A stretch of DNA of 64,000 bases, taken from NCBI GenBank assembly GCA_027490225.1, contig JAIXYK010000057.1:13015-77014 (forward strand), written 5' to 3'. Positions within the stretch are counted from its first letter, which is position 1, and every line of letters begins with the position of its first letter. Positions 1 to 64,000 of this stretch are shown piece by piece. The stretch is from Bacteroidota bacterium. Lineage in GTDB: Bacteria; Bacteroidota; Bacteroidia; M30B66. Position numbers and translations under genes: made by a program. The notes beneath the pieces are model-generated. The model saw nothing but the letters and a program-made list of their open reading frames with translations. It did not search any database and had not been told where the DNA came from.

Positions 1-1164
1 AATACTGTTGTTCAAGAAACAATGCAAGGAATTGTAAATGTTAAAGCATTTGCAAATGAATCTGTAGAAGTAAATCGATACCAAAAATCTATTAAAGAAA
101 TAGCTGCGTTATCAATGAAGTCAGCATTTTCAAGAGGCCTTTTTGCATCTTTTATAATTCTTGCTCTATTTGGTGCAATTGTGGGCATAGTTTGGTATGC
201 AACGCAATTGATGCTTGAAAATAAAATCACTTTTGGAGAAGTTATTTCATTTGTAATTTATACTTCATTTATTGGTGCTTCAATTGGTGGCATTGCAGAA
301 TTATACGCCCAAATACAAAAAGCAATTGGCGCAACCGAAAGAATATTTGAAATCCTTGACCAAACGCCAGAAAAGATTGATTTGAAATTCGACAAACAAG
401 CAGCTATTCGTTTCCATGGAAATGTAATATTCGAAAACGTAGAATTTTCTTATCCTGCAAGAAAAGAAGTAATGGTTTTAAAAGGATTAAATTTTGAAGC
501 TAAATCTGGCGAAAGCATCGCCATTGTTGGTTCTAGCGGGGCAGGTAAATCTACTATAACTCAGTTATTATTGAGATTTTACGAACCCGATGCAGGTAAA
601 ATATTGATTGACAATAAAGACGCCTTATCTTATAGTTTAACACAATTACGCGATCAAATGGCAATTGTTCCGCAGGATGTTATGTTGTTTGGAGGAACGA
701 TAAGAGAAAATATCCTTTATGGCAATCCAAATGCAAGCATGGAAGAAGTAATAGAAGCTGCAAAAAACGCAAATGCAGATTCATTTATTTCCTCATTTCC
801 AGATAAATACGAAACAGTTGTAGGTGAACGCGGAATTACACTCAGCGGAGGACAAAGACAAAGAATTGCAATTGCGAGAGCAGTTTTAAAAAATCCTTCC
901 ATATTGATTTTAGATGAAGCAACTTCTTCTTTAGATTCCGAATCGGAAAGGCTTGTGCAAGAAGCAATTGAAAAACTTATGATTGGAAGAACATCATTCA
1001 TAGTAGCCCATAGATTATCTACTATCAGAAATTCCAGTAAAATCATCGTTTTAGATAATGGAGTTATTTCAGAATCAGGAACTCATGAAGAACTCATAGT
1101 AAAAGAAAATGGTATTTATGCCAATCTTTCAAGATTACAATTCGCTCCTTCCGAGATTTATTAA
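1..1164 (+). CDS. ABC transporter permease/ATP-binding protein, C-terminal part (5' end lies outside the window)
   Basis: Frame is open from nt 1. Walker A GSSGAGKST, ABC signature LSGGQRQR, Walker B ILILDEATS and H-loop AHRLST are all canonical. A transmembrane segment precedes the NBD. Confidence 0.85.
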   Translation, partial: NTVVQETMQGIVNVKAFANESVEVNRYQKSIKEIAALSMKSAFSRGLFASFIILALFGAIVGIVWYATQLMLENKITFGEVISFVIYTSFIGASIGGIAELYAQIQKAIGATERIFEILDQTPEKIDLKFDKQAAIRFHGNVIFENVEFSYPARKEVMVLKGLNFEAKSGESIAIVGSSGAGKSTITQLLLRFYEPDAGKILIDNKDALSYSLTQLRDQMAIVPQDVMLFGGTIRENILYGNPNASMEEVIEAAKNANADSFISSFPDKYETVVGERGITLSGGQRQRIAIARAVLKNPSILILDEATSSLDSESERLVQEAIEKLMIGRTSFIVAHRLSTIRNSSKIIVLDNGVISESGTHEELIVKENGIYANLSRLQFAPSEIY

Positions 1165-1253
1165 TTTGGTTTAAAAATTGCTAAGAGCGGCATTTTTTTG
1201 AATTTCACTTTAATTTATAACTTAAGTTTGCAACAGTATTTAAACATTTTATT

Positions 1254-3503
1254 TTGATACCCAATAGTAGTATAGCTCTCATTTTAAGTAAGTTATCAGA
1301 ATTATTTAAAATTGATTCTAATGATTTAAAAGTTAGGCGCTCGGTTGAGCAGATGGATATAAAGGAAAATGCATTTGAAGAATACCTTCAATCATTATCA
1401 GAAGCTTCTACAGCCGTTAATTTATCTTTTATTAAACAAGAGTTCACAAGCAGTGAATTTAGAACTGTATTAAAGAATCTTACTTTTCCTACAATATTGT
1501 TTGCAAAAAAAGAAACTGAAATAGTTCCAGTAATTTTTTATGAGGTAAAATCAAGTTTAAAAGCTTGGTATATAAAAGCAAATGATGTTATTGAAATTGA
1601 AAATTCAGAAATAGAAAGTTGGCTTCCATTATTATTGAGTTTTGAAGAATGCTGTGTGCTTCAAGGAGGGAAAAATATTACAATAAAAGAAGCAGAGAAT
1701 AGGTATTTATTTTCATTATGCCCTGTAATTTTGAACTCAATGTTTGGTGCTGAAATAGATGACCAAATGAGAGGAGAGGTTGAGCATTATACACCTTTAA
1801 AAAGATTCTGGAGATTTGTAAAAACTGAAAAATCGAATATTTTCTATATTTATGTTTATTCAATTGTTATTGGATTAATTAATTTATCTCTTCCACTCGG
1901 AATTCAAGCTATTATTGGTAGGATTTCGGGAGGTCTTTTGTTTGATGGTGTAGTAGTTTTAATAACATTTGTAATTATCGGAATTATTATTGCAGGAGGT
2001 TTACAAATAATGCAGATTTACTTGGTTGAGATTTTACAAAGAAGAATATTCACAAGAGCTGCTTTTGAGTTTGCATTTAGAATTCCACGCATAAAAACCG
2101 AAGCATTATTAAAATCGCATCCACCTGAATTAATGAATCGTTTTTTTGAAGTGATAACCTTACAAAAAGGATTTTCAAAAATACTTTTAGACCTTACAAC
2201 AGCAGCCCTGCAAATTATTTTTGGATTATTGTTGCTTTCATTTTATAACGTTTCTTTCGTTTTCTTCGGACTATTTCTTTTTGTAGTTTTAATAATAGTG
2301 TTTCGAGCGACTGGTCCAAAGGGATTACAAACCAGCATTAAAGAATCAAAGTACAAATACAATATGGTTGCTTGGTTTGAGGAATTAGCAAGAAATATAT
2401 ATACATTTAAATCTGCAGGTTATACCAACATGCCATTAGACAGAACAGATGATCTTGTAGACAACTATTTATCAGCCAGAAAAAAACACTTCTCTATTTT
2501 ACTGACTCAATTCATAAACATTACAATTTTTAAGTTATTGGTAACAGGAGGAACCTTAATAATTGGTTGTATATTGGTAGTAAATCGAGAGATTACACTC
2601 GGTCAGTTCGTAGCTTCAGAAATTGTAATTATCTTTATTTTAGGTGCTACTGAAAAAATAATCATGAATATGGATACTGTTTATGATGTGCTCACTGCCT
2701 TGGATAAAATAGGACATATTACAGATTTACCTTTAGACGCCCCATCTGGCATAAGAATCAACAATTTGCAAGACAATGATGGATTTGAGTTAGAGACAAA
2801 AAATCTTTCATACTCTTATCCAGAAAGAAAAGAAAAGATTCTGAATGGTATAAACTTCAAAATAAGAACAGGTGAAAAAGTTTGTATTACAGGATCTAAT
2901 GGTTCAGGAAAAAACACTTTTACACAAATAATTTCTGGATTATTGAATAATTTTGATGGCACAGCCACTGTGAATGGAATATCGTTAAGAAACATTCACT
3001 TAACTGATTTACATGACGCTGTTGCTATAAATACTGCTTCAGACGAGATTTTCGAAGGTACAATTGAAGAAAATATTCGTTTAGGTAAGCCAGGGATTTC
3101 CCAAATTCAAGTTGTAAGAGCTATTGAAAAAGCGGGTTTGGTTGATTTTGTAAATAAATTGAAAGATGGAATTTACACAAAACTACTTCCAACTGGAAAA
3201 GGTATTCCAGGGTCTGCAGTTAGGAAAATCATACTTGCAAGGTGCTTAATTAAACAGCCTAGGTTGCTCATTTTTAATGATTATTTCGATAAATTAGAAA
3301 AAGCAGAAAAGTCCACTATTATTCAATCCTTGTGCAATATTGAATCGCAAACAACTTTAATTGCTGTTTCAACCGATCCATACTTAATGAAGCAATGCGA
3401 CAGGGTTATCATTTTTGATGCAGGCAAAATAGTTGCCGAAGGATCTTATGAAACACTTTCAAAAGATAGTAAATTTAAAAGTTTAATTAATCCAAACGAA
3501 TAG
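1254..3503 (+). CDS. ABC transporter-family protein with N-terminal extra (C39-like?) domain, six-TM domain and degenerate NBD
   Basis: 749-aa ORF with a TTG start at 1254; the first in-frame ATG is at 1353. Walker A is the variant GSNGSGKNT. The Q-loop Q is absent. The signature is replaced by IPGSAVRK. Walker B reads LLIFND with no catalytic E. No H-loop His. Confidence 0.75.
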   Translation: MIPNSSIALILSKLSELFKIDSNDLKVRRSVEQMDIKENAFEEYLQSLSEASTAVNLSFIKQEFTSSEFRTVLKNLTFPTILFAKKETEIVPVIFYEVKSSLKAWYIKANDVIEIENSEIESWLPLLLSFEECCVLQGGKNITIKEAENRYLFSLCPVILNSMFGAEIDDQMRGEVEHYTPLKRFWRFVKTEKSNIFYIYVYSIVIGLINLSLPLGIQAIIGRISGGLLFDGVVVLITFVIIGIIIAGGLQIMQIYLVEILQRRIFTRAAFEFAFRIPRIKTEALLKSHPPELMNRFFEVITLQKGFSKILLDLTTAALQIIFGLLLLSFYNVSFVFFGLFLFVVLIIVFRATGPKGLQTSIKESKYKYNMVAWFEELARNIYTFKSAGYTNMPLDRTDDLVDNYLSARKKHFSILLTQFINITIFKLLVTGGTLIIGCILVVNREITLGQFVASEIVIIFILGATEKIIMNMDTVYDVLTALDKIGHITDLPLDAPSGIRINNLQDNDGFELETKNLSYSYPERKEKILNGINFKIRTGEKVCITGSNGSGKNTFTQIISGLLNNFDGTATVNGISLRNIHLTDLHDAVAINTASDEIFEGTIEENIRLGKPGISQIQVVRAIEKAGLVDFVNKLKDGIYTKLLPTGKGIPGSAVRKIILARCLIKQPRLLIFNDYFDKLEKAEKSTIIQSLCNIESQTTLIAVSTDPYLMKQCDRVIIFDAGKIVAEGSYETLSKDSKFKSLINPNE

Positions 3504-3505
3504 GA

Positions 3506-4864
3506 ATGTTGCAAATATCACCACATTCGGTAGAACAAGATTTGAAAAAACATAAGTTGTACGCAATTAAACTTGCAGGTACGCCAAGGTTTGGGAAAGT
3601 AGTTACATGGTGGCTCGGAGGTCTCATGTTACTGCTTGTAATTATCTTATTCGTACCCTGGCAACAAAATGTTGATGGAAATGGTCATTTGACAGCTTTG
3701 TCACCCCAAGAAAGACCGCAAAACATACAATCTCCAATTGCTGGTAGAATAGATAAATGGGCCGTAGCAGAAGGTCAATTTGTGAAAAAAGGTGATACCA
3801 TTATGGTTCTTACCGAGATCAAAGAAAAATTTTTAGATCCCGAACTTTTACCAAGACTTCAGCAGCAAGTTGGCGCCAAACAAGGCGTGATAAAATCCAC
3901 CTTCGACAAAGCTGAGTCTTTAAGTAATCAAATAGGAGCTTTAAATTCAGGCTTAAAATTAAAATTACAACAAGCAACAAACAAGGTGTATCAAGGGAGA
4001 TTGAAAGTTAAATCAGATTCAATTGATTTGGTTGCAGAAACAATTAATTTTTCAATAGCTGACACACAGCTAACTTTAGGAAGAAATCTTTACAACAAAG
4101 GCTTGATTTCTCAGGTAGAGTTTCAAAGACGACAAGAAAAATTTCAGAATTCAACAGCAAAGCTTATTTCACAAGAAAATAAGTTGCTTGAAGCTAAAAA
4201 CAGCCTTTTAAATGCTCAAATAGAATTGAATTCGATAAGAGCCGATTATATGGAAAAAGTATCAAAAGCTGAATCTGACCGAAATTCTACTTTAGCCTAT
4301 GTTGCTGAAGCAGAAGGCGATTTGGCCAAGCTTGAAAATGAATATTCGAGCATGTTGGTTCGGAATACTTTTTATACAATTCGAGCACCTCAAGATGGTT
4401 ACGTTGTAAAAGCAGTTAGAGTTGGTATTGGTGAAAATATAAAAGAAGGAGAATCTGTCGTTACAATTATGCCTGCCAATCCTAAAGTTGCAGCAGAAAT
4501 TTATGTACGAGCAATGGATATTCCTTTGTTAAAAAAAGGACAGAAAGTAAGAATTCAATTTGATGGTTGGCCTGCTATTGTATTTTCAGGATGGCCAAAT
4601 GTAAGTGTTGGTACTTTTGGTGGCATCATACAAGTAGTTGATTTTGTTGAAAGTGATAATGGAAAATTCAGAGTATTAATTACTCCTGATCCTTCAGAAG
4701 ATCCTTGGCCAACACAAGTAAGAATGGGAAGCGGAGCAATTGCTTGGGCTATGCTCGATAATGTTCCAATTTGGTTTGAATTGTGGAGACAATTAAATGG
4801 CTTTCCGCCAAATTTAGACAAAGAATCAAAATCATCAAATAAAGAATTCGGAGCCAAGAAATGA
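3506..4864 (+). CDS. HlyD-family membrane fusion (secretion) protein
   Basis: Single N-terminal TM segment, long coiled-coil region, C-terminal beta-domain. Starts 3 nt after the ABC stop. Its end overlaps the next gene by ATGA. Confidence 0.8.
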   Translation: MLQISPHSVEQDLKKHKLYAIKLAGTPRFGKVVTWWLGGLMLLLVIILFVPWQQNVDGNGHLTALSPQERPQNIQSPIAGRIDKWAVAEGQFVKKGDTIMVLTEIKEKFLDPELLPRLQQQVGAKQGVIKSTFDKAESLSNQIGALNSGLKLKLQQATNKVYQGRLKVKSDSIDLVAETINFSIADTQLTLGRNLYNKGLISQVEFQRRQEKFQNSTAKLISQENKLLEAKNSLLNAQIELNSIRADYMEKVSKAESDRNSTLAYVAEAEGDLAKLENEYSSMLVRNTFYTIRAPQDGYVVKAVRVGIGENIKEGESVVTIMPANPKVAAEIYVRAMDIPLLKKGQKVRIQFDGWPAIVFSGWPNVSVGTFGGIIQVVDFVESDNGKFRVLITPDPSEDPWPTQVRMGSGAIAWAMLDNVPIWFELWRQLNGFPPNLDKESKSSNKEFGAKK

Positions 4865-6279
4865 GAAATAAAAGTTTTGTTATTTTTTTGTTTTTGTTTT
4901 CAAAAGTTGCTTTATCTCAACCACTTGATACAGTTAAAGTTGGTTCTGTTTCTATAAAGGATGTTTTTGAATATGTAAATGCATTTCATCCAATTATTAA
5001 ACAAGCTAAATTGCTGCCTCAGCAAGCCAGGTTTGAGATACGTGAAGCAAGAGGTTTTTTCGACCCTAAGTTTGCTGGAGATTTTGCCGAGAAAAAGTAC
5101 GACGATAAATTCTACTACAATAACTTAAATGCAATGCTGAAAGTTCCAGCTTGGATTGGAGATTTTAAAGGAGGATTGGAAAGAAACCGCGGCGTTTTTG
5201 TTAATGGAGAAAATTCAACTCCTGATGCAGGATTAATTTATGCAGGCTACTCTTTGCCTCTTGGCGCAGGTTTGTTTATTGATGAACGAAGAAATGCGTT
5301 AAGACAAGCGCAACAATTATCTAAAATAGCTGAAGCTGAGCAAGTTAAAATAATCAATAAGACACTGCTCAATGTTTCTAATGATTATTGGGAATGGTAT
5401 TTTTCTTGGAGACAATTAAATTTTATTAGTAATGCGGATTCTTTAGCAAAACAAAGATTTCGTTTTGTAAAAGACGTCGCAAGTCTTGGTAATTCTTCTA
5501 TGCTTGATACTTTGGAAGCTTATGGAAACATGCTTCAAAGAAATATTCAATTAGAACAGTCAAAATTAGAATTGAAAAACGCACGTTTACGATTGTCTGT
5601 TCATTTATGGGATTCTATTGCAAGACCTTTAGAATTGAGCAATGCTGCTATTCCATTTTTTATTAATCCTTTGGAATATTCTTTCTCTATTGGATTGTTA
5701 GATAGTTTGAAAAGTTTTTCATTGGTAAATCATCCAGATTTGTTAAAAATTGAAGGGAAATTAACACAACTCATATTTGAAAAACGTTTTAGAAATGAAA
5801 TGCTAAAACCTACAGTAAATCTGGATTATAATTTTTTAACTGCAGGAACAATACCAAATGTTGCTCAAAATATATTTCTATCTAATAATTATAAATTTGG
5901 GCTTTCGGTAGGTATGCCGCTGTTTCTTCGAAAAGAAAGAGGTAAATTGCAGGTAGTGAAAACAAAAATATCATTGCAAGAACTAGAAATGATAGATACC
6001 CGCCGTTCTGTAGGTGTTGAAGTAAATACAAGGTATAATGAATTGAAAAACCTAGAAGTTCAATTGAAAAGGCAAAATGAGGTGGTAATAGCGCTTCAAA
6101 CTTTGTTATCTGGGGAAATAGTAAAATTTCAAAATGGTGAAAGTTCCCTTTTTGTAGTAAACATGAGAGAAACAAATTTGATAAATGCAGGTGTTAAGCT
6201 TGCAGAATTTGAATCTAAATTTGCAAAATCTATTGCTTATTTATTTTGGGCATCAGGAATTAAAAACTGGACTTACTAA
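4861..6279 (+). CDS. TolC-like outer membrane efflux protein
   Basis: Signal peptide, about 470 aa, internally duplicated helical/beta architecture. Position after ABC-HlyD. ATGA overlap with HlyD. Confidence 0.65.
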   Translation: MRNKSFVIFLFLFSKVALSQPLDTVKVGSVSIKDVFEYVNAFHPIIKQAKLLPQQARFEIREARGFFDPKFAGDFAEKKYDDKFYYNNLNAMLKVPAWIGDFKGGLERNRGVFVNGENSTPDAGLIYAGYSLPLGAGLFIDERRNALRQAQQLSKIAEAEQVKIINKTLLNVSNDYWEWYFSWRQLNFISNADSLAKQRFRFVKDVASLGNSSMLDTLEAYGNMLQRNIQLEQSKLELKNARLRLSVHLWDSIARPLELSNAAIPFFINPLEYSFSIGLLDSLKSFSLVNHPDLLKIEGKLTQLIFEKRFRNEMLKPTVNLDYNFLTAGTIPNVAQNIFLSNNYKFGLSVGMPLFLRKERGKLQVVKTKISLQELEMIDTRRSVGVEVNTRYNELKNLEVQLKRQNEVVIALQTLLSGEIVKFQNGESSLFVVNMRETNLINAGVKLAEFESKFAKSIAYLFWASGIKNWTY

Positions 6280-6281
6280 TC

Positions 6282-6728
6282 ATGGCAGACTGGAGAATTA
6301 TTCAACCCTCAAACAGTGCAGAATGGGAAGCCTATTTTCAATTAAGGTTTGAGGTTTTAAGAAAGCCTTGGAATGAACCAATTGGCTCAGAAAAAAGTGA
6401 GGATGATGCAACATCTTTACATGCTTTAATTTTAGAAAATACAGGTAAAGCTATTGCCGTCGCAAGAATTCATCAATCAATTAAAAACCAACTTCAAGTC
6501 AGATTTATGGCTGTTAGACCTGAATTTCAAAAAAAAGGAATAGGGGGGGGCATGCTTAAATTCGTTGAAAAGATTGGTGTAAAACAATATCCCGAAACAA
6601 TAGAAATCATTTTGCATGCCCGCGAAAATGCAATAGAATTTTATAAATCAAATGGTTATAATATTGTAGAAGAGTCTTATGTTTTGTTTGGTGAAATTCA
6701 GCACTATCTTATGAAAAAGAAAGTTTGA
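6282..6728 (+). CDS. GNAT family N-acetyltransferase
   Basis: Acetyl-CoA binding motif RFMAVRPEFQKKGIGGGML. 148 aa. Starts 3 nt after the TolC stop. Confidence 0.7.
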   Translation: MADWRIIQPSNSAEWEAYFQLRFEVLRKPWNEPIGSEKSEDDATSLHALILENTGKAIAVARIHQSIKNQLQVRFMAVRPEFQKKGIGGGMLKFVEKIGVKQYPETIEIILHARENAIEFYKSNGYNIVEESYVLFGEIQHYLMKKKV

Positions 6729-6804
6729 TGCATTTAAAAATTCGCTACATTTAAACCATTCTAATTTTAACCATCAAAGTCAACTATAAATTAAAATCCA
6801 AAAA

Positions 6805-7242
6805 ATGAAATCAATTATTTTATCATTAGCAATGTTTGCATTTACTGCATCAACTTTTGCTCAAACAAATGGTGTGGCAGCTCCTCAAACAAATGCGCCT
6901 GCAAAACAAAAAACTCTTTCACCAGAAGACAGAGCAATTAGAGTTTTAAGAATGATGACAAGTCGTGTAGGATTAAAAGATAACCAAAGTGCTGAAGTAA
7001 AAGCGATTTTGATTGAAAGAGAAAATGCGAAAGCAGAAGCTAAAAAACTTACTGAAAAAGGAGCTAAAAAAGCTAAAATGCAAGAAGCTCAAGCATCAGC
7101 TGAAACTAAACTGCAGAAAGTTTTAACACCAGAACAGTGGACTGCTTGGGTGAAATTTAAAGAAGAACAAAAAGCAAAAAAAGCAGGTAATCAAGATGGT
7201 TCAAAATCTAATGAGCCCCAAAAAGAAGAAGATTTTTATTAA
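6805..7242 (+). CDS. hypothetical secreted Lys/Glu-rich protein (possible periplasmic LTXXQ/Spy-like)
   Basis: Signal peptide. Low-complexity K/E/A-rich helical sequence with motif LTPEQW. Confidence 0.45.
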   Translation: MKSIILSLAMFAFTASTFAQTNGVAAPQTNAPAKQKTLSPEDRAIRVLRMMTSRVGLKDNQSAEVKAILIERENAKAEAKKLTEKGAKKAKMQEAQASAETKLQKVLTPEQWTAWVKFKEEQKAKKAGNQDGSKSNEPQKEEDFY

Positions 7243-7382
7243 TCTTTTTTGGTATGAATTTAGTTGAGTAAAGTAAATAAATACCTTATATAATAAATTT
7301 ATTACCAATTATTTTGTTTTTTTTCAGATTTCTAAAAAGGAGTATACAATTGAATTTCTCTGCTAATAGCGGTAGAAGTATA

Positions 7383-9284
7383 ATGAATTGTATGCTCCTT
7401 TTTTTATTTTTTATTATCAGTCATCCTTCAAAATCACAAACACTCACTAAATTCTATTTAGAAAAGGAAACACCTGATGGATTAGTCTTTACATATGAAG
7501 GCTTAAAGAATGTAACAGATGAAATAATAATTCCAGCCAATTATGATTTTATATGGAATTTCAGAAATGATTCATTAACACTTGCCAGAAAAAGAATCTG
7601 GAATCCTATTGAAAAAACAACGGAATTAAGCTTTCAAATAATTAGTAAAAGTGGATTTCTATACTTTGAATTTCCGTATTATTTAATTCCAGAACCTAAT
7701 AATGAAGGATTGTTTAGATGTTTTAATACCAAAACAAATAAATGGGGATTTGTAGATGGTTTTGGTAATAATATTATTAAATATAAATACGTAGAGGCGC
7801 TTGATTTTCAAGAAGGTCTTGCTGTAGTAAAAGATGAAATAAGTTTGCTTTATGGTTATATTAACAAAAAAGGGAACTTTATCATAAAACCAGCTTATTC
7901 AGAAGCTTTTTCCTTCTCAGAAGGAAAAGCAATTGTAAAAAACAGTGCATCTGCAGATACTTATTCTTTTTTGAATAAAAATGGAAGTCAAGTTCCCATA
8001 AAAGAATCATACAAAAGAGTATATAATTTAGAAAATGGATTTGCAATTGTTGAAAAATCAAATGCAGATACCATATTGTATGGATTCATAGATAGCACAG
8101 GTAAAGAGATTCTATCTCCTAAATTTCAATTTATTGATAATTTCGAAAATGGAACTGCCGTTTTTTTGCAAAACAATGAAGCTGGAATGTTAAATTCTAA
8201 AGGAGAAATTATAATTCCAGCGCGATATGACGAATTATATAGATTTGATCAACAACATTATTTGTTTCAAAAGAATGGTCTTAAAGGCTTAATTAATTTA
8301 GATGGCAAAACTATTGTTCCTGCTAAATATTCATTAATTGATTATTTTAACGAAGGTTTAAGCGCAGTTCTTAAGTTTGATAAATGGGGCTTTGTTGACG
8401 CAGCCGGTAATGAAGTTATTTCTTGCAAATACGCCGAAGTTAAAAACAGTTTTGTTAATGGAGTAGTTGAAGTAAGAACCCAAGACAAGTGGTTAATTGA
8501 AAGCGCAAAAGACACAATTGTATTACCTCCATATGATGAGGTACTACCTTTTTATGGAAAAGCAGCTGCCTTTAGAATTGGTAATTTATGGGGTTTTTTA
8601 AATGACCATGGAGAAGAAAGTATTGAACCTAAATTTGTAGAATTAGTTTTCAATAAAGGAGGAGACATTTTTGGAAGAATACCTTTAGATGATGGACTTT
8701 CACATTGGGTGCTAATTGGTAATAATGGAGAGTTCTTAACAACTAATGTTTACAATGAGATTGTGCGATTTACCGAAGGATTTGCTGCTGTTAAAAATGA
8801 AAAAGGCTGGGGATTTATTGATGTAAATGGGTTGGAGATTGTTTCACCGAAATATGATGCAGTAAGAAATTTTTCAAATGGAAGAGCAGCTGTTATGAAA
8901 AACGATTTATGGGGATTCATAAATACATCCGGTCATGAAGTTATCCCAATTTACAATGGAAATCCTTCTTTTGAAGACGAAGAAGTTGCCCCAAACGACA
9001 CGCTATTTCATATTAGAGAATCTTATCCTTTATATGGAATGATTGTTCTTGGCGACTTCTTTGAAAATTGTGCTTGTATTCAAGATGAATTTGCTTCAGA
9101 TACCCAAAATGGGAATTTATGCATCAATAAGATTGGCAAACTACAATACAATAATGATTGCAAGCCATTTACCAAAATTGCCGACTATTTTGACCCAAAA
9201 TTAGAGATAAATACGAATTTGCGAATTGTTAGAATTCCTGGCAAATGGATGAAAATCGACAAATCGGGAAAATCTGTTGAATAA
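7383..9284 (+). CDS. KWG (WG) repeat-containing protein
   Basis: At least 10 copies of the ~35-aa K/EWGF(V/I)D..G motif. Start chosen at the ATG giving a signal-peptide-like N-terminus (MNCMLLFLFFIIS); the ORF is open from 7314. Confidence 0.65.
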   Translation: MNCMLLFLFFIISHPSKSQTLTKFYLEKETPDGLVFTYEGLKNVTDEIIIPANYDFIWNFRNDSLTLARKRIWNPIEKTTELSFQIISKSGFLYFEFPYYLIPEPNNEGLFRCFNTKTNKWGFVDGFGNNIIKYKYVEALDFQEGLAVVKDEISLLYGYINKKGNFIIKPAYSEAFSFSEGKAIVKNSASADTYSFLNKNGSQVPIKESYKRVYNLENGFAIVEKSNADTILYGFIDSTGKEILSPKFQFIDNFENGTAVFLQNNEAGMLNSKGEIIIPARYDELYRFDQQHYLFQKNGLKGLINLDGKTIVPAKYSLIDYFNEGLSAVLKFDKWGFVDAAGNEVISCKYAEVKNSFVNGVVEVRTQDKWLIESAKDTIVLPPYDEVLPFYGKAAAFRIGNLWGFLNDHGEESIEPKFVELVFNKGGDIFGRIPLDDGLSHWVLIGNNGEFLTTNVYNEIVRFTEGFAAVKNEKGWGFIDVNGLEIVSPKYDAVRNFSNGRAAVMKNDLWGFINTSGHEVIPIYNGNPSFEDEEVAPNDTLFHIRESYPLYGMIVLGDFFENCACIQDEFASDTQNGNLCINKIGKLQYNNDCKPFTKIADYFDPKLEINTNLRIVRIPGKWMKIDKSGKSVE

Positions 9285-9309
9285 AACATTCGAATTCTTA
9301 GTTTTGTGA

Positions 9310-10359
9310 ATGGATAATCAGGAGCCCAAAAAACAACGCAGAATTCGCTATGCTGGTTCTCACCCAAAATCATTTAAAGAGAAATACAAGGAACTGCAAC
9401 CCGAAACATACATTGCGGATGTTGCTAAAATAATTGAACAAGGCAAAACGCCAGCTGGAATGCATCGTTCAATTTGTGTAAATGAAATTTTGTCTTTTTT
9501 GCAAATTAAACCAGGTCAAATAGGACTAGATGCTACCTTAGGCTACGGAGGTCATAGTGTTGAAATGATAAAGTGTTTACTTCCAAATGGACGTTTATAT
9601 GCAACAGATGTTGATCCAATAGAGTTACCCAAAACAAAAGAGCGTTTAGAGGCTTTGGGTTTTGGTCCTGAGGTTATTGAAATTAGGAAAATGAATTTTT
9701 CTGGCATTGATCAAATAGTTGCTGAAGCAGGACTGCTTGATTTTGTTTTAGCAGATTTAGGTGTTTCATCTATGCAAATTGATAATCCTGAAAGAGGATT
9801 TTCCTTTAAGATTGATGGTCCTCTTGATTTAAGGTTAAATCCCAAAAGTGGAAAAACCGCTGCAATGCTTTTAAAAAACTTATCAAAGGAAAAATTAGTT
9901 GAGATTCTTATAAATAATTCAGATGAGCCTCATGCTGAAATTATTGCAAAAAATATTATCAATAAAATTAAAAAGGGCGAAGTAATAGAAACAACCACAT
10001 GTTTGCAAAATATCATTAAAGATGCACTTGCGTTCATTCCTCCAAACGAACGAAAAGAAGAAATTAAAAAGGCTTGTCAACGTTGTTTTCAGGCCCTTAG
10101 AATAGAAGTTAATGACGAGTTTGGAGTCTTAGATAAGTTCTTGGAAAAGCTACCTGGTTCTTTAAAATCTGGAGGCAGAGTTGCAATTCTATCGTTTCAT
10201 TCGGGTGAAGATAGAAGAGTAAAAAAGTCATTTCAGCATTTCAATCGCGAAGGCGTTTATGCTAAAGTTGCTTCTGACCCAATTCGCGCAACATCTCAAG
10301 AAATTAATAGTAATCCAAGAGCTCGTTCAGCAAAATTGCGCTGGGCAATAAAAGCTTAA
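9310..10359 (+). CDS. rsmH: 16S rRNA (cytosine1402-N4)-methyltransferase RsmH-family protein, paralog with ~45-aa N-terminal extension
   Basis: Motifs LDATLGYGGHS, ADLGVSSMQID.PERGFSF..DGPLDLR, SFHSGEDRRVK and NPRARSAKLR align with E. coli RsmH. Not followed by ftsL or other dcw genes. Confidence 0.7.
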   Translation: MDNQEPKKQRRIRYAGSHPKSFKEKYKELQPETYIADVAKIIEQGKTPAGMHRSICVNEILSFLQIKPGQIGLDATLGYGGHSVEMIKCLLPNGRLYATDVDPIELPKTKERLEALGFGPEVIEIRKMNFSGIDQIVAEAGLLDFVLADLGVSSMQIDNPERGFSFKIDGPLDLRLNPKSGKTAAMLLKNLSKEKLVEILINNSDEPHAEIIAKNIINKIKKGEVIETTTCLQNIIKDALAFIPPNERKEEIKKACQRCFQALRIEVNDEFGVLDKFLEKLPGSLKSGGRVAILSFHSGEDRRVKKSFQHFNREGVYAKVASDPIRATSQEINSNPRARSAKLRWAIKA

Positions 10360-10383
10360 AACTGATTTATTTTAAATAAAAAA

Positions 10384-10416
10384 GGCTGCCTTAGATTAAC
10401 AGGACAGCCGTTTTTT
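10384..10416. terminator. bidirectional rho-independent terminator between convergent genes
   Basis: Stem GGCTGCC / GGACAGCC with a one-nt bulge and 11-nt loop, followed by TTTTTT. An A/T run sits on the opposite side for the minus-strand gene. Confidence 0.6.
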
Positions 10417-10433
10417 ATGTACTTATTTGAAGT

Positions 10434-12290
10434 TTAATTTTTAATCCATTTTTGAGTAGCAACAACCTTATCGCTTTCTACTTCAATTAAATACATTCCT
10501 TTTGAAAGAGATTCTGTATTTAAAATCTCATTAAAATTTCCCTGCACTTGCAATTGTTTTTGTAATTGAAGTTTTCCAAGTAAATCATAAATCTTAAAGT
10601 TAACTTTTTTATTTGAATGCGTTACACCGCTGAATATCAAAAAGTCATTTCCTGGATTTGGTCCAACATTAACACTGTTAAAGCCAGGTAAATCATTAAT
10701 TGAAGTTTTAATTACATTCACTGTAATTGTAGTAGTGCTGGTTCCACAGTTATTGGTTACTGTTAAGGTAACTGGCCAATTATTATCAAATGCAAATGTA
10801 AACAATGGGCTTTGTTCAATGCTGGTGTTATTTCCTCCAAAATTCCATAAATATGCATCTGCACTTGAGCTTGTATTTGTAAATTGTACTTGATATTCAG
10901 TAGTAAAAGTTTGTTCAAAAGTGAAATTTGCAACAGGCAAACTATTTAACTCAATATCAACAATTCCAGATACCAAAGTACAGCCATTTGCATCTTGCGC
11001 GCTTACCGAATAGCCGCCAGTTTCTGATACGTTTAAAGTATTTCCAGTTGCTCCGTTAGACCATATATAATTTGTTAAACCTGATTGAGCTGTTAGCACA
11101 ACACTTTGTCCTTCACATGAAGCAATTGGTCCGGGAGGTGTTATTGTTATATTTCCTCCTCCAGTAGAATAATTTAAGGTAACTGCAGGTGCTGTTGAAA
11201 GACATCCATTTGCATCAGTTGCAGAAACCTGAAAGTCACCTGCTAAATCTGCGGTAATTGTTTGACCATTTAAAACACCACCTGGACTTGTCCAACTGTA
11301 ATTGGTAAAACCAGCACTTGCCGTTATTGGCAAAGATTGACCAGCGCAAAGATTCTGAATTCCACTAGGGTTGGTAGTTAATGTTTGTGGATTGTCTACT
11401 GTTACAGTTACAGACCCTGAGCCTGTGCATACAGCTCCACCTTGAGTTACAACTAAATTATAAGTTGTTGTTGTAGTTGGATTAGCACTTGGATTTGCCA
11501 CAGTTGCACTACTTAATCCAGTTGAAGGTGTCCATGCGTAAGTATATGTTCCATTTCCAGAACCACCCGTAGCAGTTGGAGAGCCACCAATATTAACTGA
11601 AGCTCCACTACAAATAGCCGAGGCAGTTCCTGCATTCACTGTTGGTGGCGTGCAAGTTTGGGAAGGAGTAGTAAGGGCGATATCATCAATTGAGAAGGCT
11701 GGGTCTGAGGCTCCTGGGGAATTTACTCCATTAATCCATCTGAATCTAATTCTGAAATTCGTAATGTTTTCATATTGAACAGGAACTGGAATTGTAATGG
11801 TTGAACAGGAAGATACACTTTGATAACGAGTTGGAAGTTCATCCCAAGTAGTACCGCCGTTTCCAGAAAAGCTAAGTGTTCCAAAATCTAAATCTGGAAC
11901 TCCAAGACATAAAAAACTAAAACTCAAACTTATGTTTGTTCTTCCGATTGTGCTGATGTTAGGAGAGAAGGTACTGCGATTAGAAGCATTACTGGCATTA
12001 TATACTGGATCAGAAGGGCCTCCAAAAAAGCTACAGATTAACCCGTCACAACTCACTTGAATTCCAGTTCCAGTTCCACAAGAAGAAGGTTGATTGAGAA
12101 ACCATTGATTGGTGCCTGATCCGCCCTGATTCAATGTCCATCCAACGCCTGCGTTATTGTTGTTGGTACCTCCGGAGGGTGAATCAAAATTATCGCTCCA
12201 AAAAGTTGTTTGTGATATTCCTGATGAAATAGCTATGAAAACTGAAATTATAACAGCTATGTGTGATTTTGCGTGAGGGTTTTTTATCAT
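10434..12290 (-). CDS. T9SS type-A C-terminal-sorted secreted protein with Ig/PKD-like modules
   Basis: Signal peptide. Repeated C.G.S..LTA..G.TNY.W modules. C-terminal ~80 aa (KIYDLLGKL...GMYLIEVESD) typical of a Por/T9SS CTD. Confidence 0.7.
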   Translation of the reverse strand: MIKNPHAKSHIAVIISVFIAISSGISQTTFWSDNFDSPSGGTNNNNAGVGWTLNQGGSGTNQWFLNQPSSCGTGTGIQVSCDGLICSFFGGPSDPVYNASNASNRSTFSPNISTIGRTNISLSFSFLCLGVPDLDFGTLSFSGNGGTTWDELPTRYQSVSSCSTITIPVPVQYENITNFRIRFRWINGVNSPGASDPAFSIDDIALTTPSQTCTPPTVNAGTASAICSGASVNIGGSPTATGGSGNGTYTYAWTPSTGLSSATVANPSANPTTTTTYNLVVTQGGAVCTGSGSVTVTVDNPQTLTTNPSGIQNLCAGQSLPITASAGFTNYSWTSPGGVLNGQTITADLAGDFQVSATDANGCLSTAPAVTLNYSTGGGNITITPPGPIASCEGQSVVLTAQSGLTNYIWSNGATGNTLNVSETGGYSVSAQDANGCTLVSGIVDIELNSLPVANFTFEQTFTTEYQVQFTNTSSSADAYLWNFGGNNTSIEQSPLFTFAFDNNWPVTLTVTNNCGTSTTTITVNVIKTSINDLPGFNSVNVGPNPGNDFLIFSGVTHSNKKVNFKIYDLLGKLQLQKQLQVQGNFNEILNTESLSKGMYLIEVESDKVVATQKWIKN

Positions 12291-12972
12291 AATTTAGTTT
12301 AGGTAGTAAAACTCAAAGGTAGTTTTCAATAAATTTATAAAAAAGTATTGGTTGGAATAAGATAATAAGATGAAAGCATCAGGAATTATTTATTGATATC
12401 AAATTCAGCATTTAATCGAAACTTTTATTGTTTCATTCAACTTTCGCTGTTAAATCATAATTTCACTTCCAATGGTTCTTTTACTTTATTTAGTTCCATA
12501 GTATATTACCTTAATTGAAGTTGTGTTTTTTATAATAGAAAAAACAAGTTCATATGAGTTGAAACCCATAATTTATTTAGGACTTTATCTTTAAAATGGT
12601 AATTAGAGCGAGATTAAAAAAAAACTAAAGATTCTTAATAAGTTTAAAATCTATTTTATCTAAACTAAAATCTAATCTTTATTTTAAAACAGAATTCCAC
12701 TAAATATGAGTGATTTTTCAACGATTTATTTAAGTAATAGTAATATAATGTTAATTATAAATTAACATGTGTTTTCTTATAATAGGCATTTTTACGAATT
12801 GTTAATAAATATAGGCCTTTCATTTTTATTGTTCAACAGAAAAATATGAAATGTAATTAACCTAATATTAATAACTACTTCACATTGATGTGTTTTTTTA
12901 AAATGACTTTTGTACTCTCAAAAACAGCACATAATTAACGTTAACATTTTATAGTCACTCAAACCACATCAC

Positions 12973-14052
12973 ATGAAAAAACACCTACTATTAGCATTTG
13001 CTGCATTTGCAACCTTTGAAGCATTTAGCCAGAATGGCTTAGAAAATATAATTGTTGAGAAATACTATATTTCTAATGATAACGACGCAACTGTAAATGG
13101 TACCGGCGGAGTTTTGCCAGTTGGTTCTGTAACATATAGAATATATGTAGACATGCAACCAAATTACATACTTCAAGCAATTTATGGTGTACCAGGCCAT
13201 GAAATGAGAATAGCAACAACATCATTGTTTTTTAATAATGAAGATAGAGGAGCAACAACTCCAACATATACAAAGAATCAAGCAAAGAATAATACTGTTA
13301 TGCTAGATTCTTGGTTGTCAGTTGGGGCAGCATGTGCAGGTAACTTTGGAGTTTTAAAAACAGAGGATGACGGAGCAGCCACAAACGTAAATTCTGATGG
13401 AGTTTTGCAAAACACTGATCCAAATGCTGGAATTCCATTAACACAACAAGATGGTTTATTATTAGGTACACCTCAGCCTGTAACTACAGTAGGATTAGAT
13501 AATATTGTTACTGTATTTGATAATCAAAATGATGGTACAAACGGACCTGTGTTTTCTACTTCAGATGGCGCATGGTCAGCACTTAATGGTGCAACAGGTC
13601 CAACACCATCTAATACTGTGCTAATTGCACAAATTACAACAAATGGAATTTTATCTTTTGAGCTGAACATTCAGATTAGAAGTGAAGGAGGCCAGGTAGA
13701 GAATTATGTTGCAAGAAACCCTGTAAATCAGGAGATTTTATTCCCAGGGTTAAATTTTGCCTCTGATTCACCAACAAAGAACTTATTTATAGAGGCAGAA
13801 CAAGCATTGTTCAGTTTGTTTCCAAATCCTGCTAATGAAACTTTATTTGTAAAGTTGAATTCAACTAAAAATGAAATTGGCCGTTATTCAATTTATGATA
13901 TAACAGGTAAATTGGTAACGTTAAAAACTTTAGGTGTTGTAAACGAAGGACAAATTGAAACAATTGACATCTCTCAACTTTCAAAAGGTCAGTACTTTAT
14001 GGATGTCGTTTTAAACGGAAAAAGATATACCGAAAAGTTTATAAAGAATTAA
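12973..14052 (+). CDS. T9SS type-A cargo protein, member of a local 3-gene paralog family (shared ~230-aa N-domain)
   Basis: Signal peptide. N-domain (EKYYISNDNDA...FFNNEDRGATTPTYTKNQA...DSWLSVG) shared with 17173..18510 and 21532..24978. CTD FPNPANETLFVKL...GQYFMDV. Confidence 0.65.
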   Translation: MKKHLLLAFAAFATFEAFSQNGLENIIVEKYYISNDNDATVNGTGGVLPVGSVTYRIYVDMQPNYILQAIYGVPGHEMRIATTSLFFNNEDRGATTPTYTKNQAKNNTVMLDSWLSVGAACAGNFGVLKTEDDGAATNVNSDGVLQNTDPNAGIPLTQQDGLLLGTPQPVTTVGLDNIVTVFDNQNDGTNGPVFSTSDGAWSALNGATGPTPSNTVLIAQITTNGILSFELNIQIRSEGGQVENYVARNPVNQEILFPGLNFASDSPTKNLFIEAEQALFSLFPNPANETLFVKLNSTKNEIGRYSIYDITGKLVTLKTLGVVNEGQIETIDISQLSKGQYFMDVVLNGKRYTEKFIKN

Positions 14053-14073
14053 ATCTTAAAAAATTCATATTAA

Positions 14074-14101
14074 AGACAGGTGTTAAAAACCTGTCTTTTT
14101 A
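14074..14101 (+). terminator. rho-independent terminator
   Basis: 7-bp stem AGACAGG / CCTGTCT, 9-nt loop, then TTTTT. Lies immediately after the 14052 stop. Confidence 0.6.
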
Positions 14102-14115
14102 ATTTATACCTACTT

Positions 14116-17100
14116 ATGAATAGAATTTTACTTTGTATATTAATTATTTGCTTGTATGCTCTAAACAGTTTTTCACAAGGCACTGTAAGAGGTAAAATTA
14201 CAGATGAAAACGGAGAAACTATTATTGGGGCAACAATTGTCTTGAAAGCAAACAAAAGTATTGGAACTATTACTGATTTTGATGGCAATTACTCATTAGC
14301 CATAAAGGATTCTACACTTCAAACTATTATAATTTCCTTTGTTAGTTATAAACCAATTGAGGAAAATGTTAAATTAAAGAAAGGTGAAGTTTTAATCAGA
14401 AATTTTTCTCTAAAACCAAATCAAAACGAAATTAAAGAAGTTGAAATAACTGCAACTGCCATTAAGAATAAGGAATATTTCATGGAGAATATCAAAAAGA
14501 AGTCAGCAGCTTCAATTGATTATATTTCTTCAGAGACAATGAAAAAAACAGGTGATAATAATGTTACAGCTGCAGTTGCCAGGGTAAGTGGTGTTTCTAC
14601 AAATGGAAGCTTTATTACAGTAAGGGGAATAGGTGATAGGTATTTAAAAACCAATATCAATGGAATGAGGATTCCAACATTAGACCCATTCACAAACAAT
14701 ATTAAGCTCGATTTATTTCCAGCAAGTTTGGTAGACAATATTATTATCACAAAAACTGCCTCTCCTGATTTACCAGGCGATTGGGCTGGTGCATATATTT
14801 CTATTGAAACCAAAGATTATCCTGATAAGTTAACTGTTAGTGTAGAATCTCAATTTGGGTATAATGCGCAAACAACTGGAAAAGACATGCTTACTTCAGA
14901 AAGAAGTCAAACTGATTGGTTGGGTTTTGATAATGGATTAAGAAATGTTGACCATAATAGTTTTGTGCAAGTAAATGTCAATCCTACTCAATATCAAGAA
15001 TTTGCAGCATTAGGTTTGGGTAATTATTTACAATCTTTAGGTGTAAATGAGAACTCAGCTTGGAATGATACTTACTATAAGCTTTCTTTGGTAGAACTTG
15101 GTTTATTAGATAAAGGTAGGTTTTATGATGATGCAGCAGTTGCAGCAGCTAAAGCAACTTTTAATGCTGGTGATTATAAAGGAAATGCATTTGCTACAAT
15201 AAATGAAGCTGCTTCAGCATCAAGTCAAAAGTTTGCAAATAACTGGGATACAAAAACCAGAAAAGGCCCTATGAATTTTAGCCAGAGCTTTAGTATTGGA
15301 AATCAGGTGATGCTTTTCGGAAAGCCCTTGGGTTTTTTAACGGGATTTAGATATGGAAGTTCTTTTCAGAATGACCCCAACTCAACGGTAGAAAGGGCAG
15401 GAACCGACAACAATGGAAATGTATTTGTTCCTACATTCATTAATCAGCATGTGAGCAGAGAAATGTACGGTTGGAGTGGATTAGTTAATTTAGCATACAA
15501 ATTTGCTAAAAATCACAGTGTGTCACTTTTGTTTATGCCCAATTTTAATGGAGCAAATAATGTGAGGAATGATGCTGAGTTTGATAATTCTTTCGCTTAT
15601 CAATACACTTACTCTAAGACACAGTTTTATGAAGAAAGAAGGCAAATGATTTATCAGCTCAAAACAGAGCATTATATTCCCAAACCAAAAATTAAAGTAG
15701 AATCTAATGTTTCATACACCAGAGGAAAAAGTAGCGCACCAGATTTTAAAAATTATAATTATTTCTTATCCAACGATAACCAATATATAATTGATAGAAC
15801 AGGCTCATTTACAAGCAGATTTTACAGGTATTTAACTGAAAATTTATTCGATTCTAAAGTTTCAGCAGAAATGCCATTAGGAAACAAACCTTTGCTTGTA
15901 AGAAAAGTAAAGATTGGAGGAGGATTTCAAAGAAACGACAGAGCTAACGACCAATATAATTATATAGCTAAATGGACTATTCCAGGTGCTTATGTAATTC
16001 AAAATGGAGATATATCGCCGTTTTTTGCTTTGAGCGATTTTGCATTAAACAGTAACAATCAAATTATTGCATATTACGAAAGAGATGAAAATCCGGCTAA
16101 TAGAAATATTGGTTACAGCCAGATTGTAAGTGGTTTTGCAATGACTGACTACAGCATTGATTACAGATGGAGGGTTGCTGGAGGATTAAGAATTGAGTCA
16201 GCAAGAATTTTTACAGATGTTTTGGCATATGATTCATTGGGTTATGCAGCCAATGATGGAAGAAGATTTTTTTCTGCTGGAATTCTACCATTACTGCCTA
16301 ATCCAGGAAACTTAGAAAATTTTAATCTCTTGCCGAGTGCCAATGTTATTTTTAAAATAAAACCTGAAGATGATGCGCCTATGAATTTGCGCTTTAACTT
16401 TAGTAAAACAGTTGCAAGACCAAGTATCAGAGAGCTTTCTGAGATAATTGTTCCTGATTTTGAATTACGTGCCAATGTATTTGGAAATTCAGATTTGAAA
16501 ACAGTTGAAATCATGAACTACGATTTAAGATGGGAAAATTATTTTAAATCAGGTGATAATCTTTCTTTCAGTTTGTTTTACAAAGATTTTAAAAATCATA
16601 TTGAACTAACAAACTCAACCTTAGGCTTTACATGGCAGAATATTGATAAATCTGTTGCTTATGGATTGGAATTAGAAGGTAAAAAGCGAATTATTAAAAA
16701 CTTAGAATTCAGAGGAAATATAACTATTACCAATTCTAGTTCTACATTCATACCAACCACTTTAATTTTAGATGGAGGAGTGAAGACTTATGTTCCTTTA
16801 CCAGAAGTTACTAGGTCTATGTTTGGTCAAGCGCCTTATGTTTTAAACGGTATGTTGAATTATAATTCTGATACCTTAGGTTTAACTGCCACTTTAAGTT
16901 ACAATAGACAAGGCAGAAGATTAGTAATAGCAAATGGATTTACCATTCCTGATGTGTATGAAGTACCTAGAAATTTAATTGATTTAAAAATTAGTAAAAA
17001 TCTAGGAAAGCATTTCATTGTATCTCTAACAATAAGAGATATATTGAATTCCCCAATTGTAAGAACTTATGATTTCAAAGAAGGTGATCCAATTGATTTT

Positions 17101-17154
17101 GATAGGTTTAGGTATGGAACAAATTATCAAATTGGAATTCAATATAAATTGTAA
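14116..17154 (+). CDS. TonB-dependent outer membrane receptor with N-terminal carboxypeptidase-regulatory-like domain
   Basis: Signal peptide and CarbopepD_reg-like start (GTVRGKITDENGETIIGATI). Plug domain (ITVRGIGDRYL), long beta-barrel, C-terminal aromatic (YKL). Start set after the upstream terminator; the ORF is open from 14080. Confidence 0.75.
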   Translation: MNRILLCILIICLYALNSFSQGTVRGKITDENGETIIGATIVLKANKSIGTITDFDGNYSLAIKDSTLQTIIISFVSYKPIEENVKLKKGEVLIRNFSLKPNQNEIKEVEITATAIKNKEYFMENIKKKSAASIDYISSETMKKTGDNNVTAAVARVSGVSTNGSFITVRGIGDRYLKTNINGMRIPTLDPFTNNIKLDLFPASLVDNIIITKTASPDLPGDWAGAYISIETKDYPDKLTVSVESQFGYNAQTTGKDMLTSERSQTDWLGFDNGLRNVDHNSFVQVNVNPTQYQEFAALGLGNYLQSLGVNENSAWNDTYYKLSLVELGLLDKGRFYDDAAVAAAKATFNAGDYKGNAFATINEAASASSQKFANNWDTKTRKGPMNFSQSFSIGNQVMLFGKPLGFLTGFRYGSSFQNDPNSTVERAGTDNNGNVFVPTFINQHVSREMYGWSGLVNLAYKFAKNHSVSLLFMPNFNGANNVRNDAEFDNSFAYQYTYSKTQFYEERRQMIYQLKTEHYIPKPKIKVESNVSYTRGKSSAPDFKNYNYFLSNDNQYIIDRTGSFTSRFYRYLTENLFDSKVSAEMPLGNKPLLVRKVKIGGGFQRNDRANDQYNYIAKWTIPGAYVIQNGDISPFFALSDFALNSNNQIIAYYERDENPANRNIGYSQIVSGFAMTDYSIDYRWRVAGGLRIESARIFTDVLAYDSLGYAANDGRRFFSAGILPLLPNPGNLENFNLLPSANVIFKIKPEDDAPMNLRFNFSKTVARPSIRELSEIIVPDFELRANVFGNSDLKTVEIMNYDLRWENYFKSGDNLSFSLFYKDFKNHIELTNSTLGFTWQNIDKSVAYGLELEGKKRIIKNLEFRGNITITNSSSTFIPTTLILDGGVKTYVPLPEVTRSMFGQAPYVLNGMLNYNSDTLGLTATLSYNRQGRRLVIANGFTIPDVYEVPRNLIDLKISKNLGKHFIVSLTIRDILNSPIVRTYDFKEGDPIDFDRFRYGTNYQIGIQYKL

Positions 17155-17172
17155 TTAAAAATATTTTTAGAT

Positions 17173-18510
17173 ATGACAAATGTTAGAAAACAATTCCTAG
17201 CCATTTTATTTTGCCTTTTTTTATCTCCTGTTTTTTCACAAATTGAAAATGTAGTTGTAGAAACATATTACATTTCAGATAGCAATGATGCTACTGATAC
17301 AACTGGCGGTGGAATTGAAATCGGAACTAAAACTTACCGAGTTTATTTAGATTTAGTAGCAGGGACAAGGGTGAAAAAAATATATGGAGATATCAATCAT
17401 CCCTTAATTATTAGTAGTACGCAGAACTTTTTCAACAATAAAGTTGATGGTCAAACTTTTGGTAAAGAATTTACTAAAAACAGATTAGGCGAAAATACTG
17501 TTGCCTTGGATACTTGGATAACATTAGGCCAAACAACTCGAAACGCTGCTGTTACTTACTTCGGTGTATTAAAAGTAAATGATGAAAATTCATTTATAGG
17601 CGGTTCAAATAATGATGGAGGAAGCGAAGCCATCACAAATGGATTATTAACAAATAATATTTCTGAAATGGGAATTCCATTGACAGAAAAAGATGGTATG
17701 GATACCATTTTAAATCCCCCAAATTCTTGGGCAGATTATGGTTTTGCAGATGTTGTTTCTGGAGAAGATTCAACTATTTTTGGATCATTAGTTTCTGGAA
17801 ATAGATTTGAAAGCAGAAATGCGGGATTGCTCAATTCAGGAGTTATTGGAGTTGATTCTTTGTTAAATCATGTTTTGGTTGCACAATTATCTACAAAAGG
17901 TGAAATTGCATTTGAATTAAACATTGAAGTCGAAATTCCATCATTAATTGGTTTTCAAACAGTGAAATATGTTGCCAACGATTCACTTATTGGGGAAGGA
18001 GAAGTATTAAGTCCTTTTTTAAAATACCCTCAACAATGTGGATGTCAAGATGCAAACTATTTAGAATATAGCCCGATTTATGCTTGCAACAATCCTGATT
18101 CATGCAGGAATTTAATAGTTTTCGGTTGCATGGATCCAATGGCTTGCAATTTTAGCAGTACTGCTAATTTTAATATTCAAGATATCTGCTGCTATATTGG
18201 TGATTGCAATGATTTAGATATTTCAATTGTTTGTCCATCTTTAGGAGAAAATGAAATTTCAGAAATCGAGAAATTACGCGTTTTTCCAAATCCTGCTACT
18301 GAAACAATAAATGTAAAGCATAGCTTCACTCAGAATAATGAATTTAAGATTAAGATTTTAGATCACGTAGGAAGAGTTGTTTCAGTATATAATGTTCTTA
18401 ATCCTGAAAATTCAACTGCAATTAATATCTCCAATTTTGCACCGGGTATTTATTTTATTGAGTTGACTTCTAAAGAAGGTATTTCAGCTGAAAAATTTAT
18501 TAAGCAATAA
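17173..18510 (+). CDS. T9SS type-A cargo protein, paralog-family member
   Basis: Same N-domain as 12973 and 21532 (VETYYISDSNDA...FFNNKVDG...DTWITLG). Cys-rich middle. CTD VFPNPATETINVK...GIYFIELTSKEG. Confidence 0.65.
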   Translation: MTNVRKQFLAILFCLFLSPVFSQIENVVVETYYISDSNDATDTTGGGIEIGTKTYRVYLDLVAGTRVKKIYGDINHPLIISSTQNFFNNKVDGQTFGKEFTKNRLGENTVALDTWITLGQTTRNAAVTYFGVLKVNDENSFIGGSNNDGGSEAITNGLLTNNISEMGIPLTEKDGMDTILNPPNSWADYGFADVVSGEDSTIFGSLVSGNRFESRNAGLLNSGVIGVDSLLNHVLVAQLSTKGEIAFELNIEVEIPSLIGFQTVKYVANDSLIGEGEVLSPFLKYPQQCGCQDANYLEYSPIYACNNPDSCRNLIVFGCMDPMACNFSSTANFNIQDICCYIGDCNDLDISIVCPSLGENEISEIEKLRVFPNPATETINVKHSFTQNNEFKIKILDHVGRVVSVYNVLNPENSTAINISNFAPGIYFIELTSKEGISAEKFIKQ

Positions 18511-18526
18511 TTCAATTTTTATTAAA

Positions 18527-19267
18527 ATGAAAAATAGTTTTAAAAAATATAAAAATATTTGTGTTTTAACTCTTTTAATAGGAACAAGCTTTTTGTATTC
18601 TTGCGAAGAAGATACTCCTGTAACTCCTGTTCCAGAGACAGGAACTGTTACTGATGTAAGCGGAAACGTTTATAAAACCGTGAAAATTGGAGAAAAGTGG
18701 TGGATGGCTGAAAATTTGAAAACTACAAAATTTAAAAATGGCAATGACATTCAAACAATAGCAGATGCAGATGATTGGATGCTTGGAGCTGCAGCATATT
18801 GCCAGTTTGAAAATAACCAACTTGCCCCAGGTCTTCTTTATAATTGGGCAGCAGTAAAAAGTGAAAACGGTTTAGCTCCAGACGGCTGGCATATAGCAAC
18901 AGAAGAAGATTGGAAAAATTTGGAGAGACATTTAAAAATGTCAGAAGTTGAAATTAATAAAATAAACTGGAGAGAAGATAATAAGGTTGGAGATAAATTG
19001 AAAATAAAAGGTCCAACCAGTTGGACTAGATTCGAAGATGTTTGGGGTAATAATGAAAGCGGGTTTGAAGCTCTTTCTGGTGGATGTAGATTAAATAATG
19101 GAAACTGGGGAAATCCAGGCATCGGAGCAGCAGGGTTTTGGTGGTCTTCTACTGAAAATGATTACAATACTGCTTGGATGCGACAATTAGATTATAAGAA
19201 ATCTGGTGTTTTTAGATTTTATATTCAAAAAAATTATGGGCTAAGTGTTCGTTGTGTAAAAGATTAA
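18527..19267 (+). CDS. lipoprotein with Fibrobacter succinogenes major paralogous (Fib_succ_major) domain
   Basis: Lipobox LYSC. Motifs GEKWWMAENL, LYNWAAV, DGWHIATEEDW, GFEALSGGCR, GFWWSST. Confidence 0.7.
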   Translation: MKNSFKKYKNICVLTLLIGTSFLYSCEEDTPVTPVPETGTVTDVSGNVYKTVKIGEKWWMAENLKTTKFKNGNDIQTIADADDWMLGAAAYCQFENNQLAPGLLYNWAAVKSENGLAPDGWHIATEEDWKNLERHLKMSEVEINKINWREDNKVGDKLKIKGPTSWTRFEDVWGNNESGFEALSGGCRLNNGNWGNPGIGAAGFWWSSTENDYNTAWMRQLDYKKSGVFRFYIQKNYGLSVRCVKD

Positions 19268-19288
19268 TATCACATTTCTATATGAAAA

Positions 19289-19317
19289 GCCATTTCTTAG
19301 TTGAAATGGCTTTTTTT
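19289..19317 (+). terminator. rho-independent terminator
   Basis: 8-bp stem GCCATTTC / GAAATGGC, 6-nt loop, T7 run. Confidence 0.65.
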
Positions 19318-19661
19318 GTTTTAAGCTATTTCTTACTTTCATTTAAATATCATATAAAAATCGCATTATATTAATATTTAATTAATATTCTTAATTCTTG
19401 ATTTGTTTGATAATTGTAATTTGATTTAAGAATATTATGAATTTCAAATCCTAAGTGCTTATTATTTATAAAAAAATAAAATAATGTAGAGTAAAATGTT
19501 GAATAGTTAAATTTATCATTGCTTTGTTTGATAAATCTAAATTTGACAATCCTTATAACATAGTATTCCAATGTTAATTAAATGTAAATTAAAGATTAAT
19601 AGTAATATTAAATTAAAGTGTTTTAATTTTAACAAATTGAGAAGAATATATAGGTATTAAT

Positions 19662-19687
19662 CCTTATTAATTAATCAATTAATAAGG
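19662..19687. promoter_or_regulatory. perfect 11-bp inverted repeat CCTTATTAATT-aatc-AATTAATAAGG, candidate operator
   Basis: Exact reverse-complement arms with a 4-bp spacer, ~80 bp upstream of the 19768 start codon. Confidence 0.4.
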
Positions 19688-19767
19688 TTTACTTTCCAAT
19701 TTAGTTACTCACAAGGTACACTTTTGTGCCACTCAATGTTGAGTACAAACAACCATATTATTTCATC

Positions 19768-21501
19768 ATGAAAAAAAACCTTACCAAAGTTGCAGCATTC
19801 GCACTACTTGCGATGGCAACAAGTTTCGAGGCTTCTGCGCAATTAGCATCGCAGCAAAACCTTGGAGCAGCTTGTGGATGTCCTCCAGTGGCATCTAGAC
19901 CTACTGTTTCCATGTCAACTCTTGCAGTTGTTGGTGGAGCTACTGATGGAGATTTACTTTCTCCAAACACTGTATTAACTTGCGACAAAACTTATTTGTT
20001 AGACAACAAAATTTATGTGCAAGATGGTAAATCATTGACCATTCAACCAGGTACAGTAATTAAAGGAGTTTCTACTGGAACTACAGCAGCAGCTAACGCA
20101 ATTTTAGTAAACCGTGGCGGTAAAATTTTCGCAAATGGTTCAGCAAGTTGCCCAATCGTATTTACAGCATTTGATGACCAATTAGATGGTACTTATGCAT
20201 TAACAAACAAAGGAAAATGGGGTGGAATCATCCTTTTAGGAAAAGCAAAAAACAACTTAACTACAGCTGCTAATTACAGCGCTGCAGGAACAGTAGGTTT
20301 TGCTGGAACTGCTTTAAATTCAGGATCTGTTACTTTAAGTACAGGTCAAGTAATTCCTTCTGGTTACAATGGTGGTGACGGTGTAGGATTCATTGAAGGT
20401 TTCCTTGCTGCTGATGCACGTAATTTATATGGTATGCCTGTGGGTTATGAAGATGATAACGATAACTCAGGTATCATGCGTTATGTTTCTATCCGTCATG
20501 CTGGTGCTACTGTAGGTGCTAACAACGAAATCAACGGTCTTACATTAGGTTCAGTTGGTCGTGGTACTACTTTAGAGTACATCGAAGTTGTTTCTAACGA
20601 TGATGATGGTATCGAGTTTTTTGGTGGTACTGTTAACTTGAAGTATGCAACAGTTATGTTTAACAATGATGATGCATTCGATTACGATCAAGGTTGGAGA
20701 GGTAAAGGCCAATTCTGGTTTGGTGTTAAATTAGATGCAGCTACATTTACAGGTGGCGACGGTGGTTTCGAGGTTGATGGAGATGATCAAAAATCAAATT
20801 CTTCTTACTTATCTCGTCCAATTATTTATAACGCAACTATGATTGGTAATGGTTCAAACACAACACCTACAGGTGGTGGTTCTGGTCCATTCGCAATTCA
20901 AGCTAAAGAGCGTGCTGAAGGTGAAATTTATTCTTCAATTTTCGCTAACTACAGATCTGGTTTCAACTTAGTAAAATCTTTAGGTACAAGAACTGGAACT
21001 GTAGAAGTTTACCACAACTGGTCAGGTTTTGATGCTACTACTCCAACTCCAGTTGCAATTCCAAAAACTTTCAAAGTAGAATGTAATACTTTCATTGGTA
21101 ACACTGCTGCATTAACAGTAGGTGGTTCTACAGCAAACGTTACTGCTGCTGATAACACTCAATTTGCTGCAGATAACAATGTTTCTGCTGCAACTTTAGC
21201 TGGTTTAGATTTTACATTTGCTGCTACAGGAACTACAGTTTCTGATCAGTACAATGCACAACCAAATCCTGCAGTAGCTACAACTTGTGTTGCTCCTCAA
21301 GATGGTTTCTTTACACCTGCTACTTACCGTGGTGCTTTTGCTTTAGGTCAAACATCTTGGTTAACTGACTGGGCTTATTCAGCTTTAATTGATGCTTCAA
21401 ATAACTTAGTTTCTTGTCCTACAGACTTAACTAAGGATGGAGTTACGAATACCGCAGATTTCCTTAACCTAGTTGGTGAATTCGGTAACTCTTGCGATTA
21501 A
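19768..21501 (+). CDS. secreted Gly/Thr-rich protein with C-terminal dockerin-like calcium-binding segment (no T9SS CTD)
   Basis: Signal peptide MKKNLTKVAAFALLAMATSFEASAQ. Repetitive G/T/N-rich beta-rich sequence. C-terminus CPTDLTKDGVTNTADFLNLVGEFGNSCD has D-x-T-x-D-G...D spacing between two Cys. ORF is open from 19726. Confidence 0.55.
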   Translation: MKKNLTKVAAFALLAMATSFEASAQLASQQNLGAACGCPPVASRPTVSMSTLAVVGGATDGDLLSPNTVLTCDKTYLLDNKIYVQDGKSLTIQPGTVIKGVSTGTTAAANAILVNRGGKIFANGSASCPIVFTAFDDQLDGTYALTNKGKWGGIILLGKAKNNLTTAANYSAAGTVGFAGTALNSGSVTLSTGQVIPSGYNGGDGVGFIEGFLAADARNLYGMPVGYEDDNDNSGIMRYVSIRHAGATVGANNEINGLTLGSVGRGTTLEYIEVVSNDDDGIEFFGGTVNLKYATVMFNNDDAFDYDQGWRGKGQFWFGVKLDAATFTGGDGGFEVDGDDQKSNSSYLSRPIIYNATMIGNGSNTTPTGGGSGPFAIQAKERAEGEIYSSIFANYRSGFNLVKSLGTRTGTVEVYHNWSGFDATTPTPVAIPKTFKVECNTFIGNTAALTVGGSTANVTAADNTQFAADNNVSAATLAGLDFTFAATGTTVSDQYNAQPNPAVATTCVAPQDGFFTPATYRGAFALGQTSWLTDWAYSALIDASNNLVSCPTDLTKDGVTNTADFLNLVGEFGNSCD

Positions 21502-21531
21502 TCCACATAAAATTTAAAAACAAATATTAAA

Positions 21532-24500
21532 ATGAAAAAAATATTTTTAGGCTTAGCTTTGTTATGCTCGGCGGCCTTGGTTAATGCTCAAAATGGGTTA
21601 GAGGCCCTTACTGTTGAGAAATACTACGTTTCTAATGCTACAGATGCTGCAGGAAGCGTTGGAACTTTACCAACAGGTTCTGTAACTTACAGATTCTTTG
21701 TTGACCTTTTACCAGGTTACACTTTCCAAGCAGCTTACGCTGTACCAGGAAGTGGAGGAGTTGGAGCACATCCTTTATTCTTTACTACATCAACAACTTT
21801 CTTCAACAACGAAGATAGAGGAGCTACAACGCCAACATATACAAAAACACAAGCAAGAGGTAACTCAGTAATGTTAGATTCTTGGATTTCTGTTGGTGGT
21901 GTTGCTGCAGGTAACGTAGGTGTATTGAAATCAGAAGATGATGGTGTTGCTACTGTTGTAAACAATAGTGTTCCTCAAATGCTTCAAAATGCTAATGCTT
22001 CTGCAGGTATCGCTTTATCTCTTCAAGATGGTTATTTATTGGGAACTCCAGGAACTGTTACTACAGTAGGAACTCAAATCGTAACTCAATTAGCAGGTTT
22101 AGATGCAACTAGCCAGGCTGCTAGTTCATTTTCTTTAACTGATGGTGCTTGGTCTAATTTAACAGGTTCAACTGGTCCACTAGCTTCTAACAGAATTTGT
22201 ATTGCACAGATTACTACAGATGGTGTTTTAGATTACAAATTAAACATTCAAGTTGGTGTTCCGGCTGCTAATGGTGGTGGTGTTCAGCGTTTTGTTGCTG
22301 ATAACGCTGTTGGTGCTGAGATTGCATTCCCAAGTTTAGCTGGTACATTAGGAGCTCCTAACGTATTACCAACTGTAAGTATTACATCACCAGCTAATGG
22401 TGCTTCTTTTATTACTGGTTCTACTGTAAATATCGCTGCAACAGCTGCTGATGCTGGTGGTTCAATTGCTTCAGTTGCTTTCTTTATTGATGGTGTATTG
22501 TTGTCTACAGATAACACTGCTCCTTACACAGCTTCTTACGTTCCAACTATTGGAAGTGATGCAATTACTGCAGTAGCTACTGATAACGAAGGTGCTCAAA
22601 CAACTTCAACTGCTGTTAACATTACTGTTGCTAACAACCCTCCTCCAACTGTTGCTATTACAGCACCAACTACTGGAGCTTCATTTATTACTGGTTCTAT
22701 TGTTAACATTACTGCTACTGCAACTGATAACGGTTCTGTAACAGGAGTTGAATTTTTAGTTGATGGTGTTGTTATTTCAACAGACAACACTTCTCCTTAC
22801 ACTGCAACATACACTTCTACTTTAGGTGGACACGTATTAACTGCAAGAGCTACTGATAACTTAGGTTTATCAGCAACTTCTACTGCTGTAAACATTACTG
22901 TTGTTAACAACGTGCCTCCAAGTGTAACGCTTACTTCACCTTTAGCTTCTGCTTTATTTACAGCTCCAGCAGTTGTTAATATTACTGCAAATGTTACTGA
23001 TAATGATGGAACTATTGCTTTAGTTGAGTTTTTAGTTAATGGAACTGTTGTAAATTCAACTTCAGTTGGTTCATCTCCATATTCTTTTGCTTGGACAAGT
23101 ACTCCTGGTATTAGAGCATTTTCTGTAAGAGCTACAGATAACAATGGTGGTATTACTACTTCTAACGTTGTAACATTAGAAATTGCTGATCCAAATGCAC
23201 TTCCTTACAGAATTACATCTTCAGTAAATACTTGTAATGCAACTAATTTCTGCTTACCAATCCGCGCTTTAAACACTGTTTCTAACGTTATTGGTTATGA
23301 TATCACAGTTAATTTTGATAACACTAAAGTTGCTCCTGCTGCTTCTAACACTGTAACTGTACTAGGTGATTTAATCAACCCTTCATTTGTAGAGGTTGGA
23401 AGTTCAGTAGATCAAGCTGCTGGTACTATCAACATTTACTTATCATTTAACGGTACAGCTCCTGCTGCAACTCGTTTCTCTGGAACTGGTGATTTATTAT
23501 GTATCAACTTCAACAGATTAGCAGGTTCAACTTCTACTGACGTAGCTTCTTTCTCAGTGCCTTTCTTACAAGAAAGTTATTTCACTGGTGTTCAAGGTAA
23601 ATTAACTCAAAGCGGTACTTATGAAACTTTCAGAGACACTGCATTTAATGGTAAATTAAAACTTTGGTCAGATAATAGCGCAATTGGTTACAATGCAGCT
23701 AATCCAAACCAATTCTTAATCACAAACATTAGAGGTAACAATGCTACTGGTACTGCTCCTTCTGTAACTTTGGTTCAACCAAACACTTTAGGTGAGTTCA
23801 AATACAGCACTAACAATGGTTTGTTTATCAATATCGAAAAAGATATCTTATCTAATACAGATGTTCAAGCTGTTGTAAACGGTTTCGACGCTTTATTAGC
23901 TAGAAGAATCTTATTGAATGATGCTTCTTTCTTACCAAATGTTAATCAAATAGTTGCTGCTGATGTTAACTTAGATGGTGTTATCTCTGCTGGTGATATT
24001 TCTCAAATTAACCAACGTGCAGTATTATTCATTCCTGAATTCAGACAAGCTTGGAATTACAATGCACAAGGTGTTTCTGATGGTCGTCCTTCAAAAGATT
24101 GGTTATTTATTGACTCTGCAAGAGTTGTTTCAAATCCTTTGTATACACGTTCAACTACATATCCTGCTTCTAACGGAACTGGTTTCAACAAGTCAAACGT
24201 ACCTCAAGTACCTTTCAATTTACCAGTTGTAGTAAGTAACTTTGCAGTTTGTCCTGAATTCTCTTTAGAATTTTATAATGGAGTTTTAATTGGAGATGTT
24301 AACGGTAACGTTGCAACTGCAAATCCAAGCAACTTATTCAGAGATGAGGCTAACAAAGTTATTTTCAACTTAAACCAAGCTGTTTATGCTAACAATACAG
24401 TTGAAATTCCAGTTTCTGTTTTAGGAACTAATGTTATAAACTCTGTGGATTTTGCATTACAATTAGATGAGTCTAAACTTTCTTTCAACTCTATTAATAA

Positions 24501-24978
24501 TGTTGATGCTTCTTTAGATGCATTCAGCCACTTTAATACTGAAGACAGAACAGTACGTTTCACATCTAACAACATGGAAGCAATTCAAAATAATGCAGTT
24601 CTTGCTACATTAAAATTGAACATTGTTTCTGGAAATGTTTCTTCTTCTGATATTAAAAACGCAATTTCTTACTTAAACGGTGATGCTTCTGGTGTTGAGT
24701 TTGTAGGAGATTTCTCTACGGGTATCAATGCAGTTGATTTTTCAAATGTAGTTTCTGTTTTCCCTAATCCTGCAAACGAATATGTACAAGTTCTTTCTCC
24801 TGAATCAGCTAACATTCAATTGTTAGATGCTGCTGGTAGATTAGTTCTTGGTTCAATCAATGCAATTGGTGGTCAAACACAAACTATCAACACTTCAGAT
24901 TTATCTGCTGGTGTTTATTTTGTTCGTATTGCAAACGATAATTTTTCAGTAATGAAGAAAATTGTTTTGAACAAATAA
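21532..24978 (+). CDS. large T9SS type-A cargo protein: paralog N-domain + 3 Ig-like repeats + 2 cohesin-like modules + dockerin-like segment + CTD
   Basis: N-domain matches 12973 and 17173. Three ~90-aa repeats. Modules similar to 25122 and 25951. Segment DVNLDGVISAGDISQINQRAV. CTD VFPNPANEYVQVL...GVYFVRIANDNFSVMKKIVLNK. Confidence 0.7.
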   Translation: MKKIFLGLALLCSAALVNAQNGLEALTVEKYYVSNATDAAGSVGTLPTGSVTYRFFVDLLPGYTFQAAYAVPGSGGVGAHPLFFTTSTTFFNNEDRGATTPTYTKTQARGNSVMLDSWISVGGVAAGNVGVLKSEDDGVATVVNNSVPQMLQNANASAGIALSLQDGYLLGTPGTVTTVGTQIVTQLAGLDATSQAASSFSLTDGAWSNLTGSTGPLASNRICIAQITTDGVLDYKLNIQVGVPAANGGGVQRFVADNAVGAEIAFPSLAGTLGAPNVLPTVSITSPANGASFITGSTVNIAATAADAGGSIASVAFFIDGVLLSTDNTAPYTASYVPTIGSDAITAVATDNEGAQTTSTAVNITVANNPPPTVAITAPTTGASFITGSIVNITATATDNGSVTGVEFLVDGVVISTDNTSPYTATYTSTLGGHVLTARATDNLGLSATSTAVNITVVNNVPPSVTLTSPLASALFTAPAVVNITANVTDNDGTIALVEFLVNGTVVNSTSVGSSPYSFAWTSTPGIRAFSVRATDNNGGITTSNVVTLEIADPNALPYRITSSVNTCNATNFCLPIRALNTVSNVIGYDITVNFDNTKVAPAASNTVTVLGDLINPSFVEVGSSVDQAAGTINIYLSFNGTAPAATRFSGTGDLLCINFNRLAGSTSTDVASFSVPFLQESYFTGVQGKLTQSGTYETFRDTAFNGKLKLWSDNSAIGYNAANPNQFLITNIRGNNATGTAPSVTLVQPNTLGEFKYSTNNGLFINIEKDILSNTDVQAVVNGFDALLARRILLNDASFLPNVNQIVAADVNLDGVISAGDISQINQRAVLFIPEFRQAWNYNAQGVSDGRPSKDWLFIDSARVVSNPLYTRSTTYPASNGTGFNKSNVPQVPFNLPVVVSNFAVCPEFSLEFYNGVLIGDVNGNVATANPSNLFRDEANKVIFNLNQAVYANNTVEIPVSVLGTNVINSVDFALQLDESKLSFNSINNVDASLDAFSHFNTEDRTVRFTSNNMEAIQNNAVLATLKLNIVSGNVSSSDIKNAISYLNGDASGVEFVGDFSTGINAVDFSNVVSVFPNPANEYVQVLSPESANIQLLDAAGRLVLGSINAIGGQTQTINTSDLSAGVYFVRIANDNFSVMKKIVLNK
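22371..23190 (+). repeat. three tandem ~270-nt repeats encoding Ig-like domains inside 21532..24978
   Basis: Protein repeats ...SP..GASFITGS.VNI.ATA.D.G......F.VDGV..STDNT.PYTA.Y....G......A.DN.G...TSTAVNITV.NN occur three times. Confidence 0.7.
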
Positions 24979-25000
24979 TAATTAATTAGATTTTTCAAAA

Positions 25001-25032
25001 AGGGTCTTGATTCATTTCAAGGCCCTTTTTTT
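25001..25032 (+). terminator. rho-independent terminator
   Basis: 9-bp stem GGGTCTTGA / TCAAGGCCC with one G-T wobble, 6-nt loop, T7 run. Confidence 0.65.
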
Positions 25033-25121
25033 ATTAAAATTTTTACAAAAACTTAATATTGAAGAATCTAATTTATTAAACTTAAAAATTACATTTACAC
25101 GATAATAAATACTTTGCAACC

Positions 25122-25907
25122 ATGAAAAAATTATTACTTTCTGTTTTTGTACTTACTGGCTTTTCTTTGTTTGGAACGATAAATTTCAATGCAATTGAAG
25201 GTAAGGACAATGACAATAAAAATACCTTAAAGCCTATTACAGAAGGAATCAGAACAATAGATTCTGGAGATACGGTAGTTTTCGACTTAACTCAAATTAC
25301 TGATTTAGGTAATGCAGTTATATTTCCTGTTTCTGTTATTTCAGACGATGTAATCTTATCTTTAGATTTTTCATTAAAATATAACCAAACTGATTTTAAT
25401 TGGGATACAATCATTCCTAATACAACCAATGTATTAAATGCTACACAGAATTTTAATGAGAATGATTTAACGTTACGTTTTAGTTCATATACATTAGATT
25501 TTAATCAAGGGTATTTGTTATCAGAACCAATTGTAGATATTCGTTTTAATGTGCTTGCTGGGGTTTTAGACAGCAGCGATTTGGATATAGTAGCTGTGTA
25601 TTTAAATGGAGATCCTTGCAGCTTTATTGTAAAAGTAGATGCTGCTGTAGGACTTGAAAATACAATGAAAAAAGCAGCATTTGTGAATGTTTTTCCAAAT
25701 CCAACAAGCAATTTTGTAAGTTTGACTTGCAGCGACAATGCAGTTGCTGAAATAGTTGATTTAAATGGAAAATCAATCATTTCCAATATTGAATTAAATG
25801 CGGGGCAAAATACATCAGTTGCCACTAATAATATTGCAAGTGGAATCTATTTTGTAAAATTCACATCATCCAATAAAACACAGTTTAGAAAATTAATCAT
25901 ACAGTAG
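25122..25907 (+). CDS. T9SS type-A cargo protein with single cohesin-like module
   Basis: Signal peptide. Module DTVVFDL...FPVSVISDDVILSLDFSLKYN...LTLRFSS...AVYLNGD. CTD VFPNPTSNFVSL...GIYFVKF. Confidence 0.6.
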   Translation: MKKLLLSVFVLTGFSLFGTINFNAIEGKDNDNKNTLKPITEGIRTIDSGDTVVFDLTQITDLGNAVIFPVSVISDDVILSLDFSLKYNQTDFNWDTIIPNTTNVLNATQNFNENDLTLRFSSYTLDFNQGYLLSEPIVDIRFNVLAGVLDSSDLDIVAVYLNGDPCSFIVKVDAAVGLENTMKKAAFVNVFPNPTSNFVSLTCSDNAVAEIVDLNGKSIISNIELNAGQNTSVATNNIASGIYFVKFTSSNKTQFRKLIIQ

Positions 25908-25950
25908 TAATTTTATTACTTTTGAACTATTGTATTGTTAATTTTTTAGT

Positions 25951-26718
25951 TTGATGAAATATGTTGTCTTGTTTATTTTTAGTTTAAGTATCTTTTCATT
26001 TAGAGGTATTTCCCAAGAAAATGATTTAGATAACATTTTAAAAAACGAAAATTTTATAGACTCTATTTTGTCTAATTTATCATTTACAATTGATGAATTA
26101 GACACTGTAGTTTTTGATATTAATTCTGGAAATTTTAATTCAGATTTCATAGAATTTCCAGTAAGTATTATTAGCGATGATTCTATTTATTCTTTAGATT
26201 TTTCTTTTGAATTTAATAGCTTAAATTATGTTTATGATACTGTTTATCCATTGATTTCTCCAGTTCAATTTCTCGCTTATTTTAATACTGAAGATTTACG
26301 TTTGCGATTTACTTCCAATAGTTTTACAATTTATCCAACATTGACTCCTGTAGTTTTTGTTGGATTTAACATTTTAGACTTTTCATTTTGCGAGTTGAAT
26401 TTTTTTGAGCCCAAGGCATATCTTAATGGCGATAGATGCAGCGTGAAAATTACTGCTTGTCCAGATCCAACATTCATTGAAAAAATAGCCGCTTCCAAAT
26501 TAGTTTACCCAAATCCTGTTATAGATGAACTCTTTATAGCTCAGCCTCAGGGTTCCAAAGTTTACATTTTAGATAACCTTGGAAATATTGTTTATGAAAA
26601 GTTTAATCAACAAATGTCTTCGACTATTTCTATGGAGAAATTTAGTGCTGGAGTGTATTTTTTAAAACTTGAAACGTCCTCCTCAGTAGAATCACATAAG
26701 ATTATTGTTACCAAATAA
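25951..26718 (+). CDS. T9SS type-A cargo protein with single cohesin-like module (paralog of 25122)
   Basis: Module DTVVFDI...FPVSIISDDSIYSLDFSFEFN...LRLRFTS...AYLNGD. CTD VYPNPVIDELFIA...GVYFLKL. Confidence 0.6.
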   Translation: MMKYVVLFIFSLSIFSFRGISQENDLDNILKNENFIDSILSNLSFTIDELDTVVFDINSGNFNSDFIEFPVSIISDDSIYSLDFSFEFNSLNYVYDTVYPLISPVQFLAYFNTEDLRLRFTSNSFTIYPTLTPVVFVGFNILDFSFCELNFFEPKAYLNGDRCSVKITACPDPTFIEKIAASKLVYPNPVIDELFIAQPQGSKVYILDNLGNIVYEKFNQQMSSTISMEKFSAGVYFLKLETSSSVESHKIIVTK

Positions 26719-26722
26719 TAGA

Positions 26723-27145
26723 TTATTTCACTACCACTCCGTCTTTAATTTCCACATCTGTAAGAAACCCGCTGCAGAAACCTTTTACCACTATATTTTG
26801 AGAAGGAGTTAAAGATTTTACATCATCTAAATGCCTTTTATCTATTGAAACTCTCACAGAACCAAAAGTTGCATCAGGAACCGAAAAAATAACCCTTGCA
26901 ATAGAATCTGTATTTTCAATTTCGGCGACAGCTCCGCTTATTTCAAGCACTTTACCTACATAAATTGTATTTGCTTGTTGCTCGTTCGTTTCGAAAGCTT
27001 TGTAAAGGTCAATTGCAGTTACTTTTATTCCTTCCATTTCAGAGGCATCAGCGTGTGGTTTATTCCACATTTTGTATGCTACAAAGCCGCCAATTGCTGC
27101 AGCTACCAATCCAATTACAATAACAATTTTTAAGTTTCGTTTCAT
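26723..27145 (-). CDS. small membrane-anchored OB-fold (tRNA_anti-like family) protein
   Basis: N-terminal TM segment. ~140 aa with the Bacteroidota tRNA_anti-like pattern (YVGKVLEISG...VVVKG). Confidence 0.45.
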   Translation of the reverse strand: MKRNLKIVIVIGLVAAAIGGFVAYKMWNKPHADASEMEGIKVTAIDLYKAFETNEQQANTIYVGKVLEISGAVAEIENTDSIARVIFSVPDATFGSVRVSIDKRHLDDVKSLTPSQNIVVKGFCSGFLTDVEIKDGVVVK

Positions 27146-27239
27146 GTTGTAAGTTATATTCAGTAAAAGAACTGATTTTTTTTGATTAGTCTACCATAAT
27201 TAATCTAATTTTGTCCCTATTCCAATTAGTTAACGAATA

Positions 27240-27950
27240 ATGAAAAAAGCTCTTTTTACAATTTCTGTTATCGCGCTTATTGCTTTAATAGGTTGTAAAC
27301 ACGATTTGCAAATGGCAATTACGGAGCTAAATGGAGGATCAGATACAACTGTAATAAATCCTCCACCACCCGTTGATACAATGATTTGTTTTGAATCTCA
27401 AATTTTGCCATTGTTTGTTAGCTCTTGTGCCAAAAGTGGCTGTCATGATGCGATTACAGCAGAAAAGGATTACATTTTAACGAGTTATCAGGCAATAATG
27501 GAAGAGATTGTGCCCTTTAATCCGAATAACAGCAAATTTCTTGAAGTGATGCTTTTGCCGGCAACTGAAAATGATGCAATGCCACCACTTCCAGCTGCAC
27601 GAATGACTGCTGAACAAATTGCTTTAATTACACAATGGATAAATCAAGGTGCCCAAAACACAACAAATTGCGCCAACACATGCGATACAACTCAGTTTCA
27701 ATATACAGCTCATATTAAACCAATAATGTCAACTTATTGCAATGGCTGTCACCAAGGTACGAGTCCTTCGGCAGGAATAAATACATCTACTCATGCAGGA
27801 TTAAGCGCCATTGCAGCAAATGGCAAATTGGTAGGTGTTACCAATCATTTACCAGGATTTTCATTCATGCCACAAAATCAACCTTTAATGGATGCTTGTT
27901 ACAGAACTAAAATTCAGAAATGGGTTTTAGCAGGTGCTCCAAACAATTAA
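27240..27950 (+). CDS. lipoprotein with two c-type-cytochrome-like (PSCyt1-like) domains
   Basis: Lipobox LIGC. ILPLFVSSCAKSGCH (CX4CH) and YCNGCHQG (CXXCH), each followed by ...MPP/MPQ...W(I/V).(Q/A)GA, the Planctomycete-cytochrome-C-type layout. Confidence 0.55.
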   Translation: MKKALFTISVIALIALIGCKHDLQMAITELNGGSDTTVINPPPPVDTMICFESQILPLFVSSCAKSGCHDAITAEKDYILTSYQAIMEEIVPFNPNNSKFLEVMLLPATENDAMPPLPAARMTAEQIALITQWINQGAQNTTNCANTCDTTQFQYTAHIKPIMSTYCNGCHQGTSPSAGINTSTHAGLSAIAANGKLVGVTNHLPGFSFMPQNQPLMDACYRTKIQKWVLAGAPNN

Positions 27951-27963
27951 TTATTATCTAAAT

Positions 27964-28350
27964 ATGAATAAAATTATTTTGCTATGTTTTGCCTTTGTTT
28001 CAATTAGTTTAACTTCTTGCTATTATGATGTAGATGAGGAGTTAAATCCACCATTAACAAACAATGATTGCGATACAACAGCTTCAAAATTTGCTGCAGA
28101 TATACAACCAATTTTAAATTCAAACTGTGCCACATCGGGTTGCCATACTGCTGCTGTAATAGCTGGAGGATATGTCTTTGATAATTATAACGATGTGAAA
28201 TCTACAATTGTAAATGACTCTGCAAGGTTTATTGGTTCTATTTTGCAACAAACTGGCTATAGCCCAATGCCAAAAGGAGGCGGTAAATTAAGCGATTGTA
28301 ATATTTCTAAAATAAAAGCCTGGCTTGCATCGGGTGCCCCCAATAATTAA
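27964..28350 (+). CDS. lipoprotein with one c-type-cytochrome-like (PSCyt1-like) domain, tandem paralog
   Basis: Lipobox LTSC. NCATSGCHTA (CX4CH)...SPMPKGGGKLS...WLASGAPNN. ORF is open from 27934 but that overlaps the previous gene; ATG at 27964 preferred. Confidence 0.5.
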   Translation: MNKIILLCFAFVSISLTSCYYDVDEELNPPLTNNDCDTTASKFAADIQPILNSNCATSGCHTAAVIAGGYVFDNYNDVKSTIVNDSARFIGSILQQTGYSPMPKGGGKLSDCNISKIKAWLASGAPNN

Positions 28351-28378
28351 TATTAATTCAATTTAAAACTCATAAAAC

Positions 28379-28945
28379 ATGAAAAAATCAATTTTATTTT
28401 TTGCTGCTTTTACAGCATTTGTTTCATTAAATGTAAACGCACAAGATCAATATTTTACAAAAACTGCTAAAATAAATTTCGATGCATCTCCTGCTGAACC
28501 GATTGAAGTAATAGATGCAGTTAACAATGAAGGAACTTCTTTGTTAAATGTTAAAACGGGTGATATTGGATTTATGCTTTTAGTTAAGAGCTTTCGTTTT
28601 GAAAGAGCTTTAATGGAAGAGCACTTTAATGAAAATTATATGGAAAGTACAAAGTTTCCTAAAGGAGATTTTAGTGGGAAGATTGATAATTTATCTGCTG
28701 TAAATTTTACAAAAGATGGAACCTACAAAGTAAAAGTTTCAGGGAAATTAACCATACATGGCATTACACAACCAACTACTGCTGACGGTGTTATTACTGT
28801 TAAAAACGGTAAAATATCTGCAAGCTCAAGTTTTTCAATTAAACTAGCTGATTATAAAATTGACCGTCCGAAAGTGGTTGCCAATAAAATTAACGAAACT
28901 GTGAAAATTACTGTTGCTGCTAACTACGAATTGAAAAAAAAATAG
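28379..28945 (+). CDS. YceI-like family periplasmic protein
   Basis: Signal peptide; YceI pattern (KINFDAS.AEP...GKLTIHGITQP...). Confidence 0.7.
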   Translation: MKKSILFFAAFTAFVSLNVNAQDQYFTKTAKINFDASPAEPIEVIDAVNNEGTSLLNVKTGDIGFMLLVKSFRFERALMEEHFNENYMESTKFPKGDFSGKIDNLSAVNFTKDGTYKVKVSGKLTIHGITQPTTADGVITVKNGKISASSSFSIKLADYKIDRPKVVANKINETVKITVAANYELKKK

Positions 28946-29869
28946 ATGAAGCAATCTTTAATAACCTTAATTTACATTACGTTTTTTCATTTGATTGGAG
29001 TTGCTCAACCCGACGATTTAACGAAGATGATGGAGGAAGAAATGGGAGCTTCTAACGAGCCCGATTACGCTTCTGCAACTTTTAAAACTACACGTTTGGT
29101 CAACGGCCATACCAATGAGCAAGTCGCACCCGGAGTTTTAGACTTTAGAATTGGTCACCGTTTCGGGGCATTTAATACTGGGATTTATAATTTCTTTGGT
29201 TTAGATCAGGCAAGTATGCGGATGGCCTTTGAATACGGGATAAACGATTGGTTAATGATAGGAGCAGGGAGAAGCACTTATCAAAAAACGTATGATGGTT
29301 TTGTAAAAGCTAAGATTATTAGGCAGCAAAAAGGCAAAAGAAATATTCCTATTTCAATTAATTATTTAGGAGCAATGGCGGTTAAAACGCTCAAATTTTC
29401 AAATCCTGAAAACACTAATTTTTATACATCAAACTTCTTTTATACACATCAATTAATAATCGCTAGAAAATTTTCAGAAAGTTTTTCTTTTCAAGTTTTG
29501 CCAACTTTGGTACACAGAAATTTGGTTGAGAAAATAACAGACGAACACGATATTTACTCAATTGGTGTGGGAGGAAGAATGAAACTTTCTAAACGTACTT
29601 GTGTGAATGTGGAGTATTTTTATCAGATTAATAAACCAAGAGATGTAATTAATTCCTTAGCGATAGCATTTGATATTGAAACTGGAGGCCACGTGTTTCA
29701 ACTAGCCTTTACAAATGCAGCAGCGATGATTGAGCATGCATTTATTACGCAAACTACAGGAAGATGGGACAAAGGAGATATTATTGGTGGTTTTAATTTA
29801 TCTCGTGTTTTTACTTTGAAAGACCCTAGAAAAAAGGGAACAAAAAATGAAGACGCTCCAAGTAAATAA
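28946..29869 (+). CDS. hypothetical secreted protein (possible outer-membrane beta-barrel, DUF5777-like)
   Basis: Signal peptide. Alternating hydrophobic beta-strand pattern. Starts 1 nt after the YceI stop. Confidence 0.45.
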   Translation: MKQSLITLIYITFFHLIGVAQPDDLTKMMEEEMGASNEPDYASATFKTTRLVNGHTNEQVAPGVLDFRIGHRFGAFNTGIYNFFGLDQASMRMAFEYGINDWLMIGAGRSTYQKTYDGFVKAKIIRQQKGKRNIPISINYLGAMAVKTLKFSNPENTNFYTSNFFYTHQLIIARKFSESFSFQVLPTLVHRNLVEKITDEHDIYSIGVGGRMKLSKRTCVNVEYFYQINKPRDVINSLAIAFDIETGGHVFQLAFTNAAAMIEHAFITQTTGRWDKGDIIGGFNLSRVFTLKDPRKKGTKNEDAPSK

Positions 29870-29897
29870 TCCAATTAGTTAATTTAATGTTTTTTGT

Positions 29898-30932
29898 TTG
29901 GAACCCCAATTATTAAAGTCCAAAAGAGATATTCCTGTAGTACATGTTATAAGAGGTTTAACTTCTTTTATTATTGTCTTATACCATTTCTGTAATTTTT
30001 CAGATCAACGCGGCTCGTTTTTTCCAGTTGATTCATTTATAGTGAATTTAACGCATGATTTTTTCGATGCTGTTACAGTTTTTTTCTTTATTTCAGGCTT
30101 TATTTTGCCTTGGGCTTTGTTTTGTTCTGATTATAAGATTACAAATTATCCCCGTTACTTTTTAAAAAGAATTGTCCGAATTCATCCACCATATTTTTTA
30201 TCTGTTTTAATATTCGTTTCAATTATTGCAGGATTTCAAATTTATTATAATGCTCCTGTTGATATAGAAGTTAAGAAACTGATTGCGCATTTCTTTTATG
30301 CAATTCCATTTATTGACATGGAATGGTTTAATGTTATTTATTGGACATTAGCAGTAGAAATTCAGTTTTATGTAATAGTTGGATTTATATTCCCTTTGCT
30401 AAATTCTAAAAATGAATTAATAAAATATATTCCAATTATAGGTTTATTAATAGCGGGTTATTTTTTTCCTTCGCATGATTTTGTAACAGGCTATTCTATT
30501 CCGTTTAGTGCAGGAATGCTATTCTTTTTATATTTTAAAACACCAACTAATCTGAAGTTTATTCCTTTGTTTCTTTGTTTTTCATTGGTTGCATTTCAGT
30601 TTTACTTATTTTATTTTTCTCCGGTAAGAACTATTTTTCTTGTAACTACCATCATTATGTTGATGGTGAATTGGCCAGTAAATTCTTGGCTTAATTGGCT
30701 TGGTGAAACGAGTTATTCCTTGTACCTAACACATGGTTTTTTAGGAAATTGGTTTATCTATAATTTAAAATACAGAGTAGACGGAACATTTTGGAATGTT
30801 TTAATTTTAATTGACGCAATTATCATTTCACTTATTGGAGCGCGAATATTTTATTACATCATCGAGCATCCTTCTAAAAAATGGGCATCCAAAATCAAGT
30901 ACAAGCGACAAGTTGCAAAAGTGTCGCTGTAA
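29898..30932 (+). CDS. acyltransferase family 3 (OafA-like) membrane protein
   Basis: Multi-TM protein with N-terminal VHVIRGLTSFIIVLYHF and later SYSLYLTHGF motifs. ORF begins with TTG; there is no in-frame ATG near the 5' end. Confidence 0.6.
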   Translation: MEPQLLKSKRDIPVVHVIRGLTSFIIVLYHFCNFSDQRGSFFPVDSFIVNLTHDFFDAVTVFFFISGFILPWALFCSDYKITNYPRYFLKRIVRIHPPYFLSVLIFVSIIAGFQIYYNAPVDIEVKKLIAHFFYAIPFIDMEWFNVIYWTLAVEIQFYVIVGFIFPLLNSKNELIKYIPIIGLLIAGYFFPSHDFVTGYSIPFSAGMLFFLYFKTPTNLKFIPLFLCFSLVAFQFYLFYFSPVRTIFLVTTIIMLMVNWPVNSWLNWLGETSYSLYLTHGFLGNWFIYNLKYRVDGTFWNVLILIDAIIISLIGARIFYYIIEHPSKKWASKIKYKRQVAKVSL

Positions 30933-31118
30933 GTTTTTAATCGTGTTTTTTACATTGAAAATCTTAATGTAAGTTATAATCTATTGATTGTTAATTATGT
31001 AAGGTCTTTGTTTTGATAATTACTTTATTCTCTTTTTTCAAACAATCATGTAATTAATTTAGGAATTCTCTTTCCAATAAATCTAACCCTTGGTAAGCCA
31101 ATGTCGTAAACCAATGCG

Positions 31119-34100
31119 ATGTTGACTTACAAAATAGTTTGGTTATTAGAGCGAGTGCTCAGATTGATTTTAAAAAGCAGATGGAGTAAAATATGCTGTT
31201 TTTTAATAATTACTTTGTTTACTGTTACAGATGGATTTAGCCAGCCACAAAGATTTTACAACTGGTATTTTGGAAACAGGGCAGGTGTAAACTTTTCGAG
31301 TGGAGCGCCTGTTGCGTTAACAAATGGACAAATAGTTACTACAGAAGGGTGCGCATCAATTTCAGATGCAACAGGCAATCTTTTATTTTATACAGATGGC
31401 GTTAGTGTTTGGAATAGAAATCATGTTGTAATGCCTAATGGTTCTGGTCTCTTTGGTCATGCTTCTTCAACACAGTCTGCTATAATTGTACAGCAACCAG
31501 GAAATGCAAATTTATACTACATTTTTACGACAACTGCAGACGCAGGACCGAGTGGAGTTTGTTATTCGGTTGTTGATATGACCCTTTCAGCAGGATTAGG
31601 TAATGTAACCGCAGCAAAGAATGTGCTGATAAGGACTCCATCATGTGAAAAACTTACTGCAATAAGACATTGTAATAACAAAGATATATGGATTGTAACG
31701 CACGATTGGAATTCAAATGCATATAGAACATGGTTGTTAAGCAATACCGGTTTAAATGCAACTCCAGTAGTTAGTGCAACAGGTTCTGTTATTAACGGAA
31801 TTAATCAATCTACTTATGGTCAAATGAAGGCCAATCCTGATGGTAATAGGCTTTTAGTTGCACATTACGGTTTTACTGGTGGTGGAATCAATAGATTTGA
31901 ATTGTCTGATTTTAACAATTCTACAGGAGTAGTTAGTAATACTTTTGTACTTGCCAATGAAAGTGGTGCTTACGGTTGTGAATTTTCACCAGATGGCAGA
32001 TTGGCTTATGGTGGAACAAATCAAGGTCGTTTGCTACAATGGAATTTATGTGCAGGAACAAATGCTGCAATATCAGCTTCAATGTTTGTAATCGGCAACC
32101 TTGGACCTTTTATTGGCTCTTTACAATTGGGGCCAGATAATAAAGTATACGTATCAAGAAATGCACAATTTCTTTCAGTAATTAATAATCCAAATGTTAT
32201 TGGAGCAGGATGTGGTTTTGCAAATGGAAGTATTTCACTTTCTGCAAGAGATTCCAGGATGGGTTTGCCAAACATGGCATCTTTATATTTAAGACCTCAG
32301 ATTCCACCATTTACTTATGCTGCCAATTGTTTAACAGTAGGGTTTACAGCACCAACAGCTGTTAGTGCATCTAGCAGTTGTTCTACTTCTCCAACGGGAA
32401 TCCAAAGTGTAAACTGGAATTTTGGAGATGTTGCTTCTGGTGCAAATAATATTTCTACTGTTTTAAATCCATCACATACATTTTCAGCTATCGGAAATTA
32501 CTCCGTAAGGTTGATTTTGAACATGGGTTGTTATTACGATACGTTGACTCAGAATTTAACAATCAGTGGTTTCAATACCAGTACTTCCTTTACTGCTGCA
32601 AGTTGTGGAATAAACAATGGTTCTGCCACAGTAACGCCTGCGGTTGCAGGTTCATATACATATTTATGGAGCAATGGGGCTACAACGGCTACTGCTTCAA
32701 ATTTAGCGGCTGGAATTTATACTGTAGCAGTTACATCTACAACTGGATGCACATCAAATGCAACGGTAACTGTACCAAGTTCGGGCTCTGTTACAGTTAC
32801 TGCAACACCAACAGCGGCAAGTTGTTTTGGAACAAATACTGGTTCTGCAACTGCAGTAGGGGCAGGCGGAACAGCTCCTTATACTTATTTATGGAGCAAT
32901 GGCGCAACAGGTAATACCGCAACTGGCCTAGCAGCTGGCAATTACACCTTAACAACTACGAGTGCAAATGGCTGCACAGCTACGGCTTCATTTACCATTA
33001 CTCAACCAACACAGTTGGCTGCATCCACATCATTTACTCCAACAAATTGCAGCGGGACTGGTGGGACAGCAGCAGTAACTGCAAGTGGAGGAACAGCTCC
33101 TTATACATATTTATGGAGTAATGGGGCAACAACTTCAACAATTTCAAATTTATCAGCAGGAACATTCACAGTTGTAGTTACTGATACAAGAGGTTGTACA
33201 ATAAACGCTTCTGCAACTGTAACACAACCAACTGCTGTAGCATTAACAACAAGCAATACTTCAGCAACTTGTGGTAATTCTAATGGAACTGCAACAGTTG
33301 TAGCTTCTTCAGCTCCAGCTCCTTATACTTATTCTTGGAATACAACTCCTGTACAAACAACAGCAGTTGCAAATAATCTTCCTACAGGAACCTATACAGT
33401 TACTGTTGGTGCAGCAAATGGTTGTAACGCAACAGCAAATGTTACGATTACGTCTTCGGGAGCTATTTCTGTGCTAGTTACACCTACGCCTGTTACCTGT
33501 TTTGGTACAGCCACAGGTGCAGCAACGGCAAGTGCTACAGGAGGAACGGCCCCTTATACTTACAGTTGGAGTAACGGAAATACCGGCGTTAGTGCAACAA
33601 ACCTAATTGCTGCCGCTTATACCGTTACCGCTACAAGTGCAAATGGATGCACTGCAACACAGAATTTTACCATTACTCAACCAGCTCAATTGGCCGGTGC
33701 AATAACAAATACTGCAGCATTGTGTTCTGGTGGTGGAGGTTCAGCAACAGCGAGCCCTACTGGAGGAACATCACCTTACACTTATGCTTGGAACAATGGC
33801 GCAACTACACAAACAATTAATAGTTTAAATGCAGGAAACTACTCTGTAACAATAACAGATGCAAATGGGTGTAGTATTTCAAGAAATACAACTATTACTC
33901 AACCTGTAGGAATCACTTTAACAACTTCCTTTACCGCAACTACTTGCGGTGCTTCAAATGGCACAGCTACAGTAACTGCTTCAGGTGGCACCGCGCCATA
34001 CACATATTCATGGAACACCATTCCTGCGCAAACAACAGCCACAGCTACTGGATTAGCTGGAGGAAATTATACTGTAAATGTAACTTCTTCGAATGGATGC

Positions 34101-37100
34101 GTGGCGCCTGCTACTGTTATAGTAACTACTGGAGGAAGTGTTACTTTAGGTGTTGTAGCTACTAATGCTTCTTGTTTCGGCACATCTACAGGTTCTGCAA
34201 TAGCAACTGGCAATGGAGGCGCGGCACCATACACTTATTTATGGAGCAACGGTAATACAGGAAATAATGCAACAGGATTAGCTGCTGGAAATTATTCGGT
34301 TACAACAACAGATGCAACTGGTTGTACTGCTGTGCAATCGTTCACTGTAAACCAACCGAATGCATTAACTGCCACAACTACAATTGCTCCTTTTACTTGC
34401 AATGCAACCACAGGAGCAGCTTCTGTAACCGTAACAGGAGGAACAATTCCATACGCTTATCTATGGAGCAATGGAGCTACAACTGCAGCTGTTACTGGTT
34501 TGGCTAATGGAAATTATAGCGTTACAATAACCGACTTTAATGGATGTACCATCACAAGGAATGTATCCATCAATGTTCCAATTGCATTAACGGGTTCAAT
34601 TGCAGCAACAAACATAACTTGTAATGGGGTTTCCAATGGAAGTCTTTCAGCTTCAGTATCAGGAGGAACTGCCCCTTACGCTTATTTATGGAGTAATGGC
34701 GCAACAACAGCAACAATTTCTAATTTAAACACAGGCAATTACACATTGGTAATTACAGATGCAAATGGTTGCGCAATTAATAGATCTTCAAGTATCACAT
34801 CTCCAACAGCCCTTTTAGCAACAACTTCTGTTTTACCAGCTTCATGTTTGCCTAATTCAGGAGGTGCAAGTGTTACAGTTTCAGGTGGAACGAGTCCTTA
34901 CTCATACTTGTGGAGCAGCGGAGCAACTACTGCAAACGCAACGGGTTTATCAAATGGAAATTATACTGTAACTACTACAGATGCTTTAGGATGTTCAATA
35001 GTATCAAATGTTACTATAAATCAGCCTGCACCAATATTAGTTTCAATTGCAGGAACAAATGTTTCGTGTAATGGTGGAGCAAATGGAGCAGCAACTGCAA
35101 CGGTTTCCGGCGGAACTTTACCATACACTTACAATTGGACAAATAGTAGCACCTCAGCCAGTATCACAGCTTTAGTTTCAGGAAATTACACAGTAACAGT
35201 ATCAGATGCTGCAGGATGTTCTGCAAATAGCAGCATTCTTATAACACAACCAGCAGGTATTCAACTTACAACTAGTTTTACTCCAGCCATTTGCGGAGCA
35301 GCTAATGGTTCAGTAGGAGTAACGGTTTCAAGTGGCGCAGGACCATTCACTTATTCATGGAATACTATACCAGTGCAAACTACAGCAACTGCATTAAATC
35401 TACCTTCAGGAGCTTACACTGTAACAGTTACAAATGCTGCAGGTTGTTCTAATACAGCATCAGTTGTAATTCCAAATACCGGTGGCTTAAGTGTTTCTGC
35501 AAATGTTTCTTCAAATGTTAGTTGTTTTGGATTAAATGATGGAAGTGCTGTTGCTATTGCAAATGGAGGCGCAACTCCTTACACATATTTATGGAGCAAC
35601 GGTAATACAACTTCAACAGCTTCAAACCTAATTGCAGGAACATACACAGTTACTGTTACAGACAATATTGGTTGTTCAAGTGGCCAAACGGTTACTATAA
35701 CAGAACCTGTTCAGTTAAATGCAACAACAACTCAAACAGCTATTGTATGTTTTGGAAATAACAATGGTACTGCAACAGTAGTTGCAAGTGGTGGAGAAGC
35801 TCCATACACGTACAGTTGGAGCAATGGGTCAACAGCAGCAACAATTACTGGATTAAGTAGTGGTAACTACAATGTAATTGTAAACGATATCAATAATTGT
35901 ACAGTAAGCAGAAATGTAACGATTGTTTCTCCATTACAAATTATGGTAACACAAAATTTTACAACAGTTACTTGTTTTGGAGGGAATAATGGTAGTGTAA
36001 ATTTAAGTGTATCTGGAGGAAACGCACCGTATACTTGTTTATGGAATGGTGGTGCAACAGGCTTATCAAGAACAGGTTTGGTAGCTGGAAATTATACATA
36101 CACCATAACAGATGCTGCAGGATGTGTAGAAAATGGAAGTGTTACGATTTCTCAACCTACACAAATTCAAGTATCTGAAAATATTACAAATTTAAATTGC
36201 AATGCTTTAAGTGATGGAAGTATAGATATTACTATTATTGGAGGTTTACCAAACTATCAGGTTGTTTGGTCGAATGGGGCAACAACAGAAGACATTTCTG
36301 GTTTATCAGCAGGAAGTTATACTGCTACCATAACTGACATGGCAGGCTGCTCTGTTCAGAACAACGCTCAAATTACCGCACCAGATTCAATCTCTTATAC
36401 ATACACTGTAACAGGTTCTGCATGTAATGGCTCAACAGGAACTTTATTGTTCTCTGCATCTGGAGGAACATCTCCTTATGAATATTCATTAGATGGATTG
36501 CCATATCAAACTTCTCCATTTTTCGGATCTCTCACAGCAGGTATTCATACTTTGGATATTAGAGACGATAATGCTTGTGTTAAATCGACAATGGTTACTG
36601 TTCCTTCACCTGCAGGAATTGGTGTGCAAGTGAATGCGATTACTGCCGTTTCTTGCTTTGGAAATACAGATGGAAGTGCACAAGCTACAGTTACAGGAGG
36701 AAATGCTCCTTACACATTTACTTGGTCATCTGGAGAATCAGGAATTACAGCAAATGCACTTTCGGCGGGAGCAAATTTTGTGAGTGTAACCGATGCTTTA
36801 GGATGCACTGCCACACAAACGTTCTCAACTTTAGGTGCTTCTGCAATTAATATTCAAGCAACAGTAATAGATGTTTTATGTTATGGCGCTTCAACTGGGG
36901 CAATTGATTTAACCGTAACTGGAGGAGCTGGGAATTATGTATTTGATTGGAATAGCAACAACCAAACAAATATTCTATCGAATGTTGGAGCTGGCAATTA
37001 TTACATTACAGTTTATGATGACAATAATTGTTCATCAACAGATACAATACAAATTAACCAGCCATTACAACCAATCATTCTTCAAACTTTTGTAACACCA

Positions 37101-38981
37101 GGGGCATGCGGTTCGGCTGGAGGAAGCATCTCTGTGCAAAGCATTGGAGGAACAGCTCCATATAGTTATTCTTGGAATACCACACCTGTAGAAACTAATG
37201 CCACCATTGGAAATTTAAGTCCAGGTTCATATCAAGTTACGGTAACAGATGCAAATGGCTGCAGCACAAATACAACTGAAGTGCTTCCAGATTATCCAGG
37301 AGTTGTTGTCGTAGTAGATTCAGTGCAACATGTAAATTGTTATGGAGGGAATGATGGAAATGTATTTTTGAATATTTCAGGAGGAATAATGCCTTTTACC
37401 TATCAATTGGGAACTGGAGTGCAAAATACTCCTCCTGATTCATTGGTAGCAGGTACTTATAACTTAACTGTAATTGATGCCAATGGCTGCAGTGGGACTA
37501 GTAATTTTGTAATTCAACAGCCTGCTTCATTTACAGCAGTTGCAACTTCACAAAATGTAACTTGTTACGGAGGTACTGATGGTCGTGTATTTTTGGCAGT
37601 TAATGGTGGTACACAACCTTATTCTTACAATTGGTCAAATGGAATAAATACTTTAGCAAATAATAATGTACTTGCTGGAGATTATAATTGCGTGGTAACT
37701 GATGCTGCAGGCTGCAGTGTTACTGCAAATGCAACTGTTTCTCAGCCTTCAGAATTAGTAGTTGATATAACAATAACACCTCCTGGATGCGCCGGAAACA
37801 ATAATGGTGAAATAGAAACGCAGGTATCTGGAGGTCTAAGTCCATACATTTATCAATGGAGCACTGGAGCTCAATCTCCTGTTATATCAGGCTTGGGAGC
37901 TGGTGAATTTATTGTAAATGTAATTGACCAAAATGCTTGTATGGTGCAACAAATTGCTCAATTAGAGGCTGCTGTTCCTTTTGAAGTTATTATTGAAGGA
38001 GATACTACGATTTGTTTAGGTGAACAAACCATAATTAAAGCTACTGGCAATGGTTTACATGATGATTACAGTTATACATGGAATCATGGAGTAACAGGTT
38101 CTGCATTTCCGGCAAATCCTGCAGAAACTACAACCTATACAGTTGTTGTTAAAGATTCTGCAGATTGTATTACGATAAGAAATGTAACAGTAATTGTAAA
38201 TCCGCAGCCAACGGTAATTATTACCACTGATGATACATCAGGTTGTGCGCCTTTCTGTACTAAAATAAGAGCTAATTCTGAAACAGCCACAACTTTTTTA
38301 TGGAGAACAAGCGATGGATTTACTTCTGAAGGGGATTTGTTAACACATTGCTTTGACTTACCTGGAATTTATACTGTTCAAATAAAAGCTGAAGATGCAC
38401 AAGGATGCAGCACTACATTAAATTGGGATGCTACTGTAAATGTATTTCCTAATCCTGAAGCTGCATTTGTTCCAGATCCACCTGAGGCGAGTATCGAAAA
38501 TGCAACTATAAATTTCATTAATCAAAGTCAAGGAGCTACACAATATAATTATCATTTTGGTGATCCTAACCAAAGCACTGTTTTATTGCCAAATACTGCC
38601 TTTACCTATAGCGATACAGGTTCATTCGAGGTAACATTGCAAGTGAGTAATGAATATGGATGCTCTGACCAAACCATACAAACAATTCATATTGGAGGTT
38701 TTGTTGCATTTTATGTTCCCAAAGCTTTTTCTCCAAATGAAGATGGCTTAAATGATGTATTTCTGCCTAAAGCTTCAGGAATGGCTCCAGACGGATTTGA
38801 AATGCGTATTTATGATAGATGGGGAAATGTAATTTTCTTCTCTGACAGCTGGGACAAAGGTTGGGACGGAACTATTGACGGTAAACCTGTTCAGTTAGAT
38901 TTATACGTATGTAAAATAAAGTACTTTGATAGAATGGGTAATGGAAACGACCATATTGGCTCAGTAACTATTACTGAGTAG
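31119..38981 (+). CDS. SprB-repeat giant cell-surface adhesin with T9SS type-B (gliding-motility-associated) C-terminal domain
   Basis: 2620 aa. ~27 tandem ~75-aa repeats (C.G...G.A....GG..PYTY.WSNG.T......L..G.Y.V.VTD..GC). PKD-like domains near the C-terminus. Terminal FYVPKAFSPNEDGLNDVF...YDRWGN...DG...YVCKIKY domain. Confidence 0.8.
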   Translation: MLTYKIVWLLERVLRLILKSRWSKICCFLIITLFTVTDGFSQPQRFYNWYFGNRAGVNFSSGAPVALTNGQIVTTEGCASISDATGNLLFYTDGVSVWNRNHVVMPNGSGLFGHASSTQSAIIVQQPGNANLYYIFTTTADAGPSGVCYSVVDMTLSAGLGNVTAAKNVLIRTPSCEKLTAIRHCNNKDIWIVTHDWNSNAYRTWLLSNTGLNATPVVSATGSVINGINQSTYGQMKANPDGNRLLVAHYGFTGGGINRFELSDFNNSTGVVSNTFVLANESGAYGCEFSPDGRLAYGGTNQGRLLQWNLCAGTNAAISASMFVIGNLGPFIGSLQLGPDNKVYVSRNAQFLSVINNPNVIGAGCGFANGSISLSARDSRMGLPNMASLYLRPQIPPFTYAANCLTVGFTAPTAVSASSSCSTSPTGIQSVNWNFGDVASGANNISTVLNPSHTFSAIGNYSVRLILNMGCYYDTLTQNLTISGFNTSTSFTAASCGINNGSATVTPAVAGSYTYLWSNGATTATASNLAAGIYTVAVTSTTGCTSNATVTVPSSGSVTVTATPTAASCFGTNTGSATAVGAGGTAPYTYLWSNGATGNTATGLAAGNYTLTTTSANGCTATASFTITQPTQLAASTSFTPTNCSGTGGTAAVTASGGTAPYTYLWSNGATTSTISNLSAGTFTVVVTDTRGCTINASATVTQPTAVALTTSNTSATCGNSNGTATVVASSAPAPYTYSWNTTPVQTTAVANNLPTGTYTVTVGAANGCNATANVTITSSGAISVLVTPTPVTCFGTATGAATASATGGTAPYTYSWSNGNTGVSATNLIAAAYTVTATSANGCTATQNFTITQPAQLAGAITNTAALCSGGGGSATASPTGGTSPYTYAWNNGATTQTINSLNAGNYSVTITDANGCSISRNTTITQPVGITLTTSFTATTCGASNGTATVTASGGTAPYTYSWNTIPAQTTATATGLAGGNYTVNVTSSNGCVAPATVIVTTGGSVTLGVVATNASCFGTSTGSAIATGNGGAAPYTYLWSNGNTGNNATGLAAGNYSVTTTDATGCTAVQSFTVNQPNALTATTTIAPFTCNATTGAASVTVTGGTIPYAYLWSNGATTAAVTGLANGNYSVTITDFNGCTITRNVSINVPIALTGSIAATNITCNGVSNGSLSASVSGGTAPYAYLWSNGATTATISNLNTGNYTLVITDANGCAINRSSSITSPTALLATTSVLPASCLPNSGGASVTVSGGTSPYSYLWSSGATTANATGLSNGNYTVTTTDALGCSIVSNVTINQPAPILVSIAGTNVSCNGGANGAATATVSGGTLPYTYNWTNSSTSASITALVSGNYTVTVSDAAGCSANSSILITQPAGIQLTTSFTPAICGAANGSVGVTVSSGAGPFTYSWNTIPVQTTATALNLPSGAYTVTVTNAAGCSNTASVVIPNTGGLSVSANVSSNVSCFGLNDGSAVAIANGGATPYTYLWSNGNTTSTASNLIAGTYTVTVTDNIGCSSGQTVTITEPVQLNATTTQTAIVCFGNNNGTATVVASGGEAPYTYSWSNGSTAATITGLSSGNYNVIVNDINNCTVSRNVTIVSPLQIMVTQNFTTVTCFGGNNGSVNLSVSGGNAPYTCLWNGGATGLSRTGLVAGNYTYTITDAAGCVENGSVTISQPTQIQVSENITNLNCNALSDGSIDITIIGGLPNYQVVWSNGATTEDISGLSAGSYTATITDMAGCSVQNNAQITAPDSISYTYTVTGSACNGSTGTLLFSASGGTSPYEYSLDGLPYQTSPFFGSLTAGIHTLDIRDDNACVKSTMVTVPSPAGIGVQVNAITAVSCFGNTDGSAQATVTGGNAPYTFTWSSGESGITANALSAGANFVSVTDALGCTATQTFSTLGASAINIQATVIDVLCYGASTGAIDLTVTGGAGNYVFDWNSNNQTNILSNVGAGNYYITVYDDNNCSSTDTIQINQPLQPIILQTFVTPGACGSAGGSISVQSIGGTAPYSYSWNTTPVETNATIGNLSPGSYQVTVTDANGCSTNTTEVLPDYPGVVVVVDSVQHVNCYGGNDGNVFLNISGGIMPFTYQLGTGVQNTPPDSLVAGTYNLTVIDANGCSGTSNFVIQQPASFTAVATSQNVTCYGGTDGRVFLAVNGGTQPYSYNWSNGINTLANNNVLAGDYNCVVTDAAGCSVTANATVSQPSELVVDITITPPGCAGNNNGEIETQVSGGLSPYIYQWSTGAQSPVISGLGAGEFIVNVIDQNACMVQQIAQLEAAVPFEVIIEGDTTICLGEQTIIKATGNGLHDDYSYTWNHGVTGSAFPANPAETTTYTVVVKDSADCITIRNVTVIVNPQPTVIITTDDTSGCAPFCTKIRANSETATTFLWRTSDGFTSEGDLLTHCFDLPGIYTVQIKAEDAQGCSTTLNWDATVNVFPNPEAAFVPDPPEASIENATINFINQSQGATQYNYHFGDPNQSTVLLPNTAFTYSDTGSFEVTLQVSNEYGCSDQTIQTIHIGGFVAFYVPKAFSPNEDGLNDVFLPKASGMAPDGFEMRIYDRWGNVIFFSDSWDKGWDGTIDGKPVQLDLYVCKIKYFDRMGNGNDHIGSVTITE
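32570..37980 (+). repeat. tandem array of ~27 SprB-type repeats (~225-230 nt each) within the giant gene
   Basis: Recurrent nucleotide and protein periodicity (ccttatac.ta...tggagcaatgg...); off-frame ORFs rich in W/C/N are by-products. Confidence 0.75.
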
Positions 38982-39862
38982 TTTAAACGATTTGAAGCAT
39001 ATAAAAAAAGTCCATCAGGAGAAATATGAATGTCGGCACTTCCGTATGATTCTTGATTTTCTAAATAGGAAAATATTCTTTGCAAAGAATCAAGATTACC
39101 GTTGTGATAGGAATAAACAGAAATCATTCCGCTAAGCTCTTCAATGTAATATGCAAGCTTATTGTTAGGGTGAAAAGTAAAATGTCTTGGGCCACTTCCT
39201 TGAATTGATTTAACAACGTAATTGTCAAATGGTATCAGAGGTTTTATGTTGGTTGAATTAAATTTGAATACGCGTATTTTATCAGCACCAAGGTCAGGAA
39301 AAAAAATGAAATCGTTGTTTGGTGAAAAAACAGTTGCGTGAATATGTGCTTTGTCTTGTCGTAATTTGTTTATACTGCTGTCGGTAAATTGAATGTTTTG
39401 AACATACGGATTTATACTTCCATCTTTATTTGTTGTAAAAACAGTAACATTTCCTTCTGTTTAATTGGCATTTATAATAAACTTGTTGTTTTTGTGAACC
39501 GTTAAGTATAATGGATTTTCACCACCACTTGGTTGATTGTTAATTAGTGATATTCTTCCGTTTACACTATCAATTTTGAATACTGTAACGCTTCCTTCTT
39601 TAGGCAATTTTGTATCTGTACATGCAAACAAAAAATGTCCGTTTGGTGAAATTGTTAAGAATGATGGATTGGTTAGGTTTTCTGAATTACTGCAAAGTTT
39701 TAACGCTCCTGATTTTGGATTAAACTCATAAATGTAAATACCGAGGTCAGGTTTTCCTTCGGTATATGAACCAACAAATAAGAATGTCTTTGAGTTATTT
39801 TGTGCATTTACTGTAACCAACAAAAGAGTGAAGAAGAGGATTAAAAGTATTTTGTATATCAT
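38891..39862 (-). pseudogene. 6-phosphogluconolactonase (lactonase, 7-bladed beta-propeller) family gene disrupted by an in-frame TAA at 39461-39463 and 3'-truncated
   Basis: Translated by hand codon-by-codon on the minus strand; both ORF-track pieces (39461..39862 and 38891..39127) are in one frame with no other stop between them. N-part GSYTEG..GIYIYEF; C-part SADIHISPDG.FLYASNR. Similarity ends where the gene runs into the 3' end of 31119..38981. Confidence 0.6.
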
Positions 39863-40152
39863 TGATTTGGTTTGAGTTTCAGTTTGGCAGCAAACTTTTG
39901 CATTCTTTTTATTTATAACTAAAATTCATAACTTTAAAATACATTTATAAAAGCTTTAATAAGCATTATTAATGATTTAATTCCCAATTTAAGCGACTTG
40001 CTTATTTTATTAATTAATTTAAAATTTTATTAATTAATAAATTTAAATGCAAGCTGTAGCTTTAAATTTTACAATTTAATTTCCGGATTTTAAATACTTA
40101 AAATTGCGGAAATAAAATCAGTGAAATAAAACTGTTATTATCCAAGAGGATA

Positions 40153-40614
40153 CTATTTTTCACATATTTCTTTTAACTTCTCAAGCGCCTGTGGGTAGAT
40201 TTTGTTCATATAATCTACAAAATCTTCGGTAGTGTCTAAGTCAACTATTACGGTTGTAATTTCGTTATTTTCTTCGAATGTATAATTTTCAAATCCGTTT
40301 GCCCACTTTTCTACTTCAGGCCCTTCAGTTATTTCTAAATCATCTTTAACAAGTCCGTAATGTTGAATTGAAATAAAACGGTTGGGAATGTTTTCAACTA
40401 TCTTTGAAACCATGCCTCCCTTTTCTCCTTTTTCATCAACGCCAATAAATAACATTTTACTTCCGATGTTCCAGCTTCCTTCATAAGTAGATGTTGGGTT
40501 AAACATTGCTGTCCATTGTTCATAAGTTGATTTGTTGCTAATGCCAAGCATTACGTCAAATATCTTGTCCACTGGAGCATTGATGTTTATATTGAATTGT
40601 AATTTTTTCATCAT
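40153..40614 (-). CDS. SRPBCC-superfamily protein (AHSA1/START-like)
   Basis: 153 aa; pattern resembles activator-of-Hsp90-ATPase-homolog/YndB-like proteins. Confidence 0.5.
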   Translation of the reverse strand: MMKKLQFNININAPVDKIFDVMLGISNKSTYEQWTAMFNPTSTYEGSWNIGSKMLFIGVDEKGEKGGMVSKIVENIPNRFISIQHYGLVKDDLEITEGPEVEKWANGFENYTFEENNEITTVIVDLDTTEDFVDYMNKIYPQALEKLKEICEK

Positions 40615-40641
40615 GTTATTTACTTTTTAATCAAATATATG

Positions 40642-41220
40642 CTAATAAATGCAGACTTGTCCTTGTCCAATTGGTAAAACAGATGCAATTACATCTTCAC
40701 TGACTTTTTTGTTGTAAAGTTTTTCGATTGCCCAGCTCACTAAGTCAACTGCTGCAAGGCAACCTGCTGCAGTGCCAATGTTACCATGTGTAACTAAATG
40801 TTTGTCTTCGAGCACTTCAACGCCATAATTTTTCAATGCTTCAAATGCTGTTGGATATGTTGTAGCTGAAAGTCCTGTTAAATGTCCAAGTGCTGCAATT
40901 ATTAAAGCACCGGAACACATTGAACAAATAATTTGTCGGTTAGGGTCAAGCTTAAATCGTTTTAAATAATGTTCATCTTTTATTACGGCTCTTGTGCCTG
41001 GTCCGCTTCCAAAAAACACGAGGTCAGCATCATTGCATTCTTCAATAAGTCCTTGAGTTTTTACGTCAAGTCCGCAAACAGATTTATGCGTTGTTTCTGT
41101 CCCAACAAATTTCACTTGAAATTCTTTTTGACGTAATTTAACTCGGTTAAGTAAATCCCAAGCTAAGAAAATATCAATGTCTGTGAACTTGTCGAATGCT
41201 ACTAATACTGCTTTTTTCAT
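40642..41220 (-). CDS. DJ-1/PfpI family protein
   Basis: Class-I glutamine-amidotransferase-like fold with nucleophile-elbow Cys (ICSMCSGALII). 192 aa. Confidence 0.65.
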   Translation of the reverse strand: MKKAVLVAFDKFTDIDIFLAWDLLNRVKLRQKEFQVKFVGTETTHKSVCGLDVKTQGLIEECNDADLVFFGSGPGTRAVIKDEHYLKRFKLDPNRQIICSMCSGALIIAALGHLTGLSATTYPTAFEALKNYGVEVLEDKHLVTHGNIGTAAGCLAAVDLVSWAIEKLYNKKVSEDVIASVLPIGQGQVCIY

Positions 41221-41364
41221 ATTATTAATTTCTTTATTAGGCCAAAGAAGCCTTCTAACATAAAAATGCTTTTACGAAACCATGAAGCTCAAAACTAGTA
41301 AAATGTTTTTCACTTAACTAAATGTGTTTATTTCGCTTGCAAAGTTTTATTTGCTCCCGCTTTT

Positions 41365-41868
41365 TTAAAGATATTTATATGGTTCTTCGTTAATGGTAAG
41401 TTTTCTAACATTTTCTAAAGCATGTTTCATATATTTTTTCCAGAATGTGTGGGTAAAAATCCAATTTATTGGATAAAGAAATATATTATTTGAATAAAGC
41501 GTGTAGGTGTATTCAATCAAAGTTTTGTTCTTTTCAAGTTCTGTTGTCTGCCACTCGCCAACAAATTTGTAAAAACCTAACATCCAGGCTTGAAATTGGT
41601 TAATTTCAATTTTCCAATACTTGTTTTCGATGCGTTCTACAATATTGTCTACTGAGCCAAATCCACCTTTATGTGTCAACGATTTTGCCACAAAAACTTT
41701 TTTGCTGGAATTGGGTTGTCCCCATTTTTCGTCATCTGTACAATGGGTAATTTTTGGCATTATGCCATATCCAGTATGAACTTTCGTTACATCACAAAGC
41801 ATAGGTGATTTGAATGCTCTTTCCAAAGTACAGTTAAAGGTTGTTGTTATTTTTACTTTCGTTTCCAT
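41365..41868 (-). CDS. hypothetical protein
   Basis: 167-aa ORF with no recognised motif; preceded on its strand by a GC-rich leader. Confidence 0.4.
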   Translation of the reverse strand: METKVKITTTFNCTLERAFKSPMLCDVTKVHTGYGIMPKITHCTDDEKWGQPNSSKKVFVAKSLTHKGGFGSVDNIVERIENKYWKIEINQFQAWMLGFYKFVGEWQTTELEKNKTLIEYTYTLYSNNIFLYPINWIFTHTFWKKYMKHALENVRKLTINEEPYKYL

Positions 41869-42083
41869 TGTTTCTGTTTTAAGTCTTAATTGCTTATTGT
41901 TTTCTGTTTCGTTTTGGGGCTTGACGGCTGTGTTGAATGAAGTTGTACAGCCTGCGCCAGGGATTGAGCGAACTGCCGCCCGACACAGGAGGGAGTAGTA
42001 GCGAAAGCCCGGTTTTCAAAACAATATTGCATTGATTAAATTTAAAAAATAGTTTGTATTGTTTTGGAAAGGCGCCCAAAATA

Positions 42084-43313
42084 TTAATGGATGGCGTCTT
42101 CGGCTTTGTAACTGGCGAGCGACTTTAATGCAACTATTAAAGAAGCCAAAGCGAAGACTGCACCCAGTAAAAATGCGGCGCCGGGAAAGTAAACAATGGC
42201 TTCGGGGCGCGTGAAATAGGCAAATGTATTGGTCATGAGCAATGGACCAATAATAGAAGTGAGGCTTATTAAACTGGTAAGCGCGCCTTGTAATTCGCCT
42301 TGCTCGTTGGGTGGAACTTGTCCAGACATGATACCTTGGAGCGCAGGACCAGAAATACCGCCTAAGCAGTAAGGAACGAGGGCTGCATACATCATCCAGC
42401 CTTTGTAAGCGAAGGCGAAAAAAGCCAAACCTATTACATACAATACCATTCCAATATACACAGAACGTTTAGGGCCGAGTTTGGGATTGATGTAGCGAAT
42501 GAGTCCACCTTGCACGATGGCCACCATTAAACCTACAAAACCGAGTGAGTAACCAACTGCTCTTTCTGACCATGAGAATTGTTCCATGGTGAAGAATGAC
42601 CAGGTGCTTTGCACGGCTTGTCCTGCAAGGTAAATGAGCAAGAGGCAACCTACAAGGCCTGAAATTACCGGGTATTTGCGCAATTGCAAGAGACTTCCAA
42701 TTGGGTTTGCTCGTTTGATGTCGAATTTTCGGCGGTTTTCTTTGGCTAAAGATTCAGGCAAAATAAAATAACCGTAAAGGAAATTTAGAAAGGTAAGTGC
42801 TGCTGCTGCCAAAAAAGGTACACGTGAGCCAAACTGCCCCAGCAAACCGCCAATTACGGGACCAATAATAAATCCTAATCCAAATGCGGCACCTACTAAA
42901 CCAAAGTTTTGTGCTCGGTTTTCGGGTGTGGAAATATCGGCAATGTAAGCTGTGGCTGTTGTAATGCTGGCGCCCATAACACCGGCAATTAGCCGTCCTA
43001 CAAACAACCAGACGATGGTTGGGGCAAAAGCCAGAAATAGATAATCTATGGCAAAACCTAAAAGTGAAATGAGTAAAATAGGCCGGCGCCCGTATTGGTC
43101 GCTGAGGTTTCCTAAAACGGGCGAAAAAAGGAATTGCATGATTGCGAATGAAAATAGGAGCCAGCCTCCATAAGATGATGCTTCACTTAAGGTGCCACCA
43201 GTTAATTCCTGTATGAGTTTTGGAAAAACAGGAATGATAATTCCTAAGCCTGTAATATCTATGATTAATGTGGCGAAAATAAAGCCCATGGCGGGCTTGC
43301 GGTGTTGAGTCAT
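42084..43313 (-). CDS. MFS transporter, TetA/DHA1-like efflux pump
   Basis: 12 predicted TM segments. Motif A-like [15 protein letters not shown]-terminal [10 protein letters not shown]. Confidence 0.8.
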
Positions 43314-43316
43314 GGG

Positions 43317-43730
43317 TTAATATTCTCTTATTTTTAAGCCTTCTTTTTGCAATTGTTTTAGTTCGAGATTTACGGCTCTAACAGAAATCATGATTTCACG
43401 CAAAGAAAGAATGAGGGAAATCATCATTAAAATAAGTGAGGCTCCAAATAAGATTTTGCCGAGTGTAACTAAATTAAAAAACAATGCAAACATGCATACT
43501 ACGCACATGAGCATGCTGCTGATGCCGAATGCCTGCATGTTGCGAATTAGAATAAGACGGTTTTGCAGGTTTTGAATTTGTGTAATGAGGTTTGCATCAT
43601 GGTCGGTTTCAAATTGCTTTTTTAATCCACGGATTAAGCTAGATAAACCGAGAAAGCGATTGGTAAATGCCAATAACAACAGCGAAATAGCTGGAAACAA
43701 TAATGCAGGTGTGTTTAATGTAATTTCCAT
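43317..43730 (-). CDS. small membrane protein (DUF2721-like)
   Basis: Three TM segments, ~137 aa. Starts 3 nt after the MFS gene on the same strand. Confidence 0.4.
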   Translation of the reverse strand: MEITLNTPALLFPAISLLLLAFTNRFLGLSSLIRGLKKQFETDHDANLITQIQNLQNRLILIRNMQAFGISSMLMCVVCMFALFFNLVTLGKILFGASLILMMISLILSLREIMISVRAVNLELKQLQKEGLKIREY

Positions 43731-43823
43731 AACTATTGTTTTTTACCATATTTGTAAAACATAAAATAACTTAGTGTATTTTTGACACCCTTCATTCTAA
43801 TAATCACTGTAATCAAATAAATT

Positions 43824-46800
43824 ATGTCGCAATTTAGACTTATTAAACCATCCAGCGTTTTTAAATTTTTGTTAATTTTCAACAGCTTTTTATTATTGAG
43901 TTTTAGCGCATCTGCGCAGATTTTTGCTCCAGAAGGAGTAAATATTACAGGTAGTTTTATCGGTTTTCAAAATCCTCCGGTTGATCATTTGGCGTTTGCC
44001 AGTGAAAATCAGGTACCGGGTGGTAAATTTAAATTGATTACTTCAGGAACCCGCAGGTGGCAAACTACTTTTTATTGCGCAGACACTGCTTTGGTTCCTG
44101 CTGCGGATGTACCACAAGGAGATTATGCATTTTTGTTTACTTCAGGACCTTCGAATAATGCGTTTGCAAACAAATGGGCAGGTGTAAACAATGTTGTTAT
44201 GAATACTGTATTGAATTATATTTTCGGTGCAAATACAGACAACAACATATCGCTGGTAAACAATAATTATTACACGGTGAATTTTGAAGATGTTGGATAC
44301 CAGAGCAATCGTGCTATTTTTATGGTTACCAGCAATGCGCCAGTTACAATTGATTCTGTATTTCAATTACCAGCTTCAAATTTGATTGCACCAAATATTC
44401 CAGTAGTAGTGAAAGGTTTGTTAAGTGCAGCCCCATCCTCAGAAGAAAGATTTTACCTGCGTTATTCCACAGATGCTTTTGCCTCAAGTATTACATTGCC
44501 TATGAGTGTCGTGAATGACAGTATTATAGGCACAATTCCTGGATTACCTAATGGAAATACTATTCAGTATTATGTGTTTTCGAGCACTCAGCCTACTGCA
44601 CCTAGTGTTTTACATGATTTATACACTTTGAATTTTAAGAATAACAATGGTTTGAATTTTATTTACAATGTGGCTGGAGCTCCTGTTTTTAATGTGAATT
44701 TAGGACCAGATGCGAATATTTGTCCCGGTGCAACTTTAACGCTTACAACAGACGAAACGTACGATTCTTATTTGTGGAGTACTGGTCAAACAACGGAAAC
44801 AATTCAGATTACGCAACCGGGTCAATATTTTGTAGCTGTTACACAAGGTGTTCAAATAGATAGAGATACGATAAATGTTACAGGAATTGTTCTACCAGAA
44901 TTTTCTTTAGGAAACGATACTTCCGTTTGTGCTTTAGGAGGTTTTGAATTACAATCGGAAATACAAGTTACTCCTGATGGTGATTCTTTGACAATTACTT
45001 ATGATGCCACATTAGGACAAAGCGGATTGGTTGGAGCAAGTAAAGTGTACTTTCATTCTTCATTCGAATATGCGCCGTTTGGAGGTCCAGTTACACCGTT
45101 TATTGGCAACTGGGGACAAGATGATGGAGTAGGGGAAATGACATCAATTGGAAACAATAAATGGAGAATTACCATTCAGCCACAAACGTATTATGGATAT
45201 AATCCTGGATTGTATGTGAATGGATTGTTTATGGTTTTTCGCAATGCTGATGGTACACAAACAGGAAAAGATAACAATGGCAATGATATATTTTTGGGAT
45301 TGTCAGGTCCATCGCCTGTTTCAGCTTTTGCAGGCGTTACAGCCACAAGAGATGAGAGTATCTATACAGATATAGTTTGGAATACAGAAGAAACATCGAG
45401 CAGTATTATTATTGAAAATTCAGGAACGTATTCAGCGACAGTGACCATTGCTGGCGGCTGTCAAATTTCTGATACCATTCAGGTTACTTTGTTACCTGCG
45501 CCAGCATTAGATTTACCTTCAAATATTAGCACCTGTGTGTTACCTGTTAACAATGTGATTGATGCGGGAGCAGGATTTGCAGCTTACAATTGGTCTACAG
45601 GAGCAACAACACAAACAATTGTTGTAGATACTGCCGGAACTTATTCTGTAGAAGTTACGGCTGCCAATGGTTGTAAAGCAGAAGATTCAACAGTTGTGGT
45701 AGTTGGCACTCCATTTACGTTTAGTTTAGGAAACGACACAACCGTTTGTGGAGTTGGTCCATTGGTAATTGCACCAAATGTTGGATTGTTTTTTAATGGA
45801 GATTCATTAACCATTCGCTATGATGCTACCAAAGGATTGGGAGATTTAGAAAATGTTGAGAAAGTTTATATACATTCAGGAATTTCAGTTTCTGTAAATG
45901 GCCCATGGACATATGTTGCAGGCAATTGGGGACAAGATGATGGTTGGGGAGAGATGACAGAAGTTTCGCCTAATATTTGGGAAATTACTATCAATCCAAC
46001 TTCACATTACAATTTGCCACCAGCAATGACCTATGCTGGAATCTGGATGGTATTTAGAAATGCAGATGGAACAGTTACCGGTAAGGATGATGCTGGATTG
46101 GATATTTACTTAAACACTTCAATTACACCTGCATTTAATTCTACGTTTGATGGTATTGAAGCTTCTTACACGCCTGGACCTTACCAATCTATTATTTGGT
46201 CAACAGGAGCAACATCTCAAAGTATTTCTGTGAATGCTTCAGGAACATATTCGGCAACAATAAGCAACGGAAGCTGCTCTGCAACAGATGAGATTACAAT
46301 CGACTTTTTACCAGCGCCAGCATTAACAGTTTCTAATGATACATCATTTTGTGGGGCCATTCAAAACTTACCAATAGCAGCAAGTGCAGGATTTGATGAA
46401 TATTTATGGAGCAATGGTGCTACAACTGCTTCTATTTTAGTAAATGCGCCGGGTACATATGAAGTAATAGCATCAATGAGCAACGGTTGCAGTTTTACAG
46501 ATTCTGTTGTTGTAAGAAACAATGTATTGGCAAGTTCAGTGGCATTAGGACCAGATAGAACAATTTGTGGAACACAGGTTTTAGAAATTGGTCCATCGGT
46601 TTCTGTAACATCTGCGGGAGATTCTATCACAATTGTGTATGATGCTACAAAAGGAGTTGGAGATTTAGAAGGGGCTAATAAAGTATACTTTCATTCTACT
46701 TACGAATTGGTGCCATTTGGAGGTCCGGTATCGCCTTGGGTAGGAAATTGGGGACTTGATGATGGAATTGGAGAAATGACAGAAATTGAAAATGACATTT

Positions 46801-47852
46801 GGAGCATTACGATCAATCCTTATACTTACTATGATTTACCATTAGGTACTAATTTGAATGGTTTGTTTATGGTGTTTAGAAATGCCAATGGAACATTAAC
46901 TGGAAAAGACGATGCAAATAATGATATCTTCTTAAATTTATCTGTAAATCCGCCAACTTCAGCATTCGATGGAATTACTGCAACGGCAGATTTTTCACCA
47001 TTTGAAGGCATATTGTGGTCGAATGGTGAAACTACACAAACCATTGCTGTAAATACACCTGGAACATACAGCATGATTGTATATGGAGCTGAAGGATGTA
47101 ATGTTTACGATACCATTCAGGTAAATTCTTCACCTTCGCCGTTTGTGAATTTGGGGCCAAATAGATTTATTTGTCCAGGAACGCCTTCAATAACTTTAAA
47201 TGCTGGAGCAGGATTTTCTAGCTACACATGGTCTACCGATGATACAACGCAAACATTAACGGTAAGTGAAGCCGGCGTATACATAATTGCAGTTACAAAT
47301 GTTGCAGGTTGCGTGGGTACAGACCAACTTACCGTAACTCTTCCCGGTGCAGCAAATGCACAGTTTACCGCCTTAGAAGGCAATGGCTTGCAAGTTACAT
47401 TTACAAATACATCAACTGGAACAGATACTTATGCTTGGGATTATGATGGAAATGGTACAACCGACAATAGTTCTGCAAATCCTACAACTACATTTACTTA
47501 TCCCGCAGTAGGAACTTACCCGGCAAGATTAATTGCTACAGGTTTGTGCGGAACAGATACATTTACATTGCAAGTTTCAGTAATTGGAGTTTCAACAGGC
47601 GAAGAAATTACACAAAGCAGTTGGGCTATTTATCCAAATCCTGCCAATGAATTGTTGAATATGAGTTTGCCTCAACTATTTAATGGAACAAGTAATATTG
47701 AAATTTATAATGAAATGGGTGCTTTGTTAAGAAAAGAAAGTACCAGCGATAAGATGCAAGTAATAAACGTTTCTGAATTTAGTTCAGGAATTTATATCGT
47801 ACGGGTAACAAATGGCAATACTGTTTATAACAAGCGATTTATAAAACAATAA
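43824..47852 (+). CDS. large T9SS type-A cargo protein with three copies of a ~110-aa GNWGQDDG.GEMT module, Ig-like modules and a PKD domain
   Basis: Signal peptide. Three modules (TI.YDAT.G...L.G..KVY.HS......GP.....GNWG.DDG.GEMT......W.ITI.P...Y.......NG..MVFRNA.GT.TGKD..G.DI.L). YxWSxGxTT Ig-like modules. PKD segment. CTD AIYPNPANELLNMSL...GIYIVRVTNG. Confidence 0.7.
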   Translation: MSQFRLIKPSSVFKFLLIFNSFLLLSFSASAQIFAPEGVNITGSFIGFQNPPVDHLAFASENQVPGGKFKLITSGTRRWQTTFYCADTALVPAADVPQGDYAFLFTSGPSNNAFANKWAGVNNVVMNTVLNYIFGANTDNNISLVNNNYYTVNFEDVGYQSNRAIFMVTSNAPVTIDSVFQLPASNLIAPNIPVVVKGLLSAAPSSEERFYLRYSTDAFASSITLPMSVVNDSIIGTIPGLPNGNTIQYYVFSSTQPTAPSVLHDLYTLNFKNNNGLNFIYNVAGAPVFNVNLGPDANICPGATLTLTTDETYDSYLWSTGQTTETIQITQPGQYFVAVTQGVQIDRDTINVTGIVLPEFSLGNDTSVCALGGFELQSEIQVTPDGDSLTITYDATLGQSGLVGASKVYFHSSFEYAPFGGPVTPFIGNWGQDDGVGEMTSIGNNKWRITIQPQTYYGYNPGLYVNGLFMVFRNADGTQTGKDNNGNDIFLGLSGPSPVSAFAGVTATRDESIYTDIVWNTEETSSSIIIENSGTYSATVTIAGGCQISDTIQVTLLPAPALDLPSNISTCVLPVNNVIDAGAGFAAYNWSTGATTQTIVVDTAGTYSVEVTAANGCKAEDSTVVVVGTPFTFSLGNDTTVCGVGPLVIAPNVGLFFNGDSLTIRYDATKGLGDLENVEKVYIHSGISVSVNGPWTYVAGNWGQDDGWGEMTEVSPNIWEITINPTSHYNLPPAMTYAGIWMVFRNADGTVTGKDDAGLDIYLNTSITPAFNSTFDGIEASYTPGPYQSIIWSTGATSQSISVNASGTYSATISNGSCSATDEITIDFLPAPALTVSNDTSFCGAIQNLPIAASAGFDEYLWSNGATTASILVNAPGTYEVIASMSNGCSFTDSVVVRNNVLASSVALGPDRTICGTQVLEIGPSVSVTSAGDSITIVYDATKGVGDLEGANKVYFHSTYELVPFGGPVSPWVGNWGLDDGIGEMTEIENDIWSITINPYTYYDLPLGTNLNGLFMVFRNANGTLTGKDDANNDIFLNLSVNPPTSAFDGITATADFSPFEGILWSNGETTQTIAVNTPGTYSMIVYGAEGCNVYDTIQVNSSPSPFVNLGPNRFICPGTPSITLNAGAGFSSYTWSTDDTTQTLTVSEAGVYIIAVTNVAGCVGTDQLTVTLPGAANAQFTALEGNGLQVTFTNTSTGTDTYAWDYDGNGTTDNSSANPTTTFTYPAVGTYPARLIATGLCGTDTFTLQVSVIGVSTGEEITQSSWAIYPNPANELLNMSLPQLFNGTSNIEIYNEMGALLRKESTSDKMQVINVSEFSSGIYIVRVTNGNTVYNKRFIKQ
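44978..46940 (+). repeat. three dispersed ~320-nt internal repeats (period ~820 nt) encoding the GNWGQDDG module
   Basis: Copies at approx 44978-45300, 45808-46130 and 46618-46940, with near-identical protein motifs. Confidence 0.65.
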
Positions 47853-48036
47853 TTGAATAATGAATAATGGATAATGAATAATGAAAAAGGGTAATTAATA
47901 ATGTAAAGCAATCAATTATTAATTTTTAATTGTTAATTAAAGAGGGTGTTGCCTTTTTTGATGTAAGAAATGACGTAATAAGAAAGTAACAATTTAAGCT
48001 GTTTGGGCTATAAGTGTGTGTTCTTAAAACCCATGA

Positions 48037-49554
48037 ATGAATAAAACTCTACTCTTCACATTTTCAATTATTTTTCTGTTTGTAAATAAAATTTCGGCTT
48101 GGAATATGCCTGAAGTAGTTGCTCCGCTTAACGCTGCCAACACTTTTACAGGAGTTACCATCAACTGGAATGCAGTAAATAATTCACAAGGCTATCAGTT
48201 AGAAATTGACACCCTTGCTACATTCTCAACACCTGCAAAGTTGAGGTTTACCAAAGACTACATCAGTACAAGCAGTGCAAACGAAGACACTGAACACAGC
48301 CTGAACAATTTGTTTTTTGGTCAAAAATATTACTGGAAAGTAAGGGCCTACATTAATGGCGATACTTCTGCCTGGAGTGCTACTTCTTTGTTTTCTACGT
48401 TTGCTATTGTAACTTTTGTAAGTCCCGAAAACGGAGTTCTAAATTTAGGAACCAATGGTATTACGCTAAATTGGGCAGCCTACGAGGGAGTTTCACAGTA
48501 TCAATTGCAAGTAGATACTACCAATCTTTTTAACTCGCCCATTTTAATCAATATTACAAAAACGTATTTGGGTGCTTCTTCAGATTCTGCTGATACAGAA
48601 CATACTATTTTTGCAGATATTGAAAACAGAACTTATTTCTGGCGCGTAAGAGCGCTTTCTGTAAATGATGCATCAGAATGGAATTCACGTTGGTTTTCTA
48701 CCGGTACCAATTCCTTTGCAATACCTGAAACACCTGCTTTGATTTTACCTTTTAATGATGAAACGGAAGTACCTACAATTATGCAATTTGTTTGGAACAG
48801 CAGTTTGTATGCAAATTCCTACCAGTTGTATGTTGATGAAAACAGCGATTTTACTTCACCATTGGTGTATACCACTACCGATACTTCCCGCATTGTGGTG
48901 ATTTTACAACCTAATCAGAAATATTACTGGTGCGTAAGGGCTTTTAACACACCTTCAATTGTTTCTTCTTGGTCTCAAATAAAGTCGTTTACGACAGTTA
49001 CAGTATTCGAAGGGCCTAATTTACTTGCACCTACGTTCAATGAAAACAACGTTTCTTTGAATGCAGATTTTGATTGGGAAGACATTGAAGACGCTACTTC
49101 TTACATTTTTTCTATAGACACCAGCAGCGATTTTAGTACACAGGTGTTAGATACAACAGAGTTTTCTGAGTATTCCACTGCATTGAATAAAGGCAGCAAG
49201 CGTTATTACTGGAGAGTAATGGCACAAAGAGATACACAGAATTCTATATGGAGCGATGTGTACGAATTTAAAACAGAATCGGCAGCAAGTACCTTTTCGG
49301 CATTCAATAAGCCAATGGTAAGCATTTTTCCAAATCCTTCGAGCGGAACTTTGTTTGTGTCGAGCGAGCAGTTGATTCAGAACATTATGGTTTTTGATAA
49401 TGCTGGGAAATTGATGGTAGATTACAACAATAGCAATGCGCAAAAACAATTGCACCTCGATTTACACACTTGGGCAACTGGCACTTATTTTTTAATTGTA
49501 AAGATGAATGACGGAACGGAAGCGAAACATAATTTCTTTGTGAAAGGGAATTGA
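48037..49554 (+). CDS. T9SS type-A cargo protein with four fibronectin-III-like repeats
   Basis: Signal peptide. Four repeats ending in the (Y)YW(R/K)VRA motif. CTD SIFPNPSSGTLFVS...GTYFLIVKMNDG. Confidence 0.65.
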   Translation: MNKTLLFTFSIIFLFVNKISAWNMPEVVAPLNAANTFTGVTINWNAVNNSQGYQLEIDTLATFSTPAKLRFTKDYISTSSANEDTEHSLNNLFFGQKYYWKVRAYINGDTSAWSATSLFSTFAIVTFVSPENGVLNLGTNGITLNWAAYEGVSQYQLQVDTTNLFNSPILINITKTYLGASSDSADTEHTIFADIENRTYFWRVRALSVNDASEWNSRWFSTGTNSFAIPETPALILPFNDETEVPTIMQFVWNSSLYANSYQLYVDENSDFTSPLVYTTTDTSRIVVILQPNQKYYWCVRAFNTPSIVSSWSQIKSFTTVTVFEGPNLLAPTFNENNVSLNADFDWEDIEDATSYIFSIDTSSDFSTQVLDTTEFSEYSTALNKGSKRYYWRVMAQRDTQNSIWSDVYEFKTESAASTFSAFNKPMVSIFPNPSSGTLFVSSEQLIQNIMVFDNAGKLMVDYNNSNAQKQLHLDLHTWATGTYFLIVKMNDGTEAKHNFFVKGN

Positions 49555-49614
49555 TAATTTGAAAGTCAGCGAAAACGCGTTGACGTGAGGAACGAAGTGG
49601 CAGCCGCCCAAAAA

Positions 49615-52023
49615 TTACCATTTCATCTTATATACTGCATCACCAATTCCGTAAATGGTTTTGCTATTTGGTAAAATTCTGAATTTGTTGGTGTACATGC
49701 CGAAATCTGCTTTTTGCCAGGTGAGGCCGCCGTTGGTAGTTTGAAAACCGCCTGCTGTGCTGCCTACAAAACCTATATTGGCATCGATGAAGCCAACGCC
49801 AAATTCCCGCACTTTATGGTTGTTGGTAAGTGGTATTTCGCTCCAGGTTTCGCCGGCATCATGGGTTTTTAAAACGTAGCGTTGGCTCACGGTGCTGTCG
49901 GGATTGTAGTTTTGAAGGGTAACGTAGCCGATTTTATGGGTAGGAAAACTGCATTTCCAGGTGAGCTCGAATGGGCGTGTACTCTGGTAAACTTTTTTCC
50001 AGGATTTTCCTGCGTCGGTGGTTTTGAGGATTACTGCATTGCATTTTTCCACATCTGCATCTGAGGCTGCGCAGATAAAACCTGTATCGGCCGACACAAA
50101 ATGAATGTCGAAAATGGCGGCGCAGTATTTTTCCATGTTCTCAGATTTCCAGGATTTACCGTTGTTGTAGCTGGTCATTAAAAACGCAGGACTACCAACC
50201 CTTCCGGCAGCTCTTATTGTATTTTCGGTTGCCGGATTTCCTGCATTGATCTTTATGTTTTTGTAAATATCTATGGCACATAATCCTTTTGGGTATGGTC
50301 CGAAAATGTTGGTAACGGCTTTCCAGGTTTTACCTGCATCAAAAGTTTCGTACAAGGCGGTAGTGTCTGTTACGTTGGGAAAATAATCGGTGCCCACATT
50401 TCCGATAAATCCATGTAAACTATCTGTAAATGCAAGGCAACGAATGAAGGTTCCCGGTTTTTCGTTTACCAATTCCCAGTTTTGTCCAGCGTTTTTGGTA
50501 TGGTATAATTTGCCTTTTCCATTGCCATACCAGCCAATATTTTCGTTGATAAAAAACACGTCATCTTGCTTGCCTTTGTAAGCTTCTGAATTGGTTTTCT
50601 GCCAAATAAATTCGGTCTTCGATTTATTCTCAATTACATTTTTTAGCCAATCAACAGAAACATATATGACTTCGGGATTGAAGTTCTCTACCATTATTTT
50701 GGAATAATTGGGATCAGCTTTGGTGCGGTAACCGTCTTCTATGCTACCAACTTTCGCAAATGCGTGGTCAGTTTGTTTTAAAAAATAGTAAGTTCCGTTT
50801 TCGGGATGGTAATGGTTGATAGTATTTACAATACTTTTGGCGCCTTCAGGATTCAGCGCTTCGATGTCTGCTTCACCATAAAATGCCAGCACTTTTGCGC
50901 TTGTTTTGCTCCATAAATCTATCGGATTAAGAGCATCTAATGTTTGGTTAAATGCAGCAGAACGCGTAAACAATAAATCGCTACCTTCTTGCCAACCAAA
51001 GTTTTCGGTCATGAATTGGCTGTAATCGGGATTTTCTTTTACGAATTGCGTAGGCGACTTTTTTTGCGTGTAAATTTCATACAAAGCTTTTCGGATTTTT
51101 CTTGCTGTATTTTCAACTTCAATGGGTTCCATGCCAAAACCATTGCTTTGAATGCGCGTCATTTCGAGGATGTATTCGCCCCAGATTTTATCGGTGGTTC
51201 CATAAACAACCGCACCTTTTACCCAAGTGTTTTTGGAAGTAAGCATTGGCGCAATGATTCCGCCCATGCTGTGTCCCCAAATGAAGATATTGTTGGTATC
51301 AATTTCGGGCATTTTTTTCAAGGTTAACAAGGCGTTTTCGAAAGCTTCGGCTTCTTCATGAATGTCTATTTGCTCGCAGGGCGGCGTATTTTCATTATCG
51401 CCGATGCCGGGTTTTTCTATGCGCAATACAGCAAATCCAGCTGCGGAGAGTCCGTCGGATAGTTGGCGGTAAGGATGTTTTTCGTCTAAATCCACATTCG
51501 GTGTGCAGGTATAACCTTGAATAAACAGAATGGCAGGAAGTTTTTGGGTAACAATTGCTGGTTTTGAAACAAGACTTCGGATGCGGCCATTTTTATAATT
51601 GAATTCACCGTACTGATAAGTTAATCCTGTTTTGTTTTCTTTAGGCCTTGCACTGGTTTTGCCTTTTAAAGTGATGAATTTATTGTTGCGCCAAACCTTG
51701 TAAACTATTGGTTCATTTTCCTTTAATGTGGCTAATTTTCCAGATTTTAAATCGGCTATTTTTTGAATGTTTATTTCGTTTACACTGCAAACAATATCGT
51801 TTTCTTTTACGCCGCAGTTGGCAGCACTTCCTGCCGGAATAACTTTTAAAACCAGTAATCCATTTGGTTCTTTATAGTTGTATTTTTTTGAAATACTATC
51901 GTTAATGGCTTGTAATGCAGCGCCATTGTAGTAATTGCGTTTTAAGCTTTGTGCATTGCTTATTGAAAAAAGAAAAATTAATATAGATAAAAGGTTTAGT
52001 TTCATTTCAGAATTTTGATGCAC
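49615..52023 (-). CDS. secreted multidomain hydrolase: PDZ + alpha/beta-hydrolase (S9/dienelactone-hydrolase-like) + C-terminal BNR/Ycf48-like beta-propeller
   Basis: Signal peptide. PDZ-like GLLVLKVIPAGSAA..GVKENDIV. Nucleophile elbow GHSMGG. C-terminal repeats DAGKTW, NAGQNW, DAGKSW, NGGLTW. Confidence 0.65.
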   Translation of the reverse strand: MHQNSEMKLNLLSILIFLFSISNAQSLKRNYYNGAALQAINDSISKKYNYKEPNGLLVLKVIPAGSAANCGVKENDIVCSVNEINIQKIADLKSGKLATLKENEPIVYKVWRNNKFITLKGKTSARPKENKTGLTYQYGEFNYKNGRIRSLVSKPAIVTQKLPAILFIQGYTCTPNVDLDEKHPYRQLSDGLSAAGFAVLRIEKPGIGDNENTPPCEQIDIHEEAEAFENALLTLKKMPEIDTNNIFIWGHSMGGIIAPMLTSKNTWVKGAVVYGTTDKIWGEYILEMTRIQSNGFGMEPIEVENTARKIRKALYEIYTQKKSPTQFVKENPDYSQFMTENFGWQEGSDLLFTRSAAFNQTLDALNPIDLWSKTSAKVLAFYGEADIEALNPEGAKSIVNTINHYHPENGTYYFLKQTDHAFAKVGSIEDGYRTKADPNYSKIMVENFNPEVIYVSVDWLKNVIENKSKTEFIWQKTNSEAYKGKQDDVFFINENIGWYGNGKGKLYHTKNAGQNWELVNEKPGTFIRCLAFTDSLHGFIGNVGTDYFPNVTDTTALYETFDAGKTWKAVTNIFGPYPKGLCAIDIYKNIKINAGNPATENTIRAAGRVGSPAFLMTSYNNGKSWKSENMEKYCAAIFDIHFVSADTGFICAASDADVEKCNAVILKTTDAGKSWKKVYQSTRPFELTWKCSFPTHKIGYVTLQNYNPDSTVSQRYVLKTHDAGETWSEIPLTNNHKVREFGVGFIDANIGFVGSTAGGFQTTNGGLTWQKADFGMYTNKFRILPNSKTIYGIGDAVYKMKW

Positions 52024-52105
52024 AAAAGTAGGGGAGTGGGTTTGTCAAAAATTGAGAAAAGGAAATCATTACTAAATTTGTTAACTTTGTAAAAAAAAAT
52101 CAAAA

Positions 52106-52351
52106 ATGCCCGAATTAACTATCAAGTATAAAAATAAGAGGACTTTGGATGCTTTGTTAGATTTTGCAAAGTATTTCGATTTTTCAATTATACTTCCATC
52201 TAAATCTAAAGGTAAAATATCGGAGATAAATGGCGTTTCTATAATTCGTGCCGATAATTCTATTGACACTTCTGAACTCGAAACTATATTTTCCACAAAC
52301 AATTTTGATGCAAAAGAAATCCGTGAAAAGGCATGGAAAAGAAAAAAATAG
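52106..52351 (+). CDS. hypothetical small protein
   Basis: 81-aa ORF in an AT-rich gap with no homology clue; overlapping antisense ORFs make the coding assignment uncertain. Confidence 0.3.
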   Translation: MPELTIKYKNKRTLDALLDFAKYFDFSIILPSKSKGKISEINGVSIIRADNSIDTSELETIFSTNNFDAKEIREKAWKRKK

Positions 52352-52429
52352 TTTGTCGTATATAGTTTATTTAAGTTATTACAAGAATTTAAATAATGAT
52401 AAACAACTTATTATTTCTAATAAAATAAT

Positions 52430-53053
52430 ATGAAGCAAAAATTACTCTTATTTGCACTAGTATTCTTAGTTTTTCTTCACTTTTCGGCAAATGCACAAGA
52501 AAAATACTTAGGTGCTGCAATTAGCAGCAATGCACCTTCATTGCCCGTTACTGGAATTGGAAATGTATTTCAGGGAAGTTTTCACCCAGGAATTGATGTT
52601 AATTATTCGAAGAAATTCAATAAAAAAGAAGTGAATCAATGGTTGTATAAAGTAAATGCAGGATTAATCTGGCAGAAATATGTGCAGACGCTTTTTACAG
52701 TTTCTGGAATGGCAGTTTATAGAAATAATCATTTTAAAAGATTAAACTTCGATTCAGGAATTGGCGCTGGTTACGGAGCATCTTTTGAAGGAGGTGCTGT
52801 TTTAAAGTTAAATGAAGATGGTGTATATGAAACCAGAAATAAATTTTCACCACGTTCTCAATTTGTAATTTTAGTGCAAGCCGGAATTATATATAATTTA
52901 AGAAAAGATGTAGCACAAAGTATGGCAATAACGCTGCATGCAAAAACCATAATTCAAGGTCCTTTTGTAAAAGGTTATGTGCCGCTTTTGCCAATAAATG
53001 CAATAGAATTGGGTGTTTTAATTCCTTTAAAAAAGAAAAATGAAAATAAATAA
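52430..53053 (+). CDS. hypothetical secreted protein
   Basis: Signal peptide (LVFLHFSANAQ); 207 aa, beta-rich. Confidence 0.45.
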   Translation: MKQKLLLFALVFLVFLHFSANAQEKYLGAAISSNAPSLPVTGIGNVFQGSFHPGIDVNYSKKFNKKEVNQWLYKVNAGLIWQKYVQTLFTVSGMAVYRNNHFKRLNFDSGIGAGYGASFEGGAVLKLNEDGVYETRNKFSPRSQFVILVQAGIIYNLRKDVAQSMAITLHAKTIIQGPFVKGYVPLLPINAIELGVLIPLKKKNENK

Positions 53054-54215
53054 ATCAATATTTTATTCGGTAATTATTTTGCTTTTATTTTCATTAAATA
53101 ATTGCAAAAAAGAAATTGGCCCAACTGAAGATATTGCTTGTTCTGGGCTGATAATTAATGAAAATCATCCAAAGAAAAATGCAATCAATGCAATTATTAC
53201 AGATTATGTAAAAAAGGGACTTCCCGGAATATCCGTATTAATTGAAGATAGCAATGGTATTTATGCCAATGCAGGTGGATTTGCTGATATTGAGAATAAT
53301 ATACCTTTTAAAACTTGTCATATTTCCAAAGCGGCAAGTATAACTAAAATGTTGGTGGGTACGCTTACTTTAAAGTTGCAAGAAGAAGGAAAGATAAATC
53401 TGGATGAGCCTATTAGTAAATATATCGATGCTGAAATTCTTAAAAAGATAGACAATGCAGAAGGAAAAACCATTCGACAATTGATGAACCATACAACAGG
53501 TATTTTCGATGTAATTACTTCTTCTAAATTTTACCTGGCAGTATTGAATACACCCAATAAAAAATGGACGCAGGAAGAGTTGTTGGAATATGTTTATGGG
53601 GAAGATGGATATGAATTAAATGCTCCCTATCCAGCACATTACAGCAATACCAATACTTTGTTATTGTCTATGTGCATAGAAAAGGCCACTGGTATTGCAC
53701 ATCATGTTTTATTAAAAGAAAAAATATTGTTGCCATTAAGTTTGGAAAATACATATTACCAAGGAAGAGAAGATTTACCGGGATTTACAGCACAAGGTTA
53801 TTTTGATTTGCATAACAACAATTCAATTGTAAACGTGAGCAATTTAATTACAGGTAGCGGAAATGGTTATGGTGGAATATTTTCGAATGTATTTGATTTA
53901 CATAAATTCGCAAAAGCGCTATTGGTAAATAAAACCATTTTAAGTGATTCATCTTTAAATGAAATGCAGCAATTTCTTCAAGAAGATACCGATTTTTATA
54001 CCGGTCCTGGATTGATTAAAAAATTCACCGATAAAGCCGCATTTGGAATTGGCCACACGGGCAGAGATTTAGGCTATAGTGCTGATTTATTTTACTTTCC
54101 AGCACAAAATAAGACCTTGGTGTTTTTTGTGAATTATGGTACCAATGGTTCAAGCGCTTTGAAAGATGTATTTAAACAATTTGAAAGTGATGTTGCGGAT
54201 GCTTTGTTGGAGTAG
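53040..54215 (+). CDS. serine hydrolase, class-C beta-lactamase/penicillin-binding-protein family lipoprotein
   Basis: Lipobox LNNC. SxxK motif (SITK) within HISKAASITKMLVG. YSN-like HYSNTNT motif. ~390 aa. Confidence 0.7.
   Translation: MKINKSIFYSVIILLLFSLNNCKKEIGPTEDIACSGLIINENHPKKNAINAIITDYVKKGLPGISVLIEDSNGIYANAGGFADIENNIPFKTCHISKAASITKMLVGTLTLKLQEEGKINLDEPISKYIDAEILKKIDNAEGKTIRQLMNHTTGIFDVITSSKFYLAVLNTPNKKWTQEELLEYVYGEDGYELNAPYPAHYSNTNTLLLSMCIEKATGIAHHVLLKEKILLPLSLENTYYQGREDLPGFTAQGYFDLHNNNSIVNVSNLITGSGNGYGGIFSNVFDLHKFAKALLVNKTILSDSSLNEMQQFLQEDTDFYTGPGLIKKFTDKAAFGIGHTGRDLGYSADLFYFPAQNKTLVFFVNYGTNGSSALKDVFKQFESDVADALLE
54177..54215 (+). repeat. direct repeat copy 1: the 3' end of the beta-lactamase-family gene
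   Basis: caatttgaaagtgatgttgcggatgctttgttggagtag aligns at ~85% identity with 54806..54843. Confidence 0.7.
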
Positions 54216-54274
54216 AGAAATTAGAAATTAACTTCAGTTAAATTGTAAATTGCCTTAAATTAAATCACTTAATA

Positions 54275-54802
54275 ATGAAAAAATCGGTATTAGTCATTAT
54301 CGCATTAACCGCTTCATTTTGTTTGGGCTTTGCATTTAATAATGTACTATTAAAACAAAAAAATGAAGAAGAGAAGTTAAAAAAAGTAACAGGCATTGGT
54401 GGTATATTTTTTAAGTGTAAAGACCCTAAAGCTGTGCGCGACTGGTATCAAACACATTTGGGATTAAACACCAATCAATACGGTTCTGTATTTGAGTGGT
54501 ATCAAGGAGCTGATTCTACGAAAAAAGGATTTTCTCAATGGAGTCCTTTTAAGGAAACAACTAAATATTTTGCCCCATCTACCAAAGAATTCATGATTAA
54601 TTACCGTGTGGCTAATTTAGAAGCACTATTAATCGAATTGAAGAAAGAAGGCGTAACTATTACGGATACTATGCAAAGCTTTGATTACGGAAAGTTCGTC
54701 CACATTATGGATATAGAAGGCAATAAAATTGAATTGTGGGAACCAAATGATGTGGTGTATGAAAAAATGGGAAAAGATATGGGGGCTGGAACTACAAAAT
54801 AG
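54275..54802 (+). CDS. VOC (glyoxalase/bleomycin-resistance-like) family protein
   Basis: 175 aa. GIGGIFFKCKDPKAVRDWY and HIMDIEGNKIELWE resemble the VOC beta-alpha-beta-beta-beta module. Confidence 0.5.
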   Translation: MKKSVLVIIALTASFCLGFAFNNVLLKQKNEEEKLKKVTGIGGIFFKCKDPKAVRDWYQTHLGLNTNQYGSVFEWYQGADSTKKGFSQWSPFKETTKYFAPSTKEFMINYRVANLEALLIELKKEGVTITDTMQSFDYGKFVHIMDIEGNKIELWEPNDVVYEKMGKDMGAGTTK

Positions 54803-54805
54803 TTG

Positions 54806-54843
54806 CAATTTGAAAGTGAATTGGAGGATGCTTTGTTAGACTG
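54806..54843 (+). repeat. direct repeat copy 2: degenerate duplicate of the upstream gene's 3' end
   Basis: caatttgaaagtgaattggaggatgctttgttagactg would encode QFESELEDALLD against the original QFESDVADALLE. Lies between the VOC stop and the mazF stop. Confidence 0.7.
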
Positions 54844-54848
54844 TTTTT

Positions 54849-55172
54849 TTAATCTACAAAAGTCTCTTTCAATACAGCTTTAACTTTTATTATTTCTTTT
54901 TCAGATAATGTGCCTAGAATTTTTACAATTCTTTGTTTGTCGATGGTTCTGATTTGATCTAATACAATCCAGCCGGTTTTTTTATCGAAATTTATGGAAA
55001 CGCGTGTTGGGTAATTTTTAGAACTACTTGTCATTGGTGCAACAACAATAGTATCTAAATGCTTATTCATTTCATTTGGCGATATAATAACGCATGGTCG
55101 CGTCTTTTTCATTTCGCTCCCAATTGTTGGGTCAAGATTTACTAAAACTATTTGATATTGTTTCATTACCAT
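54849..55172 (-). CDS. mazF: type II toxin MazF/PemK family endoribonuclease
   Basis: 107 aa; IVLVNLDPTIGSEMKKTRPCVIIS...VVAPMTS pattern of PemK/MazF. Confidence 0.75.
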   Translation of the reverse strand: MVMKQYQIVLVNLDPTIGSEMKKTRPCVIISPNEMNKHLDTIVVAPMTSSSKNYPTRVSINFDKKTGWIVLDQIRTIDKQRIVKILGTLSEKEIIKVKAVLKETFVD

Positions 55173-55408
55173 TCTTCCAAATTTTCATCTTCGAAAAAAT
55201 CGTTCATTAAAAGTTTGTCGTCACCATTTTTATGCATTTGTTTGAATGATTTTTCCCAACCGGCGCGTGGCGCAGAATGCGGTTTTAGAATAATATACCC
55301 TTTCTCTAAAATGAGCTCAATTTTATCTGTAATATTGTATTTCTGAAGCAGCGTTTTTGGAAGTCTAATTCCTTTAGAATTTCCAATTGGAATAATAGAA
55401 ATATCCAT
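55166..55408 (-). CDS. mazE: type II antitoxin MazE (AbrB/SpoVT-type swapped-hairpin)
   Basis: 80 aa. IPIGNSKGIRLPKTLL matches the AbrB/MazE fold. Overlaps mazF by 7 nt. Confidence 0.65.
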   Translation of the reverse strand: MDISIIPIGNSKGIRLPKTLLQKYNITDKIELILEKGYIILKPHSAPRAGWEKSFKQMHKNGDDKLLMNDFFEDENLEEW

Positions 55409-55490
55409 ATCATTTTTTTTTTTGTGATTACAAAGTTAGTACAAATTATTTAGAAATTTACAACCTTTCGAAAGTCTATATTTTTATTGT

Positions 55491-55519
55491 CTAAATGCCC
55501 ACAATAGCGACTGATGGCA
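55491..55519 (+). repeat. direct repeat copy 1 flanking the methyltransferase gene
   Basis: ctaaatgcccacaatagcgactgatggca versus 56540..56567 ctaaatgcccgcactagcggctgaggca (25/29 identical). Confidence 0.55.
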
Positions 55520-55724
55520 TTGTATTAATTCACATTATTAATACCAAAAGTATTTTGAAACGATTAGATTCAGTAATTTATTCCTTATCTTCGGACTTGG
55601 TAAAACAGATAGAATTCGTTTCTAATGTAGCAGCTTTTATTGACAGAGAAATGTTTTTTCATTGCTTTAAAACCGAAAAAAGAATAAGAATTGAAAGTAA
55701 GAATATTTAATTAAAAAATAGATT

Positions 55725-56510
55725 TTGAAAGATAAAATAAACAGTAATTATAAAGTTGGCGAATTAATTTATGATGCAAATATTTATGATGGTTTAAATA
55801 CTTTTCTGAATGATTTGCAATTTTATAAAAAGTGGCTACCGAAAAATAAGGATGCAAGAATACTGGAACTTTGCTGCGGCACAGGCAGACTTACACTTCC
55901 AATTGCAAAGGAAGGTTATGATATAACTGGTGTAGACAATGCATCAACTATGCTGAAGCAAGCAAAATTAAAATCGGCTGAGGCAGGATTAGAGATCAAG
56001 TTTATTGAAGCAGATATTAGAAATTTGGATTTACCTGAAAAATATGATTTAATTTTTATTCCATTTAATTCTATACATCATTTATATAAAAATGAAGATT
56101 TGTTGATGGCATTTAATGCGGTAAAAAAGCATCTTAAAAATGGAGGTTTATTTTTGTTAGATTGTTACAATCCCAATATTCATTATATAGTTGGAAATGA
56201 AAATGAATTAAAACAAATAGCTGAATACAAAACCAGCGATGGAAGAAAAGTGCTGATAAAACAGGCGATGCGATATGAAAATAGCACACAGATAAATAGA
56301 ATAGAATGGCTTTATTTTATAAATGGTGAATTTAATTCAATACAAAATCTGGATATGAGAATGTATTTTCCACAAGAATTAGATAGCTATTTGAAATTTA
56401 TAGGATTTAATATTGTGAAGAAGTTTGGAAGTTTTGAGGAGGAAGCGTTTAACGATAAATCGGAGAAACAGGTATTTGTGTGTGAAATAATTAATGATAA
56501 AAAATTATAA
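55725..56510 (+). CDS. class I SAM-dependent methyltransferase
   Basis: Motif I ILELCCGTGRLT; acidic residue after the beta2 strand (GVDNAS); 261 aa. Confidence 0.7.
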   Translation: MKDKINSNYKVGELIYDANIYDGLNTFLNDLQFYKKWLPKNKDARILELCCGTGRLTLPIAKEGYDITGVDNASTMLKQAKLKSAEAGLEIKFIEADIRNLDLPEKYDLIFIPFNSIHHLYKNEDLLMAFNAVKKHLKNGGLFLLDCYNPNIHYIVGNENELKQIAEYKTSDGRKVLIKQAMRYENSTQINRIEWLYFINGEFNSIQNLDMRMYFPQELDSYLKFIGFNIVKKFGSFEEEAFNDKSEKQVFVCEIINDKKL

Positions 56511-56539
56511 ATCGATTTATTCTATTTAGCATTTACTCC

Positions 56540-56567
56540 CTAAATGCCCGCACTAGCGGCTGAGGCA
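56540..56567 (+). repeat. direct repeat copy 2 flanking the methyltransferase gene
   Basis: See 55491..55519. Confidence 0.55.
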
Positions 56568-56669
56568 AATAGCTTGCGCATGAAATAAGCAACTATGGCC
56601 GAAGACGCGACCCCGCCGACGATATGGTGTTTTTGAAAATAATGTAAATGCGGGGGAGTGCCCAAAAAA

Positions 56670-57542
56670 TTACCTCGCTATTTTGGAAGGAGAAATACCG
56701 AAATAGTTTTTAAATGCTTTGCTAAAGCTTGGTAAATCAGCGAAATTTAATTTTAAGGCAATGGTTTCTAATGCGTATTTATTTTCGAAAATTAATTCTT
56801 TGGCGCGGAGCAATCTTAAATGCATTAAATATTGATAGGGTGTTTGCTGATAGATTTGTTTGAAATAGCGTATTAAATCGAATTTTGTAAGTGCTGAATT
56901 TTCTGCAATTAAATCTAGGTTAATTTCATCTTTAAAATTTAATTCTATGAAGTTTTTTGCTTTTTCTATGCGATGAAATATCTCGCTTTTGGTACTTTTT
57001 TTAATGCGCTCTATTCTTACTAATTTCGTATTTAATTGTAATTGAATATTGCAAACTTCCTGTGCCATAAGCTGAAGTTTTTCGGCAATTATTTCAGGTG
57101 AATTAAAATGTTGAATGATTGAATTTACAGTACTTTGAACGGTTGTATTGGCCTCAATACTTTGATATACATTGAGGTCGTGCACCAAATTAATGGCGCG
57201 CATATTTTCACTTAAATCATTTGAAAAAATAAGGTTGTTAAATGCAGCATTTATTAAATCATTGCTCAATTGAATGCATAAAGACTCTACTGGCGTAGGA
57301 TTTGAGAATTTTGCATCAATTGTTAAATCGGGTGGAGTAATGATGAATTTTCCTGATTCAACTTTATATTGATTATTATTGATATAATATTTTTCGTAGC
57401 CCGAAATGGTGTATTTTAAACTAAGGGAATCGGCTTGCAAGCGACCATCATAATTCGTTAAGGCAGAATAAATAATTGAATTATCTCCTTTACCTTTAAT
57501 TTTTTCGGTAGAATGATCGTATAACTTAATTGTTTCTATCAT
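56670..57542 (-). CDS. AraC family transcriptional regulator
   Basis: C-terminal double-HTH AraC domain (LIRYFKQIYQQTPYQYLMHLRLLRAKELI...SFSKAFKNYFGISPS). Start set at the ATG that forms an ATGA overlap with the upstream gene's stop; the ORF is open from 57581. Confidence 0.7.
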   Translation of the reverse strand: MIETIKLYDHSTEKIKGKGDNSIIYSALTNYDGRLQADSLSLKYTISGYEKYYINNNQYKVESGKFIITPPDLTIDAKFSNPTPVESLCIQLSNDLINAAFNNLIFSNDLSENMRAINLVHDLNVYQSIEANTTVQSTVNSIIQHFNSPEIIAEKLQLMAQEVCNIQLQLNTKLVRIERIKKSTKSEIFHRIEKAKNFIELNFKDEINLDLIAENSALTKFDLIRYFKQIYQQTPYQYLMHLRLLRAKELIFENKYALETIALKLNFADLPSFSKAFKNYFGISPSKIAR

Positions 57543-58795
57543 TTTTTCATAGATTTTCCTGCAACAAAGCCCGATGACCAAGCGTGTTGAAAATTAAAAC
57601 CACCTGTGATTCCATCCACATCTAATACTTCGCCAGCAAAATAAAGGTTCGGAATTTTTTTGGACATACAGGTATTGCTATCTATTTCGCTCAATTTTAC
57701 GCCTCCACAAGTTACAAATTCTTCTTTAAAGGTTGTTTTGCCTTGAATTTCAAACAAATCGGCTGAAATTGCTTCCACCAGTAAATTGAGTTTTTTGGAA
57801 GAAATATCGGCCCATTTTAAGTTCGCATCAATTTGAGATTTGTTGCATAAATGTTCCCATAAACGCGCTGGAATGCCATCGAACACGCGTGAATGTACTG
57901 CTCTTTTAGCATTCGAAATTCTCTGTTTTTCGAGCCATTCCCTGATTTCATCTTGCGTTAAATCGGGCAACCAGTGCACACGAATGTTGAAGTGGTAATT
58001 CATTTCGGCCAATTTTCTGGCGCCCCAAGCAGAACACCTTAATATGGCAGGTCCGCTGAAACCCCAATGTGTAATGAGAATTGGGCCCGTTTCTTCGAGT
58101 TTGGTACCATCTATTCTTACCCGCGCATTTTCCACTGAAAGTCCCATGAGGGAAACCATGCTGTGATTTTTTACATTGAAGGTAAATAAACTTGGAACGG
58201 GCGTTTCTATTGCGAAACCCAATTTACTTAACCAGTCGAAACCTTCTTTTTTAGGATGACCGCCCGTTGTGATAAGTAATTTTTTGCACCTCAGTTTTTC
58301 CTCATTTACAGTAAGTTCGAAATACTTTTCGGTGGGTAAAATATCAGTTACGGTGGCGTGTTGCTTGATTTCAATCTTGTTATTTTCAAATTCCTGCATG
58401 AGGCAATTGATAATGCTGATAGATTGGTCGGTCTGCGGGAACATTCTGCCATCGGCTTCATTTTTCAAGGGTACACCGCGCGATTCGAACCAATTGATGG
58501 TGTCTTGCGGGCCGAATTGAAATAATAACTTAAATAAATGCTGTTTGCCTCGCGGATATTGTGCCGAGAAGTTTTTCAAATCGAATAGATGATGGGTAAC
58601 GTTGCAGCGCCCTCCGCCCGAAATTTTAACTTTTGCAAGGCAGTTTCCGGTCTTCTCTATTAATAGTATTTTCTCTAATTGTGCTTCGTTTGCAGCCGTA
58701 ATTGCTCCAAAAAAACCTGCTGCACCACCGCCAATAACTATTAAATCGTAAACAAACACGCCTATTAATTTTACCTGCAATATTAACAATTCCAA
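57539..58795 (-). CDS. HI0933-like FAD-dependent oxidoreductase (BaiN/aminoacetone-oxidase family flavoprotein)
   Basis: N-terminal dinucleotide-binding YDLIVIGGGAAGFFGAITAA. KISGGGRCNVTH motif. ~410 aa. Confidence 0.75.
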   Translation of the reverse strand: MELLILQVKLIGVFVYDLIVIGGGAAGFFGAITAANEAQLEKILLIEKTGNCLAKVKISGGGRCNVTHHLFDLKNFSAQYPRGKQHLFKLLFQFGPQDTINWFESRGVPLKNEADGRMFPQTDQSISIINCLMQEFENNKIEIKQHATVTDILPTEKYFELTVNEEKLRCKKLLITTGGHPKKEGFDWLSKLGFAIETPVPSLFTFNVKNHSMVSLMGLSVENARVRIDGTKLEETGPILITHWGFSGPAILRCSAWGARKLAEMNYHFNIRVHWLPDLTQDEIREWLEKQRISNAKRAVHSRVFDGIPARLWEHLCNKSQIDANLKWADISSKKLNLLVEAISADLFEIQGKTTFKEEFVTCGGVKLSEIDSNTCMSKKIPNLYFAGEVLDVDGITGGFNFQHAWSSGFVAGKSMKK

Positions 58796-58906
58796 TAGAA
58801 ATCAGCAGAAAACATATTTAGCCGTTTATCAAATAAAATTTCTTTTAGATTTCTCTTTTCTCAACGCGAATTTTCATTAGGTTTGCGCCTCAATTTGAAA
58901 CACACT

Positions 58907-59788
58907 ATGAGCGTACTAGTAAATAAAGATAGCAGAATAATTGTACAAGGTTTTACGGGCACTGAAGGCACATTTCATGCAAGTCAAATGATTGAATACG
59001 GAACCAATGTTGTGGGCGGTGTTACGCCGGGCAAAGGTGGTTCTCAGCATTTAGACCGTCCTGTTTTTAATACTGTGCAAGATGCTGTTACGGCTACAAA
59101 AGCAAACGTATCCATTATTTTTGTTCCGCCTGCATTCGCTGCAGATGCAATTATGGAAGCTGCAGATGCTGGTATTGCTGTTATTGTGTGTATTACAGAA
59201 GGCATTCCTGTGAAAGATATGATAGTTGCCAAAGAATATTTGAATGGTAAAAATGTGCGTTTGATTGGACCAAATTGCCCAGGAATTATTACTCCAAACG
59301 AAGCTAAAGTGGGCATTATGCCAGGCTTTGTGTTTAAGAAAGGAAGAATTGGAATTGTTTCTAAATCGGGAACTTTAACATACGAAGCTGCTGACCAGGT
59401 TGTGAAAGCTGGAATGGGCGTTTCTACTGCGATTGGAATTGGTGGTGACCCAATAATTGGCACCACAACTTTAGAAGCAGTGAAGTTATTGATGGAAGAT
59501 CCAGAAACTGATGGAATTGTGATGATTGGTGAAATTGGTGGTAACCTAGAAGCTGATGCTGCAAGATGGATTAAGGTAAATGGAACTAAACCAGTAGTTG
59601 GCTTTATTGCAGGACAAACAGCGCCTCCGGGACGCCGTATGGGCCACGCAGGAGCAATTGTTGGTGGTGCGGAAGATACTGCAGCAGCGAAAATGAAAAT
59701 TATGGGCGAATGTGGTATTCACGTAGTTGCTTCTCCAGCTATTATTGGTAAAACGATGGCTGAAGTAATGAACGTTACAACTGCCTAA
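58907..59788 (+). CDS. sucD: succinate--CoA ligase [ADP-forming] subunit alpha
   Basis: [24 protein letters not shown]...; CoA-binding and phosphohistidine-loop motifs (GHAGAI). ORF is open from 58883. Confidence 0.9.
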
Positions 59789-59800
59789 AAACTTGAATGT

Positions 59801-61147
59801 ATGTCGGCTGCATTAGACGCAATTTCTCCAATAGACGGTCGATATTACAGACATACTTCTGTTTTAAGAGGATATTTCTCTGAACAAGCCTTGTTTAAAT
59901 ACAGGGTGTTGGTAGAGATTGAGTATTTTATTGTGTTGTCCACTGTTGGCATTCAACAGTTTCCGCCCTTGTCTCAAAGTCAGCAAAAGAATTTGAGGGC
60001 GATTTATGCAACATTTTCTAGCGAAGATGCCGAAAAGATTAAGGAAATTGAAAAACGCACCAACCACGATATTAAGGCAGTTGAATATTTTATAAAAGAT
60101 AAAATTTCTGAAATCGGCTTAGGTCAATACAAAGAATGGGTGCATTTCGGATTGACTTCTCAGGATATTAATAACACAGCCATTCCGCTTTCCATCAAAG
60201 ACGCAACATTAGAAGTGTTGTTGCCTGAATTGGAGCAATTTACAGATAGTTTATACCAGCTGGCCATACAATGGAAGAACATTCCCATGTTGGCCCGCAC
60301 GCATGGACAAGCCGCTTCTCCAACAGGTTTAGGAAAAGAAATTTTTGTGTTTGTAGAACGCCTGCGCATTCAGATTGCACAGTTAAAAACAACGGTTTGG
60401 GCAGCTAAATTTGGAGGTGCAACCGGAAATTTCAATGCACACAATGTGGCATTTCCTCAGGTGGAATGGAAGGCATTTGCCACACATTTCGTTGCAGAGC
60501 TAGGTTTAACAAGAAGCGAAACCACTACACAAATAGAACATTACGATCATTTGGCAGGTTGGTGCCACCAGTTGATAAGAATACATACCATTTTGGTTGA
60601 TTTTTGTCGTGATGTGTGGACGTACATTTCGATGGATTACTTTAAGCAAAAAGTAACTGCCGGTGAAATTGGTTCCAGCGCAATGCCGCATAAGGTAAAC
60701 CCGATAGATTTCGAAAATGCAGAAGGAAACCTAGGAATTGCCAATGCCTTACTGGATTATTTCGCCTTAAAATTACCCATTTCGAGGTTGCAGCGCGATC
60801 TAACCGACTCAACTGTTTTACGCAACATTGGAGTTCCCATTGCGCACAGCGTTATTGCTTTAACATCTTTGAAAAAAGGAGTAGGGAAGCTGGTAGTAAA
60901 CGAAAAAGCCATTCAAGCCGACCTGCAAAAGAATGCAGTAGTAATTGCAGAAGCCATTCAAACGGTATTGCGCAGAGAAGCTTACCCAGAACCCTACGAA
61001 GCCTTGAAACAGCTTACCCGCGGAAAAGAAACCATCGATTTAGCATCCATTCAGGAGTTCATTAATAGCTTGGATATTTCTACCGAATTGAAAATGGAAT
61101 TGTTGGCGATAACTCCGGAGAATTATACGGGGGTGACGGGTTTTTAA
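59801..61147 (+). CDS. purB: adenylosuccinate lyase
   Basis: SPIDGRY N-terminus, fumarate-lyase signature (GSSAMPHKVNP), 448 aa. Confidence 0.9.
   Translation: MSAALDAISPIDGRYYRHTSVLRGYFSEQALFKYRVLVEIEYFIVLSTVGIQQFPPLSQSQQKNLRAIYATFSSEDAEKIKEIEKRTNHDIKAVEYFIKDKISEIGLGQYKEWVHFGLTSQDINNTAIPLSIKDATLEVLLPELEQFTDSLYQLAIQWKNIPMLARTHGQAASPTGLGKEIFVFVERLRIQIAQLKTTVWAAKFGGATGNFNAHNVAFPQVEWKAFATHFVAELGLTRSETTTQIEHYDHLAGWCHQLIRIHTILVDFCRDVWTYISMDYFKQKVTAGEIGSSAMPHKVNPIDFENAEGNLGIANALLDYFALKLPISRLQRDLTDSTVLRNIGVPIAHSVIALTSLKKGVGKLVVNEKAIQADLQKNAVVIAEAIQTVLRREAYPEPYEALKQLTRGKETIDLASIQEFINSLDISTELKMELLAITPENYTGVTGF
61097..61146 (+). repeat. direct repeat copy 1: the 3' end of purB
   Basis: ggaattgttggcgataactccggagaattatacgggggtgacgggttttta aligns with 62817..62866 (~40/48 identical). 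Confidence 0.7.
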
Positions 61148-61299
61148 TTTTTTAACCTTCACATATAGTTTGCGGCTTAACAGAAGTGTGGGAATGGTGA
61201 ACGAAATCCTTTAACTTAGCGAGAAGTTACAAATAAATCGAATTCTTCAAACTTCCCCAATGCCTAAATTTTAGTTAGCCGCTTTTAGCTGCTGGTAGT

Positions 61300-61686
61300 T
61301 TATCCCCAAATCTGCTTCACTTTGTAATTCTTAAACAACTTGTCGCGAGTTATAATAATTAATTCTTCCGATATAGCTTGGGCAATAATTAATCTATCAA
61401 ACGGATCATTATGATGTGAGGGTAATTTTGATAGCTGCAAAAGATGTTCGTAGTTTATTGGAATAATTTCTATTTGATTTCTGTCTATAAAATCGAATAA
61501 TTCTTTCAAAGAAAGTCCTAAATCTAATTTATTATTTTGAAGTTTTATTGTAATTTCCCATAAACTTGCCGCACTCAAAAAGCAAGACTCATCAATATTT
61601 CCTATTATGCGCTTTGCAGATTCGGGTAGTAGCTTGTCGCCAGAAACAAACCAAAGAAAGGCATGTGTGTCGAGAAGATAAGCCAT
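61300..61686 (-). CDS. vapC: type II toxin VapC (PIN-domain ribonuclease)
   Basis: MAYLLDTHAFLW N-terminus and acidic PIN residues; 128 aa. Confidence 0.7.
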   Translation of the reverse strand: MAYLLDTHAFLWFVSGDKLLPESAKRIIGNIDESCFLSAASLWEITIKLQNNKLDLGLSLKELFDFIDRNQIEIIPINYEHLLQLSKLPSHHNDPFDRLIIAQAISEELIIITRDKLFKNYKVKQIWG

Positions 61687-61889
61687 TAAATATAATCTTT
61701 GAACTCATCTAATGGTTCATCGAAATCTGGAGAAAGGATGATCTTACCCTTTGCAAACCCAAACTCACGAGCTTTTAGCTTTGGTTTTGACTTTGATTTA
61801 TTTTTCAAAAACTCAACAAAATTAGCTACTTCTGCCCGCAATTCTTTTGGTAAAGAGTTGATTTCAAGCTTTAATGTCGTATTTGTCAT
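61686..61889 (-). CDS. type II antitoxin (DUF2281/VapB-like)
   Basis: 67 aa. 1-nt overlap with vapC. C-terminal ...GKIILSPDFDEPLDEFKDYI is typical of DUF2281 antitoxins. Confidence 0.5.
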   Translation of the reverse strand: MTNTTLKLEINSLPKELRAEVANFVEFLKNKSKSKPKLKAREFGFAKGKIILSPDFDEPLDEFKDYI

Positions 61890-61982
61890 TCAACAAATTT
61901 AAAATAATATGATGATTTATCAAACTTTAATTTAGATGTTGATTGTGAAGCCCGTATGCAGCTTGCTAAGCGGAGGGCGTTA

Positions 61983-62288
61983 TTATCCAAACAACAAATT
62001 CACTCTTTTTCCAAGTCCAAATTCAAAAATTCTGTAAAGTGTGGATAGTTGAATGTCACATTTTCCGTTTTCAAGTCTAGAAATATAACTTTTTTTAGCT
62101 CCAACTTTTTCGGCAAGTTGTTCTTGTGTCATATTTGCCTCTTTACGAGCTTCTTTAAGAATCTCGCTGATAACAAAATATTGAGCCTTCTCTTCAAAAC
62201 TATCTCGTTTTTCAGCGCCAATTTTTCCGTATTTTATGTCTAACAACTCATCAAAGTTCTTAGCATTTCTGATTTTATCTTTGTCCAT
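61983..62288 (-). CDS. XRE-family helix-turn-helix transcriptional regulator (HigA-like antitoxin candidate)
   Basis: HTH MTQEQLAEKVGAKKSYISRLENGK; 101 aa. Confidence 0.7.
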   Translation of the reverse strand: MDKDKIRNAKNFDELLDIKYGKIGAEKRDSFEEKAQYFVISEILKEARKEANMTQEQLAEKVGAKKSYISRLENGKCDIQLSTLYRIFEFGLGKRVNLLFG

Positions 62289-62385
62289 TACTTTTTTAAT
62301 TCATTCATAAGTTTCGATGCCAAATCGATTTCCTTTTTTGCACGGTATTGGGTGGTGGGCACTATCAAATTTTTTAGTCCCAAAG

Positions 62386-62559
62386 CTAAGAATGAAGAAC
62401 TTTTGCTTTCTTTTTTATTGTCTCAGGTTTTTGCTTTTTATTTTTTGATTCGCTCTTATAATTACGAATAAAATCACTAATTTCTTTACGAGCATTGTCA
62501 GTCAACGGATCGCTTGATATTATAAAGTCAATTCCTTTCGGTTCTTTTATATGTCCCAT
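62386..62559 (-). CDS. hypothetical small basic protein (57 aa) upstream of the XRE gene
   Basis: Hand-translated minus-strand ORF MGHIKEPKGIDFIISSDPLTDNARKEISDFIRNYKSESKNKKQKPETIKKKAKVLHS. It is below the ORF-track length cut-off. Confidence 0.25.
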   Translation of the reverse strand: MGHIKEPKGIDFIISSDPLTDNARKEISDFIRNYKSESKNKKQKPETIKKKAKVLHS

Positions 62560-62816
62560 AATTTTTTTAAGATTTAAAATACTTGAAACCGCGGTATCAA
62601 AACTGCCGCCCGAAATTGTATTCAGAATTTAATTTGTTAAATTGTCTACAATGAAGTCGAGATTTATTTTTTTCCTTTTTTTCACATCGTAAGTTTACGA
62701 AAAATCTCTTTTCAATCTACCGTAATTTTTATTTATGTTGGTTGTTTTTGTGCCTTACGCCCAACTTAATATCAGAGATAATTTTCAAAAATCATATATA
62801 AAACCAGCAATAGGGA

Positions 62817-62866
62817 AGTTGTTGGCGATAACGCCAGAGAATTATATGGGGGAGACTTCGTTTTAA
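62817..62866 (+). repeat. direct repeat copy 2: degenerate duplicate of the purB 3' end
   Basis: ggaagttgttggcgataacgccagagaattatatgggggagacttcgttttaa would encode ...KLLAITPENYMGETSF* against purB ...ELLAITPENYTGVTGF*. Confidence 0.7.
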
Positions 62867-63023
62867 ATAGATTCCCTTTTTGCAATTGATTTTTATATTT
62901 ATTTGTAACGTTTTTTATGTAAAATGGCTATCTAAATTAATAAAGAAATAACCAGTAAAAAATTACGGTAATACTAATTTTTACAGTTAATTTTTGTAAT
63001 TTTTCGGTGCTAATTCAAGATGT

Positions 63024-63593
63024 ATGAAAAGAAGTTTGACAGTGCATTTTATTTTGATATGTGTATGTAGTTGCAGTTTGTTTGCACAGACGAGTATAGA
63101 CACAACTGGAATAAGGAACACGTTGGAAGAAATTCTAAACCGCGACCAAAAAACACGCACAGGAAAGGACTCTGCTGCTTTTATGCGTTATATAGACAGC
63201 ACAAACTTGGTGCAAGTTGAATTATTAATTGCAAAATACGGTTGGATGGGAAGGAGCTTTGTGGGAGATAGAGGCAACAGTGCATTGTTTTTTGTAATTC
63301 AGCATGCAGACTTAGCAACACAATTAAAATATGTTTCACTTTTAGAAAAGTCAGTTGAAGTGGGAGAATCCCGACCAAGCAATTTGGCGCTTTTGCAAGA
63401 CAGAATTTTAATGCGACAAGGCAAAAAGCAAATCTATGGTTCACAAGTAGTTTACAGCGAAACAGGAGAGCAAATATTTTATCAGATAGAAGATGAAAAG
63501 AATGTAAACATAAGAAGAGCCAAAATGGGAATGCAACCTTTAGAAGATTATGCTAAACTTTTTGGCATCGAATACAAGCTTCCTGAACAGTAA
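63024..63593 (+). CDS. hypothetical secreted protein
   Basis: Signal peptide (ILICVCSCSLFAQ), 189 aa, no recognised motif. Confidence 0.45.
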   Translation: MKRSLTVHFILICVCSCSLFAQTSIDTTGIRNTLEEILNRDQKTRTGKDSAAFMRYIDSTNLVQVELLIAKYGWMGRSFVGDRGNSALFFVIQHADLATQLKYVSLLEKSVEVGESRPSNLALLQDRILMRQGKKQIYGSQVVYSETGEQIFYQIEDEKNVNIRRAKMGMQPLEDYAKLFGIEYKLPEQ

Positions 63594-64000
63594 TTCACAA
63601 CGAAATGACTATAAAAGAAGTTAACATTTAATTGCGCTGAATTCGTTGAAATCATTGATAAGTTCAGTGAACTATGATTGTTTAATAGAGGAATTTTTTA
63701 GGTGAATTTTGATCAGTTCTAATAACCATAATATTGCAATCAATTTTTTCTTGCACAACTTCATTTAGTTCAAAATAGAACTCTGAGAAATGGTGCGCGT
63801 AAAAAATGATTTGTCTTTAAAAATCCACGCGACAAAGTTATCTCTAAAGTTATCAGTCATTAATTTTTTGTTTTGTTATTAATTTATGTTGAGTAAATTG
63901 TTAATAATAAAAAAGGTAATTATTAATGAATAAAGTAAGATGCCATAAGTTTGTCAATAATTGACAAGTCATATGAAAGAAACTTTTGGACATTATATTA

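Follow-up and report, generated by a model that had tools for sequence, protein, structure and literature searches.

The described systems that come closest to the locus analysed here are the following: (i) HlyB-HlyD-TolC and the RTX-type type I secretion systems (T1SS), together with the LssB-type transporters; (ii) the PCAT/AMS exporters (PCAT1, ComA, LahT), whose type-I exporter membrane domain is fused to a nucleotide-binding domain (NBD); (iii) the asymmetric exporters TM287/288, TmrAB and TAP1/2; and (iv) TetR-regulated tripartite pumps, of which E. coli CecR-YbhGFSR and MacAB-TolC can be taken as analogies. HlyB-HlyD-TolC has three components, and its ABC protein is built, in this order, from a C39-like domain without catalytic Cys, a membrane domain and an NBD with a fully canonical ATPase. 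In TM287/288, TmrAB and TAP1/2, the deviations are split over two adjacent paralogous subunits, so that one site is canonical, and the degenerate site presents a Walker B Glu to Asp change and an altered H-loop. The CecR-YbhGFSR and MacAB-TolC pumps possess active ATPases, and their inner-membrane component is of the ABC-2 or MacB type.

An ORF check of the window (i.e., the whole 64,000-nucleotide stretch of Bacteroidota DNA that was analysed) confirmed the five ORFs of the locus on the same strand, with the coordinates given in an earlier note on this DNA (Table 1). The gene identities proposed at that time (ABC, ABC, HlyD, TolC-like and GNAT) were corroborated by a Pfam HMM search: G1 matched ABC_membrane and ABC_tran (121.5 bits for ABC_tran); G2, ABC_membrane and a weak ABC_tran (59.4 bits); G3, HlyD_3, HlyD_D23 and Biotin_lipoyl_2; G4, OEP (101.7 bits); and G5, GNAT. 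The start of G2 is a TTG codon, supported by the conservation of residues 1-33 in homologues. In G3, about 32 N-terminal residues are cytoplasmic and a single TM helix is present; the protein scores 90 bits against TIGR01843, under the cut-off of 208.65. G4 carries a signal peptide. The tight packing attributed to all five genes holds for G2 to G5, with gaps of 2 nt between G2 and G3 and between G4 and G5, and a 4-nt overlap (ATGA) between G3 and G4, but not for G1 and G2, which are 89 nt apart.

Table 1. Position of the genes, spacer, domains and motifs of the locus in the window.
Feature	Position	Strand	Remark
G1, canonical MsbA-like ABC half-transporter, 3' 387 codons only	1..1164	+	Flanking gene, outside the exporter
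G1-G2 spacer, 89 nt	1165..1253	+	
G2, 749-aa ABC protein (C39-like domain, type-I exporter membrane domain, non-canonical NBD)	1254..3503	+	Core of the triad
G2 N-terminal C39-like domain, aa 1-165, non-catalytic	1254..1748	+	
G2 membrane domain, aa 181-495	1794..2738	+	Most conserved part of G2
G2 non-canonical NBD, aa 510-749	2781..3503	+	
G2 A-loop, SYSYPE	2808-2825	+	
G2 Walker A, GSNGSGKNT	2892-2918	+	
G2 signature position, IPGSAVRK	3204-3227	+	
G2 Walker B, LLIFND	3264-3281	+	
G2 D-loop position, DKLEK	3288-3302	+	D-loop lost
G2 H-loop, AVSTDP	3363-3380	+	
G3, HlyD-family membrane-fusion protein	3506..4864	+	Pfam; 3' of G2 in 75/80 loci
G4, TolC-like outer-membrane factor	4861..6279	+	Pfam OEP; 3' of G3 in 71/80 loci
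G5, GNAT acetyltransferase	6282..6728	+	Pfam; backbone neighbour

The locus was compared with species-level genome loci, each a stretch of 22 kb, among which gene order was scored in 80 and motifs in 79. The genes for G2, G3 and G4 lie side by side in about 70-75 of the 80 loci, mostly from Cytophagales, and the G2-homologous frames are complete wherever the contig permits. According to this comparison, the conserved unit is G2-G3-G4 only, and not the five genes that had been regarded as a single unit. A TetR-family gene lies immediately upstream of the triad in 54 loci; in the window's own clade, no TetR gene was found in that place. Apart from the triad and TetR, genes in the neighbourhood from -7 to +9 kb of G2 recur in 12 loci at most. 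Around the loci (at least 70) no conserved small ORF was detected, the only recurring ones being shadow frames within the genes for TetR and TolC. Furthermore, among the loci with upstream sequence, those outside the window's clade have neither a G1-like nor any other second ABC gene adjacent upstream of G2.

The reading of the locus as a type-I-secretion-like tripartite module (ABC protein, HlyD-type adaptor and TolC-like channel) is upheld, with an ABC component that is devoid of canonical catalytic residues. From sequence, we infer that G2-G3-G4 forms a self-contained tripartite envelope-spanning exporter of type-I-secretion/PCAT architecture. As in RTX-type T1SS, the adjoining HlyD-type adaptor and the TolC-type channel are both conserved beside G2. 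In contrast to HlyB-HlyD-TolC, the triad has no linked gene for an RTX, C-terminal-signal or other cargo (in the neighbourhoods of the loci or in L085, a contig of the same species), TetR is usual upstream of it and the ATPase is not canonical. The PCAT/AMS exporters differ in that no gene for a double-glycine leader peptide was found near the triad (at least 70 loci, and the upstream sequence of L085), and in that the G2 NBD is non-canonical and G2 is joined by an adaptor and a TolC-like channel. The usual operon of the G2 family (TetR, ABC-type inner-membrane component, HlyD-family adaptor and TolC-type channel) resembles CecR-YbhGFSR and MacAB-TolC, but the ABC fold class is different, G2 being a type-I exporter half-transporter that bears a C39-like domain, and the window's clade does not share the TetR gene. 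In any case, the TetR gene upstream of the module in most lineages agrees equally well with inducible efflux of a small or lipidic compound and with export of a protein.

G1 and G5 are backbone neighbours, not exporter components, and the cassette sits between them. This follows from the fact that G1 keeps its GNAT, DUF4890 and WG-repeat neighbours when the triad is absent, while its distant orthologues are located elsewhere. In the related genomes L084 and L087, the triad is absent and the genes for GNAT, DUF4890 and WG repeats come directly 3' of G1, and two more distant G1 orthologues stand in unrelated contexts, beside rpmH and gidB. Within the window's clade, the triad, where present, lies directly 3' of G1 (window, L085, L086, L088, L001-L004 and L010). 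The GNAT gene is missing from about 70 Cytophagales triads; in this window, G5 is probably co-transcribed with the triad, since it begins 2 nt 3' of G4. The suggestion that the GNAT modifies the cargo or immunises against it found no support, given that the GNAT occurs without the triad and the triad without the GNAT in those approximately 70 loci. The same applies to the cargo gene that had been expected upstream of the window: L085, with 98.3% nucleotide identity to the window, contains only housekeeping-type genes upstream and no cargo gene.

As for G1 itself, the earlier note was right that every catalytic motif is intact: the motifs are canonical (GSSGAGKST, VPQD, LSGGQ, ILILDE, SSLD and AHR), and the whole set, including LSGGQ and the D-loop, is kept in 109 of 109 proteins of its family. 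In L085, the full-length protein has 600 aa. A full-length orthologue (L001:8021-9853) scored 499.5 against a cut-off of 602 (TIGR02203) and 584.7 against 780.4 (TIGR02204), in consequence of which G1 can be called MsbA-like by sequence, below both MsbA cut-offs and without established membership.

G2 is the distinctive protein of the locus. Its extra N-terminal domain, previously suspected to be C39-like and non-catalytic, is indeed present (about 165 aa; predicted fold with a pLDDT of 85). No conserved catalytic Cys or His was found in it among homologues, and no sequence-level similarity to C39 was detected. The missing Cys is shared with HlyB; the lack of a conserved His and of C39 sequence similarity sets G2 apart from it, and the lack of both residues sets it apart from the PCAT/AMS exporters. 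Members of the family from Pontibacter are entirely devoid of the C39-like domain. In Foldseek searches, PCAT1 (E 1.7e-32) and HlyB were the best matches over the whole length of G2 (about 750 columns), and TM287/288 and TmrAB were matched too. At the sequence-profile level, positions 156-726 of G2 align with residues 147-714 of ComA (membrane domain and NBD). The top NCBIfam model is the LssB type (TIGR03375; 208.9 bits over residues 170-737), but this score is far under the cut-off of 693.1 bits and the NBD motifs are non-canonical; likewise, G2 obtains 154.6 bits against the HlyB family (TIGR01846), whose cut-off is 725.55. Several polar or acidic TM residues are invariant in the family: Q218, Q251, Q254, Q320, E456 (in TM6) and E467/K468. 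No description of such proteins was found in the literature, and G2 apparently represents a distinct, undescribed family of Bacteroidota.

The NBD is the part of G2 that departs from known exporters. On re-reading of the sequence, the motif strings reported earlier were reproduced letter for letter, and the Q-loop region reads VAINTASDEIF, without Gln. The same deviations are present in 118 database homologues and in the 79 loci scored for motifs, and the ORF is intact, which excludes a frameshift or sequencing error as the cause of the degeneracy. In the family, the Walker B motif mostly ends in N-D rather than D-E, the H-loop reads S-N-D rather than A-H-R, and both LSGGQ and the D-loop are missing; in fact, canonical DE, H-loop His and LSGGQ were found in none of the 79 loci. 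At the same time, D676 is invariant in the 118 homologues, Lys553 and D708 each occur in 117 of them, and the A-loop aromatics are retained at positions 520 (Y/F in 118 of 118) and 522 (Y/F in 117 of 118), with Y520 and Y522 in the window. In consequence, the claim that all G2 motifs are degenerate stands for the catalytic and dimer-interface elements, which are lost, but not for Walker A, which is only mildly changed and keeps its Gly-rich loop and Lys553, nor for the A-loop aromatics. Judged by its motifs, then, the G2 NBD is one with putative nucleotide-binding elements retained and catalytic and dimer-interface elements replaced. Mean pairwise identity in the G2 family is 43.6% for the NBD and 66.5% for the membrane domain; the G1 family, used as control, shows the opposite trend (73.7% and 69.6%, respectively).

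The best overall explanation, held with moderate confidence, is that G2-G4 are a cassette, flanked by G1 and G5 as mere neighbours, in which a G2 homodimer binds ATP and hydrolyses it poorly. G2 is most likely a homodimer because, throughout the family, the module comes without another ABC gene; it would then have two identical non-canonical sites. These sites are predicted to bind ATP and to hydrolyse it slowly, if at all, and ATP binding may gate the G2 membrane domains or cycle them slowly, with no fast turnover. When the Walker B Glu is changed to Asp, hydrolysis persists at a slow residual rate and nucleotide is bound tightly, according to a review (PMC7756269). The literature yielded no characterised precedent for a type-I exporter that is a homodimer and degenerate at both of its sites.

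A second explanation also takes G2 as a homodimer, but its NBD would be a structural or regulatory vestige, and transport would be powered by a source other than ATP, for instance the proton-motive force through membrane carboxylates, or would consist of gated passive release. The much better conservation of the membrane domain than of the NBD, the invariant polar and acidic residues inside TM helices and the family-wide loss of catalytic base, H-loop His, signature and D-loop are consistent with it. Furthermore, the SbmA/BacA-type proteins are an ABC-related exporter group that includes proton-driven members without an NBD. Nevertheless, we regard this explanation as unlikely: the Walker A Lys, the Gly-rich loop, the A-loop aromatics and the acidic residue at the position of the catalytic base are nearly invariant, which argues for continued nucleotide binding by the G2 family, and no member of the family is entirely without NBD.

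It is improbable that G2 needs an unlinked canonical ABC partner other than G1, either a half-transporter or a soluble ATPase. Such a partner would solve the energy problem, and in three loci (L055, L059 and L073) the opposite strand carries, about 2.5-3 kb upstream, a small match that resembles an ABC ATPase; but no such gene recurs as a conserved neighbour between -7 and +9 kb from G2, and the two subunits of a heterodimeric ABC exporter generally have neighbouring genes.

The earlier interpretation, namely that G1 and G2 form an asymmetric heterodimer with one functional ATP site which works with G3 and G4, the GNAT providing modification or immunity, is now very unlikely, as the two ABC proteins turned out to belong to unrelated systems. 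Their adjacency, with G1 directly 5' of G2 and both genes on one strand, is seen in the window and in every triad-bearing relative of its clade but is limited to that clade, the other loci, about 70, being without a G1-like neighbour; G1 orthologues persist without the triad, with the GNAT still adjoining. The pair is therefore not co-conserved, for G1 occurs without G2 and G2 without G1. The spacer measures 89 nt here and 90-390 nt in relatives, unlike the tight joints inside the triad. It contains no terminator hairpin (fold z-score of 0.2), so G1 and G2 may be co-transcribed; this, the adjacency and the absence from this clade of the TetR gene seen elsewhere speak for the heterodimer. A Bacteroidetes-type promoter-like match in the spacer, composed of TTTG (1197-1200) and TAAGTTTG (1223-1230), the latter lying 23 nt 5' of the TTG start, is weak: it is conserved only in L085 and L088, and the window as a whole shows no excess of such consensus-level matches over chance (9 against 5.8 expected). 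With regard to the sites themselves, G2 resembles the degenerate sites of TM287/288, TmrAB and TAP1/2 in the Walker B Glu to Asp change and the altered H-loop, but it carries all the deviations alone, has no conserved partner and adjoins a canonical G1 that keeps LSGGQ and D-loop throughout its family. The complementary degeneracy of a heterodimer, with Walker B and H-loop altered in one subunit and the signature in the other, was not observed, while in known asymmetric exporters the site deviations are split between both NBDs (PMC7756269, section 7). Moreover, a G1-centred site in such a heterodimer would be impaired too, because the signature and D-loop of G2 are degenerate.

Finally, that G2 is a T1SS remnant which is decaying and no longer functional, as the lost catalytic motifs and the faster-evolving NBD might suggest, is extremely improbable and effectively refuted by the conservation data, i.e., G2 frames found together with adaptor and channel genes in most loci, a membrane domain that remains so similar across orders, and the invariant or nearly invariant replacement residues D676 and D708.

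A broader and speculative possibility, to which we give a low but not negligible likelihood, is that the G2 family has abandoned ATP hydrolysis as power stroke: its homodimeric NBDs would serve only as nucleotide-binding gates or sensors and export would be driven otherwise, for instance, by the proton-motive force via invariant carboxylates of the membrane domain such as E456. If true, this would be a new way to energise a type-I-secretion-like machine with an adaptor-and-TolC conduit.

Five open reading frames, all on the + strand, occupy positions 1-6728 of the window. They are designated G1 to G5, and the cassette formed by G2 (degenerate ABC protein), G3 (HlyD-type adaptor) and G4 (TolC-like channel) is called the triad.

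Positions and descriptions of the features discussed, in window coordinates
Feature	Positions	Strand	Description
G1	1-1164	+	ABC half-transporter, C-terminal 387 aa (the window edge cuts the rest); Pfam ABC_membrane and ABC_tran, 121.5 bits
G2	1254-3503	+	749 aa; Pfam ABC_membrane and weak ABC_tran, 59.4 bits
LPTGKG stretch of G2	3186-3203		G2 aa 645-650
G3	3506-4864	+	adaptor of the HlyD family
G4	4861-6279	+	OEP/TolC-like, with signal peptide
G5	6282-6728	+	GNAT
G6	6805-7242		DUF4890-like small secreted protein
G7	7314-9284		656-aa WG_beta_rep protein, 276 bits, 8 repeats
Sorting-domain protein	12973-14052		type IX secretion C-terminal sorting domain
TonB-dependent receptor	14080-17154		between the two sorting-domain proteins
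Sorting-domain protein	17173-18510		type IX secretion C-terminal sorting domain
Fib_succ_major protein	18527-19267		next to the preceding protein
SprB-repeat protein	31119-38981		2620 aa; 19 SprB repeats, PKD domains, CHU_C type IX secretion signal

The earlier note described the five genes as one unit with gaps of 3 nt or ATGA overlaps. This description fits G2 to G5 (2 nt between G2 and G3, a 4-nt ATGA overlap between G3 and G4, and 2 nt between G4 and G5) but not G1 and G2, which are 89 nt apart. A start of G2 at ATG 1354, which would widen this gap to 189 nt, was rejected, and TTG 1254 is supported as the start, because residues 1-33 are conserved in homologues, align with their N-termini and form confidently predicted helices. 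A search by fold score found no terminator hairpin in the 89-nt spacer (z = 0.2) and, in consequence, transcription may read through from G1 into G2. The spacer does contain a promoter-like match, TTTG-N22-TAAGTTTG, which is kept in the two closest relatives only; since the window shows no enrichment of the composite Bacteroidetes promoter pattern (9 occurrences versus 5.8 expected), this match was not taken to prove separate transcription.

When one genome per species was scanned, more than 574 relatives of G2 were found, and the best 80 of these loci were taken for context analysis by tblastn of the window proteins and by clustering of all neighbouring open reading frames of at least 50 aa. 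These 80 loci are mostly from Cytophagales (Cyclobacteriaceae, Flammeovirgaceae, Roseivirgaceae, Fulvivirga, Catalinimonas, Ohtaekwangia/Chryseolinea, Pontibacter and Arcicella), and a few are unclassified Bacteroidota MAGs near the window. G2 is followed by a G3-like gene in 75 of them and by a G4-like gene in 71, and most of the loci lacking one of these genes end before its expected position. Immediately upstream of G2, on the same strand, 54 of the best 80 loci carry a 226-aa gene for a TetR-family regulator (PF00440); no other neighbour recurs in more than 12. Hence, the triad is a conserved three-gene module with PCAT/HlyB architecture, and the normal operon of the family comprises (i) a TetR regulator, present in most lineages; (ii) the ABC protein; (iii) the adaptor; and (iv) the channel, with no conserved partner ABC gene and no linked cargo gene. 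Three loci only (L055, L059 and L073, from other assemblies) show an NBD-only match, resembling a small ABC ATPase, at ~6.9-7.7 kb on the minus strand; it is 31-32% identical to the nucleotide-binding domain (NBD) of G1 and is found upstream of the TetR-ABC operon, in the opposite orientation and at a distance of 2.5-3 kb.

A conserved cargo gene was sought among the neighbours of G2 by clustering at both 50 aa or more and 18-90 aa, which gave only the TetR gene and shadow reading frames inside the TetR and TolC genes. The proposal that the cargo gene lies upstream of the window was not borne out either. Locus L085, with 98.3% identity to the window across 9,164 nt, provides 8.6 kb of further upstream sequence with, in this order, genes for an aminotransferase, a BamD-like YfiO, rpoZ, a coaBC-like protein, DUF4835, NYN/CSD, an RNA methyltransferase, TauE, an MFS_3 transporter and full-length G1 (600 aa); these 8.6 kb contain no RTX-like protein or precursor peptide.

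The motifs of G1 are fully canonical (GSSGAGKST, VPQD, LSGGQ, ILILDE, SSLD and AHR). Those of G2, which had been transcribed correctly in the earlier note, read SYSYPE (A-loop), GSNGSGKNT (Walker A), VAINTASDEIF (Q-loop region), IPGSAVRK (signature position), LLIFND (Walker B), DKLEK (D-loop position) and AVSTDP (H-loop). A frameshift or misreading was discarded as an explanation, as the reading frame is intact and the deviations recur in 118 database homologues (43-97% identity) and 79 translated genome loci. Within this survey, Walker B has the form hhhhN-D, with a few D-D, H-D and Q-D variants, and Asp at the position of the catalytic Glu is invariant in the 118 homologues; the H-loop has the form S-N/T-D-P (D708 in 117 of 118), and the signature position that of L/F-S/P-x-S-x-V-x-K. 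The H-loop His, LSGGQ at the signature position and the D-loop SALD are all absent from the 118 homologues and the 79 loci.

The nucleotide-binding elements, on the other hand, are still in place: G547 and G552 never vary, 117 of the 118 homologues keep the Walker A Lys, and Y or F occupies one A-loop aromatic position in all 118 and the other in 117. A Q-loop Gln, shifted by one alignment column, is also kept by most members of the family and has mostly been lost in the clade of the window. Thus, the claim that all motifs of G2 are degenerate holds for the catalytic machinery, to which "ATPase-dead" may reasonably be applied, but not for nucleotide binding; what the domain lacks is its catalytic base and switch His, together with its signature and D-loop.

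Immediately before the degenerate signature, the family conserves a [LVI][SP]GG[KR]G stretch (LPTGKG in the window), in which G648 is invariant and K/R649 is present in 112 of the 118 homologues. It lies six residues before the signature position and was considered as a displaced LSGGQ. This was rejected: the stretch aligns with the canonical 'GExG' loop, to which it is taken to be equivalent because its spacing from the Q-loop is 54 versus 55 residues (a hand count on two sequences), and only nine of the 118 homologues have LSGG there.

Conservation in the G2 family is unevenly distributed. Mean pairwise identity is 43.6% in the NBD, 66.5% in the membrane domain and 24% in the N-terminal domain, whereas in the canonical G1 family the NBD (73.7%) is ahead of the membrane domain (69.6%), as is usual. 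In the G2 membrane domain, many polar and charged residues, among them E456 in TM6, are invariant.

The N-terminal domain of G2 has no match in Pfam or NCBIfam at E = 1; its relationship to C39 was detected by fold search only. The full-length model (pLDDT 78) matches PCAT1 and HlyB across ~750 columns, and no Cys or His is conserved in any column of the N-terminal alignment, where only P79 and P92 are near-invariant. The predicted fold thus lends support to the suggestion that this domain is C39-like and non-catalytic. A profile of the domain matched only 133 cluster representatives among 1.84 billion, in all cases starting within the first 60 residues and in most at residues 1-3; the matched proteins have ~700-780 aa or are shorter, many of the latter being probably fragments. 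The domain is not indispensable, since four Pontibacter species have 579-aa versions of G2 without it (L060:9971-11710; also in L063, L064 and L074), with 'DD' instead of 'ND' in Walker B, still located between the TetR and HlyD/TolC genes. None of the curated NCBIfam models claims G2, the best being the LssB-type T1SS model (208.9 bits versus a cut-off of 693). Because it fails both the curated cut-offs and the catalytic-motif criteria, the module appears to be a T1SS/PCAT-like tripartite exporter in architecture, yet no member of the HlyB, LssB or PCAT families.

The earlier note had paired G1 with G2 in a heterodimeric exporter with one working site, and had assigned the GNAT to it as an accessory. 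Comparison of related genomes does not support either assignment. Among the 80 loci, genes resembling G1 upstream, and G5 and G6 downstream, are confined to the clade of the window (L001-L004 and L010; G2 53-63% identical), where the triad, when present, always directly follows G1. At full length, the G1 orthologue has ~600 aa and is a generic half-transporter of the MsbA/ABCB-like kind, scoring under the TIGR02204 and TIGR02203 cut-offs; orthologues at 67-68% identity (L081, L082/L083) lie beside rpmH and gidB, without G2, HlyD or TolC. In L084 and L087 (G1 77% and 69% identical), the G5, G6 and G7 orthologues come directly after G1, with no triad between them (GNAT 48-50% identical, WG-repeat protein 43-54%), and the triad is inserted precisely into this G1/GNAT junction in L085, L086, L088 and L001-L004 (L084:8001-13053 and L087:8001-12788 compared with window 1-9284). 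Accordingly, G1, GNAT, DUF4890 and WG-repeat genes are the backbone, within which some genomes carry the triad as a cassette and others lack it, and ~70 other genomes have the triad without G1 or GNAT. G6 and G7 are syntenic with G1 and GNAT across the clade. The cassette is distributed patchily with respect to G1 identity, which suggests that it was lost or gained more than once.

The motifs also argue against this heterodimer. No motif, LSGGQ and SSLD included, is lost in any of the 109 G1-family proteins, whether a triad follows or not. Asymmetric exporters that have been characterised carry an altered Walker B Glu and H-loop in one NBD and an altered signature in the other (PMC7756269), whereas here all deviations are in G2; as its signature and D-loop are degenerate, the G1-centred site of a hypothetical G1/G2 dimer would not make a clean design with one functional site. 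As a caution, gene order in a single clade gave a misleading picture, in which a canonical ABC gene and a GNAT passed for parts of the operon; it was the presence/absence comparison of related genomes that settled their membership.

Elsewhere in the window, the TonB-dependent receptor is flanked by sorting-domain proteins, not by a SusD-like partner. The SprB-repeat protein resembles a gliding-motility adhesin, and its region has a GC content of 0.39-0.42 versus ~0.32 in the remaining window. At least five window proteins bear type IX secretion sorting domains. Neither a tRNA gene nor an Rfam match at the gathering threshold is present in the 64-kb window; its host is an uncultured low-GC Bacteroidota lineage.

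What remains, judging by its sequence, is a widespread, uncharacterised ABC protein with a degenerate catalytic machinery, which belongs to a self-contained tripartite pump. In type I secretion systems and ABC-type tripartite pumps, ATP hydrolysis is understood to be the driving force. G2 would form a homodimer with two identical non-canonical sites, which would bind ATP and hydrolyse it very slowly. Such slow hydrolysis is suggested by the Glu-to-Asp change in P-glycoprotein, which leaves residual ATPase activity and tight nucleotide retention, and by the Asp-bearing degenerate sites of heterodimers, which hold ATP for many cycles (PMC7756269). Alternatively, the pump might be energised through an unlinked canonical ABC partner, or by a proton-motive or otherwise ATP-independent drive. 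In the homodimeric pump, a G3 hexamer and a G4 trimer would form the conduit, as in HlyBD-TolC, and the C39-like domain may serve for docking or regulation. Given the TetR gene and the lack of a linked cargo, inducible efflux of a small or lipidic molecule is about as plausible as protein secretion.

In the literature, searched in full text with limited coverage that gives no proof of novelty, no description of the G2 family was found, nor of a type-I exporter whose homodimer has two degenerate sites; neither is mentioned in the accessible portions of a major review of tripartite systems. To our knowledge, the role of non-catalytic NBDs has so far been studied only in asymmetric heterodimers, CFTR and SUR. 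Here, across hundreds of Bacteroidota species, the architecture is whole and every catalytic and NBD-dimer motif is replaced; in the apparent homodimer both sites would be degenerate, and the membrane domain is unusually strongly conserved. The family thus raises the questions of what powers the machine and what purpose its non-catalytic NBDs have. It would represent a natural "double-dead" exporter that is directly testable, with cultured hosts including Fulvivirga, Ohtaekwangia, Pontibacter and Arcicella.

Follow-up and report, generated by a model that had tools for sequence, protein, structure and literature searches.

The window, that is, the whole 64,000-nucleotide stretch of Bacteroidota DNA that was analyzed, carries a cluster of eight genes, A to H, which all lie on the forward strand between positions 12973 and 26718 (Table 1). 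The cluster is wider than the 12973-24978 interval delimited by the first-pass annotation, which had described a family of three paralogs that share an N-terminal domain (N-domain), a TonB-dependent receptor gene without a SusD partner between the first two copies and a Fib_succ_major gene after the second copy. Open reading frames, alignment and BLASTP bear out the three-member family (A, C and F), and the receptor gene B and the Fib_succ_major gene D are located as described. That annotation had overlooked the 577-aa gene E between the lipoprotein gene and the third copy, the two small T9SS genes G and H and the cohesin and dockerin-like modules inside the 1148-aa protein F.

Table 1. Genes and sequence features of the cluster (positions in the window).
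Feature	Position	Strand	Evidence
Gene A: signal peptide, N-domain, short linker, T9SS type-A CTD (359 aa)	12973..14052	+	ORF; Por_Secre_tail
N-domain copy 1 (aa 21-262 of A)	13033..13758	+	Alignment; AlphaFold model; no Pfam, NCBIfam or PDB match
Terminator/attenuator-like hairpin between A and B, 10-bp stem and T-run	14072..14098	+	Scan
Gene B: TonB-dependent receptor (1012 aa)	14116..17154	+	PF13715, PF07715, PF00593; source gene call starts at 14116
Gene C: signal peptide, N-domain, 10-Cys module, T9SS CTD (445 aa)	17173..18510	+	ORF, Pfam
N-domain copy 2 (aa 24-285 of C)	17242..18027	+	Alignment; 38% identity to copy 1
Cys-rich spacer of C, ~80 aa, 10 cysteines	18028..18267	+	Cys pattern in orthologs
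Gene D: Fib_succ_major (FISUMP) lipoprotein	18527..19267	+	PF09603, E 8.9e-43; TIGR02145
Strong terminator-like hairpin ending the A-D unit, 13-bp stem and T-run	19284..19315	+	Scan
Gene E: secreted Beta_helix_4 protein (577 aa)	19768..21501	+	PF28492 on the 100% identical P0270; alignment
C-terminal tail of E: EF-hand/dockerin-type loop and helix between two Cys	21415..21498	+	Ortholog alignment
Gene F: signal peptide, N-domain, 3 Big_7, cohesin-like, dockerin-like, cohesin, T9SS CTD (1148 aa)	21532..24978	+	
N-domain copy 3 (aa 21-271 of F)	21592..22344	+	Alignment; 57% identity to copy 1
Three Big_7 Ig-like domains of F (stalk)	22369..23118	+	PF17957, E 1.4e-45, 3 stretches
Cohesin-like module 1 of F (aa 554-709)	23191..23658	+	PF00963, 21.8 bits, E 2.3e-4, cut-off 24.1
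Dockerin-like module of F (aa 781-828)	23872..24015	+	PF00404, 21.5 bits, cut-off 22.9
Cohesin module 2 of F (aa 938-1062)	24343..24717	+	PF00963, 28.2 bits, E 2.5e-6
Gene G: signal peptide, cohesin-type module, T9SS CTD (261 aa)	25122..25907	+	Homology to F; CTD E 1.9e-13
Gene H: paralog of G (254 aa)	25954..26718	+	31% identity to G, E 3e-29; CTD E 2.8e-12

The N-domain immediately follows the signal peptide in A, C and F, whose N-termini align over 242-262 residues. The shared domain is thus real, and its size is about 240-260 aa rather than the ~230 aa originally estimated. BLASTP between the copies gave E values of 2e-41 and 2e-70, well beyond chance, and by tblastn the window has three copies and no more. 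A possible decayed fourth copy was rejected, since the same search detected no remnant in the 680-bp spacer ahead of A. The N-domain is a new, unnamed family. Identity with a well-known family, which the first-pass annotation had named as grounds for giving up its reading, was not found: neither Pfam nor NCBIfam gave a match even at E<=10, and the PDB yielded no sequence match and no significant fold match. The domain was modeled with AlphaFold from a 63-sequence alignment (pLDDT 95.1, pTM 0.93); this model replaced a first one from a shallow alignment of 31 sequences, which had reached a pLDDT of 69.6 and left the conserved insert unresolved. The most conserved motifs are located in a 110-residue insert and not in the sandwich core. 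Sequence homology between the N-domain and the cohesins of the same locus was also considered and rejected (hhalign probability 0.1).

The N-domain family comprises 1075 clusters at 50% identity, and the domain directly follows the signal peptide in nearly all of them. In 48 long family members, its only partners are Ig-like or stalk modules and CTDs, and known catalytic domains are absent. Across 246 domains, 25 positions are conserved at a level of at least 95%; they are mostly polar, are identical across the paralog classes and include E9, D18, R36, H56, N68, D92, K109, D112, D140, N194, Q200 and N212. The best cross-species match stays in its own paralog class in 74/75, 63/63 and 42/46 cases, which marks the paralogs as orthogroups of ancient origin. 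A single position is class-specific, which, together with the 25 residues common to all classes, suggests that the paralogs share one chemistry and differ in geometry. The chemistry may be that of a binder, and a catalytic or docking role could also apply.

The paralogs differ in what separates the N-domain from the cell surface. All three end in a T9SS CTD, as had been noted (Por_Secre_tail PF18962, E 1e-14 to 1e-15; in A at aa 282-357 with E 2.8e-14). With type-A cargo defined by an N-terminal Sec signal and a PF18962 or TIGR04183 score over the curated threshold, the CTD scores are 53.6 bits for A, 57.7 for C, 56.1 for F, 50.9 for G and 47.2 for H against a cut-off of 27, and hydrophobic N-termini are seen in the translations. 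The spacer of C contains exactly 10 cysteines with identical spacing in 60/63 orthologs and has no match in Pfam or NCBIfam. F is far longer than A and C, and its cohesin module 2 scores above the PF00963 gathering score of 24.1, as do 7/14 homologous modules; the profile of this module matches the cohesins 2xdh_A and 10us_A in the PDB. Cohesin-like module 1 is matched by PF00963 in 6/13 homologs and is present in 38 F orthologs, among those visible to that length. Type I dockerins are defined by a PF00404 score of 22.9 bits and two Ca-binding repeats, and the dockerin-like module of F stays slightly below this score; the best PDB match of its profile is the dockerin 4fl4_A (E 0.0032). G shares homology with the C-terminal 210 aa of F (E 6e-28), and both G and H correspond to the cohesin and CTD part of F. 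G-type modules adjoin the cluster in many loci.

B is a TonB-dependent transporter with an N-terminal carboxypeptidase-regulatory-like domain (CarbopepD_reg_2), a plug (PF07715, 44.4 bits) and a barrel (PF00593, 88.5 bits), the latter two above their cut-offs. A TonB-box-like KEVEITA motif was recognized by eye between the N-terminal extension and the plug. Assignment of B to SusC/RagA (TIGR04056) was rejected because the score is 76.9 bits against a cut-off of 368.25 and the match is confined to residues 35-174. The nearest subfamily is TonB-Xanth-Caul (TIGR01782), which matches in the C-terminal half; at 184.2 bits against a cut-off of 310, B is not a member. PDB matches to the B profile cover the N-terminal extension and plug only, and the barrel is without a close characterized relative. 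Among the genes from 12973 to 26718, no Pfam or NCBIfam match to the SusD family was detected, and the locus is not a SusC/SusD polysaccharide utilization locus (PUL).

Surface lipoproteins of Bacteroidota carry a negatively charged export signal after the lipobox cysteine. The lipobox cysteine of D is followed by an acidic run (LYSC-EEDT in the window; K/E and acidic residues in orthologs, as in SCKKEEE, SCEKDSD and ACEDD), and D is therefore probably a surface-exposed lipoprotein, as far as this signal predicts. Its FISUMP identity is clear from PF09603 (147.2 bits, cut-off 33.9) and TIGR02145 (100.1 bits, cut-off 41.65). FISUMP proteins are frequently lipoproteins, and FISUMP motifs overlap the C-type-lectin-type variable ligand-binding regions of DGR targets (PMC5758913).

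E belongs to the Beta_helix_4 proteins. PF28492 is annotated on P0270 and on all 120 listed homologs, and the acidic rung motifs of E are conserved; the E profile had no matches among PDB sequences. E has a Sec signal but neither a CTD nor a lipobox. E is presumed to be exported across the outer membrane, but a Sec signal alone does not account for that step, which counts against the reading proposed below. In place of an anchor, E ends in a Ca-loop tail (CPTDLTKDGVTNTADFLNLVGEFGNSCD), which is present, with the CTD absent, in 19/19 aligned E orthologs. In two E paralogs located beside paralogous receptors, a T9SS CTD replaces the Ca-loop tail. The tail consists of one repeat only and has no Pfam match, and its likeness to dockerin is at the motif level only; its hhalign match to the dockerin-like repeat of F is weak (P 0.0016, probability 16%). 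The Ca-loop tail may dock E onto the F/G/H scaffold. Against this, the E protein of the divergent genome L093 also has such a tail but is encoded beside N-domain proteins in which no cohesin module was found.

The cluster appears to be transcribed as two units. Hairpins comparable to that between A and B (at most -12 kcal/mol with a T-run) follow A in 23/75 loci, as opposed to 0/65 after B and 0/60 after C. This enrichment after A fits abundant expression of the binder gene and lower expression of the receptor gene behind it. Equivalents of the hairpin after D were found in 18/48 loci and are absent after E. Rfam returned no family at the gathering threshold and no riboswitch between 10 and 26 kb, and no E. 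coli-type Fur box was found in the window. A sigma-70 scan gave no more sites than shuffled sequence, and this consensus is not applicable to Bacteroidota.

Gene order was compared across 80 species-level loci of uncultured Bacteroidota, in which the linkage of the receptor to N-domain genes, a synteny check proposed by the first-pass annotation, proved near-invariant. Receptor B has an N-domain gene directly upstream in 59/60 loci and directly downstream in 56/57. D comes next after C in 58/58 loci, E comes after D in 44/54, and in 44/44 the gene after E encodes an N-domain. Where the two units have changed places (L007, L090), they still lie side by side. At least 56 of ~60 species retain the succession of N-domain gene, receptor and C-D at protein identities of 40-70%, and this retention speaks for a functional unit. 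The carriers are many uncultured MAG lineages that, to go by the sample names, come from lakes, rivers and other environments. For E-F, the part of higher GC, horizontal transfer was considered and rejected because GC3 is uniform (0.17-0.22) over genes A-H. The locus encodes no regulator, CAZyme, peptidase or phosphatase that would hint at a substrate. In three of ~9 loci seen beyond the cluster (L088, L007, L087), pst (phosphate-transport) genes lie within a few kb; this is a weak hint of a phosphate link, and pst genes are not near the cluster in the six other contexts. We found no description in the literature of the locus, of FISUMP genes beside receptors or of T9SS-linked cohesin-dockerin systems.

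What is the biological function of the locus? Domain composition, sorting signals, paralogy, synteny and the conservation of the same residues in all paralogs are the observations from which we tentatively propose, at a little less than even confidence, that the locus is a conserved set of two transcription units for nutrient capture and import at the outer membrane and resembles a PUL without the SusC/SusD pair. Ligand binding by the N-domain heads, docking and export of E and the nature of the substrate are inferences in this proposal. Unit 1 (A | B-C-D) would comprise the non-SusC transporter B, flanked by the T9SS-anchored head proteins A, with almost no stalk, and C, with a rigid 10-Cys spacer, both of which would display the head near the membrane, and D as a surface-exposed, C-type-lectin-related lipoprotein. 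Unit 2 (E-F-G-H) would comprise the scaffold-like F, which raises its head on a long Ig stalk and also bears cohesin and dockerin-like modules, the two small anchored cohesin proteins G and H, and the beta-helix protein E, which lacks an anchor of its own and would rely on its tail for attachment. The heads may bind one common ligand, probably a polymer and possibly anionic, at several heights above the cell. E would then bind or cleave the ligand, D and the membrane-proximal heads would hand the product to B, and B would import it using TonB energy. A surface capture-and-import locus had already been suggested, and surface sorting signals and synteny sustain that idea; its three-part picture of binder, importer and lipoprotein was incomplete, as it lacked the Beta_helix_4 protein and the cohesin and dockerin-like modules. 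A more far-reaching reading, which we consider unlikely, is that the locus encodes a T9SS-anchored cohesin-dockerin surface complex, a Gram-negative 'mini-cellulosome', linked both physically and genetically with a TonB-dependent importer, with the new head targeting or cleaving the substrate and the single-repeat dockerin recruiting the unanchored beta-helix subunit.

The conservation pattern of the N-domain is also what an enzyme would present. The domain could be catalytic and represent a new family of enzymes that cleave, for instance, glycans, esters or phosphoesters; T9SS would display it at several distances from the cell while the receptor takes up the products and D and E act as binders. 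The 25 mostly polar positions identical in all paralog classes, the concentration of the most conserved motifs in the insert rather than the core, and the pst genes near three loci are in line with this doubtful alternative. The N-domain itself, as a cohesin-like sandwich, might instead be the docking receptor for the Ca-loop tail of E, which would make A, C and F anchors that show E, the real functional subunit, around the receptor; we regard such an arrangement as distinctly unlikely.

The position of A relative to B calls to mind the hmuY-hmuR and husA-husB operons, in which the binder gene comes first. A might accordingly resemble a hemophore or metallophore that captures heme, a metal or a cofactor for the receptor, with the other paralogs as variants. 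The attenuator-like hairpin between the two genes and the invariant His, Tyr and acidic residues of the N-domain would suit this role. However, no Fur-box-like site was found in the window and no riboswitch between 10 and 26 kb, the N-domain is not similar to HmuY, HusA, BtuG or other known families, and small-ligand systems do not feature scaffold forms with long stalks, cohesins or a beta-helix protein, which renders the role very unlikely. Least probable is a role of the N-domain proteins as adhesins, be it in gliding or in attachment to particles, algae or other cells, with the receptor and the lipoprotein as mere neighbors, given that the gene order is so widely held and that A, essentially without a stalk, has a poor geometry for adhesion.

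The proposed capture-and-import locus shares with SusC/SusD PULs a TonB-dependent transporter with a carboxypeptidase-regulatory-like extension, co-encoded surface ligand-binding proteins, a possible processing protein and a conserved operon-like cluster. However, the transporter is not SusC-type (TIGR04056 matches the first ~140 aa only), the locus lacks SusD, a recognizable CAZyme and an HTCS or ECF regulator, and its accessory proteins, except for D, are T9SS-anchored rather than lipoproteins. In the HmuY-HmuR, BtuG-BtuB and XusB-XusA systems, a dedicated surface protein captures the ligand for an adjacently encoded TonB-dependent transporter. The locus is similar in that the gene of the binder leads and probably has the higher expression, whereas its binder has an unrelated fold, is T9SS-anchored, exists in 3-6 paralogs that differ in their stalks and has cohesin/dockerin-like modules and the beta-helix protein alongside it.

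In its architecture, F is reminiscent of a cellulosomal scaffoldin, with a targeting head, spacers, cohesins and a cell anchor; G and H resemble anchoring scaffoldins, and E resembles an unanchored subunit with its Ca-loop tail. Unlike cellulosomes, the locus belongs to a Gram-negative host and uses T9SS CTD anchoring instead of SLH or sortase, its dockerin match is sub-threshold, the E tail has just one, disulfide-closed repeat, known glycoside hydrolases are missing and the assembly would be coupled to a TonB-dependent importer. SprB/RemA-type adhesins and CHU-type proteins have the same layout of a signal peptide, an N-terminal functional head, Ig-like repeats and a C-terminal sorting domain, but the head of the locus represents a new family whose genes keep a fixed place beside those of the receptor, the lipoprotein and the beta-helix protein.

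Bacteroidota feed mainly through TonB-dependent uptake loci that include accessory proteins at the surface. To our knowledge, nearly all mechanistic insight into such loci comes from SusC/SusD systems in cultured strains of gut and marine origin. The locus is built from different parts: a non-SusC receptor, T9SS-anchored heads whose fold has not been described, a lipoprotein with a lectin fold and modules of the cohesin and dockerin-like type. The N-domain, as a sizeable unnamed family with a confident model, is ready for Pfam curation and biochemical tests. If E does dock onto the scaffold, a cohesin-dockerin assembly would exist at the Gram-negative outer membrane beside an importer. If the unlikely mini-cellulosome reading were to hold, the locus would represent a third nutrient-acquisition architecture of Bacteroidota, besides SusCD PULs and free T9SS enzymes.

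The locus is a co-directional run of eight plus-strand genes, A to H, at 12.9-26.7 kb of the window. A, C and F share an N-terminal domain (N-domain) of 242, 262 and 251 residues, respectively, each following a signal peptide. Copy 1 (A) is 38% identical to copy 2 (C; BLASTP E-value 2e-41) and 57% identical to copy 3 (F; 2e-70), and tblastn with 246 family members as queries locates these three copies and no more in the window. The first-pass annotation had claimed three such proteins, each ending in a T9SS C-terminal sorting domain (CTD), with a TonB-dependent receptor between copies 1 and 2 and a Fib_succ_major gene after copy 2. Alignment, BLASTP and tblastn bear out the shared domain, the type-A sorting domain PF18962 scores 54-58 bits at the three C-termini (cut-off 27), and the domain content of B and D agrees with the rest of the claim. 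Gene E, genes G and H and the module content of F were absent from that account.

Features of the locus and its surroundings (window positions)
Feature	Position	Strand	Description
Upstream genes	22-6279, 7314-9284		ABC exporter pair with HlyD-type adaptor and outer-membrane factor genes, then 656-aa WG_beta_rep protein
T9SS cargo gene	10434-12290		PKD/T9SS protein, transcribed divergently from A
Spacer	12291-12972		682-bp, non-coding, unusually long, very AT-rich
Gene A	start 12973	+	359 aa; signal peptide, N-domain, CTD
Hairpin	14072-14098		10-bp, T-run; between A and B
Gene B	start 14116 (source gene call)	+	1012 aa; CarbopepD_reg_2, Plug, barrel domains
Gene C	start 17173	+	445 aa; signal peptide, N-domain, Cys module, CTD
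Cys-rich spacer of C	18028-18267	+	80-aa module, exactly 10 cysteines
Gene D	directly after C	+	Fib_succ_major, E 8.9e-43
Hairpin	19284-19315		13-bp, T-run; after D
Gene E	19768-21501	+	577 aa; Beta_helix_4 (PF28492)
Gene F	start 21532	+	1148 aa; signal peptide, N-domain, multi-module stalk, CTD
Gene G	25122-25907	+	261 aa; signal peptide, cohesin-type module, T9SS CTD
Gene H	25954-26718	+	254 aa; paralog of G, same plan
Downstream cluster	27240-30932		236-aa protein with weak cytochrome-c-type motif (PSCyt1), 138-aa ORF, YceI-like protein, DUF5777 membrane beta-barrel, acyltransferase_3
SprB-repeat gene	31119-38981		2620 aa; CHU_C (type-B T9SS) C-terminus; gliding-adhesin-like
T9SS cargo gene	43824-47852		DUF4961
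T9SS cargo gene	48037-49554

One genome per GTDB species was scanned, which yielded 304 loci, and ORFs in the best 80 of the 304 were labelled by BLASTP and an N-domain HMM. All 80 are from uncultured Bacteroidota, with sample names mostly of lakes, rivers and other environmental metagenomes, and their proteins are 40-70% identical to those of the window. The synteny with a TonB receptor that the first-pass annotation had proposed to check is retained: an N-domain gene precedes B in 59/60 loci and follows it in 56/57. D follows C in 58/58 loci, E follows D within 1.2 kb in 44/54, and an N-domain gene follows E in 44/44. The locus is real and strongly conserved. Many genomes carry one or two additional N-domain genes upstream of A. 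The E-F-(G-H) block is placed upstream of A-B-C-D in two species (loci L007 and L090) and parted from it by other genes in two more (L088 and L089); therefore, A-B-C-D and E-F-(G-H) are two units that stay together.

The ABC exporter and WG_beta_rep genes are not conserved with the locus, and the downstream cluster accompanies it in the closest relative (L091) only. The window is dense in T9SS substrates. Phosphate ABC transporter genes (pstS, pstC, pstA) are found within the cluster or at most a few kb away in L088 (1709-4922, accompanied by LMW phosphatase and ArsR-type genes), L007 (18642-20580) and L087 (21200-21590) and are absent from six other locus contexts; these neighbours point only weakly to a link with phosphorus.

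What kind of domain do A, C and F share? With the threshold relaxed to E<=10, Pfam-A and NCBIfam still give no match for any of the three copies. Scanning of 63 family members singly reveals no recurrent family beyond the C-terminal Ig and CTD parts, and neither a single sequence nor a 63-sequence profile matches PDB chains outside the CTD. Structure prediction from a shallow alignment was poor (pLDDT 69.6); with 63 sequences, each sharing less than ~66% identity with the query, a second model reached high confidence (pLDDT 95.1, pTM 0.93). It predicts some ten strands in a beta-sandwich, and the most conserved motifs (FFNNEDRG, NTVMLDSW, GVLKxEDDG and IPLTxQDG) are in a 110-residue excursion from it (residues 63-172). 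The best Foldseek match of this model in the PDB has an E-value of only 0.029, BFVD yields no structural match, and the locus's own cohesin modules show no profile-profile similarity to the N-domain (probability 0.1). Thus, the core as modelled is a generic sandwich and the whole domain is without a solved counterpart, and the earlier statement that the domain has no nameable family stands for Pfam-A, NCBIfam, PDB sequences and fold searches of the PDB and BFVD. A literature search found no description of the locus or its head domain.

Among 1.84 billion cluster representatives searched exhaustively with HMMER, 1075 N-domain clusters score E<=1e-3, of which 793 reach E<=1e-10. A word-indexed search of 5.8 billion proteins gives more than 3200 matches, all from Bacteroidota MAGs and all named 'hypothetical' or 'T9SS type A sorting domain-containing'. 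The domain nearly always starts at about residue 20-30, straight after the signal peptide, and some proteins contain 2-4 tandem copies. A single ORF with four copies lies directly upstream of a B-type receptor (L085, 822-3947), and a 2513-aa T9SS protein with three copies lies downstream of an E homolog (L093, 1876-9414). Por_Secre_tail occurs in 42 of 48 long family members; the other partners (Big_7, DUF4982, BiPBP_C, Ig_7, PKD, TSP3 and EF-hand) are stalk or spacer modules, and no known catalytic domain is among them. Once the protein is T9SS-anchored by its C-terminus, the N-domain would form a distal head.

The N-domain paralogs are old. Between species, a copy has its best match in its own positional class in 74/75 cases for A, 63/63 for C, 42/46 for F and 43/46 for upstream-A. 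Over all 246 N-domains, 25 positions reach a conservation of 95% or more (including E9, Y12, D18, T34, R36, H56, N68, D92, K109, D112, D140, N194, Q200, T203 and N212) and only one is class-specific, which points to paralogs that probably keep one chemistry and differ in the part after the head. This part is almost nothing in A, a 10-cysteine module in C and a ~800-residue multi-module stalk in F. The C module (CGCxDxxYLEY...GCxDxxACNYDPxANF...CCYPGxCNDRD...VCP) is kept in 60/63 orthologs and has no family match. CGC opens both this module and the mature N-terminus of E.

B is not a SusC-type receptor: TIGR04056 covers residues 35-174 only (77 against a cut-off of 368), and the nearest subfamily, TIGR01782, is below threshold (184 against 310). 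PDB profile matches to B are limited to the N-terminal extension and plug. The locus would function like a PUL or a binder-plus-receptor operon, but both the SusC and SusD tests were negative. In every D ortholog, a lipobox cysteine precedes Lys/Glu and a stretch of acidic residues (SCKKEEE, SCEKDSD, ACEDD), a mark of surface-exposed lipoproteins in Bacteroidota known from the lipoprotein-export-signal literature. Fib_succ_major proteins are often lipoproteins, and their motifs overlap the C-type-lectin-type variable ligand-binding regions of diversity-generating-retroelement targets (PMC5758913). A literature search found no account of such (FISUMP) lipoproteins paired with receptors.

PF28492 is found on P0270, which is 100% identical to E, and on all 120 homologs listed. 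In the E alignment, the signal peptide is followed by an NLGAxCGCPP motif, acidic motifs are stacked on the beta-helix rungs (DDNDNSG, DDDGIExFGG, NDDxFDYDxGW, DNGxExDGDDQK), and neither a CTD nor a lipobox is present. The C-terminal tail (CPTDxNxDGxTNNxDFLxLLGxFxxSC) is an EF-hand/dockerin-type loop plus helix closed by two cysteines. In two E paralogs directly upstream of paralogous receptors (L025 and L074), a T9SS CTD replaces this tail, which therefore looks like an alternative attachment device. As isolated modules, F residues 938-1062 match Pfam cohesin (28.2 bits, cut-off 24.1) and residues 554-709 fall just under threshold (21.8 bits; match in 6/13 homologs). Most fetched loci end inside F, and among orthologs visible far enough, 38 contain the first cohesin-like module. 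At E<=1, a profile of the C-terminal half of F matches only dockerins and one cohesin in the PDB. The cohesin-plus-CTD end of F has homologs in G and H (E 6e-28), and G-type modules recur beside the cluster, at times as the N-terminus of larger T9SS proteins. The scaffold part resembles a cellulosome in organization; however, the locus is T9SS-anchored in a Gram-negative host and without known glycoside hydrolases, and its dockerin-like match (F residues 781-828, PF00404) reaches 21.5 bits, below the cut-off of 22.9.

A hairpin of <=-12 kcal/mol with a T-run behind it, no more than 110 nt from the stop codon, occurs after A in 23/75 loci and after D in 18/48 but never after B (0/65), C (0/60) or E (0/40), and the stems are unrelated in sequence from locus to locus. 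The hairpins at the A and D junctions suggest a layout of A / B-C-D / E-F..., in which A may be transcribed in excess of the receptor. The spacer upstream of A contains no N-domain remnant, Rfam match or Fur-box-like site. GC is 0.37-0.39 at 20001-24000 versus 0.31-0.32 over A-D. Because GC3 stays at 0.17-0.22 in all genes from A to H, the GC excess of E and F reflects Ala/Gly/Thr-rich protein composition, and a foreign origin of E-F is rejected.

The locus thus combines a deeply conserved gene set, products with outer-membrane or surface sorting signals, a central TonB-dependent importer, one head domain on at least three different stalks, a lipoprotein of lectin fold, anchored proteins with cohesin modules and a beta-helix protein that has a Ca-loop tail but no anchor. 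We tentatively propose, at somewhat less than an even chance for the mechanism as a whole, TonB-dependent capture and import, a function that we wholly infer. A single putative ligand would be bound by heads at several heights above the cell, with F far out, C intermediate and A at the membrane beside B. E, which would have to cross the outer membrane first, would dock on the F, G and H cohesins and bind or cleave what the heads have captured; a Ca2+-dependent contact with an anionic polymer would fit the stacked acidic rungs of E. The product would then pass from D and the proximal heads to B for import. The capture-and-import reading of the first-pass annotation is thereby partly supported, by synteny and sorting signals, and is extended by E, G, H and the F modules.

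Other readings are less favored. The many invariant polar residues of the N-domain could mark a new enzyme, an unlikely reading given the architecture and the lack of a catalytic-fold match. That the N-domain itself is the receptor for the E tail is improbable: E adjoins an N-domain gene in all 44 loci, and in L093 an E with the same tail neighbors five N-domains where no cohesin was found, but the comparison with cohesins is negative and family members occur without E. A hemophore- or metallophore-like small-ligand system is quite improbable, as a Fur box and a riboswitch were looked for and neither was found. The least probable is that the proteins are pure adhesins with incidental neighbors, which synteny contradicts. 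If the locus acts in TonB-dependent capture and import, it would bring to such systems both a new family of domains and, unexpectedly, a cohesin/dockerin element.

Follow-up and report, generated by a model that had tools for sequence, protein, structure and literature searches.

We found that the operon at positions 19768-26718 of the window, the 64,000-nucleotide stretch of Bacteroidota DNA analysed here, encodes a putative non-cellulosomal cohesin-dockerin set, and we are inclined to believe that its X-dockerin binds cohesins in trans to form a surface assembly. The X-dockerin in question is that of p1148, and most likely its targets are cohesins on the neighbouring T9SS-sorted proteins. 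A sequence-only reading of the same DNA had proposed that a protein lacking a T9SS C-terminal domain (CTD) docks onto T9SS-anchored scaffold modules in a cellulosome-like organization; it left p1148's own dockerin, the obvious putative partner of the locus cohesins, out of its model. The open reading frames and motifs on which it was built were found where it had placed them, namely p591 (19726 or 19768..21501; 577 aa from the ATG at 19768), p1148 (21532..24978), p261 (25122..25907) and p255 (25951..26718), all on the plus strand.

The operon is set off from the upstream unit by a terminator and a conserved promoter-like block. The hairpin at 19284-19315 is terminator-like, with a 13-bp stem and a T-run, and is followed on the plus strand by an AT-rich leader and promoter region (19316..19767), where the block A..TTTG, about 35 nt before the ATG, is conserved in an alignment of 7 loci. 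This gap of about 450 nt had no Rfam match, and no regulatory RNA was found in it. The gene order, a Beta_helix_4 protein followed by a Big_7/CohA-X-Doc-CohB/CTD protein and then by small cohesin-CTD proteins, is kept across numerous uncultured Bacteroidota, and the locus context includes a co-conserved TonB-dependent receptor, two N-domain paralogues and a FISUMP lipoprotein.

p1148 consists, in order, of a signal peptide, an N-terminal domain (N-domain), three Big_7 domains, cohesin A, an X module, a dockerin, a conserved region, cohesin B and a CTD. The N-domain (21589..22356, about 260 aa, no family name) is common to p359 (12973-14052; phmmer 4e-80) and p445 (17173-18510; 1e-22), and is also present in neighbours at loci without cohesins. 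The Ig-like Big_7 domains of the stalk (22369..23187; Pfam Big_7 1.4e-45, three stretches) match PDB 9x9r and 3pdd. Then come cohesin A (residues 555-705, 23194..23646), with a type-I-like cohesin fold; an X-like module (23647..23841), modelled as beta strands; the dockerin (residues 771-835, 23842..24036), with a Pfam Dockerin_1 score just under the cut-off and predicted helices; a region of near-invariant columns (EFxQAWNY...SKDWLF...GDVNGN; 24037..24318), modelled with a pLDDT of about 90-95; cohesin B (residues 930-1067, 24319..24732); and a T9SS type A CTD (24757..24975; Por_Secre_tail 56.1 bits, TIGR04183 51.3 bits). When the model of residues 548-935 was searched with Foldseek, the best matches were the CipA CohI9-X-DocII structures 4fl4_C/I/L and 3kcp_A (E 1e-9, about 325 columns), and the X module lies within this alignment. 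These structures belong to the scaffoldin of Clostridium (Acetivibrio) thermocellum, whose anchoring proteins are SdbA, OlpB and Orf2p. Judged from the model, the CohA-X-Doc cassette of p1148 is structurally like the C-terminal CohI9-X-DocII of CipA.

The near-textbook calcium loop noticed earlier in p1148, DVNLDGVISAGDISQINQRAV (residues 811-831, nt 23962-24024), proved to be part of a dockerin. DSSP placed helices at 784-794, 804-810 and 820-830 of the model, with pLDDT >90, and this three-helix fold, preceded by the X module, lies inside the 4fl4/3kcp match. Loop 2, DVNLDGVISAGD, is canonical, and D811, N813, D815 and D822 of the second repeat are invariant in 32 sequences. In the first repeat, Q779, N783 and D786 are kept in the consensus of 32 sequences and ligand positions 1 and 3 vary, so this repeat, with its loop 1, is probably degenerate. 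The Pfam Dockerin_1 (PF00404) search gave a divided answer: p1148 of the window scored 20.2-21.3 bits (E 3e-4 to 7e-4), 2-3 bits under the cut-off of 22.9, and the tail of p591 did not match, but 49 of 64 p1148 homologues matched at E<=0.01, among them P0304 with 30.4 bits (the best) and P0290 with 22.9 bits. The dockerin is embedded between X and the conserved 95-aa region, so that parts of the same chain may cover the face with which it would bind.

The cohesin-like character of the modules was confirmed at the level of fold and family. Four modules had been said to share one pattern. Three of them do form one family, the A2 HMM of the pattern family matching p255 at E 1e-58, p261 at 1e-54 and p1148 930-1067 at 5e-54, but p1148 555-705 did not match it even at E<=10. 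A sequence link between cohesin A and these B-type modules was rejected, since the hhalign profile comparison of module A with other modules was non-significant (E 0.24 and 0.024). By its predicted fold cohesin A is a cohesin, but of a different subfamily from the B-type.

None of the four window modules matched Pfam Cohesin (PF00963) at E<=1, NCBIfam likewise gave no cohesin match, and no PF00963 match was obtained for module A or for any of the 10 homologues tested. The B-type family, however, has 607 representatives; among the best 150 of these, 82 match PF00963 (E<=0.01, best 5.4e-10) and 135 carry Por_Secre_tail, and the membership of the B-type modules is therefore transitive. Had the window proteins been judged only by direct Pfam and NCBIfam scans, the cohesins would have been dismissed in error; it took scans of the whole family and predicted structures to recognize them. 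The AF2 model of p261 (pLDDT 84) has 9 strands, and its top 50 Foldseek matches in the PDB were almost all cohesins (E 4e-6), with a few CBM2 (ranks 23 and 39); beta-sandwiches such as CBM2 have folds similar to those of cohesins. The predicted models display a nine-stranded beta-sandwich (jelly-roll) superimposable on solved cohesins. Against PDB sequences, a 4-sequence profile matched the cohesin 5nrm/5nrk (E 0.0017), a 10-sequence B-type profile gave cohesin matches at non-significant levels only, and no relevant match was obtained with the module A profile.

p261 and p255 each consist of a signal peptide, one B-type cohesin module (25230-25673 and 26062-26484, respectively) and a T9SS CTD (25689-25904 and 26503-26715). 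The CTD scores (Por_Secre_tail/TIGR04183) were 50.9/50.5 bits for p261, 47.2/49.3 for p255 and 57.7/46.9 for p445, all above cut-off, and p359-type proteins have the CTD as a precomputed match. Pfam and NCBIfam thus agree with the earlier claim that the cohesins, together with the p1148 dockerin, are carried by proteins that have a T9SS sorting domain. The CTD is that of T9SS type A cargo (Por_Secre_tail, TIGR04183), whereas cohesin and dockerin passengers are unusual for described cargo; such cargo need not be anchored but can be released. p1148 contributes two cohesins, p261 and p255 one apiece, and each of the three proteins has a CTD; this multi-cohesin arrangement is analogous to that of a cellulosome, with a putative interaction. 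Nevertheless, "cellulosome-like" is an overstatement, because a cellulosome recruits dockerin-bearing enzymes to its scaffoldin and the 64-kb window encodes none: neither a dockerin HMM nor a loop regex found a further dockerin in it, and a Pfam scan found no CAZyme domain in the operon.

At 15 loci, Beta_helix_4 adjoins a large cohesin- and dockerin-bearing protein, and in most of them T9SS proteins with an N-terminal cohesin then follow. Cohesin-CTD genes were observed only at loci whose large protein bears the cohesin-dockerin cassette, and are absent from three fully covered loci without it. At locus L087, a secreted 382-aa CohB-X-Doc protein without a CTD lies between two CTD-bearing CohA-X-Doc-CohB proteins, which implies interaction in trans. 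We propose that p1148, p261 and p255 would first be exported by the T9SS and attached to the surface. The X-dockerin of one p1148 may then bind, in a calcium-dependent manner, a cohesin on p261, p255 or another p1148, and this binding in trans would cross-link these proteins, forming an oligomer or lattice on the surface, with p261 and p255 acting like the anchoring scaffoldins of clostridia. Such an assembly would hold the N-domain and Ig stalk beside the TonB-dependent receptor, the two N-domain paralogues and the FISUMP lipoprotein, and might serve in ligand capture, not in enzyme display.

Among the high-affinity modules by which bacteria build assemblies, cohesin-dockerin pairs are the best understood, but to our knowledge little has been established about what they do outside the cellulosomes of Firmicutes. 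With CipA, the present cassette shares the Coh-X-Doc order and fold at a sequence identity of just about 10-12%. Here, however, a T9SS CTD is found in a diderm, whereas CipA relies on SLH domains in a monoderm; only one calcium loop is canonical, the dockerin is followed by an additional conserved region of 95 aa and by another cohesin, binding is predicted, and CBM3, the run of nine enzyme-binding cohesins and dockerin-bearing glycoside hydrolases are missing. The fold matches also include non-cellulosomal modules, namely a cohesin of Archaeoglobus fulgidus (2xdh) and the GH84C/GH33 cohesin-dockerin toxin complexes of Clostridium perfringens (2jh2, 2vo8, 2o4e). These likewise lie outside cellulose degradation, often on a single polypeptide, but they are enzyme-attached or stand-alone modules of archaea and Firmicutes, whereas here the modules sit on non-enzymatic T9SS-sorted proteins at a TonB-dependent receptor locus in Bacteroidota. 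'Ca. Stygibacter' (Cloacimonadota) has a predicted cellulosome-like complex with a cohesin scaffoldin that bears a T9SS-type CTD (PMC8542988), so a cohesin scaffold anchored through the T9SS had been proposed before. Both cases, within the FCB group, combine a cohesin scaffold with a C-terminal T9SS sorting domain. In 'Ca. Stygibacter', the scaffoldin of 3755 aa carries tandem cohesins and CBMs, and a chitinase, an amylase and peptidases bear dockerins (PMC8542988); here, in contrast, the window has no dockerin-bearing enzyme and the cohesins are spread over three proteins. For cellulolytic Bacteroidetes, cohesins and dockerins were reported absent from the genomes studied (PMC5831590, PMC6247017).

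A widely conserved Bacteroidota operon joins a CipA-like Coh-X-Doc and minimal cohesin-CTD proteins to a TonB-dependent receptor cluster and to type IX secretion. Should the modules bind each other, they offer a simple, testable model of how T9SS cargo is ordered into higher-order surface assemblies. Surface display in Bacteroidota would then also gain new Coh-Doc pairs that are orthogonal, and one would have to ask by what path partners lacking a CTD get to the surface.

p591, secreted and bearing a Sec signal peptide, is assigned to Beta_helix_4 (PF28492) on the basis of precomputed matches for P0008, to which it is 100% identical, and for all homologues listed; PF28492 is a precomputed match in more than 2868 p591 homologues. 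As the sequence-only reading stated, p591 lacks a T9SS CTD (no Por_Secre_tail/TIGR04183 match in Pfam or NCBIfam) and ends in a Cys-bracketed loop. This tail, the final 28 residues CPTDLTKDGVTNTADFLNLVGEFGNSCD (21415..21498), is a single calcium loop with a helix and resembles one dockerin repeat. Dockerins require two repeats, in a three-helix module; having one calcium loop, the tail is half a dockerin. It also had no Pfam or NCBIfam match at E<=1, and on both grounds we rejected it as a recognized dockerin or EF-hand family member. Sequence comparison points to a family-wide feature, with the tail kept in 120 of 120 homologues among the matches listed.

Several other readings were weighed against binding in trans. 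An unlikely one, to which we still give some credence, is that the modules do not bind each other: the beta-sandwiches would be spacers or would bind carbohydrates or other ligands, and the EF-hand-like loops would only be calcium-stabilized structure in what would be an adhesin at the surface or a protein for nutrient capture. Peer and colleagues, cited in PMC6487960, are said to have noted in a 2009 survey that most non-cellulosomal cohesin and dockerin modules lack a demonstrated partner, and the CBM2 folds among the matches, the dockerin's place inside a larger conserved block, and the TonB-dependent receptor and lipoprotein context, typical of nutrient capture, are consistent with this reading. 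Against it speak the co-occurrence of cohesin and dockerin across loci and their joint loss in fully covered loci, the exact reproduction of the Coh-X-Doc order of a known interacting scaffoldin, the invariant calcium ligands of the second repeat, and the CTD-less Coh-X-Doc protein of L087, which is hard to rationalize without docking. It is very unlikely that the p1148 dockerin binds its own cohesin A or B in cis as an autoinhibited or structural clasp, with no intermolecular assembly. Cohesin and dockerin do lie on one chain, and the pTM of 0.77 for the three-domain model suggests a defined inter-domain arrangement, but a clasp leaves the small cohesin-CTD and stand-alone Coh-X-Doc proteins unexplained.

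The docking of p591 onto the T9SS-anchored scaffold now looks weak, and we consider it quite unlikely that its Cys-bracketed single-loop tail acts as a mini-dockerin onto a cohesin (e.g. CohA) of the T9SS-sorted proteins in a cellulosome-like display. The tail fits the dockerin repeat consensus and is invariantly conserved, the p591-type gene is always directly upstream of a p1148-type gene in the loci compared, and cohesins outnumber dockerins 4 to 1 at the locus. Moreover, p591 paralogues have a T9SS CTD at the tail position, or in other phyla canonical dockerin-like repeats, so the position is one of targeting or anchoring. The sole PDB sequence match of the p591 family profile is also a dockerin (2y3n_B, both repeats), but its E value of 0.21 is non-significant, and the single repeat and missing family matches count against docking. 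In addition, the tail is kept at five related loci, L013-L017, whose neighbours show no cohesin or dockerin (three loci covered 10 kb each side, two in part): the large neighbouring protein has PKD/Ig stalks and neither module in the sequence covered, and the 10 kb on either side of the tail-bearing gene are free of cohesin genes at the three loci with full coverage. Dependence of tail conservation on cohesins was rejected on this basis, and the constant neighbour of the p591-type gene is the N-domain, not cohesins. Furthermore, a Sec-only protein in a diderm remains periplasmic unless co-exported, and we know of no route by which a protein that lacks a CTD and whose sole export signal is Sec would cross the Bacteroidota outer membrane. 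It is decidedly unlikely, too, that cohesin-dockerin-type binding carries CTD-less proteins (Beta_helix_4 with its disulfide-stapled half-dockerin tail, or the stand-alone Coh-X-Doc) to the diderm surface, whether a CTD-bearing partner is bound in the periplasm for T9SS "piggyback" export or the proteins are captured at the surface, the tail replacing the CTD of the paralogues; the literature on T9SS piggyback export and on FISUMP yielded nothing pertinent. p591 is a conserved operon partner. The loop pattern D.[NDST].[DNS]G.{5}[DE] was observed 3 times across all ORFs of 100 aa or more in the window, against 0.35 expected from residue shuffles, and two of the three occurrences fall in the adjacent genes p591 and p1148.

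The genes from p359 to p255, named for the lengths of their proteins in amino acids, all lie on the + strand, and a convergent gene comes after p255. Because p591 (19726 or 19768-21501), p1148 (21532-24978), p261 (25122-25907) and p255 (25951-26718) are separated by only 30, 143 and 43 nt, respectively, they look like a single operon. An AT-rich gap (19268-19767, 80% AT), with a strong terminator-like hairpin (19284-19315), lies upstream and found no match in Rfam. In the loci examined (the window and the related database loci L003-L011), the Beta_helix_4 gene, p591 or its counterpart, likewise follows an AT-rich gap of similar length, about 380-500 nt. In an alignment of seven loci, an A..TTTG block about 35 nt upstream of the p591 ATG is invariant and resembles the Bacteroidota -7 promoter element, and a TAAT..TAAG block is conserved. 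The GC content over p591 and p1148 (20001-24000) is 0.37-0.39, versus 0.30-0.33 in the flanks, which probably reflects Ala/Gly/Thr-rich protein composition rather than foreign origin. 

The peptides quoted in the sequence-only reading lie where it placed them, and its claim that four modules share one pattern proved three-quarters right. An HMM built from p255, p261, p1148 residues 930-1067 (CohB) and seven database homologues scored these three window modules, hereafter B-type, at E 1e-58 to 5e-54, but gave no match to the fourth, CohA (p1148 555-705), even at E<=10; a profile-profile comparison of CohA with the B-type family was not significant. No window module matched Pfam Cohesin at E<=1. 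Taken alone, this miss would count against cohesins on the terms of that reading, but a family scan and a structure model overturned it. An exhaustive profile search yielded a B-type family of 607 cluster representatives, mostly proteins of about 250 aa. Por_Secre_tail is present in 135 of the best 150, and Pfam Cohesin recognises 82 of these 150 at E<=0.01 (best 5.4e-10); the window copies are thus divergent members of a family overlapping Pfam Cohesin. The AlphaFold2 model of the p261 module (pLDDT 84, pTM 0.80) has nine strands and retrieved almost only cohesins from the PDB (top 4dh2_A, E 4e-6), including non-cellulosomal ones of A. fulgidus and C. perfringens, with two CBM2 structures lower in the list.

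p1148 also carries a predicted dockerin (residues 771-835), which scored 20.2-21.3 bits on Pfam Dockerin_1 (E 3e-4 to 7e-4; cut-off 22.9). Matches at E<=0.01 were found in 49 of 64 homologues of the p1148 C-terminal half, and two of ten homologues examined in detail reached the cut-off (P0304, 30.4 bits; P0290, 22.9). The predicted model contains the three expected helices (784-794, 804-810 and 820-830). In the second repeat the Ca ligands D811, N813, D815 and D822 are invariant across 32 sequences; the first loop retains only Q779, N783 and D786 and is therefore probably degenerate. Across every window ORF of 100 aa or more, the loop pattern D-x-[NDST]-x-[DNS]-G-x5-[DE] has three occurrences, versus 0.35 expected by shuffling; two of them belong to p591 and p1148, which are neighbouring genes. 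The region directly after the dockerin (836-929; 24037-24318) is very strongly conserved, with EFxQAWNY, SKDWLF and GYSK..VP motifs and then a third Ca-loop-like motif, GDVNGN. It has a confident predicted fold (pLDDT about 90-95) and no assigned family, and possibly packs onto the dockerin. Sorting domains of T9SS type A exceeded the curated cut-offs in p1148, p261, p255 and p445; p591 has none, as had been noticed from the sequence.

The same locus type was reached from three independent queries: Beta_helix_4 proteins, one of the small cohesin-CTD proteins, and a Coh-X-Doc protein that stands alone. At 15 loci (the window, L003-L012, L018, L019, L087 and L088), the Beta_helix_4 gene adjoins a large T9SS protein with CohA, dockerin and CohB; in most, this is followed by one or two proteins that combine a T9SS sorting domain with a B-type cohesin at the N-terminus. 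The Beta_helix_4 tail is kept in L013-L017, five loci that are more divergent; their adjacent large protein has PKD/Ig stalks, and neither cohesin nor dockerin was detected in it. In the three checked (L014, L016 and L017) this protein bears the N-domain, and no cohesin gene was found within 10 kb; L013 and L015 are covered only partly. The N-domain, an N-terminal domain of about 260 aa with no family name, is common to p359, p445 and p1148; it constantly accompanies the Beta_helix_4 gene, also in loci without cohesins. Most loci of this type have the cohesin and dockerin modules, and in the fully covered loci the two are lost together. L087 further encodes a 382-aa protein with signal peptide, CohB and X-Doc and without a CTD (8001-9149, JGI 3300050093), flanked by two CTD-bearing CohA-X-Doc-CohB genes (domain fission). 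Some 15-20 similar secreted proteins of about 380-400 aa, with signal peptide, B-type cohesin and X-Doc and lacking a T9SS CTD, occur among P0303-P0328.

We infer that the p1148 X-dockerin would bind in trans to cohesins on neighbouring T9SS-sorted proteins, candidate partners being p261 or p255, as analogues of anchoring scaffoldins, or other p1148 molecules. The resulting surface oligomer would adjoin the co-conserved TonB-dependent receptor, N-domain proteins and FISUMP lipoprotein. This is the best-supported mechanism, and on balance we lean towards it, since cohesin and dockerin co-occur and vanish together, since the Coh-X-Doc order is that of the scaffoldin end of CipA, known to interact, and since, unless docking occurs, it is difficult to account for a Coh-X-Doc protein that has no CTD. 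The term 'cellulosome-like' overstates the case, because the window holds no dockerin-bearing enzyme.

The sequence-only reading had instead paired the p591 tail with the cohesins. p591 is 100% identical to a 577-aa database protein, and its family (more than 2868 matches) has the precomputed assignment PF28492 Beta_helix_4. The last 28 residues (consensus CPTD[IL]NGDG[IV]TNNxDFLxLLGxFNQSC) are kept in 120 of 120 homologues among the matches listed; in an 83-sequence alignment both Cys, D553, G558 and D564 are invariant and D557 and N561 nearly so. The tail resembles a single dockerin repeat, and the sole PDB sequence match of the family profile is a dockerin (2y3n_B, both repeats), at a non-significant E of 0.21. 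Being a single repeat, it fails the defining two-repeat architecture. Docking of this half-dockerin is possible but improbable: the tail is conserved whether or not cohesins lie nearby, the neighbour that stays constant is the N-domain, and p591 is a Sec-only protein, a type not known to have a route across the Bacteroidota outer membrane. In favour of the pairing, the tail sits where paralogues bear a surface-sorting signal, which gives a piggyback or capture model some small probability.

A T9SS CTD forms the C-terminus of many Bacteroidota paralogues; distant paralogues have a T9SS CTD or nothing there, but those of L058 (Zixibacteria) and L072 (Pirellulales) have canonical dockerin-like terminal repeats, e.g. 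DADGSGAISIGDAVYIINYIFGG. C-terminal targeting modules are thus exchanged within the family, which is very large (Bacteroidota, Verrucomicrobiota, Latescibacterota and others) and includes proteins with tandem copies. An N-terminal CGCPP motif and six Cys are invariant, and the acidic motifs DDNDNSG, SNDDDGIEFFGG and NDDxFDWDxGW (p591 body, 19768-21414) suggest a metal-binding or catalytic beta-helix.

Peer et al., as cited in PMC6487960 and PMC8542988, reportedly described in 2009 non-cellulosomal cohesins and dockerins from each of the three domains of life. PMC6487960 reports dockerins from rumen Bacteroidetes, and PMC8542988 predicts a cohesin scaffoldin with a T9SS-type CTD in Cloacimonadota; in the cellulolytic Bacteroidetes genomes studied, cohesins, dockerins and scaffoldins were reported absent (PMC5831590; PMC6247017). 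Our literature search returned no description of the conserved operon, the small cohesin-CTD family or a CipA-like Coh-X-Doc cassette on T9SS cargo.

The conserved upstream unit (12973-19267) comprises p359 (12973-14052), the TonB-dependent receptor (14080-17154), p445 (17173-18510) and the FISUMP/Fib_succ_major lipoprotein (18527-19267), and looks like a putative SusD-less nutrient-capture cluster. In the lipoprotein, LYSC followed by EEDT looks like a lipobox with an acidic surface-export signal. Downstream, 27240-28350 encodes two small secreted proteins with several CxxCH-like or C..GCH motifs (putative haem c sites), followed 3' by a YceI gene (28379-28945) and a DUF5777 gene (28946-29869); this neighbourhood is unchanged in the identical contigs L001 and L002.

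Follow-up and report, generated by a model that had tools for sequence, protein, structure and literature searches.

In a 64,000-nucleotide stretch of Bacteroidota DNA (the whole of which is called the window here), a VOC/glyoxalase-like gene lies between a serine hydrolase (SH) gene and a convergent toxin-antitoxin module, and is bracketed by two copies of the end of the SH gene. The upstream copy is functional, while the downstream copy is a dead, slowly decaying duplicate of the last 12 SH codons. On balance, this repeat is probably the scar of one old recombination event that became fixed in the lineage, not part of a working cassette, and nothing shows an active mobile cassette. As far as sequence can tell, the most likely cause would be a one-off homology-assisted or illegitimate recombination, and the insertion appears to date to the ancestor of the freshwater Bacteroidota species cluster that contains the window.

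The repeat pair and the genes around it

The upstream gene (53040..54215, plus strand) encodes an SH of the beta-lactamase / D-Ala-D-Ala carboxypeptidase family (PF00144, E=3.9e-38), which scores below every NCBIfam class C beta-lactamase and AmpH cut-off and, by these cut-offs, would not be a bona fide beta-lactamase. It pairs in about 25 Bacteroidota MAGs with orf207, which lies upstream of it (52430-53053). A 59-nt spacer (54216..54274, plus strand) separates its stop from the VOC start; over this spacer, lineage L169 is ~70% conserved relative to the window, with indels, and the DNA that follows the SH stop in relatives lacking VOC shows no convincing homology to it.

The inserted gene (54275..54802, plus strand) encodes a 175-aa protein with a hydrophobic, signal-like N-terminus, whose PF00903 match (E=0.003, 18.4 bits) falls under the gathering cut-off of 20.6 and which has no sequence match in NCBIfam or PDB. 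Some of its homologues, 70-95% identical, have precomputed PF00903 hits or the name 'VOC family protein'. Since the homologues are 175 aa long in 101/120 cases and mostly end in TTK*, the VOC stop codon is the native one for its family, and dN/dS against other strains is about 0.01-0.08. As the first-pass annotation had noted, a MazEF module follows: the mazF/PemK toxin gene (54849..55172, minus strand; PF02452, E=3.2e-33, with an NCBIfam match under cut-off) is convergent with the VOC gene and has its stop a few nt beyond the relic, and the mazE-like antitoxin gene lies beyond it (55166..55408, minus strand; PF04014, E=3e-5, 24.3 bits vs a cut-off of 24.7). This is a type II arrangement, in which a small MazE-type antitoxin gene precedes a PemK/MazF toxin gene and overlaps it at 55166-55172.

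The direct repeat itself (54177-54211 / 54806-54840) is 35 nt long with 86% identity or, counted over 12 codons, 30/36 between copy 1 (54177..54212) and copy 2 (54806..54841), both on the plus strand. Copy 1, followed by the TAG stop at 54213-54215, encodes QFESDVADALLE*, the C-terminal end of the PF00144 gene. Copy 2 reads QFESELEDALLD and sets in directly behind the VOC gene, whose TAG stop (54800-54802) is followed by TTG and then by CAA at 54806, that is, at a spacing of 3 nt and not 4 nt as initially described. The recurrence of the last 39 nt of the SH gene at ~85% identity, which had also been reported, is real as a repeat, but the stop codon of the SH end is not kept in copy 2 (GAC TGT), the former stop position having been reduced to 54842-54843 by the loss of 1 nt, and the common stretch amounts to ~36/39 nt. 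The two copies are spaced by 629 nt, which is not a multiple of 3, and the frame of copy 2 is that of the VOC gene, not that of the hydrolase.

The brevity of the repeat is the one point in favour of chance similarity or an assembly artefact, an explanation we consider negligible. Other copies, for which a genome-wide search had been proposed at first pass, were not seen in the window: a degenerate 32-nt pattern matches just these two sites in the 64 kb and has matches in 0/100 shuffles. A scan for such relics gave 31-34/39 identical positions where the control maximum was 26/39, and the structure recurs, with diverged sequences, in assemblies made independently from JGI, ENA and Logan samples, which refutes an artefact. 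A terminator or an attC-like structure in the relic was considered and rejected: no inverted repeat involves 54803-54848, folding of both strands of 54795-54860 is no better than that of shuffles (z = +0.86 and -1.34), and no terminator motif was found in the relic.

Decay of the relic and age of the insertion

Every recovered contig with this VOC gene (at least 14 contigs; VOC 92-100% identical in aa) has the same SH-VOC-relic-mazFE arrangement, and these contigs fall into three lineages with a nucleotide divergence of about 10%. The relic has lost its stop in the window lineage; in L169/171/174 it reads QFESDVVDA*LD*, with an internal TAG and a terminal in-frame TGA; and in L175, the third and heavily substituted decay state, with 12/39 substitutions, it reads QFKSDVMDVLLKL. 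The C-terminus of the SH family (FESELxDxLLx* / FES[DE]xxDxLLx*) is conserved in about 120 homologues and the relic of L169/171/174 has kept its in-frame TGA, which shows directly that copy 2 is coding-derived, as was first proposed. Relics differ between lineages by 0.13-0.31, nearby coding DNA by 0.08-0.12 and synonymous sites by 0.30-0.40.

When reconstructed column by column, the ancestral relic is identical to copy 1 at 33-36/36 positions, has its own stop (TGA where copy 1 has TAG) and is followed by unrelated DNA beyond that stop. Because the ancestor was nearly copy 1 and has since given rise to three distinct decayed states, the ~85% identity of the two copies reflects decay after the insertion event, and the initial idea of a diverged copy brought in by an element is not supported. 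That the structure might turn out to be ancient and non-mobile was allowed for from the start, and this is largely what was found, the arrangement being fixed in all recovered contigs of the clade. The ELE version of the relic in the window was considered as an ancestral or foreign allele and rejected, since L169 and L175 show DVV and DVM; it is drift. The relic is identical in the window, L006 and L173 though the adjacent VOC DNA differs by 7-10%, which fits recent local recombination, weak constraint being possible as well. Recent transfer of the VOC gene between strains was likewise discarded: the L006 protein is 100% identical, but its gene has 22 synonymous differences, indicating purifying selection instead.

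Outside these lineages, relatives with an SH at 91%, 84% and 71% aa identity have other genes downstream, with neither VOC nor relic, and about 25 more distant MAGs show a single SH end, again with neither. The evidence supports copy 2 as a displaced or duplicated SH 3' end that co-occurs with the VOC gene. An empty site in which SH directly precedes mazF, the check proposed at first pass, was not found among about 175 loci, and neither was a relic-free SH-VOC pair. The attempt to reach an empty site through mazF failed too, since identical and 93-95% identical MazF proteins all adjoin VOC plus relic, and the next-closest (86% or less) are in unrelated genera. No conserved region upstream of the VOC gene was found in other genomes and the VOC unit has no counterpart in viral contigs (IMG/VR), plasmid homologues of VOC being 60% identical or less. 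The DNA past copy 1 was also compared with that following the SH stop in relatives that lack VOC, and L074 shares only 'TAGAG', which is not convincing.

These comparisons bear on the possibility that a segment containing the SH gene was duplicated in tandem and that later deletions left just the last 12 codons of the second copy. The near-identity of the ancestral copies and the position of the relic, downstream on the same strand, fit such a duplication, which is nevertheless very improbable: the VOC gene would have to lie inside the duplicated unit, with at least two precise deletions in addition, whereas probes from the middle and the 5' end of the gene detected no further SH-derived fragment nearby, no relative has two SH copies, and VOC is foreign to the SH locus in all other genomes examined.

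A variable islet and further repeat-insert-repeat structures

Homology to L074 ends at 54217 and restarts at 56564, so that the whole interval from SH to AraC (54218-56563) is a replaceable islet and the variable region is larger than the VOC gene, which had first been taken for the sole passenger. Within this islet, between the conserved hydrolase and AraC/HI0933 genes, there have been several module gains, losses and replacements. A second inserted module (55495..56510, plus strand) consists of orf71 (55495-55710, plus) and a class I SAM methyltransferase gene (55725-56510, plus; Methyltransf_25, E=6e-22). It is flanked by a repeat, DR-B, derived from a conserved intergenic segment, the 'B element' (56532..56669, plus strand), which is relatively GC-rich, contains hairpins and forms the right-hand edge of the variable islet relative to L074. 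The left copy (55491..55518, plus strand) is a fragment of the B element that overlaps the start of orf71, and the right copy (56540-56567) is the 28 nt at the start of the element itself. Here a true empty site exists, in L169/L171, the module being absent from lineage L169/171/174, while L006 has at the left position a 72-nt partial B element beside an extra PemK toxin-antitoxin module. Rfam gave no match to a known RNA family, either at the B element or elsewhere in the window, and folding of the B element alignment (6 sequences) revealed no covariation.

The third structure lies behind purB (adenylosuccinate lyase, 59801-61147), whose functional 3' end is copy 1 (61100..61147, plus strand). 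The insert (61300..62559, minus strand) comprises two probable toxin-antitoxin modules, with genes for a PIN toxin (61300-61686; E=2e-20), a DUF2281 antitoxin (61686-61889; E=3e-17), an HTH_3 protein (61983-62288; E=3e-13) and a 57-aa ORF (62386-62559), all on the minus strand. Beyond it, the purB relic (62819..62866, plus strand) ends in a TAA stop, is 40/48 identical to copy 1 and translates as LLAITPENYMGETSF* against LLAITPENYTGVTGF*. Three repeat-insert-repeat structures lie within 9 kb in the window, two of them in addition to that of the VOC gene, and one more was found in an unrelated MAG (L062), in which the insert behind sucC encodes a lipoprotein and the relic starts, in frame, 0-7 nt past the stop of the inserted ORF. 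The repeats of the two further structures in the window are unlike in both sequence and size, at 28-141 nt for the intergenic ones and 48 nt at the purB end. Relics of 3' ends only were detected downstream of 3/~840 genes and of none in the reverse-complement control, after false positives had been dropped on inspection (a scaffold gap in L021, integrase fragments in L155, and tandem VOC or other paralogues).

Taken together, these structures could be products of an undescribed insertion process in these Bacteroidota, in which an enzyme acting in trans would insert one gene or one toxin-antitoxin pair downstream of a housekeeping gene. A target stretch of 30-140 nt would be doubled in the process, a very long target-site duplication. 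This process has in its favour the three structures so close together and the one in the unrelated MAG, the nearly exact ancestral duplicate of the SH end, and the hexamer TGTTGG, which each of the three gene-end repeats contains in one and the same codon phase. However, TGTTGG was noticed post hoc (about p=0.01) and at varying offsets within the repeats, the repeats vary in both length and position, no terminal inverted repeats bound the inserts, and the two SH copies had different stops from the outset (TAG vs TGA), unlike what an exact duplication of the target up to its stop would leave. We thus hold this process to be improbable. Also doubtful, to a similar degree, is its more specific form, a cassette-like process of freshwater Bacteroidota in which a recombinase in trans or RecA-driven circles might deliver single accessory genes, or pairs of toxin and antitoxin, to sites immediately past housekeeping genes. 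That such a process might duplicate the last 35-50 nt of its target and leave relics directly past the stop of the inserted gene is equally speculative, and there is little reason to expect that SH/VOC, purB/toxin-antitoxin and sucC/lipoprotein are three of its products.

Mechanism of insertion and comparison with known systems

Site-specific integration at a gene's 3' end, the original reading of this locus, would have used the last ~36 nt of SH as attB and a small circular element carrying VOC and a matching attP, joined by a tyrosine or serine recombinase whose gene lies elsewhere; copy 1 would then be attL and copy 2 attR. Part of that reading stands, in that the displaced SH end tracks the VOC gene. 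The gene-end direct repeats do flank the insert as attL and attR would, copy 1 completing the ORF of the conserved hydrolase gene at its 3' end, up to the stop codon. The like architecture at the purB and sucC ends, the relics behind 3/~840 genes with none in the control, and the stop of the inserted ORF abutting the relic in two independent cases point the same way, and partial target-gene copies are known as remnants of integrase islands (10.1101/2020.12.28.424599; PMC4482086). A site-specific cassette is nonetheless unlikely. In agreement with the first-pass annotation, Pfam detected no recombinase gene in the ORFs of the window that were scanned, 20 mid-size ORFs and the locus genes; nor was a tRNA found, or an integrase around L062. 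The 590-nt insert, which consists of the 59-nt spacer, the VOC ORF and 3 nt, is too small for an integrase and holds no remnant of one, and neither inverted repeats nor hairpins are seen in the repeats. The three gene-end repeats are unrelated in sequence and a fourth repeat is intergenic, which would require several recombinases, or one of little specificity. Finally, the VOC unit is fixed at one locus among the recovered contigs, with no second genomic location found.

In the favoured scenario, that of a scar, the VOC gene with its 59-nt leader would have been placed, in the ancestor, between the SH gene and the convergent mazFE module, and the same event would have doubled 36-37 nt at the end of the hydrolase gene; the upstream copy would have been kept as the SH C-terminus, while the functionless downstream copy would have decayed separately in each descendant lineage. 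We infer that alternative versions of the locus, 'hydrolase-VOC' and 'hydrolase-mazFE', may have been joined independently of a recombinase, by homologous recombination in shared flanks at one end and an illegitimate join at CAAT/CAATTT just past the VOC stop at the other. Equivalently, a circular fragment could have entered through the short shared gene end by a Campbell-type single crossover. The predicted parental empty site would have an SH end ...GATGCTTTGTTRGAS-TGA-TTTTTTTAATC directly before mazF. The candidate microhomology, CAAT(TT) at 54806-54811, is common to the SH sequence and to a VOC-flank motif, TT..CAA[TC]. Because many VOC homologues elsewhere carry this motif directly past the stop (CAA occurs within 11 nt in 32/79 loci vs a background of 21%), TTGCAAT in the window probably belongs to the flank of the VOC gene itself and has 4-6 nt in common with the repeat. 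Microhomologies of 3-10 bp are those used in homology-facilitated illegitimate recombination (PMC6382021).

Several points count against this scenario, the identity of the relic in the window, L006 and L173 among them. Its parental arrangements, SH-mazFE and relic-free SH-VOC, are those missing from the about 175 loci, and no divergence step or recombination breakpoint marking an imported 3' part is visible inside SH. The microhomology argument depends on a loosely conserved flank motif. The insert ends merely 3 nt past the VOC stop, the sucC case being alike, and such tidy ends are neater than random illegitimate joins predict and hint at a defined cassette boundary, while the SH and purB repeats end at the stop codon, as would an att site restoring the gene end.

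The SH/VOC locus is a well-dated example of a single accessory gene entering a compact bacterial chromosome, in which the relic locates the insertion to the nucleotide, its three states of decay allow a relative dating, and neighbouring presence/absence variants show a 2.3-kb interval between two core genes that has been rebuilt repeatedly. For annotation, the relic should not count as a gene. If systematic, gene-end relics could be a cheap, sequence-only marker to locate and order gene gains in uncultured genomes, and they might indicate an unrecognised insertion mechanism.

Among known systems, tyrosine-recombinase islands and prophages integrate at the ends of tRNA or protein genes and keep the target gene whole by means of direct repeats (attL/attR). 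The SH/VOC locus is like them in its insertion at a conserved gene end, its short gene-end repeat and its non-functional distal copy, but differs in the 590-nt insert with one cargo gene and no integrase, excisionase or remnants; relatives provide no evidence of excision or of other integrations at the SH end. The dusA-associated islands are an example of such islands at gene ends (PMC4482086). Tycheposons and similar elements leave cargo remnants and partial tRNA copies in islands (10.1101/2020.12.28.424599). Like these remnants, the SH islet has partial copies of target ends in a small variable island beside cargo or defence-type genes, which are read, there as here, as footprints of older insertions. 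However, tycheposon targets are tRNAs, whereas here they are protein genes (SH, purB) and an intergenic element, without integrase fragments.

Integron cassettes consist of a single ORF and an attC site, an imperfect inverted repeat of ~55-140 nt that forms a hairpin, and are inserted by IntI in trans. The VOC unit resembles them in consisting of one gene behind a short leader, in the site-like repeat right past its stop, in the lack of an internal recombinase and in having toxin-antitoxin modules as neighbours. However, attC is an imperfect palindrome with R''/L''-L'/R' cores, while the SH repeat is a direct gene-end copy that does not fold, and the modules near VOC are of mixed orientation with differing boundary repeats; no intI, attI or co-oriented array was found, nor a recombinase domain in the ORFs scanned.

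Homology-facilitated illegitimate recombination in the uptake of foreign DNA (de Vries & Wackernagel 2002, as reported in PMC6382021) is matched by a foreign segment beside conserved DNA without a dedicated recombinase, by the candidate 4-6 nt microhomology at one novel junction and by the alternative genes that relatives carry between the same flanks. So far it is established from experiments alone, on model bacteria capable of natural transformation, and at the SH/VOC locus it is a candidate. Lastly, flexible genomic islets, replacement or additive, occur between core genes of free-living aquatic bacteria such as Alteromonas. The SH-AraC islet similarly holds strain- or species-specific modules (VOC, toxin-antitoxin, methyltransferase, AraC regulator and unknowns) between the same conserved flanks, and stands apart from other flexible islets in being very small (2.3 kb) and in containing duplication scars that date single events.

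Duplicated end of the serine hydrolase gene

The region's longest direct repeat (54177-54211 and 54806-54840, 35 nt, 86% identity by repeat search) links a PF00144 serine hydrolase gene of the beta-lactamase family (SH; 53040-54215, 391 aa) to a site behind the VOC-like gene that follows it, after a 59-nt spacer, on the same forward strand (54275-54802, 175 aa). Copy 1 is the final 12 codons of SH (54177-54212). Copy 2, the relic (54806-54841), begins 3 nt past the VOC stop, reads QFESELEDALLD and runs on through GAC TGT with no stop codon, finishing a few nt ahead of the stop of mazF, the mazF/mazE pair adjoining it on the reverse strand (54849-55408). Across the 64 kb a degenerate 32-nt pattern matches only these two sites, and 100 shuffles gave no match. 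The repeated SH 3' end proposed by the first-pass annotation is real, with two corrections: VOC and copy 2 are separated by 3 nt instead of 4, and the stop codon, counted there in a 39-nt repeat, is not common to both copies.

The C-termini of some 120 SH homologues (385-397 aa, 56-95% identity) all fit ...F[ED]xxxxDxLLx*, so that the repeated segment is the family's true C-terminus (QFESD[VI]AD[AV]LL[ED]* in the clade nearest the window). This match bears out the suggestion that the second copy is coding-derived; the relic duplicates the SH end as a pseudogene.

Exact-protein look-ups recover many same-species contigs from independent samples, without exception in the identical gene order, and SH-VOC-relic-mazFE is also kept in more diverged contigs (VOC 92-95% and MazF 93-97% at the amino acid level, ~89-91% nucleotide identity across the locus). 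Relatives whose SH is 91% (contigs L074/L075), 84% (L076) or 71% (L077/L078) identical in amino acids have no second gene-end copy, and their genes downstream of SH differ from those of the window. In ~25 GTDB MAGs whose SH orthologues are 41-69% identical, SH and its upstream partner orf207 (52430-53053) are conserved as a pair, the C-terminal motif is single-copy, and VOC, mazE and mazF are absent within 5 kb. VOC homologues (67-83% aa) occur in 80 metagenomic loci with contexts unrelated to the SH locus. This marks VOC as foreign to the locus and, judging from its presence or absence among SH relatives, the relic accompanies it; the relic arose together with the SH-VOC-mazFE arrangement. 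The proposed insertion footprint at a gene 3' end thus stands, as a duplicate of the SH end that accompanies a foreign gene. Within the clade, its supposed mobility is largely countered by the recurrence of this duplication at the relatives' orthologous loci, the ancient, non-mobile pattern that the first-pass annotation itself named as refuting it. As a side observation, many genomes (among L079-L158, e.g. L089, L090, L096, L111 and L115) carry a signal-peptide-bearing VOC gene followed within ~25 nt by a paralogue without signal peptide (KVTGIGGIFF...), of which the window lineage has the first gene only.

An old, decaying relic in a rebuilt islet

The relic is old, fixed and decaying. It is CAATTTGAAAGTGAATTGGAGGATGCTTTGTTAGACTG-TTTTTTT, with its stop lost, in lineage W (the window and contigs L006, L173 and L168), ...AGCGATGTGGTGGATGCTTAGTTAGACTGATTTTTTT in lineage S (L169, L171, L172 and L174), where QFESDVVDA*LD* contains an internal TAG and a terminal in-frame TGA, and ...TTTAAAAGTGATGTAATGGATGTTTTGTTGAAGTTATTTTTT in lineage T (L175), where it reads QFKSDVMDVLLKL. 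Over 39 nt, W and S differ by 0.13 and both differ from T by 0.28-0.31; among lineages, coding DNA nearby differs by 0.08-0.12 and synonymous sites of SH, VOC and mazF by 0.30-0.40. By these distances, the relic is not kept as coding sequence and drifts at a roughly neutral rate. Reconstruction with copy 1 as outgroup gives an ancestral relic, CAATTTGAAAGTGATGTNGNGGATGCTTTGTT[A/G]GA[C/G]TGA, which equals copy 1 at 33-36 of 36 positions and has its own stop TGA followed by unrelated DNA, copy 1 having ancestrally ended in TAG, as in L074. The ~85% identity seen today is thus a measure of how long ago the event took place, i.e. of post-event decay, and not, as first read, the divergence of an element-borne copy. 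The duplication is older than the W/S/T split and, placed on the SH tree, younger than the separation from L074.

The islet in which the relic sits has been repeatedly rebuilt. Homology to L074 ends at 54217, 2 bases past the SH stop, and resumes at 56564, just ahead of an AraC gene, and L074 holds three unrelated genes in the matching interval. Within the VOC-bearing clade, orf71 (55495-55710), a methyltransferase (55725-56510) and AraC are absent from L169/L171/L174, and L006 has an extra PemK toxin-antitoxin pair. The orf71-methyltransferase module (55520-56531) is bracketed by two direct-repeat copies (55491-55518 and 56540-56567, CTAAATGCCC..., ~83% identical), with a single-copy 'empty' site in L171 (1588-1615) and L169. 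The right-hand copy forms the beginning of a conserved GC-rich element of ~140 nt with hairpins (B element, 56532-56669), of which L006 has a second, partial copy of 72 nt (7216-7292) at the left position, where the extra PemK module sits.

The B element, relatively GC-rich, intergenic and 88-98% conserved between lineages, has no Rfam match. In L074 (4845-5000) its central hairpin is flanked by 11-nt insertions complementary to each other, and changes in L171 lengthen the hairpin stem. An unannotated small RNA is one possible identity of the element, a structured DNA site another. The AraC-family regulator (56670-57544) is precisely missing in L169/L171/L174, where 23 unrelated nt, with no flanking repeat, lie between the B element and an HI0933-like gene. 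A further strain-level indel (window 52061-52400, L006 3900-4150) leaves the 95%-identical L006 largely without orf81 (52106-52351), which lies between a PDZ-hydrolase gene and orf207.

Similar scars behind purB and sucC

Comparison of the window with itself for direct repeats having one intergenic copy uncovered a third repeat-insert-repeat arrangement, in which the final 48 nt of purB, including TAA (61100-61147), recur at 62819-62866 (40/48 identity). Within the insert (61148-62818) lie a PIN/DUF2281 toxin-antitoxin pair and, accompanied by a 57-aa ORF, an HTH_3 protein; these last two probably form a second such module. Repeat content of the window is dominated by two very large ORFs (31119-38981, 2620 aa; 43824-47852, 1342 aa) with long arrays of diverged ~225-nt units, probably encoding repeat-domain surface or secreted proteins.

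The final 39 nt of each of ~840 genes in all fetched loci were then scanned against 6 kb downstream (cut-off at least 30/39, tandem paralogues and artefacts removed). Only SH, purB and sucC of L062, an unrelated MAG locus (Kiruna_bin-04925), matched, and a reverse-complement control reached at most 26/39. In L062, the insert behind sucC is a single Fib_succ_major lipoprotein gene, and the sucC end plus ~40 nt past the stop (3040-3125) is repeated directly after the lipoprotein stop (4399-4480), with no recombinase near the scar. The relic shares the reading frame of the inserted gene in both single-gene cases and begins 0-7 nt past that gene's native stop (window 54806-54843 with 54275-54802; L062 4399-4437 with 3424-4398). 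All three gene-end repeats contain TGTTGG in the phase xTG TTG Gxx (window 54205-54210, 61101-61106 and 62820-62825; L062 about 3068-3073), a post hoc observation with a chance expectation of roughly 1% and a different offset in each repeat.

Joining with or without a recombinase

None of the tests run supports the site-specific, recombinase-dependent single-gene cassette initially proposed. (i) As already noted in the first pass for integrases, Pfam scans of 20 mid-size ORFs and all locus genes of the window yielded no integrase, resolvase or transposase, and the window has no tRNA genes or Rfam families. (ii) The relic has no inverted repeat, significant fold or terminator, and so is not attC-like. 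(iii) Neither the VOC-relic junction nor the VOC protein was found in IMG/VR, and plasmid homologues of VOC are at most 60% identical. (iv) VOC ends at the stop codon native to its family: of 120 homologues, 101 are likewise 175 aa long, and most end TTK*. Foreign DNA therefore extends at most 3-7 nt beyond it. Since TT..CAA[TC] directly follows the stop in many homologues, the window's TTGCAAT probably belongs to VOC as flanking sequence and has a few bases in common with the repeat (CAATTT), a candidate microhomology.

We favour an origin in which two alternative versions of the locus were joined without a recombinase. One junction, at the VOC stop, would be illegitimate and the other a homologous crossover in the shared flanks, overall a case of homology-facilitated illegitimate recombination (as PMC6382021 summarises it); a Campbell-type crossover running through the short gene end that both versions share would come to the same. 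This reading is preferred because the copies differed from the start in stop codon and all DNA beyond, because the four repeats vary in sequence, length and position, and because neither a recombinase among the ORFs scanned nor any att-like structure came to light. Counting against it, no parental allele was recovered, the stop of the inserted ORF adjoins an in-frame relic in two independent cases, and two repeats end at the stop codon, like an att site restoring a gene end. These same three points keep a recombinase acting in trans a live, if rather improbable, rival to recombinase-independent joining, and a new cassette-like process would be a remote possibility, less likely still. The stop-ending repeats may be compared with integrase-driven elements, which leave partial tRNA remnants (10.1101/2020.12.28.424599), and with integration into protein-coding genes (PMC4482086). 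The scar is a new example of an already known kind, which the similar scars behind purB and sucC make slightly more noteworthy.
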